Positions 1 through 64,000 of a stretch of DNA of 64,000 bases are shown piece by piece. Position numbers and translations under genes: made by a program. The stretch is taken from contig JACPZE010000020.1 of assembly GCA_016195685.1 (NCBI GenBank), positions 21,725 through 85,724 on the forward strand, written 5' to 3'. This DNA comes from Candidatus Gottesmanbacteria bacterium (GTDB lineage Bacteria; Patescibacteriota; Microgenomatia; 2-02-FULL-39-11). The notes under the pieces are model-generated. The model saw only the letters and a list, made by a program, of their open reading frames with translations, did not search any database and was not told the DNA's origin. The number at the start of each line of letters is the position of its first letter. Position 1 is the stretch's first letter.

Positions 1-2
1 CA

Positions 3-692
3 GATTTACTGGGCAAATTTGTTTATGGAATTGCAGAATTGCATAGAACAGAAATAAAAAATGCAAAATACATTGCTTGTGGTGGTTGTGAAGCTACGGT
101 ATCGATACTTAGTCTTTATCCGTTAGTGAAAAAAGGCCTGATAGATCTAAATAATATCATCATTGACGGGAAAATGAGCAGCAGTCAGGCCGGGAACAAG
201 CCTACTCTTTCTTCCCATCATGCGGAAAGAAGCAGAGTGGTACGGACTTATGCGCCATTGGGACACAGGCATACCGCCGAGATAGAGCAGGAATTAAGTT
301 TTGGAAACAAAAAAGCTTTTGTATCCGTAACTGCTACCAGTATTGAGATGGTTCGCGGACTATTAGTCACCATCCACACAAAAATATTAGATGGAGTGAC
401 AGAAAAAAATATTTGGTCGGCATACAGGGAAATTTATAAAAATGAACCCTTCATAAGAATTGTAAATGAAACTGAAGGAATCTATAGATACCCGGAGCCT
501 AAAATTTTGGAAGGAACGAACTATTGTGATATAGGCTTTGCGTTGGATTCCAAATCCAAACATCTGGTAGTGATCGGAGCGATAGATAATCTGGGGAAAG
601 GTACAGCAGGCCAAGCCGTGCAAGCGATGAATATAATGTGTGGATATCCCGAAACAACAGGGCTTACTTTCCCGGGTCTTCATCCAGTGTAA
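3..692 (+). CDS. argC: N-acetyl-gamma-glutamyl-phosphate reductase, C-terminal part (5' end outside window)
   Basis: The frame is open from the window edge. The translation has ArgC hallmarks (GHRHTAEIEQEL and C-terminal NLGKGTAGQAVQAMN). The ORF track starts at an internal Met at 39, but the frame continues upstream. Confidence 0.88.
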   Translation, partial: DLLGKFVYGIAELHRTEIKNAKYIACGGCEATVSILSLYPLVKKGLIDLNNIIIDGKMSSSQAGNKPTLSSHHAERSRVVRTYAPLGHRHTAEIEQELSFGNKKAFVSVTATSIEMVRGLLVTIHTKILDGVTEKNIWSAYREIYKNEPFIRIVNETEGIYRYPEPKILEGTNYCDIGFALDSKSKHLVVIGAIDNLGKGTAGQAVQAMNIMCGYPETTGLTFPGLHPV

Positions 693-695
693 AAT

Positions 696-1517
696 ATGAA
701 AAATGATTTGCAACTTATAAAAATCGGAGGAGGTCAAGATATAAATTGGGATTTTATAGCAGAGGATTTAAAACGCTTGAAAAAATTCATCATCATACAT
801 GGAGCAAATCATAAAATAACAGAAATTTCAAAAAAACTTGGAATTACCGAGAAAAAAATCATTTCTCCCAGCGGTTTTGTCAGCAGATATACGGATGAAA
901 AAGCTCTAGATGTATTTCTCATGATTTATGCGGGACTCGTGAATAAAAAATTAGTCGCATTGTTGCAAAAATATAAAATTAATGCTGTTGGATTAACCGG
1001 AATTGACGGTAGAATTTGGGAAGGAAAAAGAAAAAATATTATTTACTCGGTGGAAAACGGGAAAACTAAATTGATAAATGATAGTTTGACCGGTAATGTA
1101 GAAAAGATAAACACAAATCTGTTAAATTTACTGGTAAAAAACGGATTTGTTCCTGTTCTTTGCCCACCGGCCATAAGTTTTGATAATGAAATCATAAATG
1201 TAGATAACGATAGGGCGGCGGCAGTGCTGACAAAAAGTTTAAAAATTAAAGAAATGATTATGTTATTGGAAGCACCAGGATATTGCAAAGATTTAAAAGA
1301 TCCGAAATCAGTTGTATCAAAAATACCTTTCAAAAAATTGGATAGATTTATAAAAATTGCACAATCCGGCATGAAGAAAAAATTACTAGGGGTTAAGGAA
1401 GCTATGATTGGGGGTGTGGAGAAAGTTTATCTGGGTGACGGTAGAGTAAAAAATCCTATATCAAAAATATTAAACGGTGCAGGTACTCTTATCTTTAAGG
1501 AGTCAATCTATGAATGA
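696..1517 (+). CDS. argB: acetylglutamate kinase (amino-acid kinase family)
   Basis: Amino-acid kinase family signature (IKIGGG..., HGANHKI) and a length of about 273 aa. It is tightly packed between argC and argD. Confidence 0.88.
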   Translation: MKNDLQLIKIGGGQDINWDFIAEDLKRLKKFIIIHGANHKITEISKKLGITEKKIISPSGFVSRYTDEKALDVFLMIYAGLVNKKLVALLQKYKINAVGLTGIDGRIWEGKRKNIIYSVENGKTKLINDSLTGNVEKINTNLLNLLVKNGFVPVLCPPAISFDNEIINVDNDRAAAVLTKSLKIKEMIMLLEAPGYCKDLKDPKSVVSKIPFKKLDRFIKIAQSGMKKKLLGVKEAMIGGVEKVYLGDGRVKNPISKILNGAGTLIFKESIYE

Positions 1518-2661
1518 TAATCACAAATATTTATTACCAACCTATCCGGATAGAGGGATCAATATTATCCGAGGTGAAGGAGTGTATCTATATGATGTCA
1601 ACGGGAAAAAATATATAGATTTTGGCAGTAATTACGGGGTTTCTATTTTGGGTTACGGAAATAAAGTTATCCTATCGGCGCTTAAATCACAAATAGAGAA
1701 ACTTATAAATCTCCATGGAAGTCTGGGTAATCCGGTGCGCGATCAGGCAGCGAGAAAATTGGTAAATATGTGCGGGAAATATTACTCGCAAGTTTATTTT
1801 TGCAACTCCGGCACAGAAGCAATTGAAGCGGCTCTCAAATTTACCAAACTTACTAAACGCGGAAATCATATTATCGCCATGCAGCATAGTTATCACGGAA
1901 AAACATTGGGAGCGCTTTCTGTAACTGCGGGAGAAAAATACAGGGAACCTTTTACACCATTGATTTGGGACGTAAGTTTTGCGGATTTTGGAACGATCGA
2001 GAATCTAAAAAATTCAATAAAAAAAGATACAATAGCTATAATCATTGAGCCGGTGCAGGGAGAAGGGGGAATAAATCCATCCCCAAAAGGATTTTTAAAA
2101 GCAGTCAGGAAATTATGTGACCAAAATAATTTGCTTTTAATTATTGATGAAATACAGGCGGGACTCGGGAGAACAGGATCATTTCTGGTAAGCCAAAACG
2201 ATGGAATTAGTGCCGATATCTTATGTTTGGGGAAAGGATTGGCAGGCGGTATTCCCATCGGAGCTACAGTTGTATCAAAAAATGTAGCAGCTCATGTACC
2301 AGTACATATCCATACATCTACTTTTGGAGGAAACCCTTTGGCGATGAGCGGTATTTTGGCCACCTTAGAGTTTCTCTCCGATAAAAAAATTTACCGTCAT
2401 ATACAAGAAACAGGAGATTATTTCTTAAAAGAGCTTAAAAAAATTCGCCATCCGAAAATTATCGACGCAAGAGGAGTCGGACTTATGATTGCTCTTGAAC
2501 TTAGGGAAAATGCGACATGGTTATTAAAGTCACTTCAGGATAAAAATATCATAGCAATTCCAGCAGGAAGTAATGTTGTCCGATTTTTACCACCGTATTT
2601 AATTACCGAGAAAGAGATAGATGTTTTAATTTATGCACTTAAAGAAATTTTCGTAAAATAA
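1510..2661 (+). CDS. argD: acetylornithine/class III aminotransferase
   Basis: Class III PLP aminotransferase motifs are present. The ORF track start at 1477 lies inside argB. The ATG at 1510 is preceded by AAGGAG and overlaps the argB stop by 8 bp, so it is the likely true start. Confidence 0.88.
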   Translation: MNDNHKYLLPTYPDRGINIIRGEGVYLYDVNGKKYIDFGSNYGVSILGYGNKVILSALKSQIEKLINLHGSLGNPVRDQAARKLVNMCGKYYSQVYFCNSGTEAIEAALKFTKLTKRGNHIIAMQHSYHGKTLGALSVTAGEKYREPFTPLIWDVSFADFGTIENLKNSIKKDTIAIIIEPVQGEGGINPSPKGFLKAVRKLCDQNNLLLIIDEIQAGLGRTGSFLVSQNDGISADILCLGKGLAGGIPIGATVVSKNVAAHVPVHIHTSTFGGNPLAMSGILATLEFLSDKKIYRHIQETGDYFLKELKKIRHPKIIDARGVGLMIALELRENATWLLKSLQDKNIIAIPAGSNVVRFLPPYLITEKEIDVLIYALKEIFVK

Positions 2662-2663
2662 TT

Positions 2664-3347
2664 ATGTGCAGATTTTTACTCGTCAGGTCAAAAACGAAAA
2701 TCAAACTGGAAAAATTATTACACCAGTTTTCACAGATGAGCGAGAGAAGCCGTGCACCCGATGGTGACTGGCAAGGTGACGGGTGGGGAATAGCGATCAA
2801 AACTCAAAGCTGGAAAATTTATAAATCATTAAATCCCATTTGGGAAGATAAAGATACTTTTAATATATTTCCGGAAACGAATATTTTTGTGGTTCATGCC
2901 AGGAGTGCGGGGTTTCCGCAAGATAGAGGTATTATTGAATATAATGAGCCTTACGTTTCTGATGATTTATGTTTTGTTTTTAATGGAATGTTAAAAGGAG
3001 TGAATATCGCGAGACAACTTGAAGGAAAAATAGGGGCACAAAAAATATTTTCTCTGATACAAAATGTCATCCTGAGCGAATGTAGTGAGTTAAAGGACCC
3101 CCCGCGAATAGAGGAAGTCCTACGTATTGTTGATCAACTCATTGTTAATAACTCTAAAAAGGTTATAGGAATGAATATTGGTCTTGTAAAAGATGATAAA
3201 TTTAATGTTCTTTGTGAATATGACAATAACGATGAATATTTTAGTCTACGATATTACCAAGATGATCAAGTATCGCTTGTATGTTCTGAAGAAATTGGGG
3301 AATACGATTGGAAAATGATGAAAAAAGGGGAAATATTAGTTCTATAG
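2664..3347 (+). CDS. class II (Ntn-type) glutamine amidotransferase-like protein
   Basis: Met-Cys N-terminus (MCRFLL), the nucleophile position of class II GATases. The overall pattern is YafJ/EgtC-like. It follows argD after a 2-bp gap. Confidence 0.65.
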   Translation: MCRFLLVRSKTKIKLEKLLHQFSQMSERSRAPDGDWQGDGWGIAIKTQSWKIYKSLNPIWEDKDTFNIFPETNIFVVHARSAGFPQDRGIIEYNEPYVSDDLCFVFNGMLKGVNIARQLEGKIGAQKIFSLIQNVILSECSELKDPPRIEEVLRIVDQLIVNNSKKVIGMNIGLVKDDKFNVLCEYDNNDEYFSLRYYQDDQVSLVCSEEIGEYDWKMMKKGEILVL

Positions 3348-3349
3348 CC

Positions 3350-3740
3350 TATTGACGGCTAGATCAAAAATTGGTATATTGAATTAAGTTAATAAAAGCG
3401 TTGATGGGGACGAGTAAAACATTTGTGTCTTTCAGAGAAGGGTAATCGGTGAGAAGTCCCAAAGACAATTGTTTGTATCTCCAAGACCCTGGAGCTGCCG
3501 GAAGAAATCAGTATTTACTGAAAGTAAATCCGAGTCGGGTGCGCCCGTAATAGCACTAAAGTGTCACTGTTCCGATTTTATCGGAAATCAAGCACTTGAA
3601 CGAGGAGTAATTTACAAAGTGACACGCATGTTTTGCGTGTTTTTGTTTATTTAATTACTCGAAATGAGGTGGTACCATGGTTCGACTTCGCTCACCACGA
3701 GCTGTCAACCGTCCTTATATTTGGACGGTTTTTTTGTGGA
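3350..3740 (+). ncRNA. long structured 5' leader or small RNA with two tandem intrinsic terminators; type unresolved
   Basis: A ~400-nt noncoding gap. The first hairpin, ACACGC-N7-GCGTGT with a U-tract, lies at 3622-3652. The second, AACCGTCC-N8-GGACGGTT with TTTTTTT, lies at 3707-3737. This is directly upstream of a CDS with a GGAGG ribosome-binding site. The ORF-track ORFs here (3469-3654 and 3677 start) run through terminators. Confidence 0.35.
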
Positions 3741-3748
3741 GGAAAAAT

Positions 3749-5098
3749 ATGCTAGTAGAAAGACGAATTTTAATTACAACACCAAGAGAAGGATTACAGC
3801 AAGCCGGTGCTTTTCCAAAAGATGGTAGATTAGGGATAAACGATCCAAATCTTTTACCTCCTGCTCAAATTATTGAAGCAGGAGCTATTAATCTGCTAAA
3901 AGATTTGATTACCAGAAGAGATTTGATGGTGGAATTACCTAATCCAATTTCATGTCCATCTGCGGCAAAAATGGTGAATAGAATCCTAACTACTGCCCAA
4001 ACATTTGGAGTATCTGATAGAGTTCCGGTACATACGAGGATGACAAAAAAAGATTTTAATTTGGCTGTAGTATGTGGAGCAACAGCAGTACATCTTTATG
4101 GTAATTCTTCAGATTTAGCTGGAAGAAAAGGTCAATCTATTGAGAAACTTACAGATAGTTTGGAAGAAATAGCAGATGATGCTTACAAAAGTGGAGTTAA
4201 TCACCTGCGGGCCAGTTTAGAGCAAGCAACTGCTACTCCAATTGATAAAATTGTTCAATTTGTTACAAAGATTAAAGAAATTAACGGAAAGTATCCAAGG
4301 AAAGTTATAACAGCGATAGGACTTCCTGATACAAATGGACTGGCAACTCCAGATCAATATCAAAAAATATTAACTAAAGAAGTAACTCAATTGATAAGAG
4401 ATTCAGGGTTAACTCTTTTTATACATTTACATGATGATGGTAATAATGCTTTAGACAATGCAAAAACTATTATGGAAATTGCAAAAGCAGAAAATATTTC
4501 AGTAGTAGTTGAAACTGTTCCTAAGGAATACCCGGGAGAGAGAGTAGGAATACGCCCTTGGTATAGCGATTTAGCAGAGCTCGGTTTTCCAGGTGAATTG
4601 CCTAAAAGCGCCACTGAGATATTAGAAGGAAGCTCATGGGTTTTAAAATATCCTGAATTAAGAGATATAGCGAAATTAACAAATACCGCGGGTGTTCATA
4701 CGGATGATATGGAACGATATGCGAATGGTAATCACGGGATTTTCCCCTCACCGGGTCTATATTCCATTATGGGTGCAAAAAATTTTGGTTTCTTGCAGGA
4801 ACATACATTGCCAATTGATATAGGAAAAGTAAGTACAATTGAGGTATTGAGATCTGCTGCATTAATTGGGCGTGAATTAGCTGTACAATATGGCAATCAG
4901 TCGCAAGCAGTAGCAATCGCGTTAGCGGAATTAGCCTTTAATAAACCCGATCTTGTTCAATCAGTGTCATCTCGTTTTAATAATCACAATATATGGTTAG
5001 AAGATGATGTTCCTGATTTAAGAGTAATTTGTGATCTATTGCATAAAATTATTTATGATAAATGGAAAATGAATATTAATTTTCAAAAAAGAGTATGA
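3749..5098 (+). CDS. HMGL-like (DRE-TIM metallolyase superfamily) protein with a divergent N-terminal motif
   Basis: HLHDDGNNALDNA matches the HxHNDxGxAxAN motif of the IPMS/homocitrate synthase/HMG-CoA lyase family. The N-terminal LRDGEQ equivalent is degenerate (TPREGLQQ). The start is reassigned to the ATG at 3749, which has a GGAGG ribosome-binding site. The ORF-track start at 3677 lies inside the terminator. Confidence 0.65.
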   Translation: MLVERRILITTPREGLQQAGAFPKDGRLGINDPNLLPPAQIIEAGAINLLKDLITRRDLMVELPNPISCPSAAKMVNRILTTAQTFGVSDRVPVHTRMTKKDFNLAVVCGATAVHLYGNSSDLAGRKGQSIEKLTDSLEEIADDAYKSGVNHLRASLEQATATPIDKIVQFVTKIKEINGKYPRKVITAIGLPDTNGLATPDQYQKILTKEVTQLIRDSGLTLFIHLHDDGNNALDNAKTIMEIAKAENISVVVETVPKEYPGERVGIRPWYSDLAELGFPGELPKSATEILEGSSWVLKYPELRDIAKLTNTAGVHTDDMERYANGNHGIFPSPGLYSIMGAKNFGFLQEHTLPIDIGKVSTIEVLRSAALIGRELAVQYGNQSQAVAIALAELAFNKPDLVQSVSSRFNNHNIWLEDDVPDLRVICDLLHKIIYDKWKMNINFQKRV

Positions 5099-5155
5099 TT
5101 ATAATCTAAATAGCTATATTCAAATTCGGTTCGAAAGCAAGTAAAATATATTTAT

Positions 5156-7456
5156 ATGTTCTGGGCCGATAAAATTGCAAAAAATATAATTGATTCAAGA
5201 AAATATACACCTTATTGGGTCGACGATATGAAGACTCCATCGGGAAGAATTCACGTGGGATCTTTGCGTGGAGTACTCATCCATGAACTAGTCTGGAGGG
5301 CATTAAAAAATGCCGGAAAAGAAGCGACTTTTACCTATGTCTTTGACGATCATGATCCCATGGATGAGTTGCCTATATATCTGGAAGAAGAAAAATGGAG
5401 TAAATACCTGGGCCAACCTCTATATACTGTTCCATCGCCGGATGGAAAAGCAGAAAACTATGCAAAATATTTTGCAGATGAATTTACAGAAGTGTTCAAC
5501 AAGCTAGGGTGCCGTCCCAAAATTCTTTGGACAAGTGAATTATATAAGAAAGGTATGATGAATGATTTGATTAAAGTATGTTTAGATAAAACAGAATTAA
5601 TCAGAAAAATATATGAAGAATTGTACAAAAAAAAGATGGTATCTGATTGGTATCCTTTCCAAGTAGTTTGTCCAAAGTGTGGGAAAGAATCTACAACCAG
5701 AGTAAATAATTGGGACGGTGAAAATGTCAGTTTTGTATGCAAAATTGATGCAGTTGTTTGGACAAAAGGTTGTGGCTTTTACGGATCAGTTTCACCATTT
5801 AGTGGTGATGGAAAATTTGCAGGTAAACTTTCATGGAAAATAGAATGGCCGGTGAAGTGGCAAGTCATTGGAATCACAATTGAAGGCGCTGGTAAAGATC
5901 ACATGAGTGCAGGAGGTTCCCATGATGTGGCAAAACTGATCTGTGAAAGAGTTCTAAAATCGGCGGTTCCATACCAGATAGCTTATGAATTTTTCCTAAT
6001 CGGTGGCAAAAAGATGTCTTCCTCAAAAGGATTGGGATCGTCAGCCAAAGAAGTATCAGAAATTATCCCGCCATACCTTGGACGTTTCCTTTTTACCCGT
6101 ACAGATTATCGGGAAGCTATAGAATTTGATCCGATGGGAACGATGGCTATACCGGATCTGTTTGATGAATATGATAGATGCTGGCAAGCATACAATACCG
6201 GATCAGATGAGAATCTATCCAGTATTTTTGAGTATTCACAGATAGATGATATACCTGGGAAAAATCCAACATTATTTCTCCCGAGATTTCGCGATATTGC
6301 AAATTTCGCACAACTTCCAAATGTCGATTTATGGCAAAAACTTCAACAGATTAAAGGAACTGAATTAACAGAATTCGAGGACGATATTATACGTGAACGA
6401 CTTACATTTGCATTTATATGGCTTAGTAAATATGCCCCGGATGAGTATAGGTATCAAATATCGATTAAATCAATTGAAGAAATAAATTTAACTAGCAAAC
6501 AATGGGAATTCTTAAATGTTCTTTCAGATATTTGGGCGAATGTTAAGGATCCTGAAGAATTACAATCTAAAATATTCCAATTGGCTAAAGCCAAAGATAT
6601 GAATCATAAAGAGGCTTTTAATACTTTGTATACAGTTTTGCTTGATAAACCACATGGTCCACGTGCAGGGTGGCTTCTTAAAAAATTTCCATCAGAAGTA
6701 GTTATCAAGAGGTTAACACTTAATAGACATCAAAAAGTTAGAAAACAAGCAAGAACGGTAAATACTATTTCCCGTCCAGACTTGTTCACAATTGATAAAG
6801 AGGTTAAAAGTAAATATCCGTCTGTATCTATAGGAATTGCAATAATCAAAGGAGTAAATATCAAGAAATCAGATCCATTACTTGAGAAAGCAAAAGAAGA
6901 ATTTTTGAAAAGTTTAGAAAACCTTACAACAGAAGAAATAGGTAAATATCCACAGCTAATCAGTTACAGAAAATTATATAGAGAGATGGGAATAGATTGG
7001 CACTCAAGACGTCCATCTCCTGAGGCCTTACTGCGAAGAGTAATTTTGAAAAAAGGATTATATTCTATCAATACCTGTGTAGACGCATATAACCTAGTAG
7101 TGATGAAACATAGAGTTTCAGTGGGCGCATTTGATTTGGAGTGTGTAAGATTTCCGACTGTCTTAAGATATGCAGATGAAGGAGACGAAATATTATTATT
7201 AGGTGATAAAGAACCGACTAAATATACTTCAAAAGAAATTGCTTATTATGACAAAGTAGGCGGATATAATATCGACTTTAATTATCGTGATGCACAAAGA
7301 ACTATGGTAACGGAAAAAACTAAAAATATCTGGATAAATGTAGATGGTGTTTATGATATCAGTCCGGAATTGGTAGAAAAGTCACTTCGGGAATCAATTG
7401 AAATAATAGTTAAATATTGTGGAGGGGAAGTAGAGTTTGAGGGAGTAGTAAGATAA
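5156..7456 (+). CDS. lysS: class I lysyl-tRNA synthetase fused to a C-terminal B3/4-like (PheT editing-type) domain
   Basis: The HIGH-type motif (GRIHVGSLRG) and KMSSSKG (KMSKS) place it in class I LysRS. The C-terminal ~240 aa (from about 6716) show a B3/4 domain pattern (NTCVDAYNLVVMKHRVSVGAFDLE...GDEILLLGDKEP). Confidence 0.8.
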   Translation: MFWADKIAKNIIDSRKYTPYWVDDMKTPSGRIHVGSLRGVLIHELVWRALKNAGKEATFTYVFDDHDPMDELPIYLEEEKWSKYLGQPLYTVPSPDGKAENYAKYFADEFTEVFNKLGCRPKILWTSELYKKGMMNDLIKVCLDKTELIRKIYEELYKKKMVSDWYPFQVVCPKCGKESTTRVNNWDGENVSFVCKIDAVVWTKGCGFYGSVSPFSGDGKFAGKLSWKIEWPVKWQVIGITIEGAGKDHMSAGGSHDVAKLICERVLKSAVPYQIAYEFFLIGGKKMSSSKGLGSSAKEVSEIIPPYLGRFLFTRTDYREAIEFDPMGTMAIPDLFDEYDRCWQAYNTGSDENLSSIFEYSQIDDIPGKNPTLFLPRFRDIANFAQLPNVDLWQKLQQIKGTELTEFEDDIIRERLTFAFIWLSKYAPDEYRYQISIKSIEEINLTSKQWEFLNVLSDIWANVKDPEELQSKIFQLAKAKDMNHKEAFNTLYTVLLDKPHGPRAGWLLKKFPSEVVIKRLTLNRHQKVRKQARTVNTISRPDLFTIDKEVKSKYPSVSIGIAIIKGVNIKKSDPLLEKAKEEFLKSLENLTTEEIGKYPQLISYRKLYREMGIDWHSRRPSPEALLRRVILKKGLYSINTCVDAYNLVVMKHRVSVGAFDLECVRFPTVLRYADEGDEILLLGDKEPTKYTSKEIAYYDKVGGYNIDFNYRDAQRTMVTEKTKNIWINVDGVYDISPELVEKSLRESIEIIVKYCGGEVEFEGVVR

Positions 7457-8338
7457 ATGTATAGATTTTTTAATAGACACAAACTATTTCTTACAGATGT
7501 AGGTTTAATCTACGCAGCTGCAATTTGGGGAGCCACTTTTTATATAGTAAAAGATAGTCTACGATTTATAAATCCTCTGGCTCAATTGGGGTACAGATTT
7601 TTGTTTGCAAGTTTGGTTCTGGGGATTTTTCTTAAGATCAAGCATAAAAAGCTAATTTCAAATTTTAAGGAAGGATTTATTTTGGGAGTTTTAGTTTGGA
7701 TTCTTTTTGTACCTCAGACAATCGGATTAAAATATACTACCGCATCAAATTCAGGATTCATAACAGGACTTTTCGTAGTATTCGTGCCTATATTTTCTCT
7801 ACTTTTATTTAAGGCAATACCGTCATTTCAGAAAATTACAGCTATTTTACTTGCAACTAGCGGGCTTTATTTTCTCACCGGTGGGTTAAAAGAGTTAAAT
7901 ATCGGTGATGTTATTACTCTCATTGCTGCTATGGCATATGCTCTGCATATCCTGGTTTCCGGAGTGTTTATGAAAAGAAAAATAGATCCGTATGTCAATA
8001 CTTTTCAGCAATTTTTCACTATGGGAGCTTTGAGTCTTTCTACCGGATTATTATTTGGTCAGTCAATATTTGTTCAATCTATGAACAGTTTATGGATTAT
8101 AATTTTTCTCGCTCTTTTTCCCTCACTTTCTGGATTTGTGATACAGATGGTTGCTTTGCAATATACTGCTCCGGTAAAAGTTGCTATAATATTTACACTT
8201 GAACCCGTATTTGCAGCGATTTTTGCCTGGACACTGGGAGGTGAAAAATTCTTGCCTATAAATGCATTCGGAGGATTATTAATAGTATTTGCAATGATAA
8301 TCTCTGAATTGCCAATGACAAAAAGTGAAAAAATATGA
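7457..8338 (+). CDS. EamA/DMT family permease
   Basis: About 10 predicted TM helices in two halves, typical of the drug/metabolite transporter fold. Confidence 0.7.
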   Translation: MYRFFNRHKLFLTDVGLIYAAAIWGATFYIVKDSLRFINPLAQLGYRFLFASLVLGIFLKIKHKKLISNFKEGFILGVLVWILFVPQTIGLKYTTASNSGFITGLFVVFVPIFSLLLFKAIPSFQKITAILLATSGLYFLTGGLKELNIGDVITLIAAMAYALHILVSGVFMKRKIDPYVNTFQQFFTMGALSLSTGLLFGQSIFVQSMNSLWIIIFLALFPSLSGFVIQMVALQYTAPVKVAIIFTLEPVFAAIFAWTLGGEKFLPINAFGGLLIVFAMIISELPMTKSEKI

Positions 8339-8901
8339 TCTCTAGACAACAAGCTTGGGAATTATTGAATAACCATATGAAGAGTCAGAATCTGATAAGA
8401 CACTGTTTAGCAGTTGAGGCAGTGATAAAGGCATTAGCACGATACTTCAAAGAAGATGAGGAAGTGTGGGGAATAGTGGGACTTCTCCATGATGGAGATT
8501 ATGAGGAAGTGGAGAAAGATCCCTCTCAACATACTTTAAAAATGCATCAGTGGCTTACAGATGTTGGAGAAACAGACCCACGTATTTTAGAAGCAATTCT
8601 TTCTCATAACTTTGCTCATACAGGACAAAATTCTCCCAAAAATAATCTGGAATGGTCGCTTTACTGTTGTGACGAATTGACTGGTCTAATTGTTGCAGTT
8701 ACTTTAGTCAGACCGGAAAAAAAGTTATCAGCGGTATCTGTAGAGTCAGTGATGAAAAAATGGGATATAAAACAGTTTGCTGCCGGAGCCAAACGTGAAC
8801 AGATAGCGCATTGTCAGGAAAAACTGGGGATTAAACTTGCTGATTTCATTAGTATTGCTTTAAAAGCAATGCAGTATAAATCCGAAGAATTAGGATTGTA
8901 A
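8335..8901 (+). CDS. HD-domain phosphohydrolase
   Basis: Contains the HD motif (LLHDGDY) in an otherwise all-alpha protein of 188 aa. Confidence 0.65.
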   Translation: MISRQQAWELLNNHMKSQNLIRHCLAVEAVIKALARYFKEDEEVWGIVGLLHDGDYEEVEKDPSQHTLKMHQWLTDVGETDPRILEAILSHNFAHTGQNSPKNNLEWSLYCCDELTGLIVAVTLVRPEKKLSAVSVESVMKKWDIKQFAAGAKREQIAHCQEKLGIKLADFISIALKAMQYKSEELGL

Positions 8902-9041
8902 TTTACGTCTTACTATTTCGTCAGGTATGAATTTTTCGACTCCTACAAAACGCTCGCGCAATAGTTTTTCTATACATATATTCCTAGTCGCTCGGGAAAT
9001 GGAGTAGTCTGCAAAATTCATACCTTCCTTAGTTAAAGTAA

Positions 9042-9677
9042 ATGACCTTAATTTCTTATTTTAGACAGATTGAAATGGTAAACTTTATTTCTCCTTTAAA
9101 TGGCGAAATTAAAGTTGTTGAATTTTTTGGGAAACTCATTTTATATGTAAACGATGCCGAGCAAAGCGGAGGAACAATTGCGGGAATGTGGCAGAAGGCA
9201 GTTAAAAAAGTTCAAAGTTCAAAGTTCAAAGTTCAAAGTTGCTTGATATTGGGTTTGGGAGGAGGAACAGTAATTAAGATACTTCAGAAATATTATCCAG
9301 AAGTTTATATGGATGTTATTGAATTTGATCTTGCAATTATTGATATCGCCAAAAAATATTTTGATATAGGTAAAATTGATAATTTGAATATTATAAATGC
9401 CGATGCTTTTAAGTGGATTAAACAAGTCAGGAACAATTATGACTTGATAATTTTTGATCTTTACGTAGGAAAGACTAATCCCAGAAAATCCAGAACGATA
9501 GATTTTTTAAAGGATCTGAAGAAAATATTAAAAAAGGCAGGAATTATTCTATTTAATGCCCATTACCAAAATGATGAAGGAGAGTATGATAAATTATTAA
9601 AAGATTGTCGCCAAGTATTTACGATTGTTGATTTGATACTTATATATCCATATAGCCGTATCCTGCGATTAAGGTAA
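9042..9677 (+). CDS. spermidine synthase-like (SpeE-fold) SAM-dependent transferase
   Basis: LILGLGGGTV...VIEFD...NADAFKWIK...YDLIIFDLY matches the SpeE/aminopropyltransferase core. It contains a hexamer tandem repeat at 9208-9240. Confidence 0.6.
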   Translation: MTLISYFRQIEMVNFISPLNGEIKVVEFFGKLILYVNDAEQSGGTIAGMWQKAVKKVQSSKFKVQSCLILGLGGGTVIKILQKYYPEVYMDVIEFDLAIIDIAKKYFDIGKIDNLNIINADAFKWIKQVRNNYDLIIFDLYVGKTNPRKSRTIDFLKDLKKILKKAGIILFNAHYQNDEGEYDKLLKDCRQVFTIVDLILIYPYSRILRLR

Positions 9678-9722
9678 AATCCTCTTAAAAATGGTACAAT
9701 TAAGCATAAAACTTTCAGTCAT

Positions 9723-12404
9723 TTGAATTATATGTTTAAGTTTCTTTCCAAATTTTTGGATTCCAACGAAAAAGAATTGAATCGGATGAGGCCGATTATC
9801 GAGCAGATAAACGGGCAGGAACAAGAGATGGCTAAACTCAAAAATGAAGAGTTTGCCGAAAAAACAGCCCAGTTTAAAGAGAAGTTGACAAACGGTGAAT
9901 TGCTGGATGATTTAATCGTTCCTGCTTTTGCCATGGTTAGGGAGGCAGCGAAACGTATCATTGGCGAGCGTCATTTTGATGTCCAACTTATGGCGGCCCT
10001 TACTCTTCATCGTGGAGCAGTTGCTGAGCAAAAAACAGGTGAAGGGAAAACCTTATCAGCCATACCCGCTTTATATTTAAACGCTCTTACTTCCCGAGGG
10101 GTACATCTAGTAACAGTGAATGATTACTTGGCTCGTCGTGATGCAGGCTGGATGGGACCTATTTTTCATCTTTTGGGTCTTACTACTTCTGCCATGATAC
10201 ATGATCAGTCTTTTCTTTTTGACCCAAAATTTACAGATGAGTCAGTCACAGATTGGAGATTAGAGCATCTGAAGCCAATTTCCCGCAGAGAAGCTTATGC
10301 GGCAGATATCACATATGGCATAAATAGCGAATACGGCTTTGATTATCTGCGCGATAATATGGTGTCGGAAGCTTCTCAAATGACACAGCGGGGTTTTCAT
10401 TATGCTATTGTCGATGAGGTTGATTCCGTGCTTATAGATGAGGCCCGTACACCCCATATCATTTCTGCTCCGGACAGCGAACCTACCAAAAAATATTATG
10501 ATTATGCCAAGTTGGTAGAAAGGTTGGAAAGTGAAAAAGATTATGCCATAGATGAAAAGCTTCACACAGCGCATCTGACTGACGCTGGCATTTTGAGCGT
10601 AGAAAAAATGTTGGGTGTAGAAAATCTTTATGAAAAAGATTTTGGAACAGTTCATCATATAGAGGCAGCTTTGAAAGCAAATACACTTTTTAAAAAAGAC
10701 AAGGAATATGTAGTAAAAGATGGACAGGTTATCATAGTAGATGAATTCACGGGAAGATTACTAGCGGGTAGGCGCTTTTCCGAAGGACTCCATCAGGCAA
10801 TTGAGGCAAAAGAAGGTGTAGCCATCCAGCAAGAGTCTCGTACTTTAGCTACAGTATCATTGCAAAACTACTTCAGGATGTATCAAAAACTGGCTGGAAT
10901 GACCGGTACCGCAGCTACAGAAGCAGAAGAATTCCACAAAATTTACAATCTGGATGTGGTGATGATACCCACCAATAAATCTTTGGTCAGAGCAGATTTA
11001 CCTGATCTGGTTTATAAAACCGCCAAAGCCAAATTTAATGCAATAGCAGATGAAATAGCAAAAATAAGTAAAACTGGTCAACCCATCCTGGTAGGCACTA
11101 CTTCTATTGAAAAAAATGAGATGTTATCTGCGATTCTTTATAAAAAAGGGGTGCCACATCAGATGTTAAATGCGAAAAATCACGAGAGAGAAGCAAATAC
11201 CATAGCCGAAGCGGGTAATAAGGGTGCTGTGACAGTAGCAACCAATATGGCAGGTAGAGGAGTAGATATCATACTTGGAGGATCTACCCCAAACAGAAGT
11301 CAGTTAGATAAAAAAGAGTATGAAAAATCTATGAAAGACTGGCAGAAAAATCACGACGAAGTTATTTCATTGGGAGGACTTTTTGTGATGGGTACAGAGC
11401 GGCATGAATCTAGAAGGATAGATAATCAGCTTAGGGGACGAAGCGGAAGGCAGGGGGATCCGGGAGCAACAAGATTTTTTGTAGGATTGGATGATGATAT
11501 CATGCGTCTTTTTGGCGGTGATCAGGTGGCTAAGCTGATGACTATATTTAAACTTCCGGAAGATGTGCCTCTGGAACATGGTATGGTATCCCGAGCTATT
11601 CAGCAAGCTCAGGTGAAAGTGGAAGGATTTCATTTTGACACCAGAAAACATCTAGTGGAATATGATGATGTTTTGAATAAACAGAGGGAAATTATCTACG
11701 GTTTGCGTCGGCAAATTGTGGCAGGGGAAAATCTCAAAGATTTGATATTGGATAAACTTTCCAGCCAAATTACGACTTTGGTTAATATGTATGGGGCAAA
11801 TGGGATAACCACTACCGAAAAAGAGAAAATCATGCAGGAATTTGCTTCCATCATTCCTTTTGACCCGAATTCGCAAAAACATATATTAGGGCAATTGGAA
11901 CAGTTCAGAAATGTAAGCGATGTTACCGATTTTCTTCTGAAAGTTGTCCGAGATATTTACGATCAAAGAGAAAAGGGCTTAGGTCTGGAAGTGATGCGGC
12001 AGATAGAGAAATGGGTAGGATTGTCCGTCGTGGATAATCTTTGGATGGACCACCTGGATGCGATAGATGATCTTCGGGAAGGGATTGGACTTCGCGGTTA
12101 CGGACAGCTAGATCCATTGGTGGAATACAAAAATGAAGCATTTTCCATGTTTGAAAGATTGGTAGCTGGCATAGATTATGAAATTGCTCACCGTATATTT
12201 AAAGTCCAAATACAACTATCGCCGGACCAATTGGTAGCTTTACAAAAGCAGCAACAAACTATTATTTCAAAAGAAGCTGTAAAAGAGAGGACAAAGCCAG
12301 CTGTGCAGCCTTCTGTTGACAAAGAAAAACTCGGCCGCAACGATCCATGCTGGTGCGGAAGTGGAAAAAAGTGGAAACGTTGTCATTATCCGAGCTTATC
12401 CTAG
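9723..12404 (+). CDS. secA: preprotein translocase ATPase SecA
   Basis: Full-length SecA with DEAD-like motor motifs and the C-terminal zinc finger CWCGSGKKWKRCH. Confidence 0.95.
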   Translation: MNYMFKFLSKFLDSNEKELNRMRPIIEQINGQEQEMAKLKNEEFAEKTAQFKEKLTNGELLDDLIVPAFAMVREAAKRIIGERHFDVQLMAALTLHRGAVAEQKTGEGKTLSAIPALYLNALTSRGVHLVTVNDYLARRDAGWMGPIFHLLGLTTSAMIHDQSFLFDPKFTDESVTDWRLEHLKPISRREAYAADITYGINSEYGFDYLRDNMVSEASQMTQRGFHYAIVDEVDSVLIDEARTPHIISAPDSEPTKKYYDYAKLVERLESEKDYAIDEKLHTAHLTDAGILSVEKMLGVENLYEKDFGTVHHIEAALKANTLFKKDKEYVVKDGQVIIVDEFTGRLLAGRRFSEGLHQAIEAKEGVAIQQESRTLATVSLQNYFRMYQKLAGMTGTAATEAEEFHKIYNLDVVMIPTNKSLVRADLPDLVYKTAKAKFNAIADEIAKISKTGQPILVGTTSIEKNEMLSAILYKKGVPHQMLNAKNHEREANTIAEAGNKGAVTVATNMAGRGVDIILGGSTPNRSQLDKKEYEKSMKDWQKNHDEVISLGGLFVMGTERHESRRIDNQLRGRSGRQGDPGATRFFVGLDDDIMRLFGGDQVAKLMTIFKLPEDVPLEHGMVSRAIQQAQVKVEGFHFDTRKHLVEYDDVLNKQREIIYGLRRQIVAGENLKDLILDKLSSQITTLVNMYGANGITTTEKEKIMQEFASIIPFDPNSQKHILGQLEQFRNVSDVTDFLLKVVRDIYDQREKGLGLEVMRQIEKWVGLSVVDNLWMDHLDAIDDLREGIGLRGYGQLDPLVEYKNEAFSMFERLVAGIDYEIAHRIFKVQIQLSPDQLVALQKQQQTIISKEAVKERTKPAVQPSVDKEKLGRNDPCWCGSGKKWKRCHYPSLS

Positions 12405-12415
12405 CCTGAGTAAAT

Positions 12416-13651
12416 TTACACAACTACTTCATTCCCCTGATATTTTCGAAGTCTTGGTACTATTATTGCTATAAGTCCAGCAGATATTATTGCCCCGATT
12501 CCACCTATCACTACAGAAATAGGTGTCCCTACGGCTGCAGCCAATATTCCAGCCTCAGCTTCGCCCAATTGGGGTCCTCCCATGAAAAAGATCATATTGA
12601 TAGAAACCATCCTCCCTCGTATGTAGTCGGGAGTATTTAGTTGCCGCAAAGTATTTCTGATGATTGTACTGACTACATCACTTGCGCCTGCGGCGAATAA
12701 GAAAAATAACGACAGATAGAAAAATTTGGATAACCCAAAAAAGGAAGTAGCTAATCCATAAACCATTACTGTAGATATGAGAATCTTTCCTTGATTTTTG
12801 AAGTGTCCCCAACTAGAAATGATCAATCCAGCAAGGACTCCTCCTACGGATGGTGCAGCGTATAGTAAACCCAATCCCTGTGGACCCACATTGAGTATAT
12901 CTTTGGCAAAGATAGGGAGAAGTGTGGTTGCTGATGAAAAAAATGTGGCAAAGAAATCCAAAAGCATGGTGGAGTAGATAATAGGGGTTCTGATGACAAA
13001 TAATAGTCCTTCTTTTACTTCTGACAGGTCAAAAAGATGAGTTTTTACCATCTTTTGTTGTGTCGAATTCATGGCAAAAAGAGCAAGTATAACGAAGAAA
13101 AAAGCAATGATGTTTATGATATACACGCTTCCTACGCCCAGGAAAGCTATGATAAATCCCGACAAACTGGGTCCGACTACTATAGCTGTTTGCCACATGA
13201 TGGTATTTAGGCTAACTGCGTTCATGAAGTATTTCTGTGGTACCAATGAAGGAAGGATAGCTTGTCTTGACGGTGTATCAAAAGTTGTAGCAAAAGAATT
13301 CAAGGCCAATAGTAAATAAATGATAAGAGGACTGATCATTCCCCCAAATGTACTTATAGCAAGAGTTATAGATACAGCGGTCATGATAAATTGAGCCGCA
13401 ATCATGATCTTTCTTCTGTTATATAGATCTGCAGCCATTCCGCCAAAAAGGGAGAAAAACAATACCGGCAAAAATCTGGCCAGACCTATCAGTCCCAGAG
13501 ACAAAGCAGACTTTGTGAGTAGATACATTTGCCAGGTGACCGCCACCACCTGCATTTCTGAACCGATCCTAGAGACGAGTAGTCCTAGCCACAAAAGACG
13601 ATAATCTCGAAATTTTAGAGCAGAAAAAGGAGACAATTCAGGTTTGATCAT
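12416..13651 (-). CDS. MFS transporter
   Basis: About 12 TM helices with the typical MFS loop motif region. It is convergent with secA. Confidence 0.75.
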   Translation of the reverse strand: MIKPELSPFSALKFRDYRLLWLGLLVSRIGSEMQVVAVTWQMYLLTKSALSLGLIGLARFLPVLFFSLFGGMAADLYNRRKIMIAAQFIMTAVSITLAISTFGGMISPLIIYLLLALNSFATTFDTPSRQAILPSLVPQKYFMNAVSLNTIMWQTAIVVGPSLSGFIIAFLGVGSVYIINIIAFFFVILALFAMNSTQQKMVKTHLFDLSEVKEGLLFVIRTPIIYSTMLLDFFATFFSSATTLLPIFAKDILNVGPQGLGLLYAAPSVGGVLAGLIISSWGHFKNQGKILISTVMVYGLATSFFGLSKFFYLSLFFLFAAGASDVVSTIIRNTLRQLNTPDYIRGRMVSINMIFFMGGPQLGEAEAGILAAAVGTPISVVIGGIGAIISAGLIAIIVPRLRKYQGNEVVV

Positions 13652-13722
13652 AAACGGGGATTAGTTATCAATATAACAAAATTACTCAAGGAGTACAAGA
13701 TTAAGATGATAACCTATAATAC

Positions 13723-13751
13723 TTGACACCATATTTTTGTAGTGGTATAAT
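13723..13751 (+). promoter_or_regulatory. near-consensus sigma70-type promoter
   Basis: TTGACA-N17-TATAAT, lying 36 bp upstream of the 13787 CDS. Confidence 0.5.
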
Positions 13752-13786
13752 CCACAATTAATTAATCTGCCCAAGATTAAATTATT

Positions 13787-14458
13787 ATGAAGCATATTTT
13801 AAGGGCAGTCTTTTTTTTGACTGCGTTGTTCGTAATTTACATCACAAACGTTGTGAAGGTATCTGCAGATGGAATAGACCAAACCAATTGTGTTCCTGTT
13901 TATGGAGGTGGAGTTTCTTGCCCACGTATTGGACAAGTACTCATAAATAAAACAGTCAGAAATCCCTCAACCGGAGTTTTCGTAGACAACCTTGGTCCTT
14001 CTGATCCCAGGTATCATCCCGGAAATCTGGTAACTTTTCATCTAAAAGTCAGTAACAATGGCGACCAAATGCTGGATAAAGTTACAGTAACAGATAAATT
14101 ACCCGATTTCGTAGACTTTACTTCCGGTCCGGGCAATTATGACAATCATTCCAAGACTCTTACATTTGATGTATTGAACCTAGCCGGAGGCACATCTCAG
14201 ACTTTTGAGATAGTAGCCAGAGTAGTCCATGTGGCGGTCCTACCGGCGGATAAATCTATAGTTTGTGAAGTAAATACGGTAGATGCCGTATCGTCTTCTC
14301 AAACTGACCATGACGAAAGCCAATTTTGTATAGAAAAACAGATGGTAGTACCTTCTGCTCCTAGTGCCGGACCGAAAGAATGGATGCTGACTTTCGCTGG
14401 TTTAGGTACAGCTTTGACGATAGGCTTATATTTCAGGAAAAAATCTCATTTGGTATGA
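13787..14458 (+). CDS. secreted DUF11-repeat surface protein with C-terminal TM anchor
   Basis: Signal peptide. The DUF11-like beta-sandwich motif is present (FHLKVSNNGDQMLDKVTVTDKLPDFVDFTSGPG). The C-terminal hydrophobic segment plus RKKSH tail carries no LPXTG. Confidence 0.55.
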   Translation: MKHILRAVFFLTALFVIYITNVVKVSADGIDQTNCVPVYGGGVSCPRIGQVLINKTVRNPSTGVFVDNLGPSDPRYHPGNLVTFHLKVSNNGDQMLDKVTVTDKLPDFVDFTSGPGNYDNHSKTLTFDVLNLAGGTSQTFEIVARVVHVAVLPADKSIVCEVNTVDAVSSSQTDHDESQFCIEKQMVVPSAPSAGPKEWMLTFAGLGTALTIGLYFRKKSHLV

Positions 14459-14539
14459 ATCAGTTTTCTGGCAAAATGAGCCAGAGTATACATATATCCT
14501 CTTGACTCTTTTGCCCAAAGATAAAAGGGGATATTTTTT

Positions 14540-14558
14540 GCACTTTAACAAACGAGAA
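14540..14558. repeat. 19-bp direct repeat copy 1 (GCACTTTAACAAACGAGAA)
   Basis: Exact copy at 15038-15056. The two copies bracket the small - strand gene and its upstream region. Confidence 0.6.
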
Positions 14559-14559
14559 T

Positions 14560-14850
14560 TTAATTTTGAGGTTCGAGGATCGTTTCCAGTTTTTCGAGTC
14601 GATCGTTGATTTGACGATGTGATTCTGAGTGTATTTCTTGCGTTTCCCGCATAGATTTCACTTCACCCATAAGTTCATCCATTTTGGAATAAAATTCATC
14701 TTTTGTGGGTAAGTATTTTATATAGTTTGGGATTTTCTTATCGAGTTCATCATCGACTACTTGTTTGATAAGTTCTTCGAATTTATCGAAATCTTTTTTG
14801 GAAAGCATAAGTTTAATAATATTATCTCGTGAAATTTTAACTGTCAACAA
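14560..14850 (-). CDS. hypothetical small charged/coiled-coil protein
   Basis: 96-aa ORF with no recognisable family. Flanked by 19-bp direct repeats. Confidence 0.35.
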   Translation of the reverse strand: MLTVKISRDNIIKLMLSKKDFDKFEELIKQVVDDELDKKIPNYIKYLPTKDEFYSKMDELMGEVKSMRETQEIHSESHRQINDRLEKLETILEPQN

Positions 14851-15037
14851 TTATTTTGAATCCAGAGTAAAGATTTTCAATTATCAATTGATAATTTTTA
14901 TCCTGAGTTTAAACACTTAGGTATATTTCTGACCTTCCAAACAAATGCGTTTGAGAAAGTTCTGAAAATATAATTCTATCTTCGCGAGTTTAGAAAACTT
15001 CTAATTTAGCAGAGGTTTCTTTGAGCTTGCCGAAGAG

Positions 15038-15056
15038 CACTTTAACAAACGAGAAA
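15038..15056. repeat. 19-bp direct repeat copy 2; also the left inverted-repeat boundary of the GC-rich island
   Basis: Exact copy of 14540-14558. Its 3' part, ACGAGAAAAC, is matched in inverted orientation at 16647-16662 (GTTTTCTCGTTGTTTC). Confidence 0.55.
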
Positions 15057-15254
15057 ACAAATAAGTTTCGCAATTTATTTTTTAAATTTTATTCTCAAAC
15101 CTCCCTCTGACAAGGGCTACATTGGGTATTACTTTTGGTTGTATCCAGCGTAGCCCTTGTTCAACAGAGTTCGAAGAAAGAAAAAACCAACTCATAAACA
15201 TGTGGTGCTTCTATAGCATCGCATGTTTTTTCTCACCGTAGGAGGTATGAGAAA

Positions 15255-16400
15255 ATGAAAAAGTACTTTCTGTTAGTGACGTTGATTGCGCTCGCGTTGA
15301 TGGCGATGGGTTGCTCTCCCCAGGTTTCGGGTTTGCCGGCGCCGGTTCAAACCAGCGTCGCGCAACAACTTGCTGCGACTGCGCAAGCGCCGCAAGGCGG
15401 ACAGCAAACCGCCCCAACTACGGCGGTAGGACCTTCAGGCGCGGCAACGATCACGCCATTCGCCGTCGTGCGCTATCAGACGCCAATCCAGGGTCAAGGT
15501 GATGTTCCGGCGGGAAAAGTATTCTTCGCCATCAAAACCAAAGACCTCGGCAATGGGTTTCAATCCCTGGTTTACGCGACCAATGGCGATGGGTGTGATC
15601 CCAGCCCCTACCAATTCAAACTGGATCAGGAGCCGGGAGCAGACTTGAACGTTCAGTACAGCGATTGTGAACGCGGCGGCGTGACGGGTAAGGGGCGCTT
15701 TGTTCTGACAATCAAAAACAACCCCCCGGGCAATCCGAAAAACGTTCAATTGAACTTTCGCGTTGGCGGCGCCAATGGTGAAATCTCCGTGGACGGCGCC
15801 CCCATGACAGCGTTCACCAAGGATGTTCCGGTCACGCTTGATCCTAGCGCAGAACGCAAGTTCACCGTCAGTATCAACACTGGTGGAAACTTTTTCATCC
15901 AGCGGACGCCAGAACAATTGACGGCGGGCGGCAACTACGAAATGCGCGATGTGGGCGGAAACGGCAAGGTTCTCGTACGGAGTTCGCTCGGCGGACCAAA
16001 CTGCGCATGGAGTGCGGAGTGGAATGTCGAAGCGGATTCTGGAGTACAAGTGGATTGGCCCGTGTGCGTCCAACTGAATTTGACTGGCAAAGGCAACGTC
16101 AAAATCAAAGTCTGGCCGCGTGACAACGAAGGTGGATATAAAGTCGCGAACATTGCGGGGAACGGACTCGCCTTCTGGCCCATGGGGTCGGGAGCAACGA
16201 TGGATGTTCGTCTCAAAAGCGGCACTTTGCAAAGTGGAATTCCGTTGAAGACGGCAGCCGATGGAATTGATTTCCCACTGGCAGGCGGTCCACGCGAATT
16301 CGTCATCCACCTCAACGGCGGCAAAGCAGAAATTCCGCTCGGCATGATCACCCGCGATCTCTCTACACCGGGTAATCCGCTCGTTCTACCGTTGTACTAA
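15255..16400 (+). CDS. lipoprotein of unknown function within a high-GC island
   Basis: Signal peptide with lipobox (LMAMGCS). GC is far above the window background, and the many overlapping ORFs on both strands are typical of high-GC coding DNA. AGGAGG ribosome-binding site upstream. Confidence 0.6.
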   Translation: MKKYFLLVTLIALALMAMGCSPQVSGLPAPVQTSVAQQLAATAQAPQGGQQTAPTTAVGPSGAATITPFAVVRYQTPIQGQGDVPAGKVFFAIKTKDLGNGFQSLVYATNGDGCDPSPYQFKLDQEPGADLNVQYSDCERGGVTGKGRFVLTIKNNPPGNPKNVQLNFRVGGANGEISVDGAPMTAFTKDVPVTLDPSAERKFTVSINTGGNFFIQRTPEQLTAGGNYEMRDVGGNGKVLVRSSLGGPNCAWSAEWNVEADSGVQVDWPVCVQLNLTGKGNVKIKVWPRDNEGGYKVANIAGNGLAFWPMGSGATMDVRLKSGTLQSGIPLKTAADGIDFPLAGGPREFVIHLNGGKAEIPLGMITRDLSTPGNPLVLPLY

Positions 16401-16756
16401 CACTATGGCCACTCTGGTCACCGGAAGAAGGTGATATTTATGAGTGGAATCACTCCCGGACGGGGTCCCCCGAAGTTTAAGCTTTTGACATCGATGCGAA
16501 AGCATCGATAATCCAAGGGCTGTCAAAAGCTGAAGTAGGAGGGATCTCGCCCGATGGAGGGTGAAATTGCGAAACGACGAAACAGTTAGAAGGTTCAAAG
16601 GGTGCTACCTTTGATTTGTGGATTTTTACCACATCCTTTTTTCTGTTGTTTTCTCGTTGTTTCTTTGATCTTACAATGTGGGATTCTGTATAAGCCGAAT
16701 GACAATAATAGTTTGAGATCAGAGAAATAGATAATTAAGGTGAAAAATGCAAAATA

Positions 16757-17563
16757 ATGAAAAAAATTATATACAGCGTATTTTTTCTCTCAGTATTTAT
16801 CATTTTGTGTTTTATATCTCTTTACGGAGTAATAGTTTCTCCTCTTGAATTATCCTATTCCGTGGGAGGTTATCAGATAGCGGCATTTGAAAGGGGATTA
16901 GCCTTCTATCAGCCAAATACTCGTTATTTCTATACTTTTTCTCCTTTTAATGATTACATAGTTGATGTGGATGGAAAAAGAATGCCATTGTATTCCAAGG
17001 ATGACGTTAAACTTGGAAAATACAAAAGTGACCTAGATAAACCTCAATGGGAAAAGATTGTTTCAGTAATATTGAAGTATTTTAATTTGTCATCTCCCGA
17101 AATAAGTTATCAGGGAGAAAAAAATGTTGATTATATTACTACTGTGGATGGGAATAAAGTAATAGTAGACAGATATATTTGGTGGAAAAATAATAATTCG
17201 ATTGTCAATACGGGTACTACTTTAACTTATTATCCAGGAGATTTTATCTTTGATGCCGGCGGCAATCTTTATACTTATCAATCAGAGAAAGAAATAGAAA
17301 GTTTTAAAAAAATTTACGGAGTAGATCTACGTTATGAAACAACAGATCTTCGTGTCAATGTACCTACTCAGTTTCTATTTATCATTAATCCTCAGTTAAG
17401 CGGTGTTATAAAACTTAGTGTAAATGACGGTCAAATGATATGGATAGACAGAAATTCCCGACTGATTGATATAGAGCAGACGATAAAGGAAGTTGAAAAA
17501 TATAAATCATCTGTTACTTTGGAGATATTTGATACGCCGCAAAAGGCGCTTAAATCCATATGA
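16757..17563 (+). CDS. membrane-anchored hypothetical protein
   Basis: N-terminal TM helix. Its stop and the next gene's start overlap as ATGA, suggesting translational coupling. Confidence 0.5.
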   Translation: MKKIIYSVFFLSVFIILCFISLYGVIVSPLELSYSVGGYQIAAFERGLAFYQPNTRYFYTFSPFNDYIVDVDGKRMPLYSKDDVKLGKYKSDLDKPQWEKIVSVILKYFNLSSPEISYQGEKNVDYITTVDGNKVIVDRYIWWKNNNSIVNTGTTLTYYPGDFIFDAGGNLYTYQSEKEIESFKKIYGVDLRYETTDLRVNVPTQFLFIINPQLSGVIKLSVNDGQMIWIDRNSRLIDIEQTIKEVEKYKSSVTLEIFDTPQKALKSI

Positions 17564-19410
17564 TATTTGTTCAATCAGCCATATCAGCAATTGTTTTTTT
17601 CCTCTTGCCGGTTTTAATAGGTGGAGCATTTTTTATCTTGTACAGTAAAAAGACGGAATTACAGATTCCTGTGGTAACTTATTTTATAACAGGGGCTTTA
17701 TACTTATACGGGTGGGCACTTTTTACCAAGTATATTGTTTTATCAATTATTCCCCATTGGCAATTTCAAGCTATTTTTCGCTTGGAACTTATCATTTTCG
17801 GAGTAAGTGCAGTTTTAGTAAACATAGGTAATGAGATCGAAAGGTCGGTAGATTTTATTAAAACTCATATAAAAACAATATTATTTTTGGGTCTTTTAGC
17901 AGGGATAACTTACTTCATCTGGCACCTGAAAACTCCGTATCCTTTAAATTGGGATTTATATGAACACCAGATTTTGGCTAATTTGATCCAAAAAGGAACT
18001 TTCAGTTTCGTTACCTCCCAGATGTCCGATGCATTTACTTTCAACGGTTATTCGTCAATTTTTCAAACACTGATTGCGTCTTCACAGATGTTAGTACCCC
18101 AGATAAATATCATGCAATTCTGGGATTCCATAACATTTATTCATTTATTTTTATGTTTAATTGCTTCGTATTATTTAGCTTTGGTTGTAACTGATAATGA
18201 AGTAATTGCCGGATTTAGTGCAGTTATAGGAGTCTTAGTTTTTGAATCAAACGTGGCGTACACAACTCTATTTTTTATTCCGCAAAACTTAACAGCAGTA
18301 TTATCTATCCTTATTTTTATCCAAATTATTCTTGGTTTTAAACAGAATAGATCTATTCCTTTGCCGATTCTAATATTATCCTGTATTTTTCTATTTTTAA
18401 ATCATTATATTATAGGTACCGCATCCATTTTGCTTCTTGTTTGTGTATACCTTTATTACAAATATAACCTAAGGGTTCATATTTTCCGCTTATTATCCCT
18501 GGGACTTTTTATATTGATCATCTTGGGATTAATCGCCTCATTTGTATCTTTGGGATTTGTCAATAACGGTGAGGCGCAATTTTATAGCTTCGATATCCTT
18601 GACAAATTAAAATTTATGCAAAATGCTTACGGGTTTTCCTTACTTATGTTTTTGCCATTAGGTATTATTGCGTTGTTAAAAGGACATGATATTCATAAAA
18701 AATTAATTCTAATAATATCTATTTGTCTTCTGGGTTTAGTATTATTGAGGTTACCATATAGTCTTAAATTTTATGTATTGACTAGATTTTTTGTGCATGT
18801 GTTGATGGCTATAGGTATATGGAAAATTTTAGTTGCGATCAAAAACTCACTTCTTCGTGATTTAGCTGTAATTATTTTCTTTTTAACATTAATAGTTATT
18901 TTTATAACTAATAATGCGTATTTCAAAAGCATTCTGTTTTATAAAGATAGTTATATCCAGGTGTCCAAAAACGAAATTGATGCTTCAGGCTTTTTAAAAG
19001 AAAAATACTCAAATGAAAACGCTTTATTGATATCTGATCCGGCTACACAAAACATAATGGAAGCGTTATCTTCCGTAAATACTCCAGGAGGAGCCTATAT
19101 GAGTCCGTCTATGCGAAAGCAGTTAAGTTTACTTCATGGGTTGACTAACAGCATAGAGGTAAATCAAGTATTAAATACAATACATGATAATCTTGAACCT
19201 ATACCGAACAAAAGGATATTTGTATTAAGCGGTAGATATTTTTCATGGCAAGATTCTACCGAGGATGAAAAGCAAACTTACTTCTATAACATTTGGGATC
19301 CTACGGATCTATCTTTCTCTGATTTGAAATATATAGATTTATTACAATCCGATAGAAATTTTAATCTAGTATATCTAAATCCGGGAGTCGCTGTTCTAGA
19401 GGTGCGGTAG
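17560..19410 (+). CDS. polytopic membrane protein, GT-C-like glycosyltransferase candidate
   Basis: About 13 TM helices followed by a ~180-aa soluble C-terminal domain. Lies at the head of the glycosylation cluster. Confidence 0.5.
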   Translation: MIFVQSAISAIVFFLLPVLIGGAFFILYSKKTELQIPVVTYFITGALYLYGWALFTKYIVLSIIPHWQFQAIFRLELIIFGVSAVLVNIGNEIERSVDFIKTHIKTILFLGLLAGITYFIWHLKTPYPLNWDLYEHQILANLIQKGTFSFVTSQMSDAFTFNGYSSIFQTLIASSQMLVPQINIMQFWDSITFIHLFLCLIASYYLALVVTDNEVIAGFSAVIGVLVFESNVAYTTLFFIPQNLTAVLSILIFIQIILGFKQNRSIPLPILILSCIFLFLNHYIIGTASILLLVCVYLYYKYNLRVHIFRLLSLGLFILIILGLIASFVSLGFVNNGEAQFYSFDILDKLKFMQNAYGFSLLMFLPLGIIALLKGHDIHKKLILIISICLLGLVLLRLPYSLKFYVLTRFFVHVLMAIGIWKILVAIKNSLLRDLAVIIFFLTLIVIFITNNAYFKSILFYKDSYIQVSKNEIDASGFLKEKYSNENALLISDPATQNIMEALSSVNTPGGAYMSPSMRKQLSLLHGLTNSIEVNQVLNTIHDNLEPIPNKRIFVLSGRYFSWQDSTEDEKQTYFYNIWDPTDLSFSDLKYIDLLQSDRNFNLVYLNPGVAVLEVR

Positions 19411-19465
19411 AAGTTGAAATAACCTATAGTTTATGATATAATCATGCTTTTAGAGCAACAAAATT

Positions 19466-20230
19466 ATGATAAATAATAAAACAATTTCGTTGGTCATACC
19501 TTGTAAAAATGAGGCGGAAGCCTTAAAGAATTTGTTGCCCAAAATCCCCAGATATATAGACGAAGTAATAGTAGTAGATAATCAATCTACAGACGACTCA
19601 ATAAAAGTTGCCAAGCGGTATAAAGCTAATGTCATCCGTGAGGCTAGACAAGTTGGAGGTGTAGGTTACGGATACGCAATACAATCAGGTATAAAATTTA
19701 CTCATGGTGATTATATAATTGTTATGGATGGAGATGATACTTATCCAATCGCGGAAGCTAAAAAAATAATAGAGCGTATGGTGCAAAATAAAATAGACTT
19801 TATTTCATGCAACCGCTTTCCACTTATCAATAAAAAAGCTATACCTAAGATACGTCAACTGGGCGTTTTAATACTTAATCTGGAAGTAACATTATTATAT
19901 GGTTATCCTATAAAGGATATTTTATCGGGAATGTGGATAACCGAAAAAGAGACAATAGAAAAAATAATACCCAGAAGTGGGGATTGGAATTTCTCTCCAG
20001 AGATAAAAATAAATGCCATTAATAATCCTATTATACGTTTTGGTGAATATCATATAGAACACTTTTATCGCATGAATGGTAAGAGTAAATTAAACATATG
20101 GAGAACTGGTTGGAGTCATTTGTGGTTCATTTTTAAAAAACGTATATTCAGTGGATATATTACAAATAACTTTAACTTTAACGCAATTAGACAAAATTTT
20201 TCCTATTCCATTAAACAATTTTTATTTTAA
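19466..20230 (+). CDS. GT2 glycosyltransferase (polyprenol-phosphate sugar synthase-like)
   Basis: ISLVIPCKNEAEAL...VVVDNQSTDDS...DGDDTYP is the GT2 DxD architecture. Confidence 0.75.
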   Translation: MINNKTISLVIPCKNEAEALKNLLPKIPRYIDEVIVVDNQSTDDSIKVAKRYKANVIREARQVGGVGYGYAIQSGIKFTHGDYIIVMDGDDTYPIAEAKKIIERMVQNKIDFISCNRFPLINKKAIPKIRQLGVLILNLEVTLLYGYPIKDILSGMWITEKETIEKIIPRSGDWNFSPEIKINAINNPIIRFGEYHIEHFYRMNGKSKLNIWRTGWSHLWFIFKKRIFSGYITNNFNFNAIRQNFSYSIKQFLF

Positions 20231-20238
20231 GTATTAAC

Positions 20239-21468
20239 ATGCGGATTCTACTTATTACGCCATATTTTTATCCTCATATTGGTGGTAGCCAACAATATGC
20301 AATGGAATTATATAGGCATCTGATGTCATTAGACAAAAAAGTAAAAGTTGATGTCATCTGTTACAACAGCACTAATTCTCCCACAGAAGAAAATTACAAA
20401 GGATTTTCAATTTATAGAATTCCCTGTATTGACCTTCTTAATGGTCAATTCGCTATTCCAAATTATTTGGAACTATGGAGAATTATAAGAAAATTAACCA
20501 GGAGATATAAATATGATATTGTAAATTCCCATAGCCGTTTTTTTGAAAATTCTTGGTGGGTTCCATTACTAGCTAAACATCTTGACGCAAAAAGTATTTT
20601 GACTGATCATGCTAGTAGCAGACCAGTTCATAGATCACTAATGATTACTCGAATCTCCAGATTATTGGAGAGAATTACTGCTCCAATTATGAAACATTAT
20701 GATTTAGTAACAGTAACAAATAAAGCTACTTCTCAATACCTAAAGTCGTTAGGAGTGGAAAAGCCAAAACTCATTTATGGTGGTGTGGATACTGATTTTT
20801 TTAAGCCAAACAGCAAACAAAAATATAGAAGTATACCAAATATCACTGGTAAGCAATTCAAGAATAATGACCTTATTATAACTTTTTTAGGACGAATGAT
20901 TACTACAAAAGGACCGCAACTTTTATATGAAGTTGCTAGAAAATTAACTAAGTCAAATAAAAAATTGAATTTTATATTTGCAGGAAGCGGTGAGATGTAT
21001 CTTAAGTTAAAAAGAGTAAATACTAAACAAATATATTTTACCCATGCATTAAATATGAGTCAGGTTAGACAATTATTAGCAAAGACCGATATTTTTGTTA
21101 ATCCTTCTTACCATTTTGAAGGTTTCCCCAACGTATTACTTGAAGCTGGGGCTTCAGGGTGTGCCGTAATTGCTACCGATGTGGGAGGAGTAACTGAATT
21201 AATTATCAATAATAAAACTGGTTTAATTGTTAGACCAGAAAATAATTCAGTTAAGAAGGCCTTAGAAGCCCTTATCAAAAATAAAAAGAAAAGATTATTT
21301 TTGGGAAAAGAGCTAAGAAAAAAAATAGAGCAGAATTTCTCCTGGAAGAATATAGCACCGATTTACCTAAATGTTTTAAATAAATTGATTCATACTAATA
21401 AAACTTATACACTACCAAGTAAAGATAGCCTGTCAATTTATAACCAGAGATTATCCCTTCTAGATTAA
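20239..21468 (+). CDS. GT4 (GT-B fold) glycosyltransferase
   Basis: The C-terminal EGFPNVLLEAGASGCAVIATDVGG is the GT4 signature. Confidence 0.8.
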   Translation: MRILLITPYFYPHIGGSQQYAMELYRHLMSLDKKVKVDVICYNSTNSPTEENYKGFSIYRIPCIDLLNGQFAIPNYLELWRIIRKLTRRYKYDIVNSHSRFFENSWWVPLLAKHLDAKSILTDHASSRPVHRSLMITRISRLLERITAPIMKHYDLVTVTNKATSQYLKSLGVEKPKLIYGGVDTDFFKPNSKQKYRSIPNITGKQFKNNDLIITFLGRMITTKGPQLLYEVARKLTKSNKKLNFIFAGSGEMYLKLKRVNTKQIYFTHALNMSQVRQLLAKTDIFVNPSYHFEGFPNVLLEAGASGCAVIATDVGGVTELIINNKTGLIVRPENNSVKKALEALIKNKKKRLFLGKELRKKIEQNFSWKNIAPIYLNVLNKLIHTNKTYTLPSKDSLSIYNQRLSLLD

Positions 21469-21560
21469 TTTAATATAAACCCTATTGCTTTTAAATTTTC
21501 ACAACCCAACTTAGCTCAAGGTTCACTTTTTCTTCCATTTCTCCTATACTAGCCTTATCG

Positions 21561-22937
21561 ATGGGAAATATTAAAAAGCTTCTTATCTACCTTTCTATTT
21601 TAATTTTTGGGGGTATTATAGCGTTTGTATCGGCTCCATATCTTCGCCAGTTTCTCTCATCCTCCGGGTTCATACAGGAAAAAGTACTGGTTGCAGGGAC
21701 GGGATCCATGTATCCTACTTTCCCTAAAGGCGAAGGGAAGACGGACGTCTTGAGGGCATCTGAAATTGTCGCATTACCAAAGATGAGGCATTTCCCCTCG
21801 GGTATAACTTTAAACGGATTTAATTTATTCTCATACAATCTGGAGCATGGGGATATCGTCGATTTTGAAAATGTTAAGACAAAAGAAATCACCAGGCAAA
21901 AATATGGTGATGAAGCAGGATTTGTAAAAAGAATTATTGGTCTTCCAGGTGACAGTATTACATTACGCGATGGTTTTGTCATTGTAAACGGCCAAAATTT
22001 GGATGAACCTTATACCGCTAAACCCAGGTCGACGTATGGGGGTGATTTTTTGCCAGATTGTCAAAATATATTAGTTCCACAAGGAAAAATTTTTGTGATG
22101 GGGGATAACCGCAAGGCAAGTCTGGACAGCCGATTTGAATTGGGATTTGTGGATATAAAAAGTATAAAATTTGTCATGCCGGTAGGCGAACAAGGTGATT
22201 ATCGGAAATCATTTCGGGATACGAAAGAAGATAATTCTCTTGCTAATACGGCTACTCTTGACCCAACGGAATTCGTAAAATTACTAAATGAAAAAAGAAA
22301 AGAGAAAAATCTTCCGCCCTTTAAACTCAGTCCTATTCTTTCACTCTCGGGGAAAAGAAGGGGAAATGTGATGATATCAACCAATGATTTTTCTACAGAA
22401 GCAACCAAAAGCGGTGTAACTTTGGAGAAAGCTTTAAAAGAAACTGGGTACAGTAATATAATTTTTGCGGAAATATTCACAAGGGGATATTATGAAGCAA
22501 TAGAACTTTTGGATAACTTTTTGGAATTTCCACAGACAAAAAATATTCTATTTTCCAGTCAGTACCAAGAAATAGGTCTGGCTCCGGTTTTGGGCGAAAT
22601 CAATAACTGTCCGACTCAAGTAGTAGTAGTCCATCTGGGCGGTTATGTGCCGCCCAATTACAAACCGGAGGATATACAGAGCTGGAAGAAACTTATGGAT
22701 AATTTAAATCAGGCTATACCTTCATGGGAGCAACTTCAAAATAACAGTAACGTGGATCAGTCAAAATTAAATCAGTTATTAAATATTCTAAGGATTAGAA
22801 AGGATACGGCGAATAAAATTTATAAAAGGATGAATGCAAACCTGTGGTTATCTGATGAAGAAGAAAAGTTGGTGGCACAAGATAAACAACTGGCAGAAGA
22901 TGCAAATTCAATTGTGGATCAACTGTCTAAGAAATGA
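21561..22937 (+). CDS. lepB: signal peptidase I (S26) fused to a C-terminal CAP/SCP-like domain
   Basis: S26 motifs (GTGSMYPTF, the VKRIIGLPGD lysine box, GDNRKASLDSRF). The C-terminal ~175 aa (from about 22236) resemble a CAP domain (LNEKRKEKNLPPFKLSP...SQYQEIGLA). Confidence 0.75.
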   Translation: MGNIKKLLIYLSILIFGGIIAFVSAPYLRQFLSSSGFIQEKVLVAGTGSMYPTFPKGEGKTDVLRASEIVALPKMRHFPSGITLNGFNLFSYNLEHGDIVDFENVKTKEITRQKYGDEAGFVKRIIGLPGDSITLRDGFVIVNGQNLDEPYTAKPRSTYGGDFLPDCQNILVPQGKIFVMGDNRKASLDSRFELGFVDIKSIKFVMPVGEQGDYRKSFRDTKEDNSLANTATLDPTEFVKLLNEKRKEKNLPPFKLSPILSLSGKRRGNVMISTNDFSTEATKSGVTLEKALKETGYSNIIFAEIFTRGYYEAIELLDNFLEFPQTKNILFSSQYQEIGLAPVLGEINNCPTQVVVVHLGGYVPPNYKPEDIQSWKKLMDNLNQAIPSWEQLQNNSNVDQSKLNQLLNILRIRKDTANKIYKRMNANLWLSDEEEKLVAQDKQLAEDANSIVDQLSKK

Positions 22938-24955
22938 CTAAAATAAAACTCCTGTATAAAATATTGCCTATTTTCTTTATTGCCTCAATTGTAATTGCTT
23001 TATTTGGAAAAAGTCTCATTCCCGCGAAGGGATATATCTTATACGGCGGTGACTTAAATGACCAGTTTTACTATTGGAAATCTTATTATGTACAAAATTT
23101 AAAGCAGGGTATTTTCCCATTTTGGAATCCGTATTCTTTCTCTGGTACTCCTTTTTTGGCTCATCCGTCTACATCTGCCTTTTATCCATTTAATATTATA
23201 TTTTTCATTTTACCCTTCAATACGACATTTTCAGTCTATCTTTTTATCCATATTGTCATGGCAGGGACATTTATGTATTTATTGTGCAAAAAATATGCGG
23301 ATACTTTGTCTTCCCTGGCCGGGGCAATTACTTTTAGTTTATCTGGACTTATGGCGGCCAGAATATATTCCGGACATATAGATATCATTTCTACTCTAGT
23401 ATGGATACCGGCTGTTTTTTGGGCAATGACAAACACATTAGATTCTAAAAATAAAAAATATGTCTTACTTTCGATTTTATTTTTAACTCTTCAGATATTA
23501 GCCGGGTACCAAGCTGTTGTAATTTTTACACTCGAATTTATTTTTATTTATCAGTCAGTTTCTGCAATTTTTGATTATTATAAAAAAATATCTTTATCAA
23601 CAATTACTAAAAAGTTTTTAAAAACAATTTTTATTGTATTAATTTCCTATGGTATATCTGCTATTCAACTTCTACCGACCATGGAATTTGTCCGAAGTTC
23701 GATCAGAGGACAGGGATTACCTTATGAAATGCTTGCCTGGGGATCTTATACCAAGGATTTATTTGGTACTTTTATAAACCCATTTATCTACGGAAACCCA
23801 TTCCCACAAAATTATACTTATAACGGTCCGGGACCGAATTTTTTTGAGCTTTCATACTTCGCTGGAGTTATTCCGCTTTTTATATTTTTATTATTTATCA
23901 TTTACCATCTATATTATTTTATTCGAAAAAGAAAAGTTAAGAAAATATTCTTGGCGCTTATTTTACCGGTACTGTTTTTTTCACTTACTGCCATGGGAAA
24001 TAATTTTCCCATCCATAAGTTCCTTTATCAAATGTTTCCTCCATACAGATTATTCCGCTTCCCATCTCAACATTTGATGATGGTGGTATTTATCATTTCG
24101 CTCACAACAGGAATATTCCTGGGAATATTTAAAAATAAACTTATGAAATTAGTAATTTTATTACTCATAACTCTCGAATTATTCATCTATGATAAGCAAT
24201 TTATCACAACCTCTAAAATTCCCACCGATAATTTTGATCAAAATTTGACCTCAATATTAGAAAAAGATACCCAATTAATCAGACTTTTACCAGATTATTC
24301 GGTAGTTTCACAGGTGAGGAAAGATTGGGATTTTGAGTCGTCGATGTATTATAAAATACAATCGACCAGCGGTTACAATCCGATTTTACTTAATTCTTAT
24401 TATCACTTTATAGATCTTATCAATAAGAAAAATACATCTTCTGTAGCACAATTCAATGTAGAAATTCCACCACCTGACCCAGCTTCAAAAGATATAGATT
24501 TTTTAAATATAAAATACGTCTTGACTAATAAGAATTACGATATGATTTATGGTAAATCTTTGAGTAAATATGCGTTAAAATTAGAAGGAAATAATTACAG
24601 ATTGTATGAGAATAAAGATTTTTTACCCAGATTTTTTCTAGATTGTTCTGGAAGAGACGCAAAAGATGTAGAAGTGGTAGATTACCAAATAAATAACATA
24701 AAGTTAAAAACGAGTTCGAATTGTGATGGAATTTTGTCTTCCAGCGAAGTATATTATCCGGGTTGGAAAGCAACTATTGATAATAATGAAACCCCAATTT
24801 ACAAAAGTAATACAGCTTTCCGGTCTATATTTTTACCAAAAGGGGAACATGATGTTATTTTCTATTACCAACCGACTATTTATTATCTTGGAGGTTTCAT
24901 AACGTTATTAACTTTAGTTTCTTTATTTATAATCATTAGAAAATACTATGAATAG
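22934..24955 (+). CDS. YfhO-family membrane protein (GT-C glycosyltransferase-like)
   Basis: Many TM helices. The C-terminal YYPGWKATIDNNETPIYKSNTAFRSIFLPKGEHDVIFYYQP matches the YfhO family C-terminus. Confidence 0.65.
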   Translation: MTKIKLLYKILPIFFIASIVIALFGKSLIPAKGYILYGGDLNDQFYYWKSYYVQNLKQGIFPFWNPYSFSGTPFLAHPSTSAFYPFNIIFFILPFNTTFSVYLFIHIVMAGTFMYLLCKKYADTLSSLAGAITFSLSGLMAARIYSGHIDIISTLVWIPAVFWAMTNTLDSKNKKYVLLSILFLTLQILAGYQAVVIFTLEFIFIYQSVSAIFDYYKKISLSTITKKFLKTIFIVLISYGISAIQLLPTMEFVRSSIRGQGLPYEMLAWGSYTKDLFGTFINPFIYGNPFPQNYTYNGPGPNFFELSYFAGVIPLFIFLLFIIYHLYYFIRKRKVKKIFLALILPVLFFSLTAMGNNFPIHKFLYQMFPPYRLFRFPSQHLMMVVFIISLTTGIFLGIFKNKLMKLVILLLITLELFIYDKQFITTSKIPTDNFDQNLTSILEKDTQLIRLLPDYSVVSQVRKDWDFESSMYYKIQSTSGYNPILLNSYYHFIDLINKKNTSSVAQFNVEIPPPDPASKDIDFLNIKYVLTNKNYDMIYGKSLSKYALKLEGNNYRLYENKDFLPRFFLDCSGRDAKDVEVVDYQINNIKLKTSSNCDGILSSSEVYYPGWKATIDNNETPIYKSNTAFRSIFLPKGEHDVIFYYQPTIYYLGGFITLLTLVSLFIIIRKYYE

Positions 24956-26573
24956 TAGATATAAAATATTGCTTGGGGTAATACTTACAATTTTTTATTT
25001 AATCTTCCATATTTTCATCATGAACGACTACGGAATTTCATGGGATTTTCACTATCATAATTTTGCAGGATTATACCATCTGGGACAGAAGGTCCCGTCG
25101 ATCGATGATTCCTATTCGATCCCTTTTACTCCTCCTGATCCAAGACTGACTACACTTGATCCTTTTGGGCCCTTTACTCAAATTATCCCTACCTTATCTT
25201 ATTTAATTTTTTATGACCTGCCTGCGCAGGTAGGAAAATTGCCTATCTTGCCTTTTGACAGTGCTTATAATTTACCATCAGTAGTCTTGGGTAGTTTGGG
25301 TATATTGGTTCTTTTTCTTTTTTTGTATGAGGCTATAAATTTTCCTTTGGCTATTTTTTCTTCAGTTTTTCTAGCCTTACTCCCGACACATTTTGGTTAC
25401 CTGCACGATAACATGAAAGACGTGCCGAATGCGTTTGTATTTACTTTATCGGTTTATCTTTTCTGGCGACTTACTAAGCATAAACGATTGCGCGATTTAA
25501 TTTGGGCGATTTTAGCATTTGCCTTTGCTTTTAACGTGAAAATAAATTCCGTAATGATTCCCGTGGTATGCTTAGTTTGGTTTTTATTTAAAGAGAGAAA
25601 GACAATAATTACTGTCATCCCGAATTTATTTCGGAATCTGAGGGGAGCGATGAAGCGTATCCAGAAAGATTATGGATTGGTCATTTTATATTTTATATTA
25701 TCTCCCATTGCGGCACTTTTAATATGGTGGCCTTTTTGGAAAGATCCAATCGGTAAATTATTGGAGCTGCCGTATTTTTATTCTCACAATACTCTGAATA
25801 TGCCTGTATTATTGGATGGAGTAATCTATCATTCAGGCGTGAATATTCCCTGGTTTTATCCCTGGGTATACATATTTATCACAACTCCATTGGGAGTATT
25901 AACTGCATTTTTAATGGGGATTATCATTTCCATCACTAAAATCTTTAAAAAAAATGGTATTTATGCGCTACTTATTATTTGGTTACTAATTCCACTGATG
26001 CGATACTTCAGTCCTAAAGTCTCGGCAATCGACGGTATGCGTCATTTTATGGAAGTGGTTTATCCTCTTTGTGCTTTAGCGGGCGTAGGATTTTACTTTA
26101 TTTATGAAACTCTGGACAAGCTTACAAAAAGTAAAAAAACGGGAAGGATTATTTTCGGATTCTTGCTAATTACTCTAGTATACAATTTAGTGAAATTTCA
26201 CCCTTATCAGACAAGTTTCTATAATGCCGCAATTGGTGGAGTAAAAGGTGCAAATGGAAAATTTGATATAGACTTTTGGGGTGCACCACAAAAGGATGCA
26301 ATTGTTTGGTTAAATAAAAATGCAGAAATAAATTCTTATATAAATGTGGTTATGGCTCAAAGTTCCGCCGCGATGTATGCTCGAACGGATTTTCAAAGTA
26401 AAATCAATGAAAAAGATTGGGAAAATAGCGATTACACTGTGATTCTAAACAAAAAATCATTTTTCGAAGTTTATCCGATACAAAAATACTTATCCAAGAG
26501 TCTTTCGGAGAATAAATTGGTTTACGAAAGAACTATTGATGGTGTACCTCTTTTTTGGGTGATCAAAAATTAA
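24948..26573 (+). CDS. polytopic membrane protein, GT-C (PMT/ArnT-like) candidate
   Basis: About 12 TM helices with a C-terminal soluble region. No diagnostic motif was found by eye. Confidence 0.45.
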   Translation: MNSRYKILLGVILTIFYLIFHIFIMNDYGISWDFHYHNFAGLYHLGQKVPSIDDSYSIPFTPPDPRLTTLDPFGPFTQIIPTLSYLIFYDLPAQVGKLPILPFDSAYNLPSVVLGSLGILVLFLFLYEAINFPLAIFSSVFLALLPTHFGYLHDNMKDVPNAFVFTLSVYLFWRLTKHKRLRDLIWAILAFAFAFNVKINSVMIPVVCLVWFLFKERKTIITVIPNLFRNLRGAMKRIQKDYGLVILYFILSPIAALLIWWPFWKDPIGKLLELPYFYSHNTLNMPVLLDGVIYHSGVNIPWFYPWVYIFITTPLGVLTAFLMGIIISITKIFKKNGIYALLIIWLLIPLMRYFSPKVSAIDGMRHFMEVVYPLCALAGVGFYFIYETLDKLTKSKKTGRIIFGFLLITLVYNLVKFHPYQTSFYNAAIGGVKGANGKFDIDFWGAPQKDAIVWLNKNAEINSYINVVMAQSSAAMYARTDFQSKINEKDWENSDYTVILNKKSFFEVYPIQKYLSKSLSENKLVYERTIDGVPLFWVIKN

Positions 26574-27273
26574 AAACGATCGATAACATAAAACGGAAAT
26601 AATCCACAAGTGTTTTAAAAGAGCTTATTTTACTTTTTCCCCAGATTCGGTAGTGATAAGTGATGGGTATTTCTGCAATATTAAATCCATAACGGTTTGC
26701 ATACAAAATAAATTCCATATATGAAGGATAACCATCGTATTTGAGATTCAATCTTACTTTTTCTGCTACCTCTTTTTTCATAAATCTATAGCCTGAGCTG
26801 ATGTCTTTCACTTTTATCCCCATAATTTGAGTGACAATTTTGTTGGTTAATCGGCTGGCAATTATCTTCCATACTCTTTTTTCATCAAATCTGCCGCCTT
26901 TTATAAATCTTGATCCTATAATCAAATCAGCATAATTTTTTTTCATCATTTGAATAAATCTAGAAAGGTCAATGATATCGTGGTTTAAATCGGCGTCCAT
27001 AGTGAGGATATGCGTGGCTGTTTTATCCAGATATTGGTATCCGACTTTATATGCTTTTCCGATTCCAAGGGGCTTCTCATAATAAATATAATCAAGATAG
27101 GGTTTAGTTTTCTTGAGTTTGGCAAGAAGTTCCCTGCTTCCATCATTTCCTTGCAAGACGAAAAATATTTTAAACACGATTTTTTGCTTTTTGAACTCTT
27201 TCTCAATTTTGCTGATCAGATCATTGAGATTCCCTTTTTCATTGTAAGCTGGTATCAGCACAAAAATTTTCAT
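26563..27273 (-). CDS. GT2 glycosyltransferase (dolichol/undecaprenol-phosphate sugar synthase-like)
   Basis: MKIFVLIPAYNEKGNL...TMDADLNHD, the GT2 pattern. Confidence 0.75.
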   Translation of the reverse strand: MKIFVLIPAYNEKGNLNDLISKIEKEFKKQKIVFKIFFVLQGNDGSRELLAKLKKTKPYLDYIYYEKPLGIGKAYKVGYQYLDKTATHILTMDADLNHDIIDLSRFIQMMKKNYADLIIGSRFIKGGRFDEKRVWKIIASRLTNKIVTQIMGIKVKDISSGYRFMKKEVAEKVRLNLKYDGYPSYMEFILYANRYGFNIAEIPITYHYRIWGKSKISSFKTLVDYFRFMLSIVFNF

Positions 27274-27397
27274 AATAGGTTCACAAGTTGGTAAAAGATA
27301 AGTATACTAATTTTATAACAGAACTTACAGTGTCTGGATTAGATAAATAAGTAAATTTTTGATAAAATAGATATATAATTTCCTCTTTTACTTATTT

Positions 27398-28600
27398 ATG
27401 AATATAGCCTTTATCTCCTATTGGTCCTGCCCATTGACTCGTCTGGGTGTGCTTTCTTCTGGTGGAATGAATGTCTATGTTTTAAATCTTGCCAATAACT
27501 TAGGTACGCTGGGCCATACTGTAGATATTTATACCCATTCGCATCATGAAAACGATGAAAAAATACTGCAAATACACAAAAATGTAAGAATAATTCACTT
27601 TTCCGTTCACACAATAGATCATTACCAAGGTGTAGAATCATTTGCGAATAAAATGCTTGATTTTATGGGAAAAAATTCTTTGCAATATGATCTTTTGCAC
27701 AGTCACTATTTCTACTCCAGTTTGGTAGGACAAATTATAAAAAAAAGTTTGCACATTCCCCTTTTTACTACATTTCACGCATTAGGAATAACGAAAGAAC
27801 TTTATGGCGGGATAAGCGATAAGTTAAGAATCCAAAGTGAAAAGAATATTGTCAACTTCAGTGACGGCATCATTTCTTCTGTGGAATTGGAAAAAAAGGA
27901 ACTCGTCGATAAGTATAAGGCAGATGCCCAAAAAATTTTCGTGGTTGCCCCAGGAGTAAATCATCATGTATTTAAAAAAATTGACAGAAAAAAAGCCAGA
28001 ATGAAAATAGGTATAACAAGTGACGAAAAAATTATTCTTTTTGTAGGAAGGATCGATCCGATCAAGGGAATATCTATCCTTATAAATGCAGTATCAAAAC
28101 TTTCTAAGAAATTCACAGATTTTAAAGATAATTTCAAAGTTCTTTTAATAGGCGGAGACATAGAAAGTAGAACATTTTGGAGAAATCCTGAAGTTATAAA
28201 AATTCAGACTCTCATTGAGCGCTTAGATCTTGCTTGTTGTATAAAGTTTATAGGGAATAGGCCCCATAATGTATTACCATATTATTATAGTGCAAGTGAT
28301 ATAGTAATCATGCCATCCCGCTATGAATCATTTGGGTTGGTTGTATTAGAGGCAATGGCAAGCGGGACCGCGGTTATTGCATCAAAAGTTGGAGGTCTAT
28401 CTTACCTTATAAAAGATAAGGTAAGCGGCCGATTTTTCCGAAGCGGTGATGTAGAAAATCTAGGTGAGGTCATTTGGGAACTGCTCAATGATGATAAACA
28501 AAGAGACAACTTAGGTAAGAAAGCAATAATAGAAAGTCAAAAATATTGCTGGGATTTGCAGGCTGAAAAAATTATTGGATTCTATAAAAAATATTTATGA
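27398..28600 (+). CDS. GT4 glycosyltransferase
   Basis: YESFGLVVLEAMASGTAVIASKVGG, the GT4 signature. Confidence 0.8.
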   Translation: MNIAFISYWSCPLTRLGVLSSGGMNVYVLNLANNLGTLGHTVDIYTHSHHENDEKILQIHKNVRIIHFSVHTIDHYQGVESFANKMLDFMGKNSLQYDLLHSHYFYSSLVGQIIKKSLHIPLFTTFHALGITKELYGGISDKLRIQSEKNIVNFSDGIISSVELEKKELVDKYKADAQKIFVVAPGVNHHVFKKIDRKKARMKIGITSDEKIILFVGRIDPIKGISILINAVSKLSKKFTDFKDNFKVLLIGGDIESRTFWRNPEVIKIQTLIERLDLACCIKFIGNRPHNVLPYYYSASDIVIMPSRYESFGLVVLEAMASGTAVIASKVGGLSYLIKDKVSGRFFRSGDVENLGEVIWELLNDDKQRDNLGKKAIIESQKYCWDLQAEKIIGFYKKYL

Positions 28601-29169
28601 AAAAGACAGTGATCTATTTTCTTCGTCATGGTGAAGTAGAGAATCCCAAAAAAATTATTTATGGAAGACTCCCAGGATTTAATCTGTCTGAAAACGGGAT
28701 AAAAAGGATAAAAGAAGTAGCACAAGAATTGAAAAGTCAAAAAATCGATTATTTATATGCCAGTCCCATGCGAAGAACAAGACAAACAGCAGAAATACTA
28801 AGTCAAGTATTCAGAATAAAAAAGAGGATTAGTCGATATCTTATTGAATCGAAACTTATACATGCAGGATTACCCTTGGATATTTTTAAAAAAGAAATAC
28901 AACCAAAACTTTATGAAGAAAAATATTTAAAACTCGGTCAGGAAAGTCCAGAGTCACAGGCCGATAGGATGTGGCGATTTGTTCAAGTGATGAAAAGTAA
29001 ACATATCGGAAAGACCATACTTGCGGTTTCTCACGGCGATCCGATAGTCATTCTGAAAGCAAAGATTTTGGGAAAGCCTTTCAATTGGCAATTCAAGTTG
29101 GAGAATTATCTTAAACCCGGATATTATCTAATTTTATCCTGCGAAGGAAATACATACAGAATTAAATAA
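28597..29169 (+). CDS. histidine phosphatase (phosphoglycerate mutase family)
   Basis: RHG motif (FLRHGEVENP) and a second His in AVSHGD. Confidence 0.7.
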   Translation: MKKTVIYFLRHGEVENPKKIIYGRLPGFNLSENGIKRIKEVAQELKSQKIDYLYASPMRRTRQTAEILSQVFRIKKRISRYLIESKLIHAGLPLDIFKKEIQPKLYEEKYLKLGQESPESQADRMWRFVQVMKSKHIGKTILAVSHGDPIVILKAKILGKPFNWQFKLENYLKPGYYLILSCEGNTYRIK

Positions 29170-29174
29170 TTTTT

Positions 29175-29813
29175 ATGATGAATAATAAAAAATTCAAATT
29201 CCTTTTCACCAGCTTGGTATTTGGTTGCATTTTTATTTATTTAAGTTTTTTGGTGAATAAAGATATATTCCATAATCTGGATTATGATACCTTGGTTTAT
29301 CTTCAAAAGTCATTTAATCGAATAGTTGATATGCCGTTTTCGATACTCACGCTTTTAGGATCATCGGAATTTATTTTGCCAACAGTCACTTTAATATTTA
29401 CAATATTATTTTTGCGGAAAAAGCACTTGTTTAGCGGGTTATTTCTTATATTTTTGATTTATATTTTTGAGTTGACCGGAAAATTATTCATATATCATCC
29501 CAAACCTCCCATGATATTTAATCGCTATGTCCTTCATATTTTCCTTCCCAGCAGTTTCATAGTCGAAACCAATTTTTCCTATCCTTCCGGTCATATGGCC
29601 AGGATAACTTTTTTGACAGTAATTATTCTGTATTTTATTTTTAAATTTACTAAAAATAAGTTACATAAGAACTTTTTTATATTTCTATCAGTATTTTTTA
29701 TAACGGTTATGTTTATAAGCAGAATATACCTGGCAGAACATTGGTTTACAGATGTTCTGGGAGGATTACTTTTGGGTGTAAGTTTGGGAACTCTGGCTTT
29801 AAGCCTTTGGTAA
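29175..29813 (+). CDS. PAP2-family membrane phosphatase (possible polyprenyl-pyrophosphate phosphatase)
   Basis: PAP2 motifs PSGH (SYPSGHMARI) and SRx5Hx3D (SRIYLAEHWFTDVLGG) on a multi-TM scaffold. Confidence 0.7.
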   Translation: MMNNKKFKFLFTSLVFGCIFIYLSFLVNKDIFHNLDYDTLVYLQKSFNRIVDMPFSILTLLGSSEFILPTVTLIFTILFLRKKHLFSGLFLIFLIYIFELTGKLFIYHPKPPMIFNRYVLHIFLPSSFIVETNFSYPSGHMARITFLTVIILYFIFKFTKNKLHKNFFIFLSVFFITVMFISRIYLAEHWFTDVLGGLLLGVSLGTLALSLW

Positions 29814-29815
29814 AT

Positions 29816-30532
29816 ATGACTGAATATAATCAGATAGTTAAATCAATAACTGAATTTATCAATCAATATACAGAAATGAATATCAAAGCTGTCGTGATGC
29901 ATTGTCCTTATTGGATAAACAGATTAAAAGATGGAAAAGTTACTTTGAGAGGATTTGCTAATGGTAAAGGGGAAGCAAATGAAATCAGAGAAGAATTGGA
30001 AAGGCGATTGGATTATTTACCCCCCAATCTTAAATTTAATCTTACTGATGAGGCAATTAGAAAATTTGCCAGACGTGAGAAAATTGGTATAGATTGTTCG
30101 GGGTTTGTGTATCGGGTGATAGATGAATTGTTGCAACTTGGCTATGGTGATACAAAATATAAAAAGCTAGATGAAATTTTTACCGGTGGGATCAATAAAA
30201 CAAATGTAGAGAGATTAACAAGCGATGAATATTCTAGACGGGTTTCTGACATGAGAAATTATAAGATCGGAGATGTTATCAGGTTATGGGGAGGCAAACA
30301 TGCAGCAATAATAATAAACAATAATAAAAAAGAGATTTTATATGCTCATTCTTCGTGGCTAAGTACAAAAATACAAGGTGTACATACTTCCAGAATTCAA
30401 ATTATAGACGAAGGCAAAACTTTAGAAGAGCAAAGATGGATGGAAGAAACGAGAAAAGGAGAAAATTTCGGACAGAAATATTTTAATTCAGAAAAAGGTG
30501 ATGGAGTTTTCCGGCTGAAAATATTTAATTAA
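29816..30532 (+). CDS. NlpC/P60-like cysteine peptidase/amidase candidate
   Basis: GIDCSGFVYRV is a Cys catalytic motif, with downstream His positions (GKHAAII, YAHSS). The start is reassigned to the ATG at 29816, 2 bp after the PAP2 stop. The ORF-track start lies inside the upstream gene. Confidence 0.45.
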   Translation: MTEYNQIVKSITEFINQYTEMNIKAVVMHCPYWINRLKDGKVTLRGFANGKGEANEIREELERRLDYLPPNLKFNLTDEAIRKFARREKIGIDCSGFVYRVIDELLQLGYGDTKYKKLDEIFTGGINKTNVERLTSDEYSRRVSDMRNYKIGDVIRLWGGKHAAIIINNNKKEILYAHSSWLSTKIQGVHTSRIQIIDEGKTLEEQRWMEETRKGENFGQKYFNSEKGDGVFRLKIFN

Positions 30533-30533
30533 T

Positions 30534-31931
30534 ATGCACGAACTCATCTCAAAATTACAGGGAAAAAATATCCATATTGTAGGAGTCAGTGGTGCAGAAG
30601 GAAGTAATATTCTCAGATTCCTCGCCAAGCATAAAATTTCGGGTATTACCGCCCACGATTTTTCAAATAAAATTAGTTTGGAAAAAAACTTCAGACTTTG
30701 GCATAAAGGACTAATGCCACAGGAAAGAAATAAACAATACCAACAATTTAAGAATTATTTATCAAATGTAAAGTTAAATTTGGATAAATCATATCTATCT
30801 GACATCCAACAGGCAGATATAGTTTTCGTGCCGCAATCTTGGAGGCTATATAAAATGGAAAATTTGCCTCTTTTTAGTGTAGTCGGTAAAATTCCATTTT
30901 ATTCTTTAACTCGGCTCTATCTTGACTTTGCGCCTGCCAAAATTATTGCAGTGACAGGAACAGTAGGAAAGGGCAGTACAGCGAATATTATTTTCCAATT
31001 ACTAAATGCCAACGGTAAAAAAGCTTACTTTGCCGGGAATGATACTTGGATGGCTCAATTGGGAGATAAATTAGATGAAATGGCTAAAGATGATTTTCTT
31101 GTTTTGGAAATATCACATAGGCAGCTATTGGACGGATTCACCAAAGCTCCATATATGGTAGTGGTAACGAATCTTTATCCAAATCATCTGGATGAGGTGA
31201 GTTGGGAAGAATACATCAATTTAAAATTATCTTTGGTCAGAACACAGGAACAAAGAGGAATATCCATATTGAACTATGATATTCCCCAGTTACGTTTGGA
31301 TGGTAAATTAAAATCGAAAATATTTTATTTCAGCGTAAAAACACCGGAAAAGAATACAAAAAGTATTCAGAATATATATGATAAATTGTTGAATAATAAA
31401 AGTGATCAATATTTATCAAATTTGTTGGCAGGATTAACAGTTTTAGAAATATTAGGACAAACTTTAATCAAAGTACTTCCTCAATTACTAAAGATTAAAC
31501 CTTTACCGGCAAGAATAGATTTAATCGGAAAAATAAATGGAATTAATTTTTATGATGATATAAAAAGTACTACTCCGTGGGCTACTGTCGCTGCAGTAAA
31601 CAAACTTGGGGAAAATACAATCCTAATTTGTGGAGGAAAAACCAAAGGAATAGATTATAACGATTTTGCAAATAATTTGTTGAAGAGAGTAAAGTTTACA
31701 ATAATGATAAAAAGTGAATTAAGTGAGACTTTGGTTAAGTTAATGCCGGAAGGCAGTTTCATCCTCGAGAATGATTTAGCGAAAGCAATAAGTATTGCTT
31801 ATAAAAAAGCTATAGTTTCCGATAATATTTTACTTTCTCCAGGTGCTGGATTTTTTTATAGTGATTTTATCAAAGGAAAGAAGTCTTACCGGAAACTTAT
31901 TACTTCTCTTCTTCCAAAGGAGCAAGTTTGA
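30534..31931 (+). CDS. murD: Mur ligase family protein, MurD-like
   Basis: N-terminal Rossmann-like GxGxxG region (IHIVGVSGAEGSN). Mur ligase P-loop (IIAVTGTVGKGSTANI). Length of 465 aa and a MurD-like C-terminus. No other division/cell-wall (dcw) cluster genes are adjacent. Confidence 0.7.
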   Translation: MHELISKLQGKNIHIVGVSGAEGSNILRFLAKHKISGITAHDFSNKISLEKNFRLWHKGLMPQERNKQYQQFKNYLSNVKLNLDKSYLSDIQQADIVFVPQSWRLYKMENLPLFSVVGKIPFYSLTRLYLDFAPAKIIAVTGTVGKGSTANIIFQLLNANGKKAYFAGNDTWMAQLGDKLDEMAKDDFLVLEISHRQLLDGFTKAPYMVVVTNLYPNHLDEVSWEEYINLKLSLVRTQEQRGISILNYDIPQLRLDGKLKSKIFYFSVKTPEKNTKSIQNIYDKLLNNKSDQYLSNLLAGLTVLEILGQTLIKVLPQLLKIKPLPARIDLIGKINGINFYDDIKSTTPWATVAAVNKLGENTILICGGKTKGIDYNDFANNLLKRVKFTIMIKSELSETLVKLMPEGSFILENDLAKAISIAYKKAIVSDNILLSPGAGFFYSDFIKGKKSYRKLITSLLPKEQV

Positions 31932-32085
31932 GTGGATTGACTGATATAATTTCACATTCTACTCCGCAGGATGGACATTCTACTATTTTCCCGATATTTA
32001 TTCCTGTAGATAATTTTAGTGGAGTATCACATTCCGGGCAAACTGGAGCAAGCGTTGGGTTATTTGGACTGTCATCAGTAGTCAT
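31900..32085 (-). CDS. LysW-like zinc-ribbon protein (amino-group carrier protein-like), antisense and wedged between + strand genes
   Basis: 61-aa ORF. VCPECDTPLKL...GKIVECPSCGVECEIISVNPLKLAPLEEEK matches the LysW/ArgW layout (CPECG..L.L...GE.V.C..CG.ELEV....PL.L.P..EE) with two CxxC pairs. It lacks the canonical terminal EDWGE. Its 3' end overlaps the MurD-like gene's 3' end by 32 bp. Confidence 0.45.
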   Translation of the reverse strand: MTTDDSPNNPTLAPVCPECDTPLKLSTGINIGKIVECPSCGVECEIISVNPLKLAPLEEEK

Positions 32086-32115
32086 ATATAATTATCTAAT
32101 TAAACCATATTTGTT

Positions 32116-32976
32116 ATGATCAGACAAGATTTAATCACATTGGGTGAAGGTAATACTCCGCTTGTTGAAGTAAACGGTATCTATTTCAAATGTGAATTCA
32201 AAAATCCAACCGGATCGCATAAAGATAGGGCATTTGCCCTACAAGTATCTAATATTAAAGAAAAAGGAATAAAAAAAGCAGTAATATCATCTTCCGGCAA
32301 TGCGGCGATTTCTGCAGCTAATTATTGCAAACTGGCAGGTATTGCACTTACTGTTTTCGTTTCACCCCATATCAACAAAAAAAAGCTTCAGATATTAGAA
32401 AATTTAGATTGCGTAGTTATCAAATCTAATAGGCCTGTGAGCGATTCAATAAAATATGCCCAAAAAGGAGAAATATATAATCTGAGACAATCAACTGATA
32501 TAAATGCTGTTATCGGATATGAGTCGATCGCTAGTGAAATCATAGATAGCAAAATATCGCCGGACGCAATTTTTTTACCTGTAAGTAGTGGGACTACTCT
32601 CATAGGTATTGCTAATGGCTTTAAGAATTCAAAATACAAAATACCCGTCCACGCAGTCCAAACAGATCTTGTGCATCCGATTACTGGAATTTTTGATAAA
32701 GATTTTCCTAAGTCAGATGAAAAGAGTATGGCAGATGCAATTGTCGCCAGATACACCCCAAGGGAGGCTGAAGTGGTAAATATGATCAAGCAAACTGGCG
32801 GGTGGGGATGGGTGATCACTAATGAGGAGATGGAAAAGGGTAGAGTATGGTTATACTCTCACGACTTGGATTGTTCTTATGAAGGAGCAGCAACTCTTGC
32901 AGCTTTGTGGAAAGCAACAAAATACGGATACATATATGCCCATCCAGTGTGTATATTAACAGGAAAGTTTTACTAA
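32116..32976 (+). CDS. fold-type II PLP-dependent enzyme (threonine synthase/cysteine synthase/racemase-like), short form
   Basis: N-terminal GEGNTPL and the PLP-lysine motif NPTGSHKDR. Glycine-rich SSGN and SSGTT loops. At 286 aa it is shorter than threonine synthase. Confidence 0.7.
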   Translation: MIRQDLITLGEGNTPLVEVNGIYFKCEFKNPTGSHKDRAFALQVSNIKEKGIKKAVISSSGNAAISAANYCKLAGIALTVFVSPHINKKKLQILENLDCVVIKSNRPVSDSIKYAQKGEIYNLRQSTDINAVIGYESIASEIIDSKISPDAIFLPVSSGTTLIGIANGFKNSKYKIPVHAVQTDLVHPITGIFDKDFPKSDEKSMADAIVARYTPREAEVVNMIKQTGGWGWVITNEEMEKGRVWLYSHDLDCSYEGAATLAALWKATKYGYIYAHPVCILTGKFY

Positions 32977-32980
32977 AAAT

Positions 32981-34297
32981 ATGACTGACTGGAAGAAATA
33001 TTTTTCTGACGATAATATTTTTTTTGTGACTCCGGATGTAAAAAGAGGTCTTGGGTTCACCGGAATCCTGTCCCAATATCATATTATTTGTACAGACCTT
33101 GATCCGATAATCCCTGCGTTAAGAATTCAGGGGGCAAAGATATTTTGTCTGGAAGAGGAAGGAAGTGTTGATGTCAGTGAGATGCGTAATTCCGGTAAAT
33201 TACTGGAAAACTTACGGGTTTTGGAATATATAAAAAATAATTCCAAGGGTGCTCCGAAAGTTATGTATTTTAAACCATCGCTGAAGATCGATTCACTAGT
33301 AAAGCTTCATGGATTTACTCCGATCGGTAACAATACCGCATTAAACGAATTATTTGAAGATAAAGTCAGTTTCGCCCAAATTGCTAAGAATATTTTTCCT
33401 GATTATTTATTGCCTAGTATTTCGGGAATTTTAGGAGAACTTAATTATCCAGATTTATATGGAAAGTTGAGTTCTCCGCTAGTATTGCAGTTTGGGCATG
33501 GATGGGCCGGGAAAACTACGTTTTTTATAAACGGTGAAGAAGAATTTGAAATATTATCGCAAAAATTTCCCTATACAAAAGTAAAAATAAGCAAATTCAT
33601 AGAGGGATTTACCGTATTAAATAATTGTTGTTTATATCAAGGCCAAATATATATAAGTAGTCCAGCAGTACAGATAGATGGAATAGAAGAACTTGGAAGT
33701 AAACCAGGAGCGACCTGCGGCAGACAATGGCCGGCAAAATTTATTACAAATGCTCAAGTATCCCAAATCGAAGTCATTTCACGAAATTTAGGGAAACTGA
33801 TGAACGAAAAAGGCTTCAGAGGATTTTTGGGAATTGATTTTCTGATAGAAGAGAAGACCGGAAAAATTTATTTATCTGAAGTTAACGCCAGAATGACCGC
33901 ATCATCAGCTTTTTATACACTACTAGAAATAGGTTCAGGTAGTATTCCTCTTTTGGCCTATCATATGGCTGAATTTCTGGGAAAATCTATAAAGGATAAA
34001 TTTGAAGAGAATAATAATTTAGTTGGTTCTCAAGTGATTATGCGAAGCGGAAGAAGTTTAACAAATGTCGATAGTCATTTATTCGGAGTATTTAAATATG
34101 AAAATAATCGGACAAAGTTTATAAGAGACGAATATTATCCTAATAAACTCAGGGACGGTGAATATATTTTTATGGGAAAAAGATTAAAAGAAGGAAATTC
34201 TACAGATGAATTCGCCAGAATTGAGACAAAATACGAGATTTTAGAAAAGCCTAGGAAATTTAATAAACAATTCAAAAGGATAATCAATAATTATTAA
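32981..34297 (+). CDS. ATP-grasp superfamily carboxylate-amine ligase
   Basis: C-terminal ATP-grasp core (GFRGFLGIDFLIEEKTGKIYLSEVNARMTAS). 438 aa with a ~150-aa N-terminal extension. Confidence 0.65.
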   Translation: MTDWKKYFSDDNIFFVTPDVKRGLGFTGILSQYHIICTDLDPIIPALRIQGAKIFCLEEEGSVDVSEMRNSGKLLENLRVLEYIKNNSKGAPKVMYFKPSLKIDSLVKLHGFTPIGNNTALNELFEDKVSFAQIAKNIFPDYLLPSISGILGELNYPDLYGKLSSPLVLQFGHGWAGKTTFFINGEEEFEILSQKFPYTKVKISKFIEGFTVLNNCCLYQGQIYISSPAVQIDGIEELGSKPGATCGRQWPAKFITNAQVSQIEVISRNLGKLMNEKGFRGFLGIDFLIEEKTGKIYLSEVNARMTASSAFYTLLEIGSGSIPLLAYHMAEFLGKSIKDKFEENNNLVGSQVIMRSGRSLTNVDSHLFGVFKYENNRTKFIRDEYYPNKLRDGEYIFMGKRLKEGNSTDEFARIETKYEILEKPRKFNKQFKRIINNY

Positions 34298-34299
34298 AA

Positions 34300-35574
34300 T
34301 TATTTTTTGATTAAACCTCCGATCATAAGTACTACTGCAATGGTCATAAAGACAAAAGTTATCCAAGCGATAATTTTACTTACCTTATTTGTTCTATGAA
34401 GGCCTACAATTCTTTTATCGTCAGCTAACCTAATGATTATAGCAATTAAAGGAACAGCGATTATGCCATTAAGTATTGCGCTGTAATAAAGAGCTTTTAT
34501 GGCGTTAATACCTAAGAGATTCATAAGGGCGCCAATCGTTGTAGCGAAACCGATAGTTGCGTAAAATGCCTTTGCCTCCGTAAATTTTTTCGCTAGTCCT
34601 TCTTTAAAACCAAAACTTTCGGCAAAGGCATAAGCGGCGCTCCCCGCGAGGACGGGTACAGACTGTAAACCAATACCGATGATACCGAAAGTAAAAAGTA
34701 GATAAGCAGAATCTCCGGCTAAGGGTCGCAATGATAACGCTACTTGTTGTGGAGTCTCGATATCATGGATACCGTTTCGGAATAGTGTTGCACTTGTAGT
34801 AAGAAGAATGGCAAAAGCTATCAGATTGGAAAAAATCATCCCGGCTGCGGTATCTTTTTGCATGTGATGAATCTCTTCTTTTAAAATAGTCGGAGACTCT
34901 TCAAATTCCGTGATTTTTCCTTCTTTTATTTCTTCTTCTACTTCCTGGGATGCCTGCCAAAAGAAAAGATACGGAGATATGGTAGTACCCAAGAATCCAA
35001 CCAAGATCATGACGTACTTGATATTGAATTCGATATGAGGGATAAAAGTATATTTGATAACTGATAACCAGTCTTGTTTTACTATCAATGCAGTTATTCC
35101 GTAACCTAATAAGGTAAGCCCCATCCATTTAAGGTAACGAGAATATTTATCGTACGAAACAAATATTTCTAAAAATATAGTAAAAACGGTTACGAAAATA
35201 AGCCAAAAAAAGAATGGCAGTCTAAGTACCATCTGCATAGAAGCAGCCATGATTCCGAGATCCGCTCCAATATTTATAGTATTGGCAATGATAAGAAGCG
35301 ATAAGGCAAAAATAAGAAGTTTCTTTGAATAATATTTTCTGATACTGCCGGCAAGTCCCATACCAGATACCATGCCTATTCTGCCGCACATTTCTTGGAC
35401 TGAGATCATCATCGGCGTAAGAAATAAAGTAAGCCAATTCAATGAATATCCAAATTGAGCTCCGGCTATAGAGTAAGTGGCGACACCAGAAGGATCATCG
35501 TCTGCAGCTCCTGTGACAAAACCAGGACCAAGTCTAGCAAATTTACTGGCGATGAGCCTGATTATCTTTCTCAT
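34300..35574 (-). CDS. mntH: NRAMP-family divalent metal (Mn2+/Fe2+) transporter
   Basis: [20 protein letters not shown] is the Nramp DPGN-type motif. About 11 TM helices. Confidence 0.85.
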
Positions 35575-35662
35575 TTATACACTACAGTCTACTCCCGTAA
35601 GTTTCACAATTTCAAGAGGATATTTTGCAAACTCCATTGTACTTGCTAGCAGGAGCTTAAAT

Positions 35663-36700
35663 ATGAGAAAATTAGACTCTATGGAAGAAGGATTAAGTAA
35701 CAGACTTGCGGAAGTTATCCTAAAGCTTAATATTACAAATAAACTAGAGCGCATTGCCCAAATAGAAAAAGATACGGCTGACCCTAACTTTTGGCAAAAT
35801 CCAGAAAAATCAACCGTAGCGATGAAAGAACTGGCATATTTAACAAAGCAAGTGAAGATCGTTGAGGAAGTGAAACAGCTTATCGAGGCTGGAAATCTTG
35901 ACCTGGCAGCGAAAGAGTTGGATGATCTGGAATTCGACTTATATTTTTCCGGGCCACATGATACAGATGGGGCAATACTTTCTATCCATGCAGGGCAGGG
36001 TGGTACAGAAGCTATGGATTGGTCTGAAATGCTTATGAGGATGTATATGCGTTTTGTTGAAAGAAGAAGTTGGAAGAGTGACGTGATAGATAAAATTCCC
36101 GGAGATGAAGCAGGTATAAAAAGTGTAACCCTAAACATAAATGAACCTTTAGCTTATGGATATCTTAAAAGTGAAGCCGGTGCTCATAGATTAGTCCGGC
36201 AATCTCCATTTAATGCAGATAAATTGAGGCAAACATCATTTGCTTTAGTGGAAGTAGTACCAATTATAGATGATACACAGGAAGTGGAGATAAAAGATGA
36301 CGAGCTAGAATGGGAATTTTATCGAAGTGGAGGTAAAGGTGGTCAAAATGTAAATAAAGTTTCTACTGCTGTGCGACTAACGCATAAACCGACTGGACTG
36401 ATAGTAGAATGTCAGGAGCAAAGATACCAAGGGCAAAATAGGGAAACTGCCCTTCGACTACTCAGGGGTAAACTTTGGCAAATGATGAATGATCAAAAAG
36501 TGAAGCATTTATCAGAATTAAAAGGCAAGTTCAAATTAGCTTCGTGGGGTAACCAGATCCGTTCTTATGTTTTGCATCCTTACCATATGGTAAAAGACCT
36601 ACGCACCGGATATGAAACCAGTAATACAAAAGATGTTTTGGACGGACAACTTGATGAATTGATGATCGCCTACTTGAAAAAATTTATCAATGTCGTATAG
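35663..36700 (+). CDS. prfB: peptide chain release factor 2
   Basis: SPF motif (QSPFNA) and GGQ motif ([12 protein letters not shown]). The start is reassigned to the ATG at 35663 after AGGAG. The ORF-track N-terminal extension overlaps the NRAMP gene and looks non-coding. One continuous frame of 346 aa, with no programmed +1 frameshift site. Confidence 0.88.
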
Positions 36701-36708
36701 TAAGAGAT

Positions 36709-37182
36709 ATGAATAACTCAAGTCCCAGCAAAAAAATAGATTTGGCAGATTTACCTGACGAAAAACTGGTACATAATTTAGACGGGGATCAAAAATCTAT
36801 GCCTAAGCAAATAGTTTTAGGAGCTGTTGTCATAATACTTGCAGGTCTTTTGACGGGATATTTTCTTTCTGGATCTCTTTCGAAAAAAATTTCTTCTTCA
36901 GTTTCTAATTCTTTCCCAGGATCCTTGGGAAAAACAGTCGGATCCACAGATACAAAAACTTTTCCAGACTCGGCAGAGGGAAATCTTGAAGCTGGTGGAT
37001 TAAATGGTGAAGGTACACATAAATTAGTAAGACCGGGTGGTGAAAGTCAAACGGTCTATCTTACTTCATCAGTTTTGGACCTAAATCAATTCGTAGGTAA
37101 AAAGGTAAAAGTTTGGGGTCAAACATTTTCTGCTAAAAAAGCAGGTTGGTTGATGGATGTTGGTAGAGTTGAAGTTTTATGA
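36709..37182 (+). CDS. membrane-anchored hypothetical protein
   Basis: One TM helix and a Ser/Gly-rich linker. Precedes ftsE with a 4-bp overlap. Confidence 0.4.
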   Translation: MNNSSPSKKIDLADLPDEKLVHNLDGDQKSMPKQIVLGAVVIILAGLLTGYFLSGSLSKKISSSVSNSFPGSLGKTVGSTDTKTFPDSAEGNLEAGGLNGEGTHKLVRPGGESQTVYLTSSVLDLNQFVGKKVKVWGQTFSAKKAGWLMDVGRVEVL

Positions 37183-37856
37183 TCGTCTTTAACGACGTTA
37201 GTAAAAAATACTCCGCAAATGTAGTTGCTCTTCATGAAATAAACCTCACAATTTCGGATGGTGAGTTTGTTTTTCTGGTCGGCTCATCCGGTGCTGGAAA
37301 AACTACCATGTTGAGATTGGTTTTCGGAGATTTAATTCCTACAAAAGGCTCTGTATTTGTAGATGATTGGGAAGTGAATAAACTAAAATCCAATCTTATC
37401 CCATTACTTCGACGCAAGGTTGGTTTTGTATTCCAGGATTTTAAATTGCTTTCTGATAGAACGGTATATGAAAATATTGCAGTCGCTTTGGAAATTTTAG
37501 GTAGAACTAAAAAAGAAATGGATAAGCGTATAAATGAAGTATTGGAAATAGTAAGTCTTGTTGGCAAAGCAAATTATTTTCCACGCCAAATGTCTTGGGG
37601 AGAGCAACAAAGAGTGGCTATCGGACGTGCAATTGCCGGAGAAGCAAAAATACTTTTGGCAGATGAACCTACAGGTAATCTTGATCCTAAAACATCTTGG
37701 GAGATACTAAAAATTATTGATAAGATAAATAAAGATGGAACTTCTGTCATCATGGCTACGCACAATGTAGATATTGTGGATAGTATGAAAAAAAGAGTGA
37801 TTGAAATTTATAATGGACGGATAGTCCGGGATGAAAAAAAGAGCAAATATTCATAA
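37179..37856 (+). CDS. ftsE: cell-division ABC ATPase FtsE
   Basis: Walker A (GSSGAGKTT), ABC signature and Walker B (LLADEPTGNLD). It directly precedes ftsX. Confidence 0.88.
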   Translation: MIVFNDVSKKYSANVVALHEINLTISDGEFVFLVGSSGAGKTTMLRLVFGDLIPTKGSVFVDDWEVNKLKSNLIPLLRRKVGFVFQDFKLLSDRTVYENIAVALEILGRTKKEMDKRINEVLEIVSLVGKANYFPRQMSWGEQQRVAIGRAIAGEAKILLADEPTGNLDPKTSWEILKIIDKINKDGTSVIMATHNVDIVDSMKKRVIEIYNGRIVRDEKKSKYS

Positions 37857-37859
37857 TTT

Positions 37860-38768
37860 ATGGCTTCAACTATATCTTTTTGGCAAAGAATAAGGCGTAC
37901 TCCATACCAGGCTGTGGCTTCTGTATTCATGATCTTCATGACATTGTTTGTACTTGCGGTTTTTTTCCTTTTGGCTGGCGGTCTTTCATCCTTACTATCT
38001 TATTTTGAAACTAAACCCCAGTTAACAGTCTTTTTCAAAGATGAGAAAAGCAAAGCCTCTGTAAATGAACTCATCGGAAAACTTCAAACAACAGGGAAGG
38101 TAGCAAGTTATCAATATATTTCAAAAGATCAGGCTCTGGCGATTTATAGGGAACAAAACAAAAATGACCCTCTTCTTTTAGAAATGGTTACCGCGGATAT
38201 ATTACCTTCTTCTTTGGAAATTTCTGCAACTTCACCGCAATATCTTGTTGAACTTTCTGATATGGCAAAAAAAGAAACCGCTATAGACGAAGTTGTTTTC
38301 CAAAAAGATGTTGTAGATACATTGGTATCTTGGACTTCAACAATTCGGAAAATAGGTTTAGTCTTTTTGGTATTTCTTATTTCCTCAACAATTTTTATAC
38401 TTTTAACAAGTGTAGGTATGAAGATTGCTCTTAAAAAAGAGGAAATTGAGATACTCAAACTTGTGGGAGCAACATCTTGGTATATAAGAAAACCTTTTAT
38501 TTATGAAGGTGTTACGTATGGGATAGTAGGAGCATGTTTGTCTTTCCTGGTAGTTTCGGGAATTATGCTTTATCTTCAGCCTTTTATCACTTCATTCTTG
38601 AAGGGAATCCCTGCTCTTTCTTTGTTGCATGTCTTTGGTATCAATATCATAATTTGGCCACCATCATTAATCCTCTTTATAATTTTGTGGGCAATATTAA
38701 CAATTGCTGGATTCCTTATCGGTCTTTGTGGAAGTAGTCTAGCCGTCTCTCGCTACCTAAAAAATTAA
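37860..38768 (+). CDS. ftsX: cell-division permease-like protein FtsX
   Basis: FtsX topology: one TM helix, a large extracellular domain, then three C-terminal TM helices. Confidence 0.8.
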   Translation: MASTISFWQRIRRTPYQAVASVFMIFMTLFVLAVFFLLAGGLSSLLSYFETKPQLTVFFKDEKSKASVNELIGKLQTTGKVASYQYISKDQALAIYREQNKNDPLLLEMVTADILPSSLEISATSPQYLVELSDMAKKETAIDEVVFQKDVVDTLVSWTSTIRKIGLVFLVFLISSTIFILLTSVGMKIALKKEEIEILKLVGATSWYIRKPFIYEGVTYGIVGACLSFLVVSGIMLYLQPFITSFLKGIPALSLLHVFGINIIIWPPSLILFIILWAILTIAGFLIGLCGSSLAVSRYLKN

Positions 38769-38780
38769 TTTTCGTCTTTT

Positions 38781-39992
38781 ATGAAGAAGATATGGTATTG
38801 GATATTTGTCTTATTCATACTTTTAAGATTAGGTTTTCATTCTACTTTTGCTGCACCCAGTTGTCCCACTGATGATCCATGCAAAGATAAGAATAGCCCC
38901 TATGATAAAGTTTCCTGCTACACCGATGTAGTAAATACTTGTTCATCTCAGCGAGAAAGTATGACTGCCCAAGTGGTGTATCTGACTACAAAAATATCCT
39001 TGACCAATGCCAAGATTGAATCCGCCAAAGAAAAGGTAATAGCTTTACAAAACGAAATAGAAGAGTTGACTGGTAAGATCGATGGATTGGAAAAATCCTT
39101 AACCAATATCACAGGGCTTTTTATAAATAGAATTGTCGCCACTTATAAAAATGGCTCACCTTCTTATTTGGATTTACTTCTGACAAGCCGAAAATTTTCT
39201 GATTTTTTCGGCCGCTTTAAATATATCCAAACTATACAGGCACACGATAGGAAACTTCTTTTTCAACTACAAAACAGTAAGGTTAATTTTGAGGATCAAA
39301 AACAATTGCGTGAACAAAAAAGAAAAGAATTGGCTGATTTGCAAAAACAGTTGGAGAAAGAACAATCTACTCTGGCAATACAAAAACGAGATAAAGAAGT
39401 ATTCTTGGAAATTACTAGAAATAGTGAATCTATTTATAGACAGAATTTGACTGCTGCTCAACGTGAGGCACAAAACATACAACAGGCAGCCTCAATTTTA
39501 TCAACTGCCGGAGTGGCAAAACACATGAATAAGGGAGAAACAATTGGGGTGATGGGTAATACCGGATTTTCTACAGGCCCTCATCTGCATTTCGGTGTAT
39601 ACAATTTGCGTGAATCTGATTTAAATAAATTTAATTTTGAGGGTGGTTATGAAAATCCATTTAACGATTTGTCTTCCCGTTCATTGCCATTTAATGCAAA
39701 TTCATGCGATGACGTGAATGGTAGTCAGACAAAATCTATTGGCAGTGGCTCTTGGGATTGGCCAATGTCTTCGCCAACAATCACACAATGCTTCGGTCAC
39801 ACTCCATTTTCTGCAGCATATTACAAATCAGGAATTCATAGTGGAGTAGATATGTATGATGATGCCAATCCTCTTATAAAAGCAGTTGACAGCGGTAATG
39901 CATATGTTTATCGAGGAGGCCAATCTGCAGGAAACGGAGTTTTTATATTTCATGATAACGGAAAGATGACGTTATACTGGCATCTGCAATAA
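38781..39992 (+). CDS. M23 peptidase with N-terminal coiled coil (EnvC-like, catalytic residues intact)
   Basis: Signal peptide and a long coiled-coil region. The LytM domain carries GNTGFSTGPHLHFGVY (HxH present). Sits immediately downstream of ftsEX. Confidence 0.82.
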   Translation: MKKIWYWIFVLFILLRLGFHSTFAAPSCPTDDPCKDKNSPYDKVSCYTDVVNTCSSQRESMTAQVVYLTTKISLTNAKIESAKEKVIALQNEIEELTGKIDGLEKSLTNITGLFINRIVATYKNGSPSYLDLLLTSRKFSDFFGRFKYIQTIQAHDRKLLFQLQNSKVNFEDQKQLREQKRKELADLQKQLEKEQSTLAIQKRDKEVFLEITRNSESIYRQNLTAAQREAQNIQQAASILSTAGVAKHMNKGETIGVMGNTGFSTGPHLHFGVYNLRESDLNKFNFEGGYENPFNDLSSRSLPFNANSCDDVNGSQTKSIGSGSWDWPMSSPTITQCFGHTPFSAAYYKSGIHSGVDMYDDANPLIKAVDSGNAYVYRGGQSAGNGVFIFHDNGKMTLYWHLQ

Positions 39993-40000
39993 AAGTTAAA

Positions 40001-40879
40001 ATGCAAAATGCAAAATTGCAACGCAAAGTTAAAAAGTTATTAGTATTTTTTTGTATAATCTGTTTATTACTTAATTCTAGTCAATCAGTATTTGCAAAGA
40101 TTGAAGTCAACAATTATCCATCCAAAATTGAAATAAATAAAGAATTTGAAATAGATGTAGTTTTAAGTAATCTTACAGACCCTACGCACTTTTTGAGTAT
40201 TGCCCTCCATAAAAATTCCGGCGATCCATATTTTGGACAGACACAAAAGGGAGATAATTGGATTGAGGCTGATGATAGTAATTGCAAAAGTTTTCCAGGT
40301 GTAACCATTTCCGAAGGTTCTTGGAGCGGAAAATTAAAAGGCAAGATTAATTACAATGAAAAAGATTTTGATAATAGTTTGGGAAATTATATTTTAAAAG
40401 TTTTTAAATATACAGATTCCTGCAATAAATCTGACTCAAATGATTTGACGGTTGAATTATTTGACTCAAATCCTCCGCTTACTGCCACTCCGGTTCCTAC
40501 AAATACACCCGGTCCTACTTCTGTCCCTACTTCTACTCCTACAAATACTTCTGTACCGACGGCTAACTCTAAATCCCAAAATTCACCAACGGTTTATATG
40601 TCGCCAACTATAAAGCAGACTGTACCAACAATTACATATATAAAATCAAATAATAATTTAGTCGCTTCAGAAAATGCGTCATCGGGTGCATTTTTAGGAG
40701 AAACTTCTGACCCGACAGTCACTGTAGAAGAAGAGAAACATAGTTCAGCCGCATCATCTGCCAAAAATTCATTCCCAATATTTGCATTTCTTATTGGAAG
40801 CGGAGTCGTATTGATAGGGACAGCCGCAGTATTAAGCGCAAGACAGATCAAAAATAACCAAAAAGAAAATAAATCTTAA
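40001..40879 (+). CDS. secreted surface protein with Thr/Pro-rich linker and C-terminal TM anchor
   Basis: Signal peptide. PT-rich segment (PVPTNTPGPTSVPTSTPTNTSVPT). C-terminal hydrophobic helix plus a basic tail, with no LPXTG. Confidence 0.5.
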   Translation: MQNAKLQRKVKKLLVFFCIICLLLNSSQSVFAKIEVNNYPSKIEINKEFEIDVVLSNLTDPTHFLSIALHKNSGDPYFGQTQKGDNWIEADDSNCKSFPGVTISEGSWSGKLKGKINYNEKDFDNSLGNYILKVFKYTDSCNKSDSNDLTVELFDSNPPLTATPVPTNTPGPTSVPTSTPTNTSVPTANSKSQNSPTVYMSPTIKQTVPTITYIKSNNNLVASENASSGAFLGETSDPTVTVEEEKHSSAASSAKNSFPIFAFLIGSGVVLIGTAAVLSARQIKNNQKENKS

Positions 40880-41349
40880 ACCTTCTTCTGCATAAATTTC
40901 TTAAATGGCCCAAATCCATATTTCTCCCAAGCAGTTTTTCCTGTAATATTTTTTTCCTCGACATAAAGCTCAATATAAGAAATATTTTTAGTTTTAAACC
41001 ATTCTCTTGCAGCATTTTCCAATAATTTACCGATGCCAAGTTTCCTGAAATCATCTTCAATAATCATATATGAAATATGGCCTACTGATTTTGTCTTAAA
41101 CCACGGGTAAAGATATTTTATAAATCCGCTGATGAATCCGACTATATTTCCGTTGGCTGGATCTTGAGCAATGATGATAAATTGATATGGATGATTTAAC
41201 TGATCCTTCACCCATAACCCAAATAATTCATCAAAATTTTCTTCCAGCTGGTAATAGTCAAAATCAAACTGAGTATGCAGATCGAGTAATTTTCTACCTA
41301 ATTTGACGATTGGTTGTATATCTTCTACATTGGCGTGTCTTACATGCAT
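40876..41349 (-). CDS. GNAT family N-acetyltransferase
   Basis: Acetyl-CoA binding motif RKLGIGKLL in a 157-aa protein. Confidence 0.72.
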   Translation of the reverse strand: MHVRHANVEDIQPIVKLGRKLLDLHTQFDFDYYQLEENFDELFGLWVKDQLNHPYQFIIIAQDPANGNIVGFISGFIKYLYPWFKTKSVGHISYMIIEDDFRKLGIGKLLENAAREWFKTKNISYIELYVEEKNITGKTAWEKYGFGPFKKFMQKKV

Positions 41350-41495
41350 GATTTTTGATTATACAATATAATATGATACAAATTTCTAATTGCTAATTCT
41401 TAATTTCTAATGAATGTTTAAATGTTTAAATATTTAAAAATTAATTAATTCAAAATTGATTAAAAATTTGAAATTAAAAATTTAAAATTCTAACT

Positions 41496-41936
41496 ATGAG
41501 AAATATTTATATCACAAATAGTCCAGATAAGACAAAGAAATTAGCTAAAGAGATTGTTTCTCAATTTTCTGGTGGGGAAGTGGTTTGTCTATATGGTGAT
41601 CTGGGCGCTGGTAAAACTGCTTTTGTACAGGGAATGATCGACTATTTTATACCCGGGAAAAGAGTTTTGTCCCCTACTTTTATCATTGTGCGACATTATC
41701 GGATAAATCATAAATTGATTGATAAATTTCTTCATGTTGATTTGTATAGACTGCAGGATATAAAAGAAATTAGAAAGCTGGAATTTTTTGAATCCATACA
41801 GAAATCGGATTCCATAGTTGCAATTGAATGGGCCGAAAAATTAGAGAATTTAATCCCTAAGCCGAGGATAGATATACATATCAAAAATTTAGACAAGGAT
41901 AGAAGAGAGATAAAAATAAAATATGTCAAATCTTAA
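41496..41936 (+). CDS. tsaE: tRNA t6A biosynthesis ATPase TsaE
   Basis: P-loop GDLGAGKTAFVQG. Small size, and located in a tsa gene cluster. Confidence 0.82.
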   Translation: MRNIYITNSPDKTKKLAKEIVSQFSGGEVVCLYGDLGAGKTAFVQGMIDYFIPGKRVLSPTFIIVRHYRINHKLIDKFLHVDLYRLQDIKEIRKLEFFESIQKSDSIVAIEWAEKLENLIPKPRIDIHIKNLDKDRREIKIKYVKS

Positions 41937-42513
41937 CAAGGCTTCAAATTTATTAAAAGCAGGTGGGATAGTGATTTATCCTACTGATACAGCATTTGGA
42001 ATAGGATGCAGGATAGATCGTGAAAAAAGTATAGAAAAACTTTTCAAAATAAGGAAAAGACCACAAACTCAGGCAACACCTGTATTAGTAAACTCCATAA
42101 AGATGGCTGAAAACTATTTCCAGTCCCCTATTCCAGATAATGTGCGACATATGATGAAAGACTTTTGGCCAGGGGCGTTGACAATTATATATAAATGTAA
42201 AGAAGATCTTATCCCCCCACTGGTTCGTGGCGGTGGCAATACAATTGGACTAAGGATGCCAAACCATAAAATAACATTGAATCTTATAAACACTGTTGGT
42301 GTACCAATTCTTGGGCCATCAGCCAATTTCCATGGTGATCCTACTCCCTATGACTTTGATAGTTTAAACAAAGAATTATCAAGTTTGGCAGATTATGTTG
42401 TACGAGGAGTTTGTTTAGAAAGCAGAGCATCTACAGTGATTGACACAAGCGTAGTTCCTTTTAAAATAATTAGGCAAGGACCGTTAGTAATACCTGAAAA
42501 GTATATAAAATGA
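41923..42513 (+). CDS. tsaC: L-threonylcarbamoyladenylate synthase (YrdC/Sua5 family)
   Basis: YrdC signature GGIVIYPTDTAFGIGC. Confidence 0.82.
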   Translation: MSNLNKASNLLKAGGIVIYPTDTAFGIGCRIDREKSIEKLFKIRKRPQTQATPVLVNSIKMAENYFQSPIPDNVRHMMKDFWPGALTIIYKCKEDLIPPLVRGGGNTIGLRMPNHKITLNLINTVGVPILGPSANFHGDPTPYDFDSLNKELSSLADYVVRGVCLESRASTVIDTSVVPFKIIRQGPLVIPEKYIK

Positions 42514-42827
42514 AAAAAAGCCCAGTAATTTTATCCATCGATACAAGTGACAGCAAAAAAGTGAAACTTACACTTTTATTAAAAGGTAGTCAGTTTTCGA
42601 AAATTACAGAGAATAATTGGATATCTCAAAGTTTACTTCCGGCCATAGAGGCATTACTTTCTGAAAATAATATAAAAATTACCGATCTGACAGAAATCAC
42701 AGTACATACAGGCCCGGGCTCTTATACGGGACTGCGTGTGGGGATATCTGTAGCCAATACTCTCTCATATTTACTCAAAATACCTATAAATGGAAAGAAG
42801 GATCGGCTTGTCATACCGGACTATTGA
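42510..42827 (+). CDS. tsaB: TsaB/YeaZ-like protein, N-terminal half only
   Basis: HTGPGSYTGLRVGISVANTLSY matches the YeaZ motif. At 105 aa it is roughly half the usual length. Confidence 0.6.
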   Translation: MKKSPVILSIDTSDSKKVKLTLLLKGSQFSKITENNWISQSLLPAIEALLSENNIKITDLTEITVHTGPGSYTGLRVGISVANTLSYLLKIPINGKKDRLVIPDY

Positions 42828-42880
42828 AATCTAAATTTATTTGACAGCTAAGCGTGGTTGTACTATAGTTACAACCGGTT

Positions 42881-44302
42881 ATGACCATGACAAATATTCT
42901 GCCCAAAAAGTTTTTCCTTGCTATATTTTTCCTCATTTCCTCATTTTTCCTATTTGTTTTTCCATCTTTTGCCCAGGAATACAAACCGGATGAGGTGGTA
43001 GTAAAAATGCGTCCTTCCAATTCTTTGGAAGAACGACTGAAATTTCACCATGAAATCGGTGCCCAACAGACTTTTCAGATAGAAAATTTAGGTGTAGATA
43101 TTTTGCATTTTGAAGGTATTCCAATAGAGCGAATTTTGGAAAGACTCAAATCTGACCCCCGGATTTTGTACGCTGAACCAAACTACAAAGCTACAGCCTT
43201 TGACATGACTAATGACCCAGCCCTTCTACAAAATCTGCAGTGGGGTTTACTTAAAGTACAAGCTGCTGCCAATACTGATAGCGCTTGGACTATCAGTAGA
43301 GGTCGATCATCAATTCAAGTGGCTGTTTTAGATACTGGAATCGATTCAAATCACCAAGATCTACAGGGCAAAGTTAGTGCATCAAAAAATTGTACTGATA
43401 GCAATACCGTCGATGATCGTTATGGTCATGGTACTCACGTATCAGGCATTATTTCTGCCGATACTAACAACGGAATCGGAGTAGCTGGTGTCGGATATAA
43501 TATTTCTCTTATCAATGCAAAGGGATTAGGAGATGATGGATCGGGGTATTATTCATGGCTTGCAGATTGTCTAGTATGGGCTACGGATAATGGAGCAAAG
43601 GTAATCAATATGAGTTTGGGTGGATCATCCGACTCGCAATTATTATCAGATGCTATAAATTATGCATGGAATAAAGGAGTGGTTCTGGTAGCTGCCGCAG
43701 GAAATTCCGGGAGTAACTCTCCTTCTTATCCTGGTTATTATTCCAATGTAATCTCGGTAGCAGCAACAGATCAAAATGACGCAAAGGCCTCTTTTTCAAA
43801 CTACGGGAATTGGGTAAAAGTGGCCGCTCCTGGAGTAGGTATTTATTCGACTTTGCCAGATACTCCCAATGCTTTCAAACAAACAACTTACGGATATGGT
43901 TCTGGTACTTCTATGGCGACACCTTTCGTATCTGGACTTGCTGGTCTTATTTTTAGTTTAGGTAATTTTGACAATACGACTGTGGTAAATTATATCCAGA
44001 ATAATGCCGACAAAATTCCCGGTACGGGGTCAAATTGGGTATATGGGAGGATCAATGCTTACCAAAGCTTGTTAGCTGCCAGAGGAACAGGGAACGTTAG
44101 ACCGAGTATATCACCTACACCTACTAATACACCAACTCCTATTCCTACTTCTACCCCCACACCGAAACCGACTTCAACTCCTACACCTACTCCCACTCCA
44201 ACGACTGCATCTATACCTGTTTCTCCCAAAGCGCCTACTCCTCCTCCAGTACCACCATGGTTAGCGAGACTTTGCAGCAGGTTGCCTATCCTTTGTCACT
44301 AA
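42881..44302 (+). CDS. secreted subtilisin-like serine protease (S8) with Pro/Thr-rich C-terminal tail
   Basis: Signal peptide. Catalytic triad motifs DTGID, HGTHVSG and GTSMATP. The C-terminal PT repeats end in WLARLCSRLPILCH. Confidence 0.85.
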   Translation: MTMTNILPKKFFLAIFFLISSFFLFVFPSFAQEYKPDEVVVKMRPSNSLEERLKFHHEIGAQQTFQIENLGVDILHFEGIPIERILERLKSDPRILYAEPNYKATAFDMTNDPALLQNLQWGLLKVQAAANTDSAWTISRGRSSIQVAVLDTGIDSNHQDLQGKVSASKNCTDSNTVDDRYGHGTHVSGIISADTNNGIGVAGVGYNISLINAKGLGDDGSGYYSWLADCLVWATDNGAKVINMSLGGSSDSQLLSDAINYAWNKGVVLVAAAGNSGSNSPSYPGYYSNVISVAATDQNDAKASFSNYGNWVKVAAPGVGIYSTLPDTPNAFKQTTYGYGSGTSMATPFVSGLAGLIFSLGNFDNTTVVNYIQNNADKIPGTGSNWVYGRINAYQSLLAARGTGNVRPSISPTPTNTPTPIPTSTPTPKPTSTPTPTPTPTTASIPVSPKAPTPPPVPPWLARLCSRLPILCH

Positions 44303-45802
44303 ATTTGGGGGATTTTTTATTCTGACAAATATAGAAGCTCGTGTGTCGCTGTAGACTATTTTCCATTTACCCATCTTTACTAATTCCATGAGTCTACGGT
44401 GGATAGGTTTGGCTGTAGTCATGAATACTACATTATAATCAGACTGGTCGATATCTTTTCTGTTTTGTTCAAATGGATAATAGTCTATAAAAGCACTATA
44501 ACCGGAACTATCTCTCCAAAGATGCATCCGTCCGTCAATACTGGGTTTTATTTCGGGGTAATTGGCGATGAGCCATCCCCCCCAATTGTAAAAAGTCATA
44601 AGTTTACCGGTGTATTTATAATTTTTCAGAAATTCTGCAGCTTGTGGTGAACATCCGATGAAATCACAGTATCTATTCCAATCTACGGCAGTTACATTTT
44701 CCGTAGGGGCTTTGGCAAATATAATATACCCGTAAAAAAACACCAAAACCAAGACACATATAGTAGCAGATATTTCAGAAAGCTTTGGTTTTATAGAAGA
44801 TATGAAAACTCTGACAACAGGGATAGATATCAAAAGCAAAACCCAGGTATATCTTCTTACTTGTATCGAGAGGATAAGAAGCAAAATTACAGGAATAATG
44901 TAATGGATATTCTTGAAGAAATTTTTCCGAAGGATAAATATCCCCAGGCTTAATATCACTAAAGCTTCCCAAAACATAAGGTTCCACCAAAGTGCGGAAA
45001 ATCTGTCAAAAGGCAGCCATTCGATGATAAATTGTTGTAGAGGATTGCCGAAATGTCGCAATGATTCTATATATATGTGTAGTCCGAAAGGGTTTATTAG
45101 TGTTGAGGTTAAGGATGAGAAAAATATCAAGCTCAAATATTTTCCTTCTCCCAAGACTTTCTTTCTTTCATCGCCGATTGAAGTTAAATAATATTTTTGC
45201 AATATATAAAATACCAACATTAAAAAGAGTATGCCCAATCCCAAGATAAACTGTCCGTGGAAATTAGACCACAGCAAAAAAAGAGGGAGAAAACACCATG
45301 CATATTTTTTCTTGCCCGCAATATATCTACTCAAAATATAATAAAGCATGGCAAAAGCAAGTAAAGTCAACTGTTGTCCACGGAACGAGACTTCTATAAA
45401 AGGTGATTCAAGGTAAAGAAGAATGGGGAATAATATTGTTTTTTCCCAAAATGTCAGGTGGGCTGCTTTAGAAAAAAAATAAAAAGTAAAAGTCATCACT
45501 AATGCACCTAATATAGATATTCCAAGAAAACTGAAGTTATGGAAAACAAGATATGTGAGAAGGTCAGTCGCCCATGAACTATTTATCCAATGGAAGCCAG
45601 CCATCATGGTAGAGAAAATATTCTCGCGGAGAACTGCGTGATGTTGGAAAAAATACTCCCCGTACTTGATATGCCAGCCCATATCTGAATCGTAAGGAAC
45701 ATACAGAGAATATGTGAAAACGATAACCAAAGGAAAAAACCGGATAAAAATATCTTTAAGAGTCTTCATTTTAATGGTGATGATTATACCATAAGGCGAC
45801 AA
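44261..45802 (-). CDS. polytopic membrane protein (GT-C-like candidate)
   Basis: At least 12 TM helices with a C-terminal soluble domain. Convergent with the S8 gene, overlapping by 42 bp. Confidence 0.45.
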   Translation of the reverse strand: MSPYGIIITIKMKTLKDIFIRFFPLVIVFTYSLYVPYDSDMGWHIKYGEYFFQHHAVLRENIFSTMMAGFHWINSSWATDLLTYLVFHNFSFLGISILGALVMTFTFYFFSKAAHLTFWEKTILFPILLYLESPFIEVSFRGQQLTLLAFAMLYYILSRYIAGKKKYAWCFLPLFLLWSNFHGQFILGLGILFLMLVFYILQKYYLTSIGDERKKVLGEGKYLSLIFFSSLTSTLINPFGLHIYIESLRHFGNPLQQFIIEWLPFDRFSALWWNLMFWEALVILSLGIFILRKNFFKNIHYIIPVILLLILSIQVRRYTWVLLLISIPVVRVFISSIKPKLSEISATICVLVLVFFYGYIIFAKAPTENVTAVDWNRYCDFIGCSPQAAEFLKNYKYTGKLMTFYNWGGWLIANYPEIKPSIDGRMHLWRDSSGYSAFIDYYPFEQNRKDIDQSDYNVVFMTTAKPIHRRLMELVKMGKWKIVYSDTRASIFVRIKNPPNLVTKDRQPAAKSR

Positions 45803-46144
45803 TACAATCTAAAGTTATTTTCGTGAAAATGCCACTTGACAAGCGTGAAAAAAATGTTTTACATTGGATATAGAGTTTGCCTGCCGCAAACGGAAGCAAT
45901 CCTGAGTTTTTACGAAGGGTTGCTTATTATTTTTGATAAAGTTTAGCACCTGCCCGGTGTAAATTTCTAGTACAAATTTAGTTAGATTACTGCCATTATG
46001 TATTGTTGTCTGCCCTCTGCCCAAGGACACACTCGAACCTCGATCCGCGAGTAACGGAACGGGGTGAGAGTGTTTTTTTGGACAGAAATTATTCTACAAG
46101 TCCCGGCGTAAAGTCGGGATGAGGAAGGGAGGTGAAATGAAATT

Positions 46145-46729
46145 ATGATAAAGAAAATTTTAACAGCATCTTTAGGATTGGGTATGGTTTTGGCTACAGT
46201 TGTTCCTGCTTTTGCAGCAATTAACATTTTCAATACCGGTCCAGGATCAAACGTGGACGCCAGATCTGACCGAGTGAAAAATCTTATATTGAATCTGACT
46301 AATAACTATACGCTCAATCACAAGTTGACTGTCAATCAGACAACCGGTAATAATAGCGCAAGCTTTAACACTGGTTCTGGACTTGCAGCTGCCGGCAATC
46401 AGACTGGAAATCATACCTCAGCGGTTGAGGCAAATTCAGTCAATTTGGATATTAACGCGACTGGTTCGTGCAATTGTGATAATAATATAACCATCAACAC
46501 CACAGGGCCGGGTTCCAATACGACTGCATCTATCAACTCAACAACAAATGTGACCCTGAATTTAACCAACAATGGTACAGTGAACAATACAGTCAAGTCT
46601 ATCGTGAATACCGGTGGTAATAGTGCCAATAATAACACTGGTAATGGTACTGCTCTCGGTGGTGATTCAAATGTGTGGACTTTAGTGACAACCAAACTTA
46701 ATTCAGTCTGGCTTAAATTAGTTATGTAA
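46145..46729 (+). CDS. secreted N-x-S/T sequon-rich repeat protein, short paralog
   Basis: Signal peptide, then two copies of the TGPGSN...NSA.NNTG.G repeat also seen in the 52443 and 53772 proteins. AGGGAGGTGA ribosome-binding site. Confidence 0.6.
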   Translation: MIKKILTASLGLGMVLATVVPAFAAINIFNTGPGSNVDARSDRVKNLILNLTNNYTLNHKLTVNQTTGNNSASFNTGSGLAAAGNQTGNHTSAVEANSVNLDINATGSCNCDNNITINTTGPGSNTTASINSTTNVTLNLTNNGTVNNTVKSIVNTGGNSANNNTGNGTALGGDSNVWTLVTTKLNSVWLKLVM

Positions 46730-46829
46730 AGTCAGTTTTTGTATTTACATCAGGGCCCCGCCTCCGGCGGGGCTCTTTTGTGGGAATCATCTTGCATCCT
46801 GATATGTTTTGATATAGAATTCGCGAAAC

Positions 46830-48398
46830 ATGATACAGAAAATTAAAAAATGGTTTTCTACGGAAAATCTTATTATTGCTGCAGTGATATTTGTAGCAAT
46901 TTTCTTCACCAAATTCCCCACTCTATATCATTGGTTAAATACGCCGAAAGGTTATTGGTATCCTAAAAATACTTCCTGGTTTGATGCATGGGATATAAAC
47001 GTATATGTTTCTTATATAAGGTACGGCCAGAAAGCTGGAGTATTTTTGGAAAATACGTATACCACGGTTCCTCATCCCAAAGAATTTATTTATCAATACT
47101 ATACTTTCCTTGGAGTATTCAACAGGTTTTTACATTTAGATCCTTTTGTACTTTTCCATCTTGCTTCCATTGCGACTTCTATAGTTCTTATCTTGGTTAC
47201 ATATTATGTCATTAAGATATTTATTGAAGACAATACTCTTCGGATAGCTGCTTTTATTATCTCTATATTAGGCGGGGGTTTTGGATGGATATCATATCTA
47301 CAGGGAGCAGACATATGGAATGCGGGATTTACTACGGTCAATGCATTTGAGCGCGGACATGACGCTCTCGGCACGGTGTTTTTACTCTTATCGATGGTAA
47401 ATATATATCTTTTTACGGCTACGAGGTCTACTAAATATCTTCTTTACGGTATTTTCTCTAGTCTAGGCAGTATTGCCATCAATCCTACATTTATAATACT
47501 TTACCTTCCTGTCTCTTTGGCAGCCACGTTTTCGGCCGAAAATAATAAACAAAGAATGAAAAGCCTAATATACCCAATTTCATTAGCGGTGATGTTTTCC
47601 ATTTATTATCTTTTATTTCTGGCCCATCTAAGTACAAATCCAGGTTTTGCAAATATTGGCCAAACAAATCTAGGAATAATCAATTCATTTAGCTTAATTT
47701 CTGGTTTTGGTTTTTTATCTATATTTTTGATGTGGACACTTATGTCCAATTATAAAAATAATAATAAGATTATTTTTGTAAATTTTTTTTTCTTAAGCCA
47801 ATTATTTTTTGTATATTTTCCGGTTGATTTCAATCTTTATTTTATAAAGGGATTATATTTATGGGGAGTAATTTTAGCTTCATATGGTTTAAATACTCTT
47901 ATAACAAATAAAAAAATTCTGAATGTAACTTCCACGGTTCTGGTACTTACAGCTATCCTGACGAGAGTGTATATATTCAATAGTTTGATGAATGCGGAAA
48001 CTCAAAATCCCTTTTTCTATTTGACTAAACCTGAAGGTGAAGCCATATCGTATATGGCAAAGTTGCCATCCGATAAGGCGGTACTTAGTCTATATAGAGT
48101 AGGTAACTATATCCCGGCCCATACTGACAATATAGTTTACTATGGTCATAAACACCAAACACCAAATGGAGAGACTACACTTAGGATGTCTCAACTTTTT
48201 TATACTTCTTTAAATGAGGAACAGCAAAGGAAATTTTTGTCGGATAATCATATAGATTATATTTATTACGGTATAGAAGAAGCTCAACTACGGAAAAATA
48301 ACAAATTGGAAATATCAACCCCTTTTCCATATTTTCCTATAGTATTTAGTAATGACTCGGTTATCGTCTTTGGAACAGGAAAAAGTGAGATTAAATAA
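46830..48398 (+). CDS. polytopic membrane protein, tandem paralog A (GT-C-like candidate)
   Basis: N-terminal KFPTLYHWLNTPKGYWYP...WFDAWD, then many TM helices. The C-terminal soluble domain matches the neighbouring paralog. Confidence 0.5.
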   Translation: MIQKIKKWFSTENLIIAAVIFVAIFFTKFPTLYHWLNTPKGYWYPKNTSWFDAWDINVYVSYIRYGQKAGVFLENTYTTVPHPKEFIYQYYTFLGVFNRFLHLDPFVLFHLASIATSIVLILVTYYVIKIFIEDNTLRIAAFIISILGGGFGWISYLQGADIWNAGFTTVNAFERGHDALGTVFLLLSMVNIYLFTATRSTKYLLYGIFSSLGSIAINPTFIILYLPVSLAATFSAENNKQRMKSLIYPISLAVMFSIYYLLFLAHLSTNPGFANIGQTNLGIINSFSLISGFGFLSIFLMWTLMSNYKNNNKIIFVNFFFLSQLFFVYFPVDFNLYFIKGLYLWGVILASYGLNTLITNKKILNVTSTVLVLTAILTRVYIFNSLMNAETQNPFFYLTKPEGEAISYMAKLPSDKAVLSLYRVGNYIPAHTDNIVYYGHKHQTPNGETTLRMSQLFYTSLNEEQQRKFLSDNHIDYIYYGIEEAQLRKNNKLEISTPFPYFPIVFSNDSVIVFGTGKSEIK

Positions 48399-48429
48399 TC
48401 CGCCAAGGCGAGATTTACAATTTAAAACT

Positions 48430-50004
48430 ATGCTAGAAAAACTGAAACGAATATTTACAAAAGAAACATTTATTGTAGCAATAGTCATATTTACTGCTAT
48501 CTTTTTGGCTAAATTTCCGACCTTATACCACTGGTTAAATACGCCAACAGGATATTGGTATCCCAAACAATCTTCTTGGTATGATGCCTGGGACAGCAAT
48601 TTCCAGGTATCGTATATACGTTTTGGACAAAACCATGGAATGATGCTGGAGAATACTTATACTACGATGCCTCATCAAGGGGTGTTTATATACCAGTATT
48701 ACACTTTACTGGGAGTCCTAAACAGATTTCTAAAACTGGATCCGTTCATCCTGTACCATCTGGCAAGTATAGTGACGAGTATAGTACTTATATTCGTTTG
48801 CTATAAATTAGTGCGTACTTTCGTACAGGATAAAATTAGCCGAATCTCAGCTTTCATCATGATAGTTCTGGGAGGAGGAGTGGGATGGATTCTCCCAAGT
48901 TTTCAATCAGCGGATAAAAATCTGGCCGGATTTACGATGGTGAATGCTTTTGAGCGGGGCCATGACGGACTTAGTACTATATTTCTCATTCTGACTTTAC
49001 TTTTCCAATATAAATTTCTGGAAAGCAATAGAAAGAGATTTATATTTTACTCCATTCTGTGCGGCTTTCTCAGTATCACTTTGCATCCGCCGTTGGCTGC
49101 CTTGTATGTTCTTTCGGGGCTACTTTTTACTATATGGGAGTTCCAAAAGAAAAAATCTATAAAGAGCTTGTTTATCCCGGTAGGGGTTGTAATACTATTT
49201 GGAATATATTTTCTGACAGTACTGGAGAAACTACTCGTAAATCCGGCATTTTCTTCTCAAGTGACGCAAAATTTATACAGTGTGGATAGTATAAATTTGC
49301 TATTGGGATTTGGAATCATTTCCTTTTTCACTCTTTATAGTCTTTTAGCAAATTTCCAAGATGATTTAAAAGTATCTGCGCTCCGAATTTTTTTCTTTGT
49401 ACAGATATTCCTTCTCTTGTCTCCACTCGGTACCCATCTTTATTTTGCAAAGGGACTTCATGTCTGGGTGGTGTTATTATCTGTGTTTGCGATAGAAAAA
49501 CTGATTCGTTCAAAAAGATGGAAATTTTTGGTTCTTACAATAGTAGTAGTATTTTCCCTTATAAACAGATTCTATATTTTTAACGACCTGATGCAGGATA
49601 AAACAAACAATCCCTTTGTTTATTTAAGTAGCTCGGAAGGTGAGGCGATCAATTTCATATCTACATTGCCGAAGGATCAGGGTGTAATTAGTCTTTATAA
49701 AATAGGAAATTATATCCCCGCCCATTCTGATCTGAGGGTTTACTATGGTCATAAATATCAAACACCAAATAGCGCTGAAACATTGCGTAAGGCACAGACA
49801 TTCTATACGTCGATGGAGGAAGTAGATCAAAGAAAATTTTTAGCTGACAATCATATAGATTATATTTACTACGGTTGGGAAGAAGCGAATCTTCGGAAAG
49901 ATAGCAAACTTGATCCCGTAAATCCCTTCTCTTATTTTCCTGTATTATTTAGTAACGATGCGGCTATCGTCTACTCAACATCGCAATCTGCCCAGCTCAA
50001 ATAA
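48430..50004 (+). CDS. polytopic membrane protein, tandem paralog B (GT-C-like candidate)
   Basis: Same architecture and long blocks of identity with 46830-48398 (KFPTLYHWLNTPTGYWYP...). The start is reassigned to the in-frame ATG at 48430, downstream of the paralog A stop. Confidence 0.5.
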   Translation: MLEKLKRIFTKETFIVAIVIFTAIFLAKFPTLYHWLNTPTGYWYPKQSSWYDAWDSNFQVSYIRFGQNHGMMLENTYTTMPHQGVFIYQYYTLLGVLNRFLKLDPFILYHLASIVTSIVLIFVCYKLVRTFVQDKISRISAFIMIVLGGGVGWILPSFQSADKNLAGFTMVNAFERGHDGLSTIFLILTLLFQYKFLESNRKRFIFYSILCGFLSITLHPPLAALYVLSGLLFTIWEFQKKKSIKSLFIPVGVVILFGIYFLTVLEKLLVNPAFSSQVTQNLYSVDSINLLLGFGIISFFTLYSLLANFQDDLKVSALRIFFFVQIFLLLSPLGTHLYFAKGLHVWVVLLSVFAIEKLIRSKRWKFLVLTIVVVFSLINRFYIFNDLMQDKTNNPFVYLSSSEGEAINFISTLPKDQGVISLYKIGNYIPAHSDLRVYYGHKYQTPNSAETLRKAQTFYTSMEEVDQRKFLADNHIDYIYYGWEEANLRKDSKLDPVNPFSYFPVLFSNDAAIVYSTSQSAQLK

Positions 50005-50006
50005 AT

Positions 50007-51167
50007 ATGCATTGGTCGAGTTCTCTTAAACAAGCTATCATCACTGCCGCGATTTTTACTTTCTGGATGCATTTCGTGGTTTATATGATAGGCAGTATTC
50101 TTTTGGGATTGGTTAAACCTCTTCCTTATTATCTAAATAATATGAAATTGGTAGAGCTTATTCCGCAAGCAAAAAACACAGGTTGGTATACGATGGTTCA
50201 CCCTTTGCAGAGATTTGATGGGCTTTGGTATAAGGAGATAGCACTACAACATTATTTTAAAAATCCCAGGAGTACCGCATTTTTTCCTCTATATCCCTTT
50301 ACTATAGAACTAATTATGATGGCAACTGGTTTCTCATTCGAACAGGCTGCTTTTGTTTTTAATTCAATTCTTCTTTTTATCTTTTTTATCCTTATATACT
50401 TTCTGGCAGCACAAAAATTCCATCAGGCAAACCCATGGCATTCTGTAGTCATCTATGCCTTTTTCCCTACAAGCTTTTTCTTACTAGCCCCTTATGCTGA
50501 TATTTTAATGCTAGATCTGATACTTTTTTCTCTTTTTGCAGCTTACGGGAAAAAATATTTTTTATCCAGTCTGGTAGCTGTACTGGTTGTAATGACAAAG
50601 CCGTTTGGGATATTTTTCATTATTCCCCTTATATACCTTTTTTATAAATCCGCTAAATCCCCCAAATTAAAGCTTATGCGACTATCTTATCTCCTCCTTT
50701 TACCGTGCGCATTTATGATTGTGGTTTTTTACCAGGATTTGATGTCAGGGACAATTGCATCTACCTTCAAATCCCAAAGTTATTGGGGAATGAAATTCAC
50801 AACTCCTTGGGGGATTGTGAAGGATTTCCTTCACATATTGAAAACATCATATAGTCTACCGACACATTTGAACTTTATTTTAGCAGTCGCTGGGTTATAT
50901 CTTCTTTTTATATCAAAAGGAGTGATCCCAAACGAGCTATGGATATATTCCTTCGTTCTCTATATGGTATTCGTATTTACATCTACAAAGTATGGCTCGA
51001 TTCCCTTTTTTAGTTTTTCAAGATATGCACTTATGCTTTTTCCCTTGTTTATTTATACAGCCAGCATAAAAGTACAAAATATAATCAAGTCTTTCTATAT
51101 AGGTATAAGTTTATTATTATTAGTAATCTTTTTCATATTTTATACTGTAGGATTTTTTGTTGCGTGA
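50007..51167 (+). CDS. polytopic membrane protein (unknown, glycosyltransferase-like topology)
   Basis: About 10 TM helices with no soluble domain. Contiguous with the paralog pair. Confidence 0.45.
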   Translation: MHWSSSLKQAIITAAIFTFWMHFVVYMIGSILLGLVKPLPYYLNNMKLVELIPQAKNTGWYTMVHPLQRFDGLWYKEIALQHYFKNPRSTAFFPLYPFTIELIMMATGFSFEQAAFVFNSILLFIFFILIYFLAAQKFHQANPWHSVVIYAFFPTSFFLLAPYADILMLDLILFSLFAAYGKKYFLSSLVAVLVVMTKPFGIFFIIPLIYLFYKSAKSPKLKLMRLSYLLLLPCAFMIVVFYQDLMSGTIASTFKSQSYWGMKFTTPWGIVKDFLHILKTSYSLPTHLNFILAVAGLYLLFISKGVIPNELWIYSFVLYMVFVFTSTKYGSIPFFSFSRYALMLFPLFIYTASIKVQNIIKSFYIGISLLLLVIFFIFYTVGFFVA

Positions 51168-51235
51168 TGACAATCTATTCTTTATTTATTATATCAATAA
51201 ATATCAAATAGTATCAAAAGATGGAATTTCGCATC

Positions 51236-51264
51236 TTGACAAGACGCGCATGATTAGATAATAT
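51236..51264 (+). promoter_or_regulatory. sigma70-type promoter
   Basis: TTGACA-N17-TAATAT, upstream of the 51304 CDS. A hairpin CCCAAAGC-N5-GCTTTGGG (51276-51296) sits between the promoter and the start. Confidence 0.45.
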
Positions 51265-51303
51265 CACCTAGCTTGCCCAAAGCTGTCCGCTTTGGGATTT
51301 ATT

Positions 51304-51927
51304 ATGGCTACAACAAAAGACGTAAGTAGACTAGATCCAGAAGTAGTTATACCAAAAATCAAAAACTTCAAACAGAAGCTGGGTGATTATATTGCTCAGA
51401 AAAAGAGATTTGTCATTTTACTAGTAATTATAGGGGTAATCCTTCTTTTCTTCGGATATAGACAGGTCCTGAAAAATTCCCGATCAAATTCAACTGCTAA
51501 AACAGTCACGGTCCAGATGGATAAGAGTTTCACTTTTGCTGCTTTGAACAATCAAGGTAAACCTACAAGTGCCAAAATCAAACTCAGGATTGTTGATGCT
51601 CAAAAAACAGACCAGGTTCTCGTGAAGGATCAGACTTACAAAGCCACAAATAACAAATTGTTTCTTATCTTCAATTTGGAATTGAAAAATGATGAAACTA
51701 CCCCACAAAATATAATGCCTGGGGATTTGGTCCGCCTAGCAGTAGCAGGAAATGAAGACACCAGGTTCGCACCGGATCTGCATAACAGTCTGGTAGGGAT
51801 AGCAGCAATATCTACCAAAAATGATCGAGTGGGATTTGTCATTCCACAAGATGCGAATAAATTTAAATTATATATAGGAGAGTTAGAGGGGAAGAAAGAA
51901 GAGATAAAGGTGGATTTTCCCTCTTGA
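51304..51927 (+). CDS. membrane-anchored hypothetical protein
   Basis: One TM helix followed by a beta-rich extracytoplasmic domain. The start is set at the first ATG; the ORF track used an upstream TTG. Confidence 0.4.
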   Translation: MATTKDVSRLDPEVVIPKIKNFKQKLGDYIAQKKRFVILLVIIGVILLFFGYRQVLKNSRSNSTAKTVTVQMDKSFTFAALNNQGKPTSAKIKLRIVDAQKTDQVLVKDQTYKATNNKLFLIFNLELKNDETTPQNIMPGDLVRLAVAGNEDTRFAPDLHNSLVGIAAISTKNDRVGFVIPQDANKFKLYIGELEGKKEEIKVDFPS

Positions 51928-52032
51928 CAAGCTAAGCCAATATTTTTTATATTGCAAGTGTTAAATAGGAAAGTATAAAAAAAGTTAATCTGCTGCCCCA
52001 GAAATAAATTCCTGTCCCCTGTCTATAAATAT

Positions 52033-52242
52033 TTGATCACATCCTGCTCAACAGCTCACTGTAAAATGGTTGATCATTCAAGCATAAAGATTACTAGAGA
52101 TTTGGTAGTAGAAATCAAGCAAGCACTCAAAAACGTAAGAGGTTGGGGTAGTGTGGAGATTTTTGTGCAAGACCATAAAGTGACACAGATAACAGAAAGA
52201 AATATAAAGAAAACAAATTTGAGTATAAAAGATTTAGATTAA
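52033..52242 (+). CDS. small DUF2292/YezD-like protein
   Basis: GWGSVEIFVQDHKVTQITE resembles the YezD family core. The start is uncertain; the alternative is the Met at 52066. Confidence 0.4.
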   Translation: MITSCSTAHCKMVDHSSIKITRDLVVEIKQALKNVRGWGSVEIFVQDHKVTQITERNIKKTNLSIKDLD

Positions 52243-52263
52243 TCAGATTACCGACCGCCAACG

Positions 52264-52314
52264 GAGGTAAGGAATCCTTGATTTATAAGAATCGGGAACC
52301 TTACCTCTTTTTTA
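52264..52314 (+). terminator. intrinsic terminator
   Basis: GAGGTAAGG-N26-CCTTACCTC followed by TTTTTTAT. Immediately 5' of it lies the 14-mer ACCGCCAACGGAGG, which recurs at 57512. Confidence 0.6.
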
Positions 52315-52442
52315 TTTATGAATATTGAATTTGTGAAATTTTTGACAATCCCGATCTGATCGGGAAACAAGGCCGAAAACCCATCCTAGGCAGAGGGCAG
52401 TAAGTCTTGCATTCTTTCAAAGAAAGGAGGTGAATATAATTT

Positions 52443-53648
52443 ATGAAAAAAATAGCAACATTAGTAGGAGCTGCAGCATTACTCGCTGCAACCCTAGTAC
52501 CAGCACTAGCTGTAAATAGCTGTGGAAACAGCACCACAGGTCCAGGTTCTAATAACACTTGTACCGTGACTAATACCAGCAACGTGTCGGTAAATAATGT
52601 GAATGATGCTCAGATAATAAATAATGTTAGAACATCATCTAATACAGGGGGAAATAGTGCCTCAAACAATACATTGGGAGGTTCTATCGTTACTGGTAAT
52701 GCTTCACTAAACACTACAGTTTCATCTGTAGCCAACGTGAACACTACCAACGTAACTGCTGGATTTGGAGGAGGTAACAATATGGGAGGCAACTCCGTAA
52801 CTGGACCTTTCTCAACAAATAATGCATTTATCACCAATGGTTATCGTGTAGATGCATACAACAGCAATACCGCCACTGTGAAAAATGATGTAAATACAAC
52901 AGCTGATACCGGTAACAATAGCGCAGACAACAATACTGGTCCAGCAACTATCCGAACAGGAAACGCATGGTTAGGAACTGGAGTTAACAATCATGTTAAC
53001 GACAGCCTGACACAAGTGGCTTTGGGTGGTGCTTCTGGAAATAACACAGCATTTAACAGCACTACTGGACCTTTCTCAGCTAACAACGCAGTAGTTACTA
53101 ACTCAGCTAATGTGACACTCAACAACGTGAATGACCTACAGGTCACCAACTGGGTTAATGTGCTTGCTAGAACTGGAAGAAATAGCGCCTCCAACAACAC
53201 GTTGGGTGGTGATATTACTACCGGAAATGCTACAGGTGGAGTTGTTGTAGGTACCGAAGGAAACATAAATACATCCTCAGTAGCTATGGCTTTAGGTGGC
53301 TTTGCCAATAACGCCAGCAGTAACGTGACAGGTCCTAGCTCTGACAACAATGCATTCATCACCAATGCTCAGAATGTAGTGGTTGACAACTGGAATGACA
53401 AATGTAGATCACACAACGCTGATAGGTTGACAGATCCTTTGTATCGTGACGGTGAAACTGGCAATAAGACGAAAGATTGTGATCCAGCAAACCTAGGTGT
53501 ATTGAATGATGTGTTTGCAAGCTCAGATGCTGGAAACAGTACGGCTAACAACAACACAGGGCCAGGTAGCGTGATGGCTGGATGGGCATCACTAGTCCAA
53601 AACGTTCTAACTCATCTTAATGACAACTTGAACGTTATCGGATTATAA
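52443..53648 (+). CDS. secreted N-x-S/T sequon-rich repeat protein (4 tandem repeats of about 88 aa)
   Basis: Signal peptide. Repeats begin at GPGSNNT, GPFSTNN, GPFSANN and GPSSDNN with a 264-nt period. The shared core is TG.NSA.NNT.GG.I.TGNA. Confidence 0.65.
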   Translation: MKKIATLVGAAALLAATLVPALAVNSCGNSTTGPGSNNTCTVTNTSNVSVNNVNDAQIINNVRTSSNTGGNSASNNTLGGSIVTGNASLNTTVSSVANVNTTNVTAGFGGGNNMGGNSVTGPFSTNNAFITNGYRVDAYNSNTATVKNDVNTTADTGNNSADNNTGPATIRTGNAWLGTGVNNHVNDSLTQVALGGASGNNTAFNSTTGPFSANNAVVTNSANVTLNNVNDLQVTNWVNVLARTGRNSASNNTLGGDITTGNATGGVVVGTEGNINTSSVAMALGGFANNASSNVTGPSSDNNAFITNAQNVVVDNWNDKCRSHNADRLTDPLYRDGETGNKTKDCDPANLGVLNDVFASSDAGNSTANNNTGPGSVMAGWASLVQNVLTHLNDNLNVIGL

Positions 53649-53771
53649 AGTTTGCCATCCCTTTCTTTTGGTGGGGATCCTTCCTAGGAATTGGGTCCCC
53701 ACCAGGAAAGACAAAATGTTTCCTGAATTCAATTCAGGATTTAGTCAATTAAGAATAGTTTATTATTATAA

Positions 53772-56192
53772 ATGTATAAATTAAGAAAATTTATAAGTCT
53801 GACGCTTATTTTTACCCTCATGTGGATGAGGGTATTGGTCGTGTTACCGGCTGCTTTTGCAGATGCTCCTGCTGTACCTACGGCTCCGACAGCGCCAAGT
53901 GCACCTACTGCACCTTCAGCTCCGACGGCTCCTTCTGCGCCTACTGCACCAAGTGCACCGACTGCGCCATCTGCCCCATCTGTGTCAAGTAGTCCACAGC
54001 CAACAGCTCCGTCTGCACCCACCGCTCCGGCTTTGCCAACCAGTGGATCTCAAAACACCACAACGTCATTGCCTACCAGTCCGCCGGAGCCTACTGCTCC
54101 TTCTTCAAATACAACTAATTCGTTAAGTGGACCAGATACAAGTAACCAAACTGGAAATTCTACGGCAGGTCCAAATTCGTCTCCTACAGGTGGTTCTGGG
54201 GATCAAAATACAAATATTAATCCTTCCGGTGATAGTAATAGTTCGTCTTCTGGGAATGTAAATGATCCGGCAAATATAAATACAGGACCTGCATCACAAA
54301 ATGCTGCTTATGAAAATCTGAATAAGAAAATGGAAGTGATGAACGAAAATCTTGCCCAATTACAAAACAAGGTTGATGCTGTTTCTGTAAGCGGATTTAA
54401 CTATGCGAACTTTAATACTTTGGATGGAAAAGTTTTTACCGGAGATACAGTTGCTACCACAAATCTCTTAAATAAGCTCAATAGTAATATGACAGGGGTT
54501 GGAGGATTTTCCGTATTTAACGTATATGGTAAATACTTAAACGATATAGTTTTCCAAATGGCCGATGGATCTGCAAACGGATCATTTAGTAATGCTTCCC
54601 CCACAGTTTCCAAAAATGTGACTACCGGTCCTGGGTCATCAAACCTAGCTGATGCTTCAAATAATTTCACCGTAAAAGAAGCCAATGGCAATGATGCGAC
54701 ACTAAATAATGATATAAACCTGAAAGCTGTATCTGGCGGAAACAGTGCTTCATATAATACAGGTAACGGAATCGTAAAGACAGGAAATGCTACGGCTGTC
54801 GGAAACGTAGTGAACATGACAAATACGAATTTAAATGTATCTCAATGGTTATGGGGAGTAGTCAATATTTTTGGAGATATGATTGGAAATATAATTCTTC
54901 CGAAAGATTCCACAAATTCAGGAAGTCCAACGGTTGCTCCTACTGCGTTAGTTGAAAATAAAGGAACAGGTCCATTATCCAATAATACTGCCAACTATAC
55001 ATCTACTGAAAATAATACTTTTGACAATAACAATACAGCTAATATAACAACCGCTGTAAATGCATCGGCAAATAGTGGAAATAATACAGCTGGAGCTAAT
55101 ACAGGAGGAGGATTTGTAGGGACGGGTGATACAAATGTAGCTGTAAGTAATTCAGTAATAGCCAATTCCAATACAGTAAAAGACGACGGTACCGTCTGGA
55201 TGGTGATCGTAAACGAAGCAGGTAAATGGGTAGGGCATATAATAGGGTCCCCGTGGGGTGCGACAACCGCTTCCAATACTTTACCTGTAGGACAAACTAC
55301 CAGTGGTGCCGGATCACAAACTTATACCGTCAATTCGCAGAATACAGGCACTGGTCCTTTGTCTGACAATACGTCTAACTATTCAGAAAACAATACTACA
55401 AATGTGACCAACGATAATACAGCTTCGATAGATAACAAAGTGACTGTATCTTCCGATACAGGCAATAATACCGCTTCAGATAATACAGGAGCTGGAGTAA
55501 TCCTGACAGGCAATGCCACTGCTGGGTTAAATGTAGTAAATATGGCAAATACCAACGTCACAGCAAAGAAATTCATTGCAATACTCGTAAATGTCTTGGG
55601 TTCTTGGTTGGGAGATGTAGTTACGCCAGATACAACCCAATCTACAGGCAATCAAACGAGTCCTGGGATAGGTGGTACTGAAATCATTGTTCTACCCACT
55701 ATTGCTCCATTGCCTACGATTCCTGCAGTTACTGGTAATAATTCTACCGATACTTCTGCAAATCAAACTCAAACTGCCGGTAATACGATCGGTAATACTA
55801 CTAGTACGGCCACATTTACCAATTACGAACCACAGACAGCTGTAAATTATGTTTATGTTTATCCTCAAGCTTATACACAAGCTGTAAATCAGGTGAATAA
55901 TGCCAGAAGAAAAGTATGGTTAACAGGGAAGACGATGAATCCATCTATGCCACAACCTTCTACTATCCAACAGCAAAGTAGAGTTATAACACGCGGACTA
56001 TTTTTGTCTGCAGCTTTTGCGAAAGCCACAGAAAGTAGTTTCCCCGGAGTCTTATTGGGTGGAGCATCGTTAAATGTGACGAGTTCATGGTTATCCATAA
56101 TTCCGTTTGCGTTATTCATATTTATTCTTCGCAGAAGGAAGAAATTTAATTTAGAAAAATATCTGAATATGTTGTTATCTATCGTTTTGTAA
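53772..56192 (+). CDS. large secreted N-x-S/T sequon-rich repeat protein with N-terminal APS/APT tandem repeats and C-terminal TM anchor
   Basis: Signal peptide. (PTAPSA)n repeats, then at least three TGP[GL]S.N...NTG.G..TGNAT repeat units. The C-terminal hydrophobic helix is followed by RRRKK. Confidence 0.62.
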   Translation: MYKLRKFISLTLIFTLMWMRVLVVLPAAFADAPAVPTAPTAPSAPTAPSAPTAPSAPTAPSAPTAPSAPSVSSSPQPTAPSAPTAPALPTSGSQNTTTSLPTSPPEPTAPSSNTTNSLSGPDTSNQTGNSTAGPNSSPTGGSGDQNTNINPSGDSNSSSSGNVNDPANINTGPASQNAAYENLNKKMEVMNENLAQLQNKVDAVSVSGFNYANFNTLDGKVFTGDTVATTNLLNKLNSNMTGVGGFSVFNVYGKYLNDIVFQMADGSANGSFSNASPTVSKNVTTGPGSSNLADASNNFTVKEANGNDATLNNDINLKAVSGGNSASYNTGNGIVKTGNATAVGNVVNMTNTNLNVSQWLWGVVNIFGDMIGNIILPKDSTNSGSPTVAPTALVENKGTGPLSNNTANYTSTENNTFDNNNTANITTAVNASANSGNNTAGANTGGGFVGTGDTNVAVSNSVIANSNTVKDDGTVWMVIVNEAGKWVGHIIGSPWGATTASNTLPVGQTTSGAGSQTYTVNSQNTGTGPLSDNTSNYSENNTTNVTNDNTASIDNKVTVSSDTGNNTASDNTGAGVILTGNATAGLNVVNMANTNVTAKKFIAILVNVLGSWLGDVVTPDTTQSTGNQTSPGIGGTEIIVLPTIAPLPTIPAVTGNNSTDTSANQTQTAGNTIGNTTSTATFTNYEPQTAVNYVYVYPQAYTQAVNQVNNARRKVWLTGKTMNPSMPQPSTIQQQSRVITRGLFLSAAFAKATESSFPGVLLGGASLNVTSSWLSIIPFALFIFILRRRKKFNLEKYLNMLLSIVL
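53870..53995 (+). repeat. tandem 18-nt (Ala-Pro-Ser/Thr) coding repeat
   Basis: Repeated gcNccNacNgcNccNtcN units encode APTAPSAPTAPS... The antisense ORF 53741-54022 is a by-product. Confidence 0.6.
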
Positions 56193-56263
56193 TTTGGGGT
56201 TTATCCTGAGTGAATTAAAGGGTTTACCCTGAGCGAATGAAATGAGCGAAGGGAGGTGAATAT

Positions 56264-56791
56264 ATGAACAAAATTATAACAATTGCAGTTTTTATCTTTA
56301 TCTTGCTGATGTTCTTTCAGATTAGTACTGGTAGCTCGGTTAAGGCAGATTGGTGGATACGGCCTACAGCACAACCGACACAGCCCAGTTTTGATAGAAA
56401 TTTGGAACCAACGACTGTTGTTCATCCAACTGTAGCACCTACGAGTGAGCCGGTTCAACCGACGGTAACACCGGGGACCGTACCGACTAATCCTCCTTCG
56501 CAAGGTGGAACTGGATCACCAGACGGTGGCGGATCAAGTAATAATAATCCTTGTGCTGCCGGTCAGTCATATGTTGGACCATACTGTGGATGGTCACCAG
56601 ATGTAAATCATAGTGGTGGAGGAGGTGGAGGTAGTTCTGAATCACCAAGAATAGGAGGGCCGCAAGTATTAGGTCTTTCAAATACTTCCAGTAGTGATGT
56701 GGCCTTTTCTGATATAATGATTCTTGCCGGAGTATTATGTCTGCTAGTGTACACAAGATCAAAGATCACCACAAACAGTCAGTCACATTAA
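56264..56791 (+). CDS. small secreted Pro/Thr- and Gly-rich protein with C-terminal hydrophobic anchor
   Basis: Signal peptide, PT-rich segment, a GGGGGG run and a C-terminal TM helix. AGGGAGGTGAATAT ribosome-binding context. Confidence 0.5.
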   Translation: MNKIITIAVFIFILLMFFQISTGSSVKADWWIRPTAQPTQPSFDRNLEPTTVVHPTVAPTSEPVQPTVTPGTVPTNPPSQGGTGSPDGGGSSNNNPCAAGQSYVGPYCGWSPDVNHSGGGGGGSSESPRIGGPQVLGLSNTSSSDVAFSDIMILAGVLCLLVYTRSKITTNSQSH

Positions 56792-57411
56792 AAGAACTCC
56801 TAAAAGACGAAAAAAAACGTGTGCGTTTATATTTTCTCTTATCAGGGGTTCTTTTGGTTATATTGGGATTATTGCTTTCCAAGTCTCATAAAAATATAGA
56901 AACCAATCAGAATAAAACTGTAATCATCACTTCGACTTTAGATATCGATACATTTGCCCAAGAACCGGTAAAAATAGATAAAGCCTTAACTACTATCGAT
57001 AAACAAAACGATCAAAAGGCAAAAAATCCTCCCGTGCGTCTCACTATACCAGCCCTTCAGATTGATCTTCCCGTGAAGGAAGCAAAAGTGGTGAAAGGAT
57101 ACTGGGAAGTTTTCCCAGATAGCGCAGCTTTTGGTTTAGGCTCTTCTTACCCGGATGAAGTGGGAAATGAAGTGATATTTGCCCATGCAAGGGATGGTCT
57201 TTTTGCACCTCTGAGAAATGCGAAAGTGGGTCAAAATATAACCGTATTTACCAAAGATAAATGGTATTCTTACAAGATAAATGCAATTAAAGAAGTATTA
57301 CCAAATCAAACGGACGTTATCGGTCCTTCCAAAGATACTGTTTTGACACTTTATACCTGCAGCGGATTTTCTGACAGCAAAAGATTGATAGTGACAGCGC
57401 AAAGAATATAA
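56737..57411 (+). CDS. sortase (transpeptidase) family protein
   Basis: N-terminal TM helix. The His motif VIFAHARDG and the catalytic TLYTCSG (TLxTC) with a downstream Arg (VTAQR) are present. The start may be internal to the ORF-track call, because the 5' end overlaps the upstream gene. Confidence 0.78.
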   Translation: MSASVHKIKDHHKQSVTLKELLKDEKKRVRLYFLLSGVLLVILGLLLSKSHKNIETNQNKTVIITSTLDIDTFAQEPVKIDKALTTIDKQNDQKAKNPPVRLTIPALQIDLPVKEAKVVKGYWEVFPDSAAFGLGSSYPDEVGNEVIFAHARDGLFAPLRNAKVGQNITVFTKDKWYSYKINAIKEVLPNQTDVIGPSKDTVLTLYTCSGFSDSKRLIVTAQRI

Positions 57412-57462
57412 CCGAAATTTCTTTTGATACAGTTTAAGCTAATCTATTACAAATCCTCATAG

Positions 57463-57490
57463 TTGACACAAAATTTCAACGGAATAGAAT
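57463..57490 (+). promoter_or_regulatory. sigma70-type promoter
   Basis: TTGACA-N16-TAGAAT, about 200 bp upstream of the 57668 CDS. Confidence 0.5.
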
Positions 57491-57610
57491 AAAACCAATT
57501 TAATATATCCTACCGCCAACGGAGGGGAAATACATTCTTAAACGAAATCAAAAACTAAAATTATGATTCTGTCTATCCCCGTTAAAAGTATTACCCTTAG
57601 GAGATAAAAC

Positions 57611-57631
57611 ACCGCCACAAGGCGGTTTTTT
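57611..57631 (+). terminator. leader terminator/attenuator hairpin
   Basis: ACCGCC-ACAA-GGCGGT followed by TTTTTT, 36 nt before the start codon. An upstream copy of ACCGCC lies in the 14-mer at 57512-57525. Confidence 0.5.
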
Positions 57632-57667
57632 GATGGCAAGAAGCGGATACTGTTCGCTGTATTTTAT

Positions 57668-60043
57668 ATGAAAATAAAATTTAGAATAGGATATTTTATA
57701 TTCGGCTGTTTACTTGGATTAATTACATTTTTAAACCAAGCCAAACCGGTTGAAGCATTTAGTTTTTCCTTCCTCAAGTTTCCAGATATACCTAGTTTAC
57801 TTCGACTGATTTCTTTTCCAAACTTTCCACCTCTTAGACCTTTACCAACGATTAAACCTTTACCTACACTTCCACCTCTTCGGTCCATCACCAATCCTTT
57901 TGCCTCTCCAACTCCAACTCCGAGTTTAACTCCTACGATGACTCCCACTCGTACTCCAACTCCTGCTCCGACACTTACTCCTAGTTCGACGCCAACGTTA
58001 ACCCCAACTCTCACTCCTACTTTAGCTCCCACCCTCACACCAACTAATACTCCAACACTGACACCTACTAGTACTCCTACCCCGACTGATACCCCCCCAA
58101 TACCCACTCCTACTCCTACAAAAACTCCTACCCCTACACCGACGTTAACGCCTAGTCCAACAGATACGCCTATTCCTACGATGACACCTACTTTGACGCC
58201 TACTCCTACCAATACTCCTACAACAACTCCTACACCAACTCTAACGCCTATTCCAACCGATACCCTAACCCCGACACCATCAAATACACCTACACCAACT
58301 ATCACGCCCACAGATACACTTACTCCAACGCCTACAGAAACACCTATACCGACGTCTACACCGGTACCAACCGATACTCCAACCCCAATCCTAACTCCAA
58401 CTCCGACTAATACTCCTACTCTCACGCCTTCTGATACTCCTACACCTACATTAACTCCAGTTCCAACAGATACACCTACACCAACACCTAGTGATACTCC
58501 TACGCCTACATCGACTCCTATTCCAACAGATACACCAATTCTCAGTCCGACTGATACTCCTACACCCACTATTACTCCAACTCCCAATTTATCAGCGAGT
58601 TTAGTGGCTTATTGGAAATTAAACGAAGGCAGTGGGAATTCTATTCCCGATGATTCTGGTAATAATAAAAGACTCCATGTAAACAATAATTTACCTCCAG
58701 TCTGGTCGAATGATGTACCTCCCAATAACTGGGGAGATACTTTTTCTTACGAAGTACAAAATTCTGCTAACAACTTTTTATACAATGAAAATTTACATAC
58801 CAGCGACTATTGTTTCCCCACCGCATACACTATCGAAGGTTGGTTTAAAGTTTTATCACCACCGATAAATGAAGGAACTTTGATATCTAAATTTGCAGGT
58901 CAAGGATGGTTACTTTGGACTGGTGGTTCTGCAAATCCTTTGGAGTTTAGGCAATATAATCCTTTTTCTCCCATAGTTTCTAATGGTTCTTTGACGTTGC
59001 TTGACGAGTGGCATCACCTCGCTATGGTTTGGGATGGTTTAACTCGTCAGTGGTACATAGATGGTGTGCTTACCAATAGTGATGGCAATAATACTGCTCC
59101 TGGTTGTAATTCAGGATTATTGAATATAGGCGCATATAATAATGGAACTTCTATACCTAATATGCGGGTATCTGAGGTAAGAATATATGATACTGCGCTT
59201 TCCCAAGGACAGATAGAGGCTGACACGGGGGTGTTGTTGCCCACTCTTACACCTTCTCCTACTCCTAGCGATACTCCTACACCTACCTTAACGCCTATAC
59301 CCACAGACACTCCTACACCTACAGATACCCCTGTTCCGACTCCTACAGATACCCCAATCCCGACTCCGTCAGACACACCAACTCCTACCATTACGCCTAT
59401 ACCTACTGTCACACCTTCGCCCACAGACACGCCTATACCTACCCTGACACCATTACCTACAGATACTCCTACTCCCACTCTTTCACCCACCCCTTCTGAT
59501 ACTCCTACACCTACTCCCACTCCAACGCCGCCAAGTGTTGTAATTAACGAAATCATGTGGCCGGGGAGTAGCGCAAGTAGTGCAGATGAATGGATTGAGT
59601 TAAAAAATACTACTTCGAGTCCGATAGATTTGACTAACTGGGTTGTAGAAAAGTTAGGAAATTCTGGCAGTCCTAATATTACCATTCCATCAAGTACAAT
59701 TGGCGCAAATGATTATTTCCTCATAGCGAATTATTTGGAAACTGATAGTCATTCCGTGCTGAATGTTCATCCTGATTTTCAAACAGCCTCTATAAGTTTA
59801 GACAATGCAGGAGAGCAGTTAGTATTAAAAAATAATCTAGGAGTTATTATAGATACAGCCAATGGAAATAGTGCATGGTTTAATGGAGTCAATGGCAACA
59901 ACATAGTTCCAGATAAATCTATGGCTAGAAAAGATCCACCGAATGATGGTACAAACGCATCTAACTGGTTTACTTCTCAAGGGTCGGCCAATTTAGATCC
60001 AGGTGCAACGGAATCGGCAACTCCTAAGAGTAATAATATTTAA
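57668..60043 (+). CDS. secreted Pro/Thr-repeat protein with LamG-like (concanavalin A-like lectin) domain and C-terminal lamin tail domain (LTD)
   Basis: Signal peptide. (TPTPTxTP)n occupies about 250 aa. LamG_3 pattern [22 protein letters not shown]...[10 protein letters not shown]...WYIDGVL at about 58604-59228. A second PT tract follows. LTD motif VVINEIMW...DEWIELKN...DLTNWVV from about 59534. Confidence 0.72.
57900..58590 (+). repeat. Pro/Thr codon tandem repeat tract (low-complexity coding DNA)
   Basis: Reiterated actcctacNccNac units. A second tract lies at about 59225-59530. These tracts generate the spurious antisense GV-rich ORFs. Confidence 0.7.
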
Positions 60044-60101
60044 TATCCCTTATTATTTATTTCCTTGAATTTATCCCTATGGTTTGGCACAATGGAAATA
60101 G

Positions 60102-61004
60102 ATGTTTACCAATCTTGCCCAAAAACTTCGTCATTATTTTATTCCGCATGAATCCAACAACTACAGAGCCAGGTCTTTGCATAACTCCGCCATAGTTTTT
60201 TACATTTTGATCATAGTAATCTTTCATTTATCCATGAATATTATGAAACAGCTAAAACCAAATATATTGGGTTATGCCACCGATATTACGATAGAGAAGA
60301 TTTTGTCTTTGGTGAATAAGAAAAGGGTAGAGAATAATCTGCAGCCCCTATCTCTTTCCGACCAGTTGGATATAGCAGCTACAGCAAAAGGTAATGACAT
60401 GTTTAGTAAGAACTATTGGGCACATATCTCACCCACAGGTACGACTCCATGGTCTTTCATAAATGCCTCCGGTTATTCTTATGTTTACGCCGGAGAAAAT
60501 TTGGCCCGTAATTTCAATACCGCAGATGAAGTAATTGAGGCCTGGATGAATTCACCATCTCATAAGGCAAATATTCTTAAGCCGGAATACAAAGATATCG
60601 GTTTGGCGATTATAAACGGCAATCTAAACGGCGAAGACACTACTCTGGTTGTCCAGGAATTTGGTACGCCAAGTAAATCCACCGTGGCAGAAATTATACC
60701 AAATACTCCCAAAGATTTGTCTAATGCCAACGATAGAAAACAATTAGTTCAGGTACAAATTCCAGAGAACCAACTGGGCGCAAATGAGGTATCTATAAAT
60801 AAGTCGCCGATATACTTGCCGAAAGTCAATAAAACTTTTTCGCTTATATTTGCAGAATTTATGCTGGTGGTATTATTTATAGACAGCCTTTATCTTTGGA
60901 AATTTAAGACTCAAAGATTGAGTGGACATAGCCTAGCTCACATAATTTTCCTGGGAGCTCTCATTGGTGCAATGGGAGCCACAGGTATAGGAGTCATATT
61001 GTAA
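60102..61004 (+). CDS. CAP/SCP (YkwD-like) domain protein with C-terminal TM anchor
   Basis: YAGENLARNF...AWMNSPSHKANIL...YKDIGLAI is the CAP domain signature. N-terminal TM/signal and a C-terminal TM helix. Confidence 0.72.
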   Translation: MFTNLAQKLRHYFIPHESNNYRARSLHNSAIVFYILIIVIFHLSMNIMKQLKPNILGYATDITIEKILSLVNKKRVENNLQPLSLSDQLDIAATAKGNDMFSKNYWAHISPTGTTPWSFINASGYSYVYAGENLARNFNTADEVIEAWMNSPSHKANILKPEYKDIGLAIINGNLNGEDTTLVVQEFGTPSKSTVAEIIPNTPKDLSNANDRKQLVQVQIPENQLGANEVSINKSPIYLPKVNKTFSLIFAEFMLVVLFIDSLYLWKFKTQRLSGHSLAHIIFLGALIGAMGATGIGVIL

Positions 61005-61265
61005 ATGAAAAAAGATACACATTTCCACATTTTGCATTATCTGGTTTTGATAGTAATTCTTTTATCTGCGGTTGTTGCCTTTTTTGCTTTAGCAGGTAAT
61101 CACCGTATGCAATTTCAGGTCGCTATAATGACTTCTTTTATATATTTTCTTTGGGGAGTGGTACATCATCACCTGGAAGGTGATCTTCATCCCAAAATTG
61201 TGGTAGAATATCTACTCGTAGCTCTTCTTGCTGTATTTTTACTGCAGGGGACAATATTTAGATAA
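61005..61265 (+). CDS. small two-TM membrane protein
   Basis: 86-aa ORF with two hydrophobic helices. Starts 1 bp after the CAP gene stop. Confidence 0.35.
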   Translation: MKKDTHFHILHYLVLIVILLSAVVAFFALAGNHRMQFQVAIMTSFIYFLWGVVHHHLEGDLHPKIVVEYLLVALLAVFLLQGTIFR

Positions 61266-61298
61266 TATGCTTACAATAGTGCAACTTATGGAGAGAAG

Positions 61299-62036
61299 AT
61301 GAAAGGCGTCATACTTGCCGGCGGATTGGGAACCAGACTGTACCCGCTCACTTTTGCTACAAACAAGCATTTGCTTCCCGTCTACAACAAGCCGATGATA
61401 TTTTATCCGGTGACGACACTTGTGAATGCCGGGATTACGGATATTTTGGTTGTTACCAGCGGTCCTCATGCGGGTCATTTTATAAGGGTATTGAAAAACG
61501 GAAAAGAATTAGGCGTGAAACATCTGGAATATGCTTATCAGGAAAAATCAGACGGAGGTATAGCAGACGCTCTTCGTTTGGCTGAAGATTTTGCCGATGG
61601 TGGAAATATTACCGTAATTTTGGGTGACAACACGACTGATTCACAGATAAAAAGGCATGTTGAAAATTTTGATGATGGAGCATTGGTTTTTTTGAAGAAA
61701 ATGCAAAATATAGATCAGCGGAAAAGATTTGGAGTAGCGGTTTTCGATGTAAAAGACAAAACGAAGATAGTGAGTATAGAGGAAAAACCCCATAATCCAC
61801 AAAGTCATTTTGTAGCTACAGGACTTTATATTTACGATAACAAAGTATTTGACTATATAAGACTTTGCCAACCGTCAGATAGAGGTGAGATAGAGATAAC
61901 AGATGTCAACAACAGATATATTGCGGATAGGAGACTAAAGTGGGTAGAACTGGAAGGATTTTGGTCTGACGCCGGAACATTCAACACATTATTTGCCGCC
62001 AATAAATATTGGGCAGAAAAAGACAATCATGAATAA
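61299..62036 (+). CDS. rmlA: glucose-1-phosphate thymidylyltransferase (short form)
   Basis: MKGVILAGGLGTRLYPLTFATNKHLLPV is the nucleotidyltransferase signature. First gene of the rml operon. Confidence 0.88.
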   Translation: MKGVILAGGLGTRLYPLTFATNKHLLPVYNKPMIFYPVTTLVNAGITDILVVTSGPHAGHFIRVLKNGKELGVKHLEYAYQEKSDGGIADALRLAEDFADGGNITVILGDNTTDSQIKRHVENFDDGALVFLKKMQNIDQRKRFGVAVFDVKDKTKIVSIEEKPHNPQSHFVATGLYIYDNKVFDYIRLCQPSDRGEIEITDVNNRYIADRRLKWVELEGFWSDAGTFNTLFAANKYWAEKDNHE

Positions 62037-62523
62037 GCATAAGATGTATAAAAACGAAAAGATTATATCCGGCGTAATTCGCAAAGAATTGATTCGCCAC
62101 AAAGACGACAGAGGTTTTTTTGAAGAACTCATCAGGATAAATGATGATTTTTTTGCAGAAGGATTCGGCCAACTGTCCCATTCTTATATGTTTCCCGGGG
62201 TGATAAAAGCCTGGCATATACACAAAACCCAGGTAGATTTTTGGTATGTAGCCAAAGGCGATTTGCATGTAGGACTATATGATACTAGAGTTGATTCTCC
62301 AACTTATAAACAATTGAATGAATTCCTTTTGGGTCAGCATGGAGAAAATATAGTACTTAAGATTCCTTCCGGTGTGGCTCATGGTTGTAAAGTTATAGGA
62401 GGAGAGTCAGAGCTATTTTATGTTACGTCAAGTGTATATGATACAAAGCAGGAGGGCAGAATTCCCCATGATGACAAGAATATAGACTACGATTGGGTAA
62501 ATATCCCACCACTTAAACTATGA
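62029..62523 (+). CDS. rmlC: dTDP-4-dehydrorhamnose 3,5-epimerase
   Basis: Cupin RmlC motifs (GFFEELIR...[24 protein letters not shown]). The ATG at 62029 overlaps the rmlA stop. The ORF-track start uses an upstream TTG. Confidence 0.82.
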
Positions 62524-63533
62524 AACTTTTGGTAACTGGAGGTGCCGGTTTTATCGGCAGCAATTTTATTCATTATTGGCTCAAGAATAATCCTCAAGAT
62601 TTTATTGTCAATTTGGATAAGTTGACTTATGCTGGCAATCTGGAAAATCTTAAAAAAATCAAAGATAATCCAAATTGCCGATTTGTTAAAGGTGACATTT
62701 GCGACGGAAAATTAGTGGATGAAGTTATGGATGGTATAGATATTGTTGTACATTTTGCTGCCGAATCTCATGTAGATCGGTCTATCAAAAGTCCGTCAAT
62801 ATTCATAAAGACCAACATTATAGGAACACAGGTGTTATTGGAGGGAGCTCTAAAGCGTAAAGTAAAGAGGTTTCACCACATATCTACAGATGAAGTGTTC
62901 GGATCGTTAAATTTAGATGATTTGAGTAAATTTGATGAACGAACACCATATAACCCCAGAAGTCCATATTCAGCCAGTAAAGCCGGATCAGATCACTTAG
63001 TCATGTCTTACTTCTATACTTATGGACTTCCGGTTACCATATCGAATTGTTCTAATAATTTTGGCCCTTTCCAATATCCGGAAAAACTTATTCCGCTTGC
63101 AATCACCAATATTTTAGAGGGGAAAACAATTCCCATATACGGAGATGGTTTGTATGTACGTGATTGGCTTTATGTGGAAGATCATTGTAGGGCGATAGAT
63201 TTGATTCTTTCTAGTGGAAAAATAGGAGAAACTTATTGTGTGGGTGGACTTACGGAGGATATAAGCAATTTGGATGTAATAACCAAAATATTAGAAATTA
63301 TGGGTAAAAATAAGGATTGTTTGGAGTTTGTAAAAGATAGAATGGGGCATGACCGAAAATACGCTATAAATTGGTCAAAAATAAAACAGGAGCTGGGTTT
63401 TATACCAGAACACGATTTTACTCATTGGCTGGAGCAAACTGTAAAGTGGTATGAAGAAAATGAAACTTGGTGGAAAAGGCTCAAACAAGATGAGTTTAGT
63501 AATTATTATAAGGAACAATATAACGACCTATGA
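62520..63533 (+). CDS. rmlB: dTDP-glucose 4,6-dehydratase
   Basis: [16 protein letters not shown], YxxxK (YSASKAGSD) and a length of 337 aa. Overlaps rmlC by 4 bp. Confidence 0.93.
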
Positions 63534-64000
63534 AAATACCTATTTTAGGGACAGGATTATCTGGGTTAGTTGGTTCAAGGATTATGGAGTTATTAGGTGA
63601 TACTTTTGAATTCACCGATCTTAGTTTTGCTACCGGAATCGATATCACCAATTCAGAACAAGTCGTGGAATCATTTCAGAATTCGTCAGCATCCATAGTT
63701 TTACATATGGCTGCCAAAACAGACGTAGATGCATGTGAAGATGATAAAATTTTTGGGGAAGAAGGTCCGGCATGGTTGGTAAATGTCATCGGTACCCAAA
63801 ATATAGTAGAAGCCGCTAAGAAATTTAACAAAAGACTCGTCTACATCTCTACAGATTTTGTTTTTGATGGCACACAAGATAGTTATGCCGAAGATGATAC
63901 TGTTAATCCTCTCAACTGGTATGGATATACCAAATCTGAAGGAGAAAAGTTGGTAAAAGAGGCGGAGATAAGGTTTATGATAGTGAGATTGTCTTATCCT
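63530..64000 (+). CDS. rmlD: dTDP-4-dehydrorhamnose reductase, N-terminal part (3' end outside window)
   Basis: The ATG at 63530 overlaps the rmlB stop (ATGA). Read by eye: [18 protein letters not shown]...[12 protein letters not shown], a Rossmann start and the RmlD STDYVFDG motif. It is absent from the ORF track because it is truncated by the window end. Confidence 0.78.

Follow-up and report, generated by a model that had tools for sequence, protein, structure and literature searches.

A family of secreted beta-repeat proteins and an associated sortase gene cassette in Candidatus Gottesmanbacteria and other CPR bacteria

Three genes of Candidatus Gottesmanbacteria, here called A194, B401 and C806, encode members of a large and as yet unnamed family of secreted beta-repeat proteins. 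They lie within the window, i.e. the whole 64,000-nt stretch of DNA that was analyzed, and two of them are part of a gene cassette that ends in a sortase gene and recurs across the CPR. The best explanation, which we regard as fairly probable, is a beta-repeat family of the CPR in which B401 and C806 form the core of the cassette, and in which anchored paralogues hold the free ones in a surface coat.

Three repeat genes and their family

All three genes are encoded on the forward strand. A194 (46145-46729) is a secreted protein of 194 aa with two units (46226-46492 and 46493-46726), as delineated from the ORF, its translation and the unit alignment. B401 (52443-53648; 401 aa) is secreted and contains four units (52527-52790, 52791-53054, 53055-53318 and 53319-53645) in an (A-B)2 layout, as well as two Cys pairs (C27/C40 and C321/C344). 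Both proteins lack an anchor. C806 (53772-56192; 806 aa) also contains four units (54273-54614, 54615-54956, 54957-55340 and 55341-55691), each with an additional hydrophobic hairpin-like insert of about 25 aa, and is membrane-anchored. Its units are preceded by a signal peptide, a proline-rich (P-T/S-A)n stretch and an N/S/T-rich linker. Behind them come another linker and a conserved C-terminal segment, and the protein ends in a TM helix followed by RRRKK and a short tail. Sec-type signal peptides were read from the sequences of A194 (AFA/A), B401 (ALA/V) and C806 (AFA/D). An earlier note on this DNA had proposed three signal-peptide ORFs with reiterated units at these positions, and they were present as described.

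The consensus of the ten aligned units was N..TGP.S.N…N.N.A…N.V…TG.NSA..NTG.G…TGNA…N.N, and the residues T-G-P-x-S, N, G, A, N-T, G and N were unchanged in all ten. The 264-nt period of four near-regular copies that had been noted for B401 turned out to be exact: TGP occurs at aa 32, 120, 208 and 296, which is a period of 88 aa, and three DNA copies of a 38-nt core (at 52800, 53064 and 53328) are spaced by exactly 264 nt. Tandem Repeats Finder did not call the array because its units are just 28-52% identical. A search with the unit HMM found no further copies in the 64-kb window.

None of the three proteins matched Pfam, NCBIfam or PDB sequences. A search with a unit profile against 1.84e9 representatives yielded 1737 clusters (50% identity) at E≤1e-10, and 3107 at the looser threshold of E≤1e-3. 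The proposal of a paralogous secreted repeat family lacking a named domain was borne out. The named members found were all from CPR/Patescibacteria, with names or titles including Gottesman-, Curtiss-, Ames-, Woyke- and Berkelbacteria, CPR2, Microgenomates and Parcubacteria. The 129 homologues of B401 are mostly 370-420 aa long and are annotated as hypothetical throughout. Three architecture classes were recognized: two units, at most 260 aa and no anchor; four units, 331-460 aa and no anchor; and proteins of more than 620 aa, 65% of which have a C-terminal TM. The two-unit homologues of A194 (about 190-220 aa) form a separate class that lies near the cassette in most loci. Among 310 proteins, four units were found in 179, five in 36, two in 35 and six in 31. 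Five-unit proteins are thus not rare (36/310), and some of them may represent mis-counts.

The asparagine content of A194, B401 and C806 was 13-19%, compared with 5.3% (maximum 9.6%) in 50 other proteins of the window. The genome is AT-rich, with about 36% GC, which would favor the view that the repeats carry no meaning and are merely Asn-rich low complexity caused by AT bias. Alternatively, they might be the target of a diversity-generating retroelement; such targets are common in the CPR and are rich in AAY codons. However, the asparagine excess over the neighboring proteins argues against AT bias, and the conservation of specific columns across 1214 units together with hundreds of full-length orthologues argues against low complexity. 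No near-identical template/variable repeat pair was detected in the 44-58 kb region, and no reverse transcriptase was found by Pfam among the scanned ORFs of at least 150 aa. Conservation and synteny refute this view, to which we attach next to no probability.

A gene cassette with a sortase

The cassette consists, in this order, of genes for a TM protein with a DUF4352-like domain, a DUF2292 protein, a free four-unit protein, a four-unit protein with a C-terminal TM, a sorting-signal protein and a sortase. It was found in more than 20 loci, and its synteny is kept across CPR lineages and phyla. The first gene, p211 (51292-51927, forward strand), encodes an N-terminal TM helix and a beta domain that is weakly similar to DUF4352; the matches of p211 and its orthologues were weak (E from 0.06 down to 1.6e-5), and the position upstream of the four-unit gene is conserved in most loci. 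Between p211 and B401 lies a small ORF of 58 aa (52066-52242, forward strand) that matches DUF2292 (PF10055, 28.4 bits, cut-off 22). This ORF was absent from the list on which the earlier note was based; a DUF2292 gene occupies the equivalent slot in four other loci. The C-terminal TM and basic tail of C806 are kept in its orthologues in nearly all loci.

The last two genes link the cassette to sortase-dependent anchoring. The sortase (56737-57411, forward strand; PF04203, 1.6e-21) has a TLYTC active-site motif and a conserved position among the cassette loci. It scored above the cut-off of TIGR01076 (48.7 bits), and no class-specific NCBIfam sortase model reached its cut-off. The sorting-signal slot is filled by a small protein or by a protein with one to three units. 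In six loci the gene that immediately precedes the sortase gene ends with LPATG, LPVTG or LPITG followed by a TM and a basic tail, and outside Gottesmanbacteria it carries one or three repeat units. In the window the slot holds p175 (56264-56791, forward strand). This protein is small and secreted and combines a signal peptide and a Pro/Thr linker with two motifs, a conserved ADWW.RP and CxxGxxYxGxYCGW. Its sorting-signal-like C-terminus comprises …VLGLSNTSSSDVAFSD, a hydrophobic helix and TRSK. LPxTG is absent from p175, which has VAFSD at the aligned position; its relatives have L-x-[LPI]-S-D there. Nevertheless, p175 is the positional equivalent of the one-unit or three-unit LPxTG proteins of other CPR lineages, and its processing by sortase would be an extrapolation from these.

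The system resembles sortase-anchored surface proteins of Gram-positive bacteria in its sortase, the LPxTG-type C-termini of the preceding gene products in six CPR loci, the Sec export, the monoderm host and the peptidoglycan genes nearby. In contrast to them, the displayed domain is a repeat of no known family, and only one of three or four paralogues per cassette is sortase-anchored, while another is held by a C-terminal TM and the remaining ones are free. Moreover, the Gottesmanbacteria signal is non-canonical and its substrate has lost the repeat, and the sortase, unlike housekeeping-type enzymes, fits no defined class model. The arrangement of several structural genes followed by a sortase gene is also that of Gram-positive pilus islands, and the repeat proteins could therefore be pilins that are covalently joined by the sortase. 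We consider such a classical pilus very improbable. There is but one sorting-signal protein per cassette, and the B401- and A194-type proteins stop right where their last unit stops and lack a hydrophobic tail. K3 is the sole invariant lysine in 51 B401 orthologues; none is conserved outside the signal peptide, and hence a pilin-motif lysine is lacking. In addition, the sortase scored below the class C cut-off.

The cassette, a context beyond the evidence of the earlier note, suggests a surface structure with anchors in both the wall and the membrane. The cell-surface role suggested earlier is strongly supported by the C-terminal TM of C806, the genes for a sortase and a sortase substrate directly downstream, and the conservation of the cassette across the CPR.

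Candidate expression signals were found around the repeat genes. A promoter-like element on the forward strand (CCACTTGACAAGC, N17, TACATTG; 45832-45866) precedes A194, and a copy with 71% identity (51920-51954) precedes the DUF2292-B401 genes. The two elements are direct repeats and are both among the best -35/-10 matches. They share the 13-mer CCNCTTGACAAGC, which occurs just these two times in 64 kb (0.19 expected by chance). B401 is preceded by a perfect Shine-Dalgarno motif (AAGGAGGTGA), and terminator-like hairpins follow A194 (46760-46773) and the sortase gene (57611-57626).

Predicted fold of the repeat unit

The earlier note had called for structure prediction. A confident all-beta model with very long strands was obtained for B401 (AF2, pLDDT 78.4, pTM 0.70), and no known fold was matched in PDB or BFVD using Foldseek. 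Each unit of the model has one strand of 28-31 residues and one of about 20 residues. Across 1214 units, the long-range covariation pairs, obtained independently of the model, were (36,63), (28,69), (24,74), (34,63) and (32,67), from a noisy DCA signal with mostly short-range artefacts at the top of the list. In all of these pairs i+j equals 97-99, which indicates antiparallel pairing of two long strands. Hydrophobic residues at positions 12, 14, 20, 22, 28, 30, 34 and 36 fall in the same phase as the conserved asparagines at positions 10, 24, 26 and 32. From these data we infer that each unit of about 88 aa forms a long antiparallel beta-hairpin. One strand face would be hydrophobic with conserved inward-facing asparagines, the opposite face would carry variable Thr/Asn/Ser, and the turns would be formed by the G/N/T-rich motifs TGP, TG.NSA..NTG and TGNA.

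The top Foldseek neighbors of B401, all non-significant (E≥0.009, TM ≤0.17), were FapC, curlin CsgA and phage 'curlin associated' proteins, beside beta-helices and ice-binding adhesins; for the matches of the amyloid type TM was at most 0.13. It could thus be imagined that B401 and A194 polymerize into open-ended cross-beta fibers, as in functional amyloids, nucleated and held by the anchored paralogues, like the repeats of curli, Fap and chaplins. In-register conserved asparagines in Asn-rich beta repeats are typical for curli-type fibers. The predicted CPR repeat shares with curli CsgA/CsgB, Fap and the Thr/Asn-faced beta-solenoid ice-binding adhesins (MpIBP region IV) such Asn-rich beta repeats with conserved stacked asparagines and, according to the model, a flat Thr/Asn/Ser surface. 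However, repeat and strand lengths are very different: the unit has 88 aa with strands of 20-31 residues, versus a strand-turn-strand rung of 18-25 aa. Ca2+-binding and Q/N rung motifs are missing from the CPR repeat, and the organism has no curli- or Fap-type outer-membrane secretion system.

That some paralogues are anchored and others free is reminiscent of the chaplins of Streptomyces, where the long, sortase-anchored ChpA-C presumably hold the short, secreted ChpD-H in the surface layer. Both systems use one domain family in varying copy number, a minority of which is sortase-anchored. Sequence and fold are unrelated: the chaplin domain has about 40 aa, is hydrophobic and forms amyloid, whereas the CPR units have 88 aa and a strongly hydrophilic outward face. 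Furthermore, the unit numbers are mostly fixed at two or four and the monomer model is confident. Together, the pTM and the unit counts suggest that several units close into a module and do not form an open-ended polymer, and we regard amyloid fibers as unlikely.

Sequons, memb513 and the proposed surface coat

The earlier note had described the proteins as saturated with N-x-S/T sequons, and with regard to density this was correct. A194, B401 and C806 contain 17, 24 and 35 sequons, respectively, or 4.3-8.8 per 100 aa, compared with 0.54 in 50 other proteins of the window, an excess of 8-16 times. This density would fit heavily glycosylated surface-layer proteins, with sugars transferred from polyprenol-linked donors by the membrane protein memb513 to Asn (or Ser/Thr/Trp) of the repeat proteins after their export and before they fold. 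The excess is, however, not specific for the motif. The reverse motif [ST]-x-N occurs equally often (16, 23 and 37 times), and across 1214 family units 3991 sequons were observed versus 3985±49 expected after composition shuffling. Among the ten Asn columns with the highest conservation, eight (10, 24, 26, 32, 43, 48, 67 and 70) have an N-x-S/T context in just 1-22% of the units, and the strand-A asparagines 10, 24, 26 and 32 face the hydrophobic side. A few boundary sequons are nevertheless conserved in B401 orthologues (N29-S-T in 94%, N100-T-T in 88% and N276-T-S in 82%), and columns 1 and 72 have a sequon context in 41% and 57% of the units. Since sequons occur at chance level, the reverse motif is as frequent and the conserved Asn columns are seldom sequons, the density is not a signal of N-glycosylation, and this part of the earlier proposal was not supported; the triplets simply arise because one strand face is rich in Asn, Thr and Ser. 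Of the two observations that the earlier note had named together as speaking against it, sequons at chance level were seen, but the Asn richness does not mirror the AT bias of the genome.

The case for glycosylation includes the adjacent gene memb513 (44261-45802, reverse strand; 502 aa with the NCBI start). It encodes a polytopic membrane protein whose C-terminal domain is extracytoplasmic and which has no Pfam, NCBIfam or PDB sequence match. Its AF2 model (pLDDT 93.8, pTM 0.91) gave 13 Foldseek matches with E from 2.8e-6 to 2.1e-3 (probability 1.00, TMq 0.41-0.59). All were peptide-acting GT-C enzymes, with best E values of 2.8e-6 for DPY19, 2.8e-5 for STT3, 3.1e-5 for AglB and 1.8e-3 for PglB; the next match had E~1. 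Like these enzymes, memb513 is N-in, with an invariant D27-x-D29 after TM1 in the first external loop and an invariant E250 (Y-I-x-E) in another, long external loop. After the last TM there are an invariant R306 and a motif Y-N-W-G-G-W, the latter faintly reminiscent of WWDYG; these putative motif equivalences were read from the sequences. In contrast to the 13 TM helices of oligosaccharyltransferases and DPY19, about 11 are predicted in its about 500 aa. WWDYG and DK/MI motifs are absent at the sequence level, and none of 48 family members has a Pfam STT3 or Dpy19 signal. The earlier statement that no WWDYG oligosaccharyltransferase is recognizable by sequence was confirmed for the window, using six-frame translation for W-W-D-Y-G-type motifs and a Pfam scan for STT3 among ORFs of at least 150 aa. 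From this high-confidence model we predict that memb513 is a GT-C glycosyltransferase, with a structure of the DPY19/STT3/AglB/PglB type, and some form of protein glycosylation may therefore take place.

In nine loci a homologue of memb513 is found no more than 10 kb away from the cassette, in one of them directly after the sortase gene. The two do not always occur together: memb513 is missing from the surrounding 10 kb in about half of the cassette loci, and of three loci seeded with memb513 one lacks the cassette. Three further polytopic membrane genes without Pfam matches are located on the forward strand between A194 and p211, a position that they occupy solely in Gottesmanbacteria-type loci. 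The paralogues memb522 (46830-48398) and memb550 (48352-50004) gave no significant match in the searches. The weakly GT-C-like memb386 (50007-51167) matched NCBIfam AZOBR_p60025 'cell surface glycopolymer formation' (E 4e-4) and the PDB entry GPI mannosyltransferase 1 (E 0.0036). These three proteins might act as helpers of memb513, together with the upstream GT2, YfhO and PMT_2 products. GT2 genes of the polyprenol-phosphate type are present in the window, as the earlier note had described, and GT2, GT4, YfhO and PMT_2 genes lie 20-27 kb upstream. However, the acceptor cannot be read from a GT-C fold; it might as well be a wall polymer or a lipid. Taken together, we hold glycosylation of the repeat proteins by memb513 to be a doubtful explanation.

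We therefore return to the surface coat held by anchored paralogues. The proteins would be exported by Sec, and sortase would then link the last structural protein to peptidoglycan, while C806 would stay in the membrane. These two anchored paralogues would hold free B401 and A194 by like-with-like beta-sheet association, with A194 presumably being transcribed separately from a promoter-like element like that before DUF2292-B401. Assembled in this way, the paralogues may cover the cell with a hydrophilic coat or with short fibrils.

The cell surface of the ultra-small CPR bacteria is poorly understood, and a surface layer has reportedly been seen on such cells. The repeat family and its sortase cassette probably build part of the CPR cell surface. 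If the proposed coat exists, the repeat proteins would be a candidate component of this surface layer.

The repeat family and its predicted fold

The earlier note had described three genes for secreted proteins built of reiterated units, and the open reading frames were present exactly as it had given them, each with a Sec-type signal peptide. They encode A194 (46145-46729), B401 (52443-53648; 100% identical to NCBI HY029_03380), and C806 (53772-56192), all on the forward strand. A single consensus fitted all ten units in the alignment, two from A194 and four each from B401 and C806, with T-G-P-x-S, N, G, A, N-T, G, and N invariant, and a unit HMM found no further copies in the window. Within B401, TGP occurs four times, at residues 32, 120, 208, and 296. 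The 264-nt period claimed for its gene was recovered with a seed-based repeat finder, which located a 38-nt core three times at exactly this spacing; Tandem Repeats Finder missed the array because the units are too diverged, with pairwise identities of 28-52%. The orthologue consensus revealed an (A-B)2 arrangement of B401, in which unit 1 resembles unit 3 and unit 2 resembles unit 4. Every unit of C806 carries an additional hydrophobic insert of about 25 amino acids.

The repeat, which the earlier note could not assign to a known named domain, stayed without an assignment, as Pfam models, NCBIfam models, and PDB sequences all remained without a match. For A194, B401, and C806, the repeat and domain models of Pfam and NCBIfam gave no match at E≤0.1 beyond one NCBIfam match to C806, which was rejected as low-complexity (15.2 bits versus a cut-off of 1700). 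A precomputed Pfam domain was absent from 129 of 129 B401 homologues, and a profile of 51 B401 sequences matched no PDB sequence.

Structure prediction, which the earlier note had called for, yielded an all-beta model, but no fold match to a solved structure: the repeat family had neither a significant HMM match to a PDB chain nor a Foldseek match at E<1e-3 with TM>0.5. The AlphaFold2 model of B401, built from the 51-sequence alignment, had a pLDDT of 78.4 and a pTM of 0.70. In the model, every unit contributes a strand of 28-31 residues and a shorter one of about 20, and the two are joined by the conserved TG.NSA..NTG..TGNA segment. Mean-field covariation was calculated for 1214 non-identical units drawn from 310 proteins. 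Artefacts of the i,i+4-6 type around positions 5-17 prevailed at the top of the resulting list, and five long-range pairs alone were used. All five have i+j = 97-99, which indicates antiparallel pairing of two long strands, independently of the AlphaFold2 model.

A ten-unit profile was searched against 1.84 billion representative proteins and matched 3107 at E≤1e-3 (a count of clusters at 50% identity), 1737 at E≤1e-10, and 282 at E≤1e-30, with 3-10 matched stretches apiece. Where members carry a name, it is 'hypothetical protein' throughout, with the exception of one JGI label, 'microcystin-dependent protein'. Organisms named among them were Gottesman-, Curtiss-, Ames-, Woyke-, and Berkelbacteria, CPR2, Microgenomates, Parcubacteria, and 'Patescibacteria group'. 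A word-prefiltered homologue search with the unit profile added 39 short A194-type proteins and little taxonomic gain. Three classes could be distinguished: A194-type proteins of at most 260 aa with two units and no anchor, B401-type proteins of 331-460 aa with four units and no anchor, and C806-type proteins of more than 620 aa with 4-10 units and a C-terminal transmembrane segment in 65%. Four was by far the commonest unit count (179 of the 310 proteins). The prevalence of two- and four-unit proteins and the good pTM of the model suggest a closed module rather than an open polymer. The titles and abstracts of top-ranked literature on CPR surface-repeat proteins and on CPR sortases and the CPR cell surface contained no description of the family or of the cassette that encodes it.

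Several TPA MAG records with a CPR-type cassette are titled 'uncultured Gammaproteobacteria bacterium' (loci L006, L009, L010, L012, L013, and L014). The B401 orthologue of L006 is 61% identical to B401 of the window. The taxonomy in these titles is apparently a placeholder or an error.

The cassette, its sortase, and possible modes of assembly

For the comparison of gene order, the ORFs of 17 loci from GTDB genomes, retrieved with 12 close orthologues as the query, were compared with the window proteins. Seven further loci, obtained by exact-protein look-up, were scanned with HMMs for the unit and for memb513, a membrane protein encoded beside the repeat genes, and were likewise compared with the window proteins. 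A cassette with constant gene order on a single strand recurs across the loci, with partial copies at contig ends. The first gene encodes a protein with a transmembrane segment and a weakly DUF4352-like beta domain (p211 in the window, 51292-51927, forward strand), and the second is a small DUF2292 ORF (58 aa in the window, at 52066-52242, forward strand; 28.4 bits versus a cut-off of 22). They are followed by the genes for a free four-unit protein (B401 in the window), a four-unit protein with a C-terminal transmembrane segment and a basic tail (C806 in the window), a short protein ending in a sorting signal, and a sortase. A two-unit gene mostly lies near the cassette. The DUF2292 ORF, situated between p211 and B401, was missing from the earlier list, and its position is kept in other CPR loci; a hairpin with a T-run lies 3' of it, at about 52263-52312.

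A perfect Shine-Dalgarno sequence precedes B401, and a terminator-like hairpin lies 3' of the sortase gene. Rfam and tRNA scans of the window gave no matches. Two copies of a promoter-like element of 35 nt (CCNCTTGACAAGC, N17, TAYATTG) were found on the forward strand, one before A194 (45832-45866) and the other before the DUF2292-B401 genes (51920-51954). Its 13-mer core occurs twice in 64 kb, versus 0.19 occurrences expected. This common element suggests that A194 may be co-regulated with the DUF2292-B401 genes.

The last gene of the cassette (56737-57411, forward strand) encodes a sortase, as its product matched PF04203 at 1.6e-21 and TIGR01076 at 48.7 bits (cut-off 39.35), and its translation contains TLYTC with a His upstream (FAHARD) and an Arg downstream (KRLIV). 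None of the models for sortase classes A-F matched at cut-off. A194 and B401 end with their last unit, without a sorting signal, and the C-terminus of C806 consists of a transmembrane segment and RRRKK, without LPxTG and with about 15 residues beyond the basic cluster. The positional equivalents of p175, the fifth cassette protein of the window (56264-56791, forward strand), contain LPATG, LPVTG, or LPITG followed by a hydrophobic stretch and a basic tail in L013, L014, L016, L017, L020, and L022. In Gottesmanbacteria, the pentapeptide of this protein is L-x-[LPI]-S-D, and p175 itself has a hydrophobic segment, a basic tail, and VAFSD as the aligned pentapeptide. The fifth protein contains three units in L013, L014, L016, L020, and L022 and a single one in L007, L009, L010, L011, and L017, and the repeat has been lost in Gottesmanbacteria, including p175. 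The combination of Sec export, a membrane-anchored paralogue and a sorting-signal paralogue (or its substitute), free paralogues, and a dedicated sortase is kept across CPR phyla. The sortase family has been reported as near-ubiquitous in Microgenomates, with its substrates not named (Méheust et al. 2019, PMC6744442).

We propose that the sortase would fix the last structural protein to peptidoglycan, while C806 would remain in the membrane, and that the two anchored proteins might hold B401 and A194 by association of like beta modules. Such association would produce a hydrophilic coat or short fibrils. In 2015, Luef et al. reportedly found ultra-small bacteria from groundwater to be covered by a surface layer. 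The closest working likeness of the cassette is sortase-dependent surface display, and the chaplin system resembles it in mixing anchored and free paralogues. That the sortase instead polymerises a classical pilus is unlikely, because each cassette encodes a single protein with a sorting signal, which is absent from B401 and A194, and because the only invariant Lys in 51 B401 orthologues is K3, within the signal peptide. An amyloid-type fibre is possible, but is not favoured. Curli and Fap are defined by strand-turn-strand repeats of ~19-35 aa with a conserved Q/N/S register and by a dedicated secretion or nucleator system, and the cassette does not show this combination; its unit comprises 88 aa with strands of 20-31 residues. 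In addition, no Curlin or Fap Pfam match was obtained, and the Foldseek matches to FapC and CsgA were non-significant. Known S-layer anchoring found no counterpart either, as SLH, CWB2, or other anchoring domains were not matched by Pfam or NCBIfam in the repeat proteins. The cassette was also considered as a target of a diversity-generating retroelement and rejected, since neither a template/variable repeat pair (in 44-58 kb) nor, in Pfam scans of ORFs of at least 150 aa, a reverse transcriptase was found. By the tests run, the repeat proteins stand outside every named repeat, S-layer, amyloid, and pilin family. They combine a previously undescribed repeat fold and family with a likewise undescribed cassette that spans phyla, and their display would follow the familiar Gram-positive-type logic.

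Several other genes of the window were also noted. A gene at 42881-44302 (forward strand), which is convergent and overlapping with memb513, encodes a secreted S8 subtilase whose prodomain is of the fervidolysin type and whose tail is rich in Pro and Thr. The subtilase gene adjoins memb513 in L001-L004, in L006, and in the Patescibacteria-group locus L022, and in L010 it lies shortly before the cassette. Its product is possibly a processing protease. Directly after the cassette, at a position kept in Gottesmanbacteria, a 791-aa surface protein is encoded (57668-60043, forward strand) that has long (P-T)n linkers, a LamG/ConA-like domain, and a lamin-tail domain. A 307-aa 'GV-rich' ORF on the opposite strand (57664-58587) was discarded, as it seems to be no gene but a reflection of the PT repeats. 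Far from the cassette lies the gene of a 223-aa DUF11-repeat protein, probably a surface protein (13787-14458, forward strand). Finally, a 766-aa protein (5156-7456, forward strand) contains a class I lysyl-tRNA synthetase domain (PF01921) and a C-terminal B3/4 domain (PF03483), which is otherwise known from PheRS beta, and looks like an unusual fusion.

Sequon frequency and protein composition

The earlier note had pointed to N-x-S/T sequons every few residues, and their density is indeed high: 4.3-8.8 per 100 aa in the repeat proteins versus 0.54 in 50 other window proteins. The possibility that the Asn richness simply mirrors AT bias did not hold, because Asn accounts for 13-19% of the residues, versus 5.3% in the same 50 proteins, among which the maximum is 9.6%. 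Nor was the reading of sequon saturation as a sign of N-glycosylation supported. The 1214 units contain 3991 forward sequons, versus 3985±49 after shuffling, and 4150 copies of the reverse motif. Forward and reverse numbers were also close to each other in A194, B401, and C806, with 17, 24, and 35 forward sequons and 16, 23, and 37 reverse [ST]-x-N motifs, respectively, and the z-scores versus shuffling for 51 B401 orthologues were 0.9 (forward) and 0.6 (reverse).

At the conserved Asn columns 10, 24, 26, 32, 43, 48, 67, and 70, Ser or Thr occupies the +2 position in just 1-22% of the units, and the +2 residue is mostly Ala, Val, Gly, or Asn. The conserved Asn residues of the first long strand are in phase with hydrophobic positions and are therefore probably core-facing. 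A few boundary sequons are kept in 75-94% of the B401 orthologues, namely N-S-T ahead of TGP and N-x-N-T-T where the unit ends, and these fit structure or modification alike. The sequon excess is explained by the Thr/Asn/Ser-rich composition, which is concentrated at variable strand positions. An OST-dependent N-glycoprotein would have sequons that are enriched beyond composition or conserved, and the sequons of the repeat family do not behave in this way. The sequon statistics thus give no support to Asn as a glycosylation target. More generally, and contrary to a tempting inference, a very high density of N-x-S/T does not count as evidence for N-glycosylation when the beta protein is rich in Asn and Thr.

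A candidate glycosyltransferase beside the cassette

The GT2 genes mentioned in the earlier note were found upstream, at 19.4-28.6 kb, where two GT2, two GT4, YfhO, and PMT_2 are encoded. This envelope glycosylation cluster (19466-28600) comprises GT2, GT4, a 458-aa protein with an S26 signal-peptidase domain, YfhO (673 aa), PMT_2 (541 aa), a GT2 on the minus strand, and GT4, followed by a histidine phosphatase and a PAP2 protein. None of the membrane proteins adjoining the repeat genes had a Pfam match. Of these, memb386 (within 46830-51167, forward strand) is weakly GT-C-like (NCBIfam E 4e-4; GPI mannosyltransferase 1 in the PDB, E 0.0036). The tandem paralogues memb522 and memb550 (46830-48398 and 48352-50004, forward strand) are 51% identical, polytopic proteins of ~520-550 aa with a soluble C-terminal domain and an invariant S-W-x-D-A-W-D after TM1. 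For both, as for memb513, Pfam, NCBIfam, PDB profiles, and hhalign (against each other and against PMT_2 of the window) were all non-significant as evidence of a GT-C protein.

Because its homologues accompany the cassette also in distant lineages, memb513 (44261-45802, reverse strand) was chosen for structure prediction. The AlphaFold2 model had a pLDDT of 93.8 and a pTM of 0.91. Its 13 best Foldseek matches in the PDB, all with a probability of 1.00 and a TMq of 0.41-0.59, were exclusively C. elegans DPY19, yeast and human STT3, A. fulgidus AglB, and C. lari PglB. Ten of them had E ≤0.001 and three had E values of 1.1e-3 to 2.1e-3, and the next match followed at E~1. Among the 50 matches listed, there was no GT-C protein of the ArnT, PMT, or Emb type. 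The search of the window for an STT3/PglB/AglB homologue had a divided outcome: at the level of sequence, it contains neither a WWDYG-like string, which the earlier note had not found in the large membrane proteins either, nor, among ORFs of at least 150 aa, an STT3 Pfam match, whereas the predicted fold of memb513 is OST/DPY19-like.

Invariant residues of memb513 include D27-x-D29 after TM1, between helices 2-20 and 30-43, Y-I-x-E250 in a long external loop, R306, two Cys in the C-terminal domain, and a Y-N-W-G-G-W motif after the last TM. In the model, they fit an extracytoplasmic active site. The predicted fold together with the acidic residue in the first external loop would place memb513 among the GT-C enzymes, in the OST/DPY19 structural type. 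By sequence it is an orphan, with GT-C Pfam matches in 0 of 48 members and none in NCBIfam or among PDB sequences. It has at least 402 homologues, and the five named organisms among the 120 listed were all CPR (Gottesman-, Woesebacteria, and Patescibacteria group). The gene is linked to the cassette in L001-4, L006, L009, L016, L022, and L023, and in L009 the homologue lies directly 3' of the sortase gene. In about half of the other loci, and in L024, no such linkage was seen within 10 kb. The linkage is recurrent, not obligatory.

Judging from the model, a peptide-type GT-C that modifies the repeat proteins or other surface proteins is plausible. By eye, no C-mannosylation motif (W-x-x-W/C) was found in the cassette proteins; DWW and YCGW in p175 and W-N-D-K-C in B401 were considered as sites and rejected, as they do not fit this pattern. 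Literature searches retrieved no paper linking an oligosaccharyltransferase to CPR/Patescibacteria. The full reading, a CPR coat of a new beta-repeat fold that is displayed by a cassette of free, membrane-anchored, and sortase-anchored proteins with their sortase and is glycosylated by an orphan GT-C of the memb513 type, structurally related to STT3/AglB/PglB and DPY19, would in our estimate be a long shot. If it is true, the GT-C enzymes that glycosylate proteins would gain a new branch, in a bacterial superphylum with none known. As a GT-C protein visible by structure prediction only, memb513 would, if protein-acting, bear on how protein glycosylation evolved and is distributed.

CPR/Patescibacteria account for a large part of the diversity of bacteria and live attached to other cells, and, to our knowledge, almost nothing has been described about their envelope and host-contact proteins. 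The cassette provides concrete candidate substrates and partners for the Microgenomates sortase. The repeat family, which looks abundant and is kept across CPR phyla, offers a defined target for cryo-ET, metaproteomics, and tractable CPR genetics.
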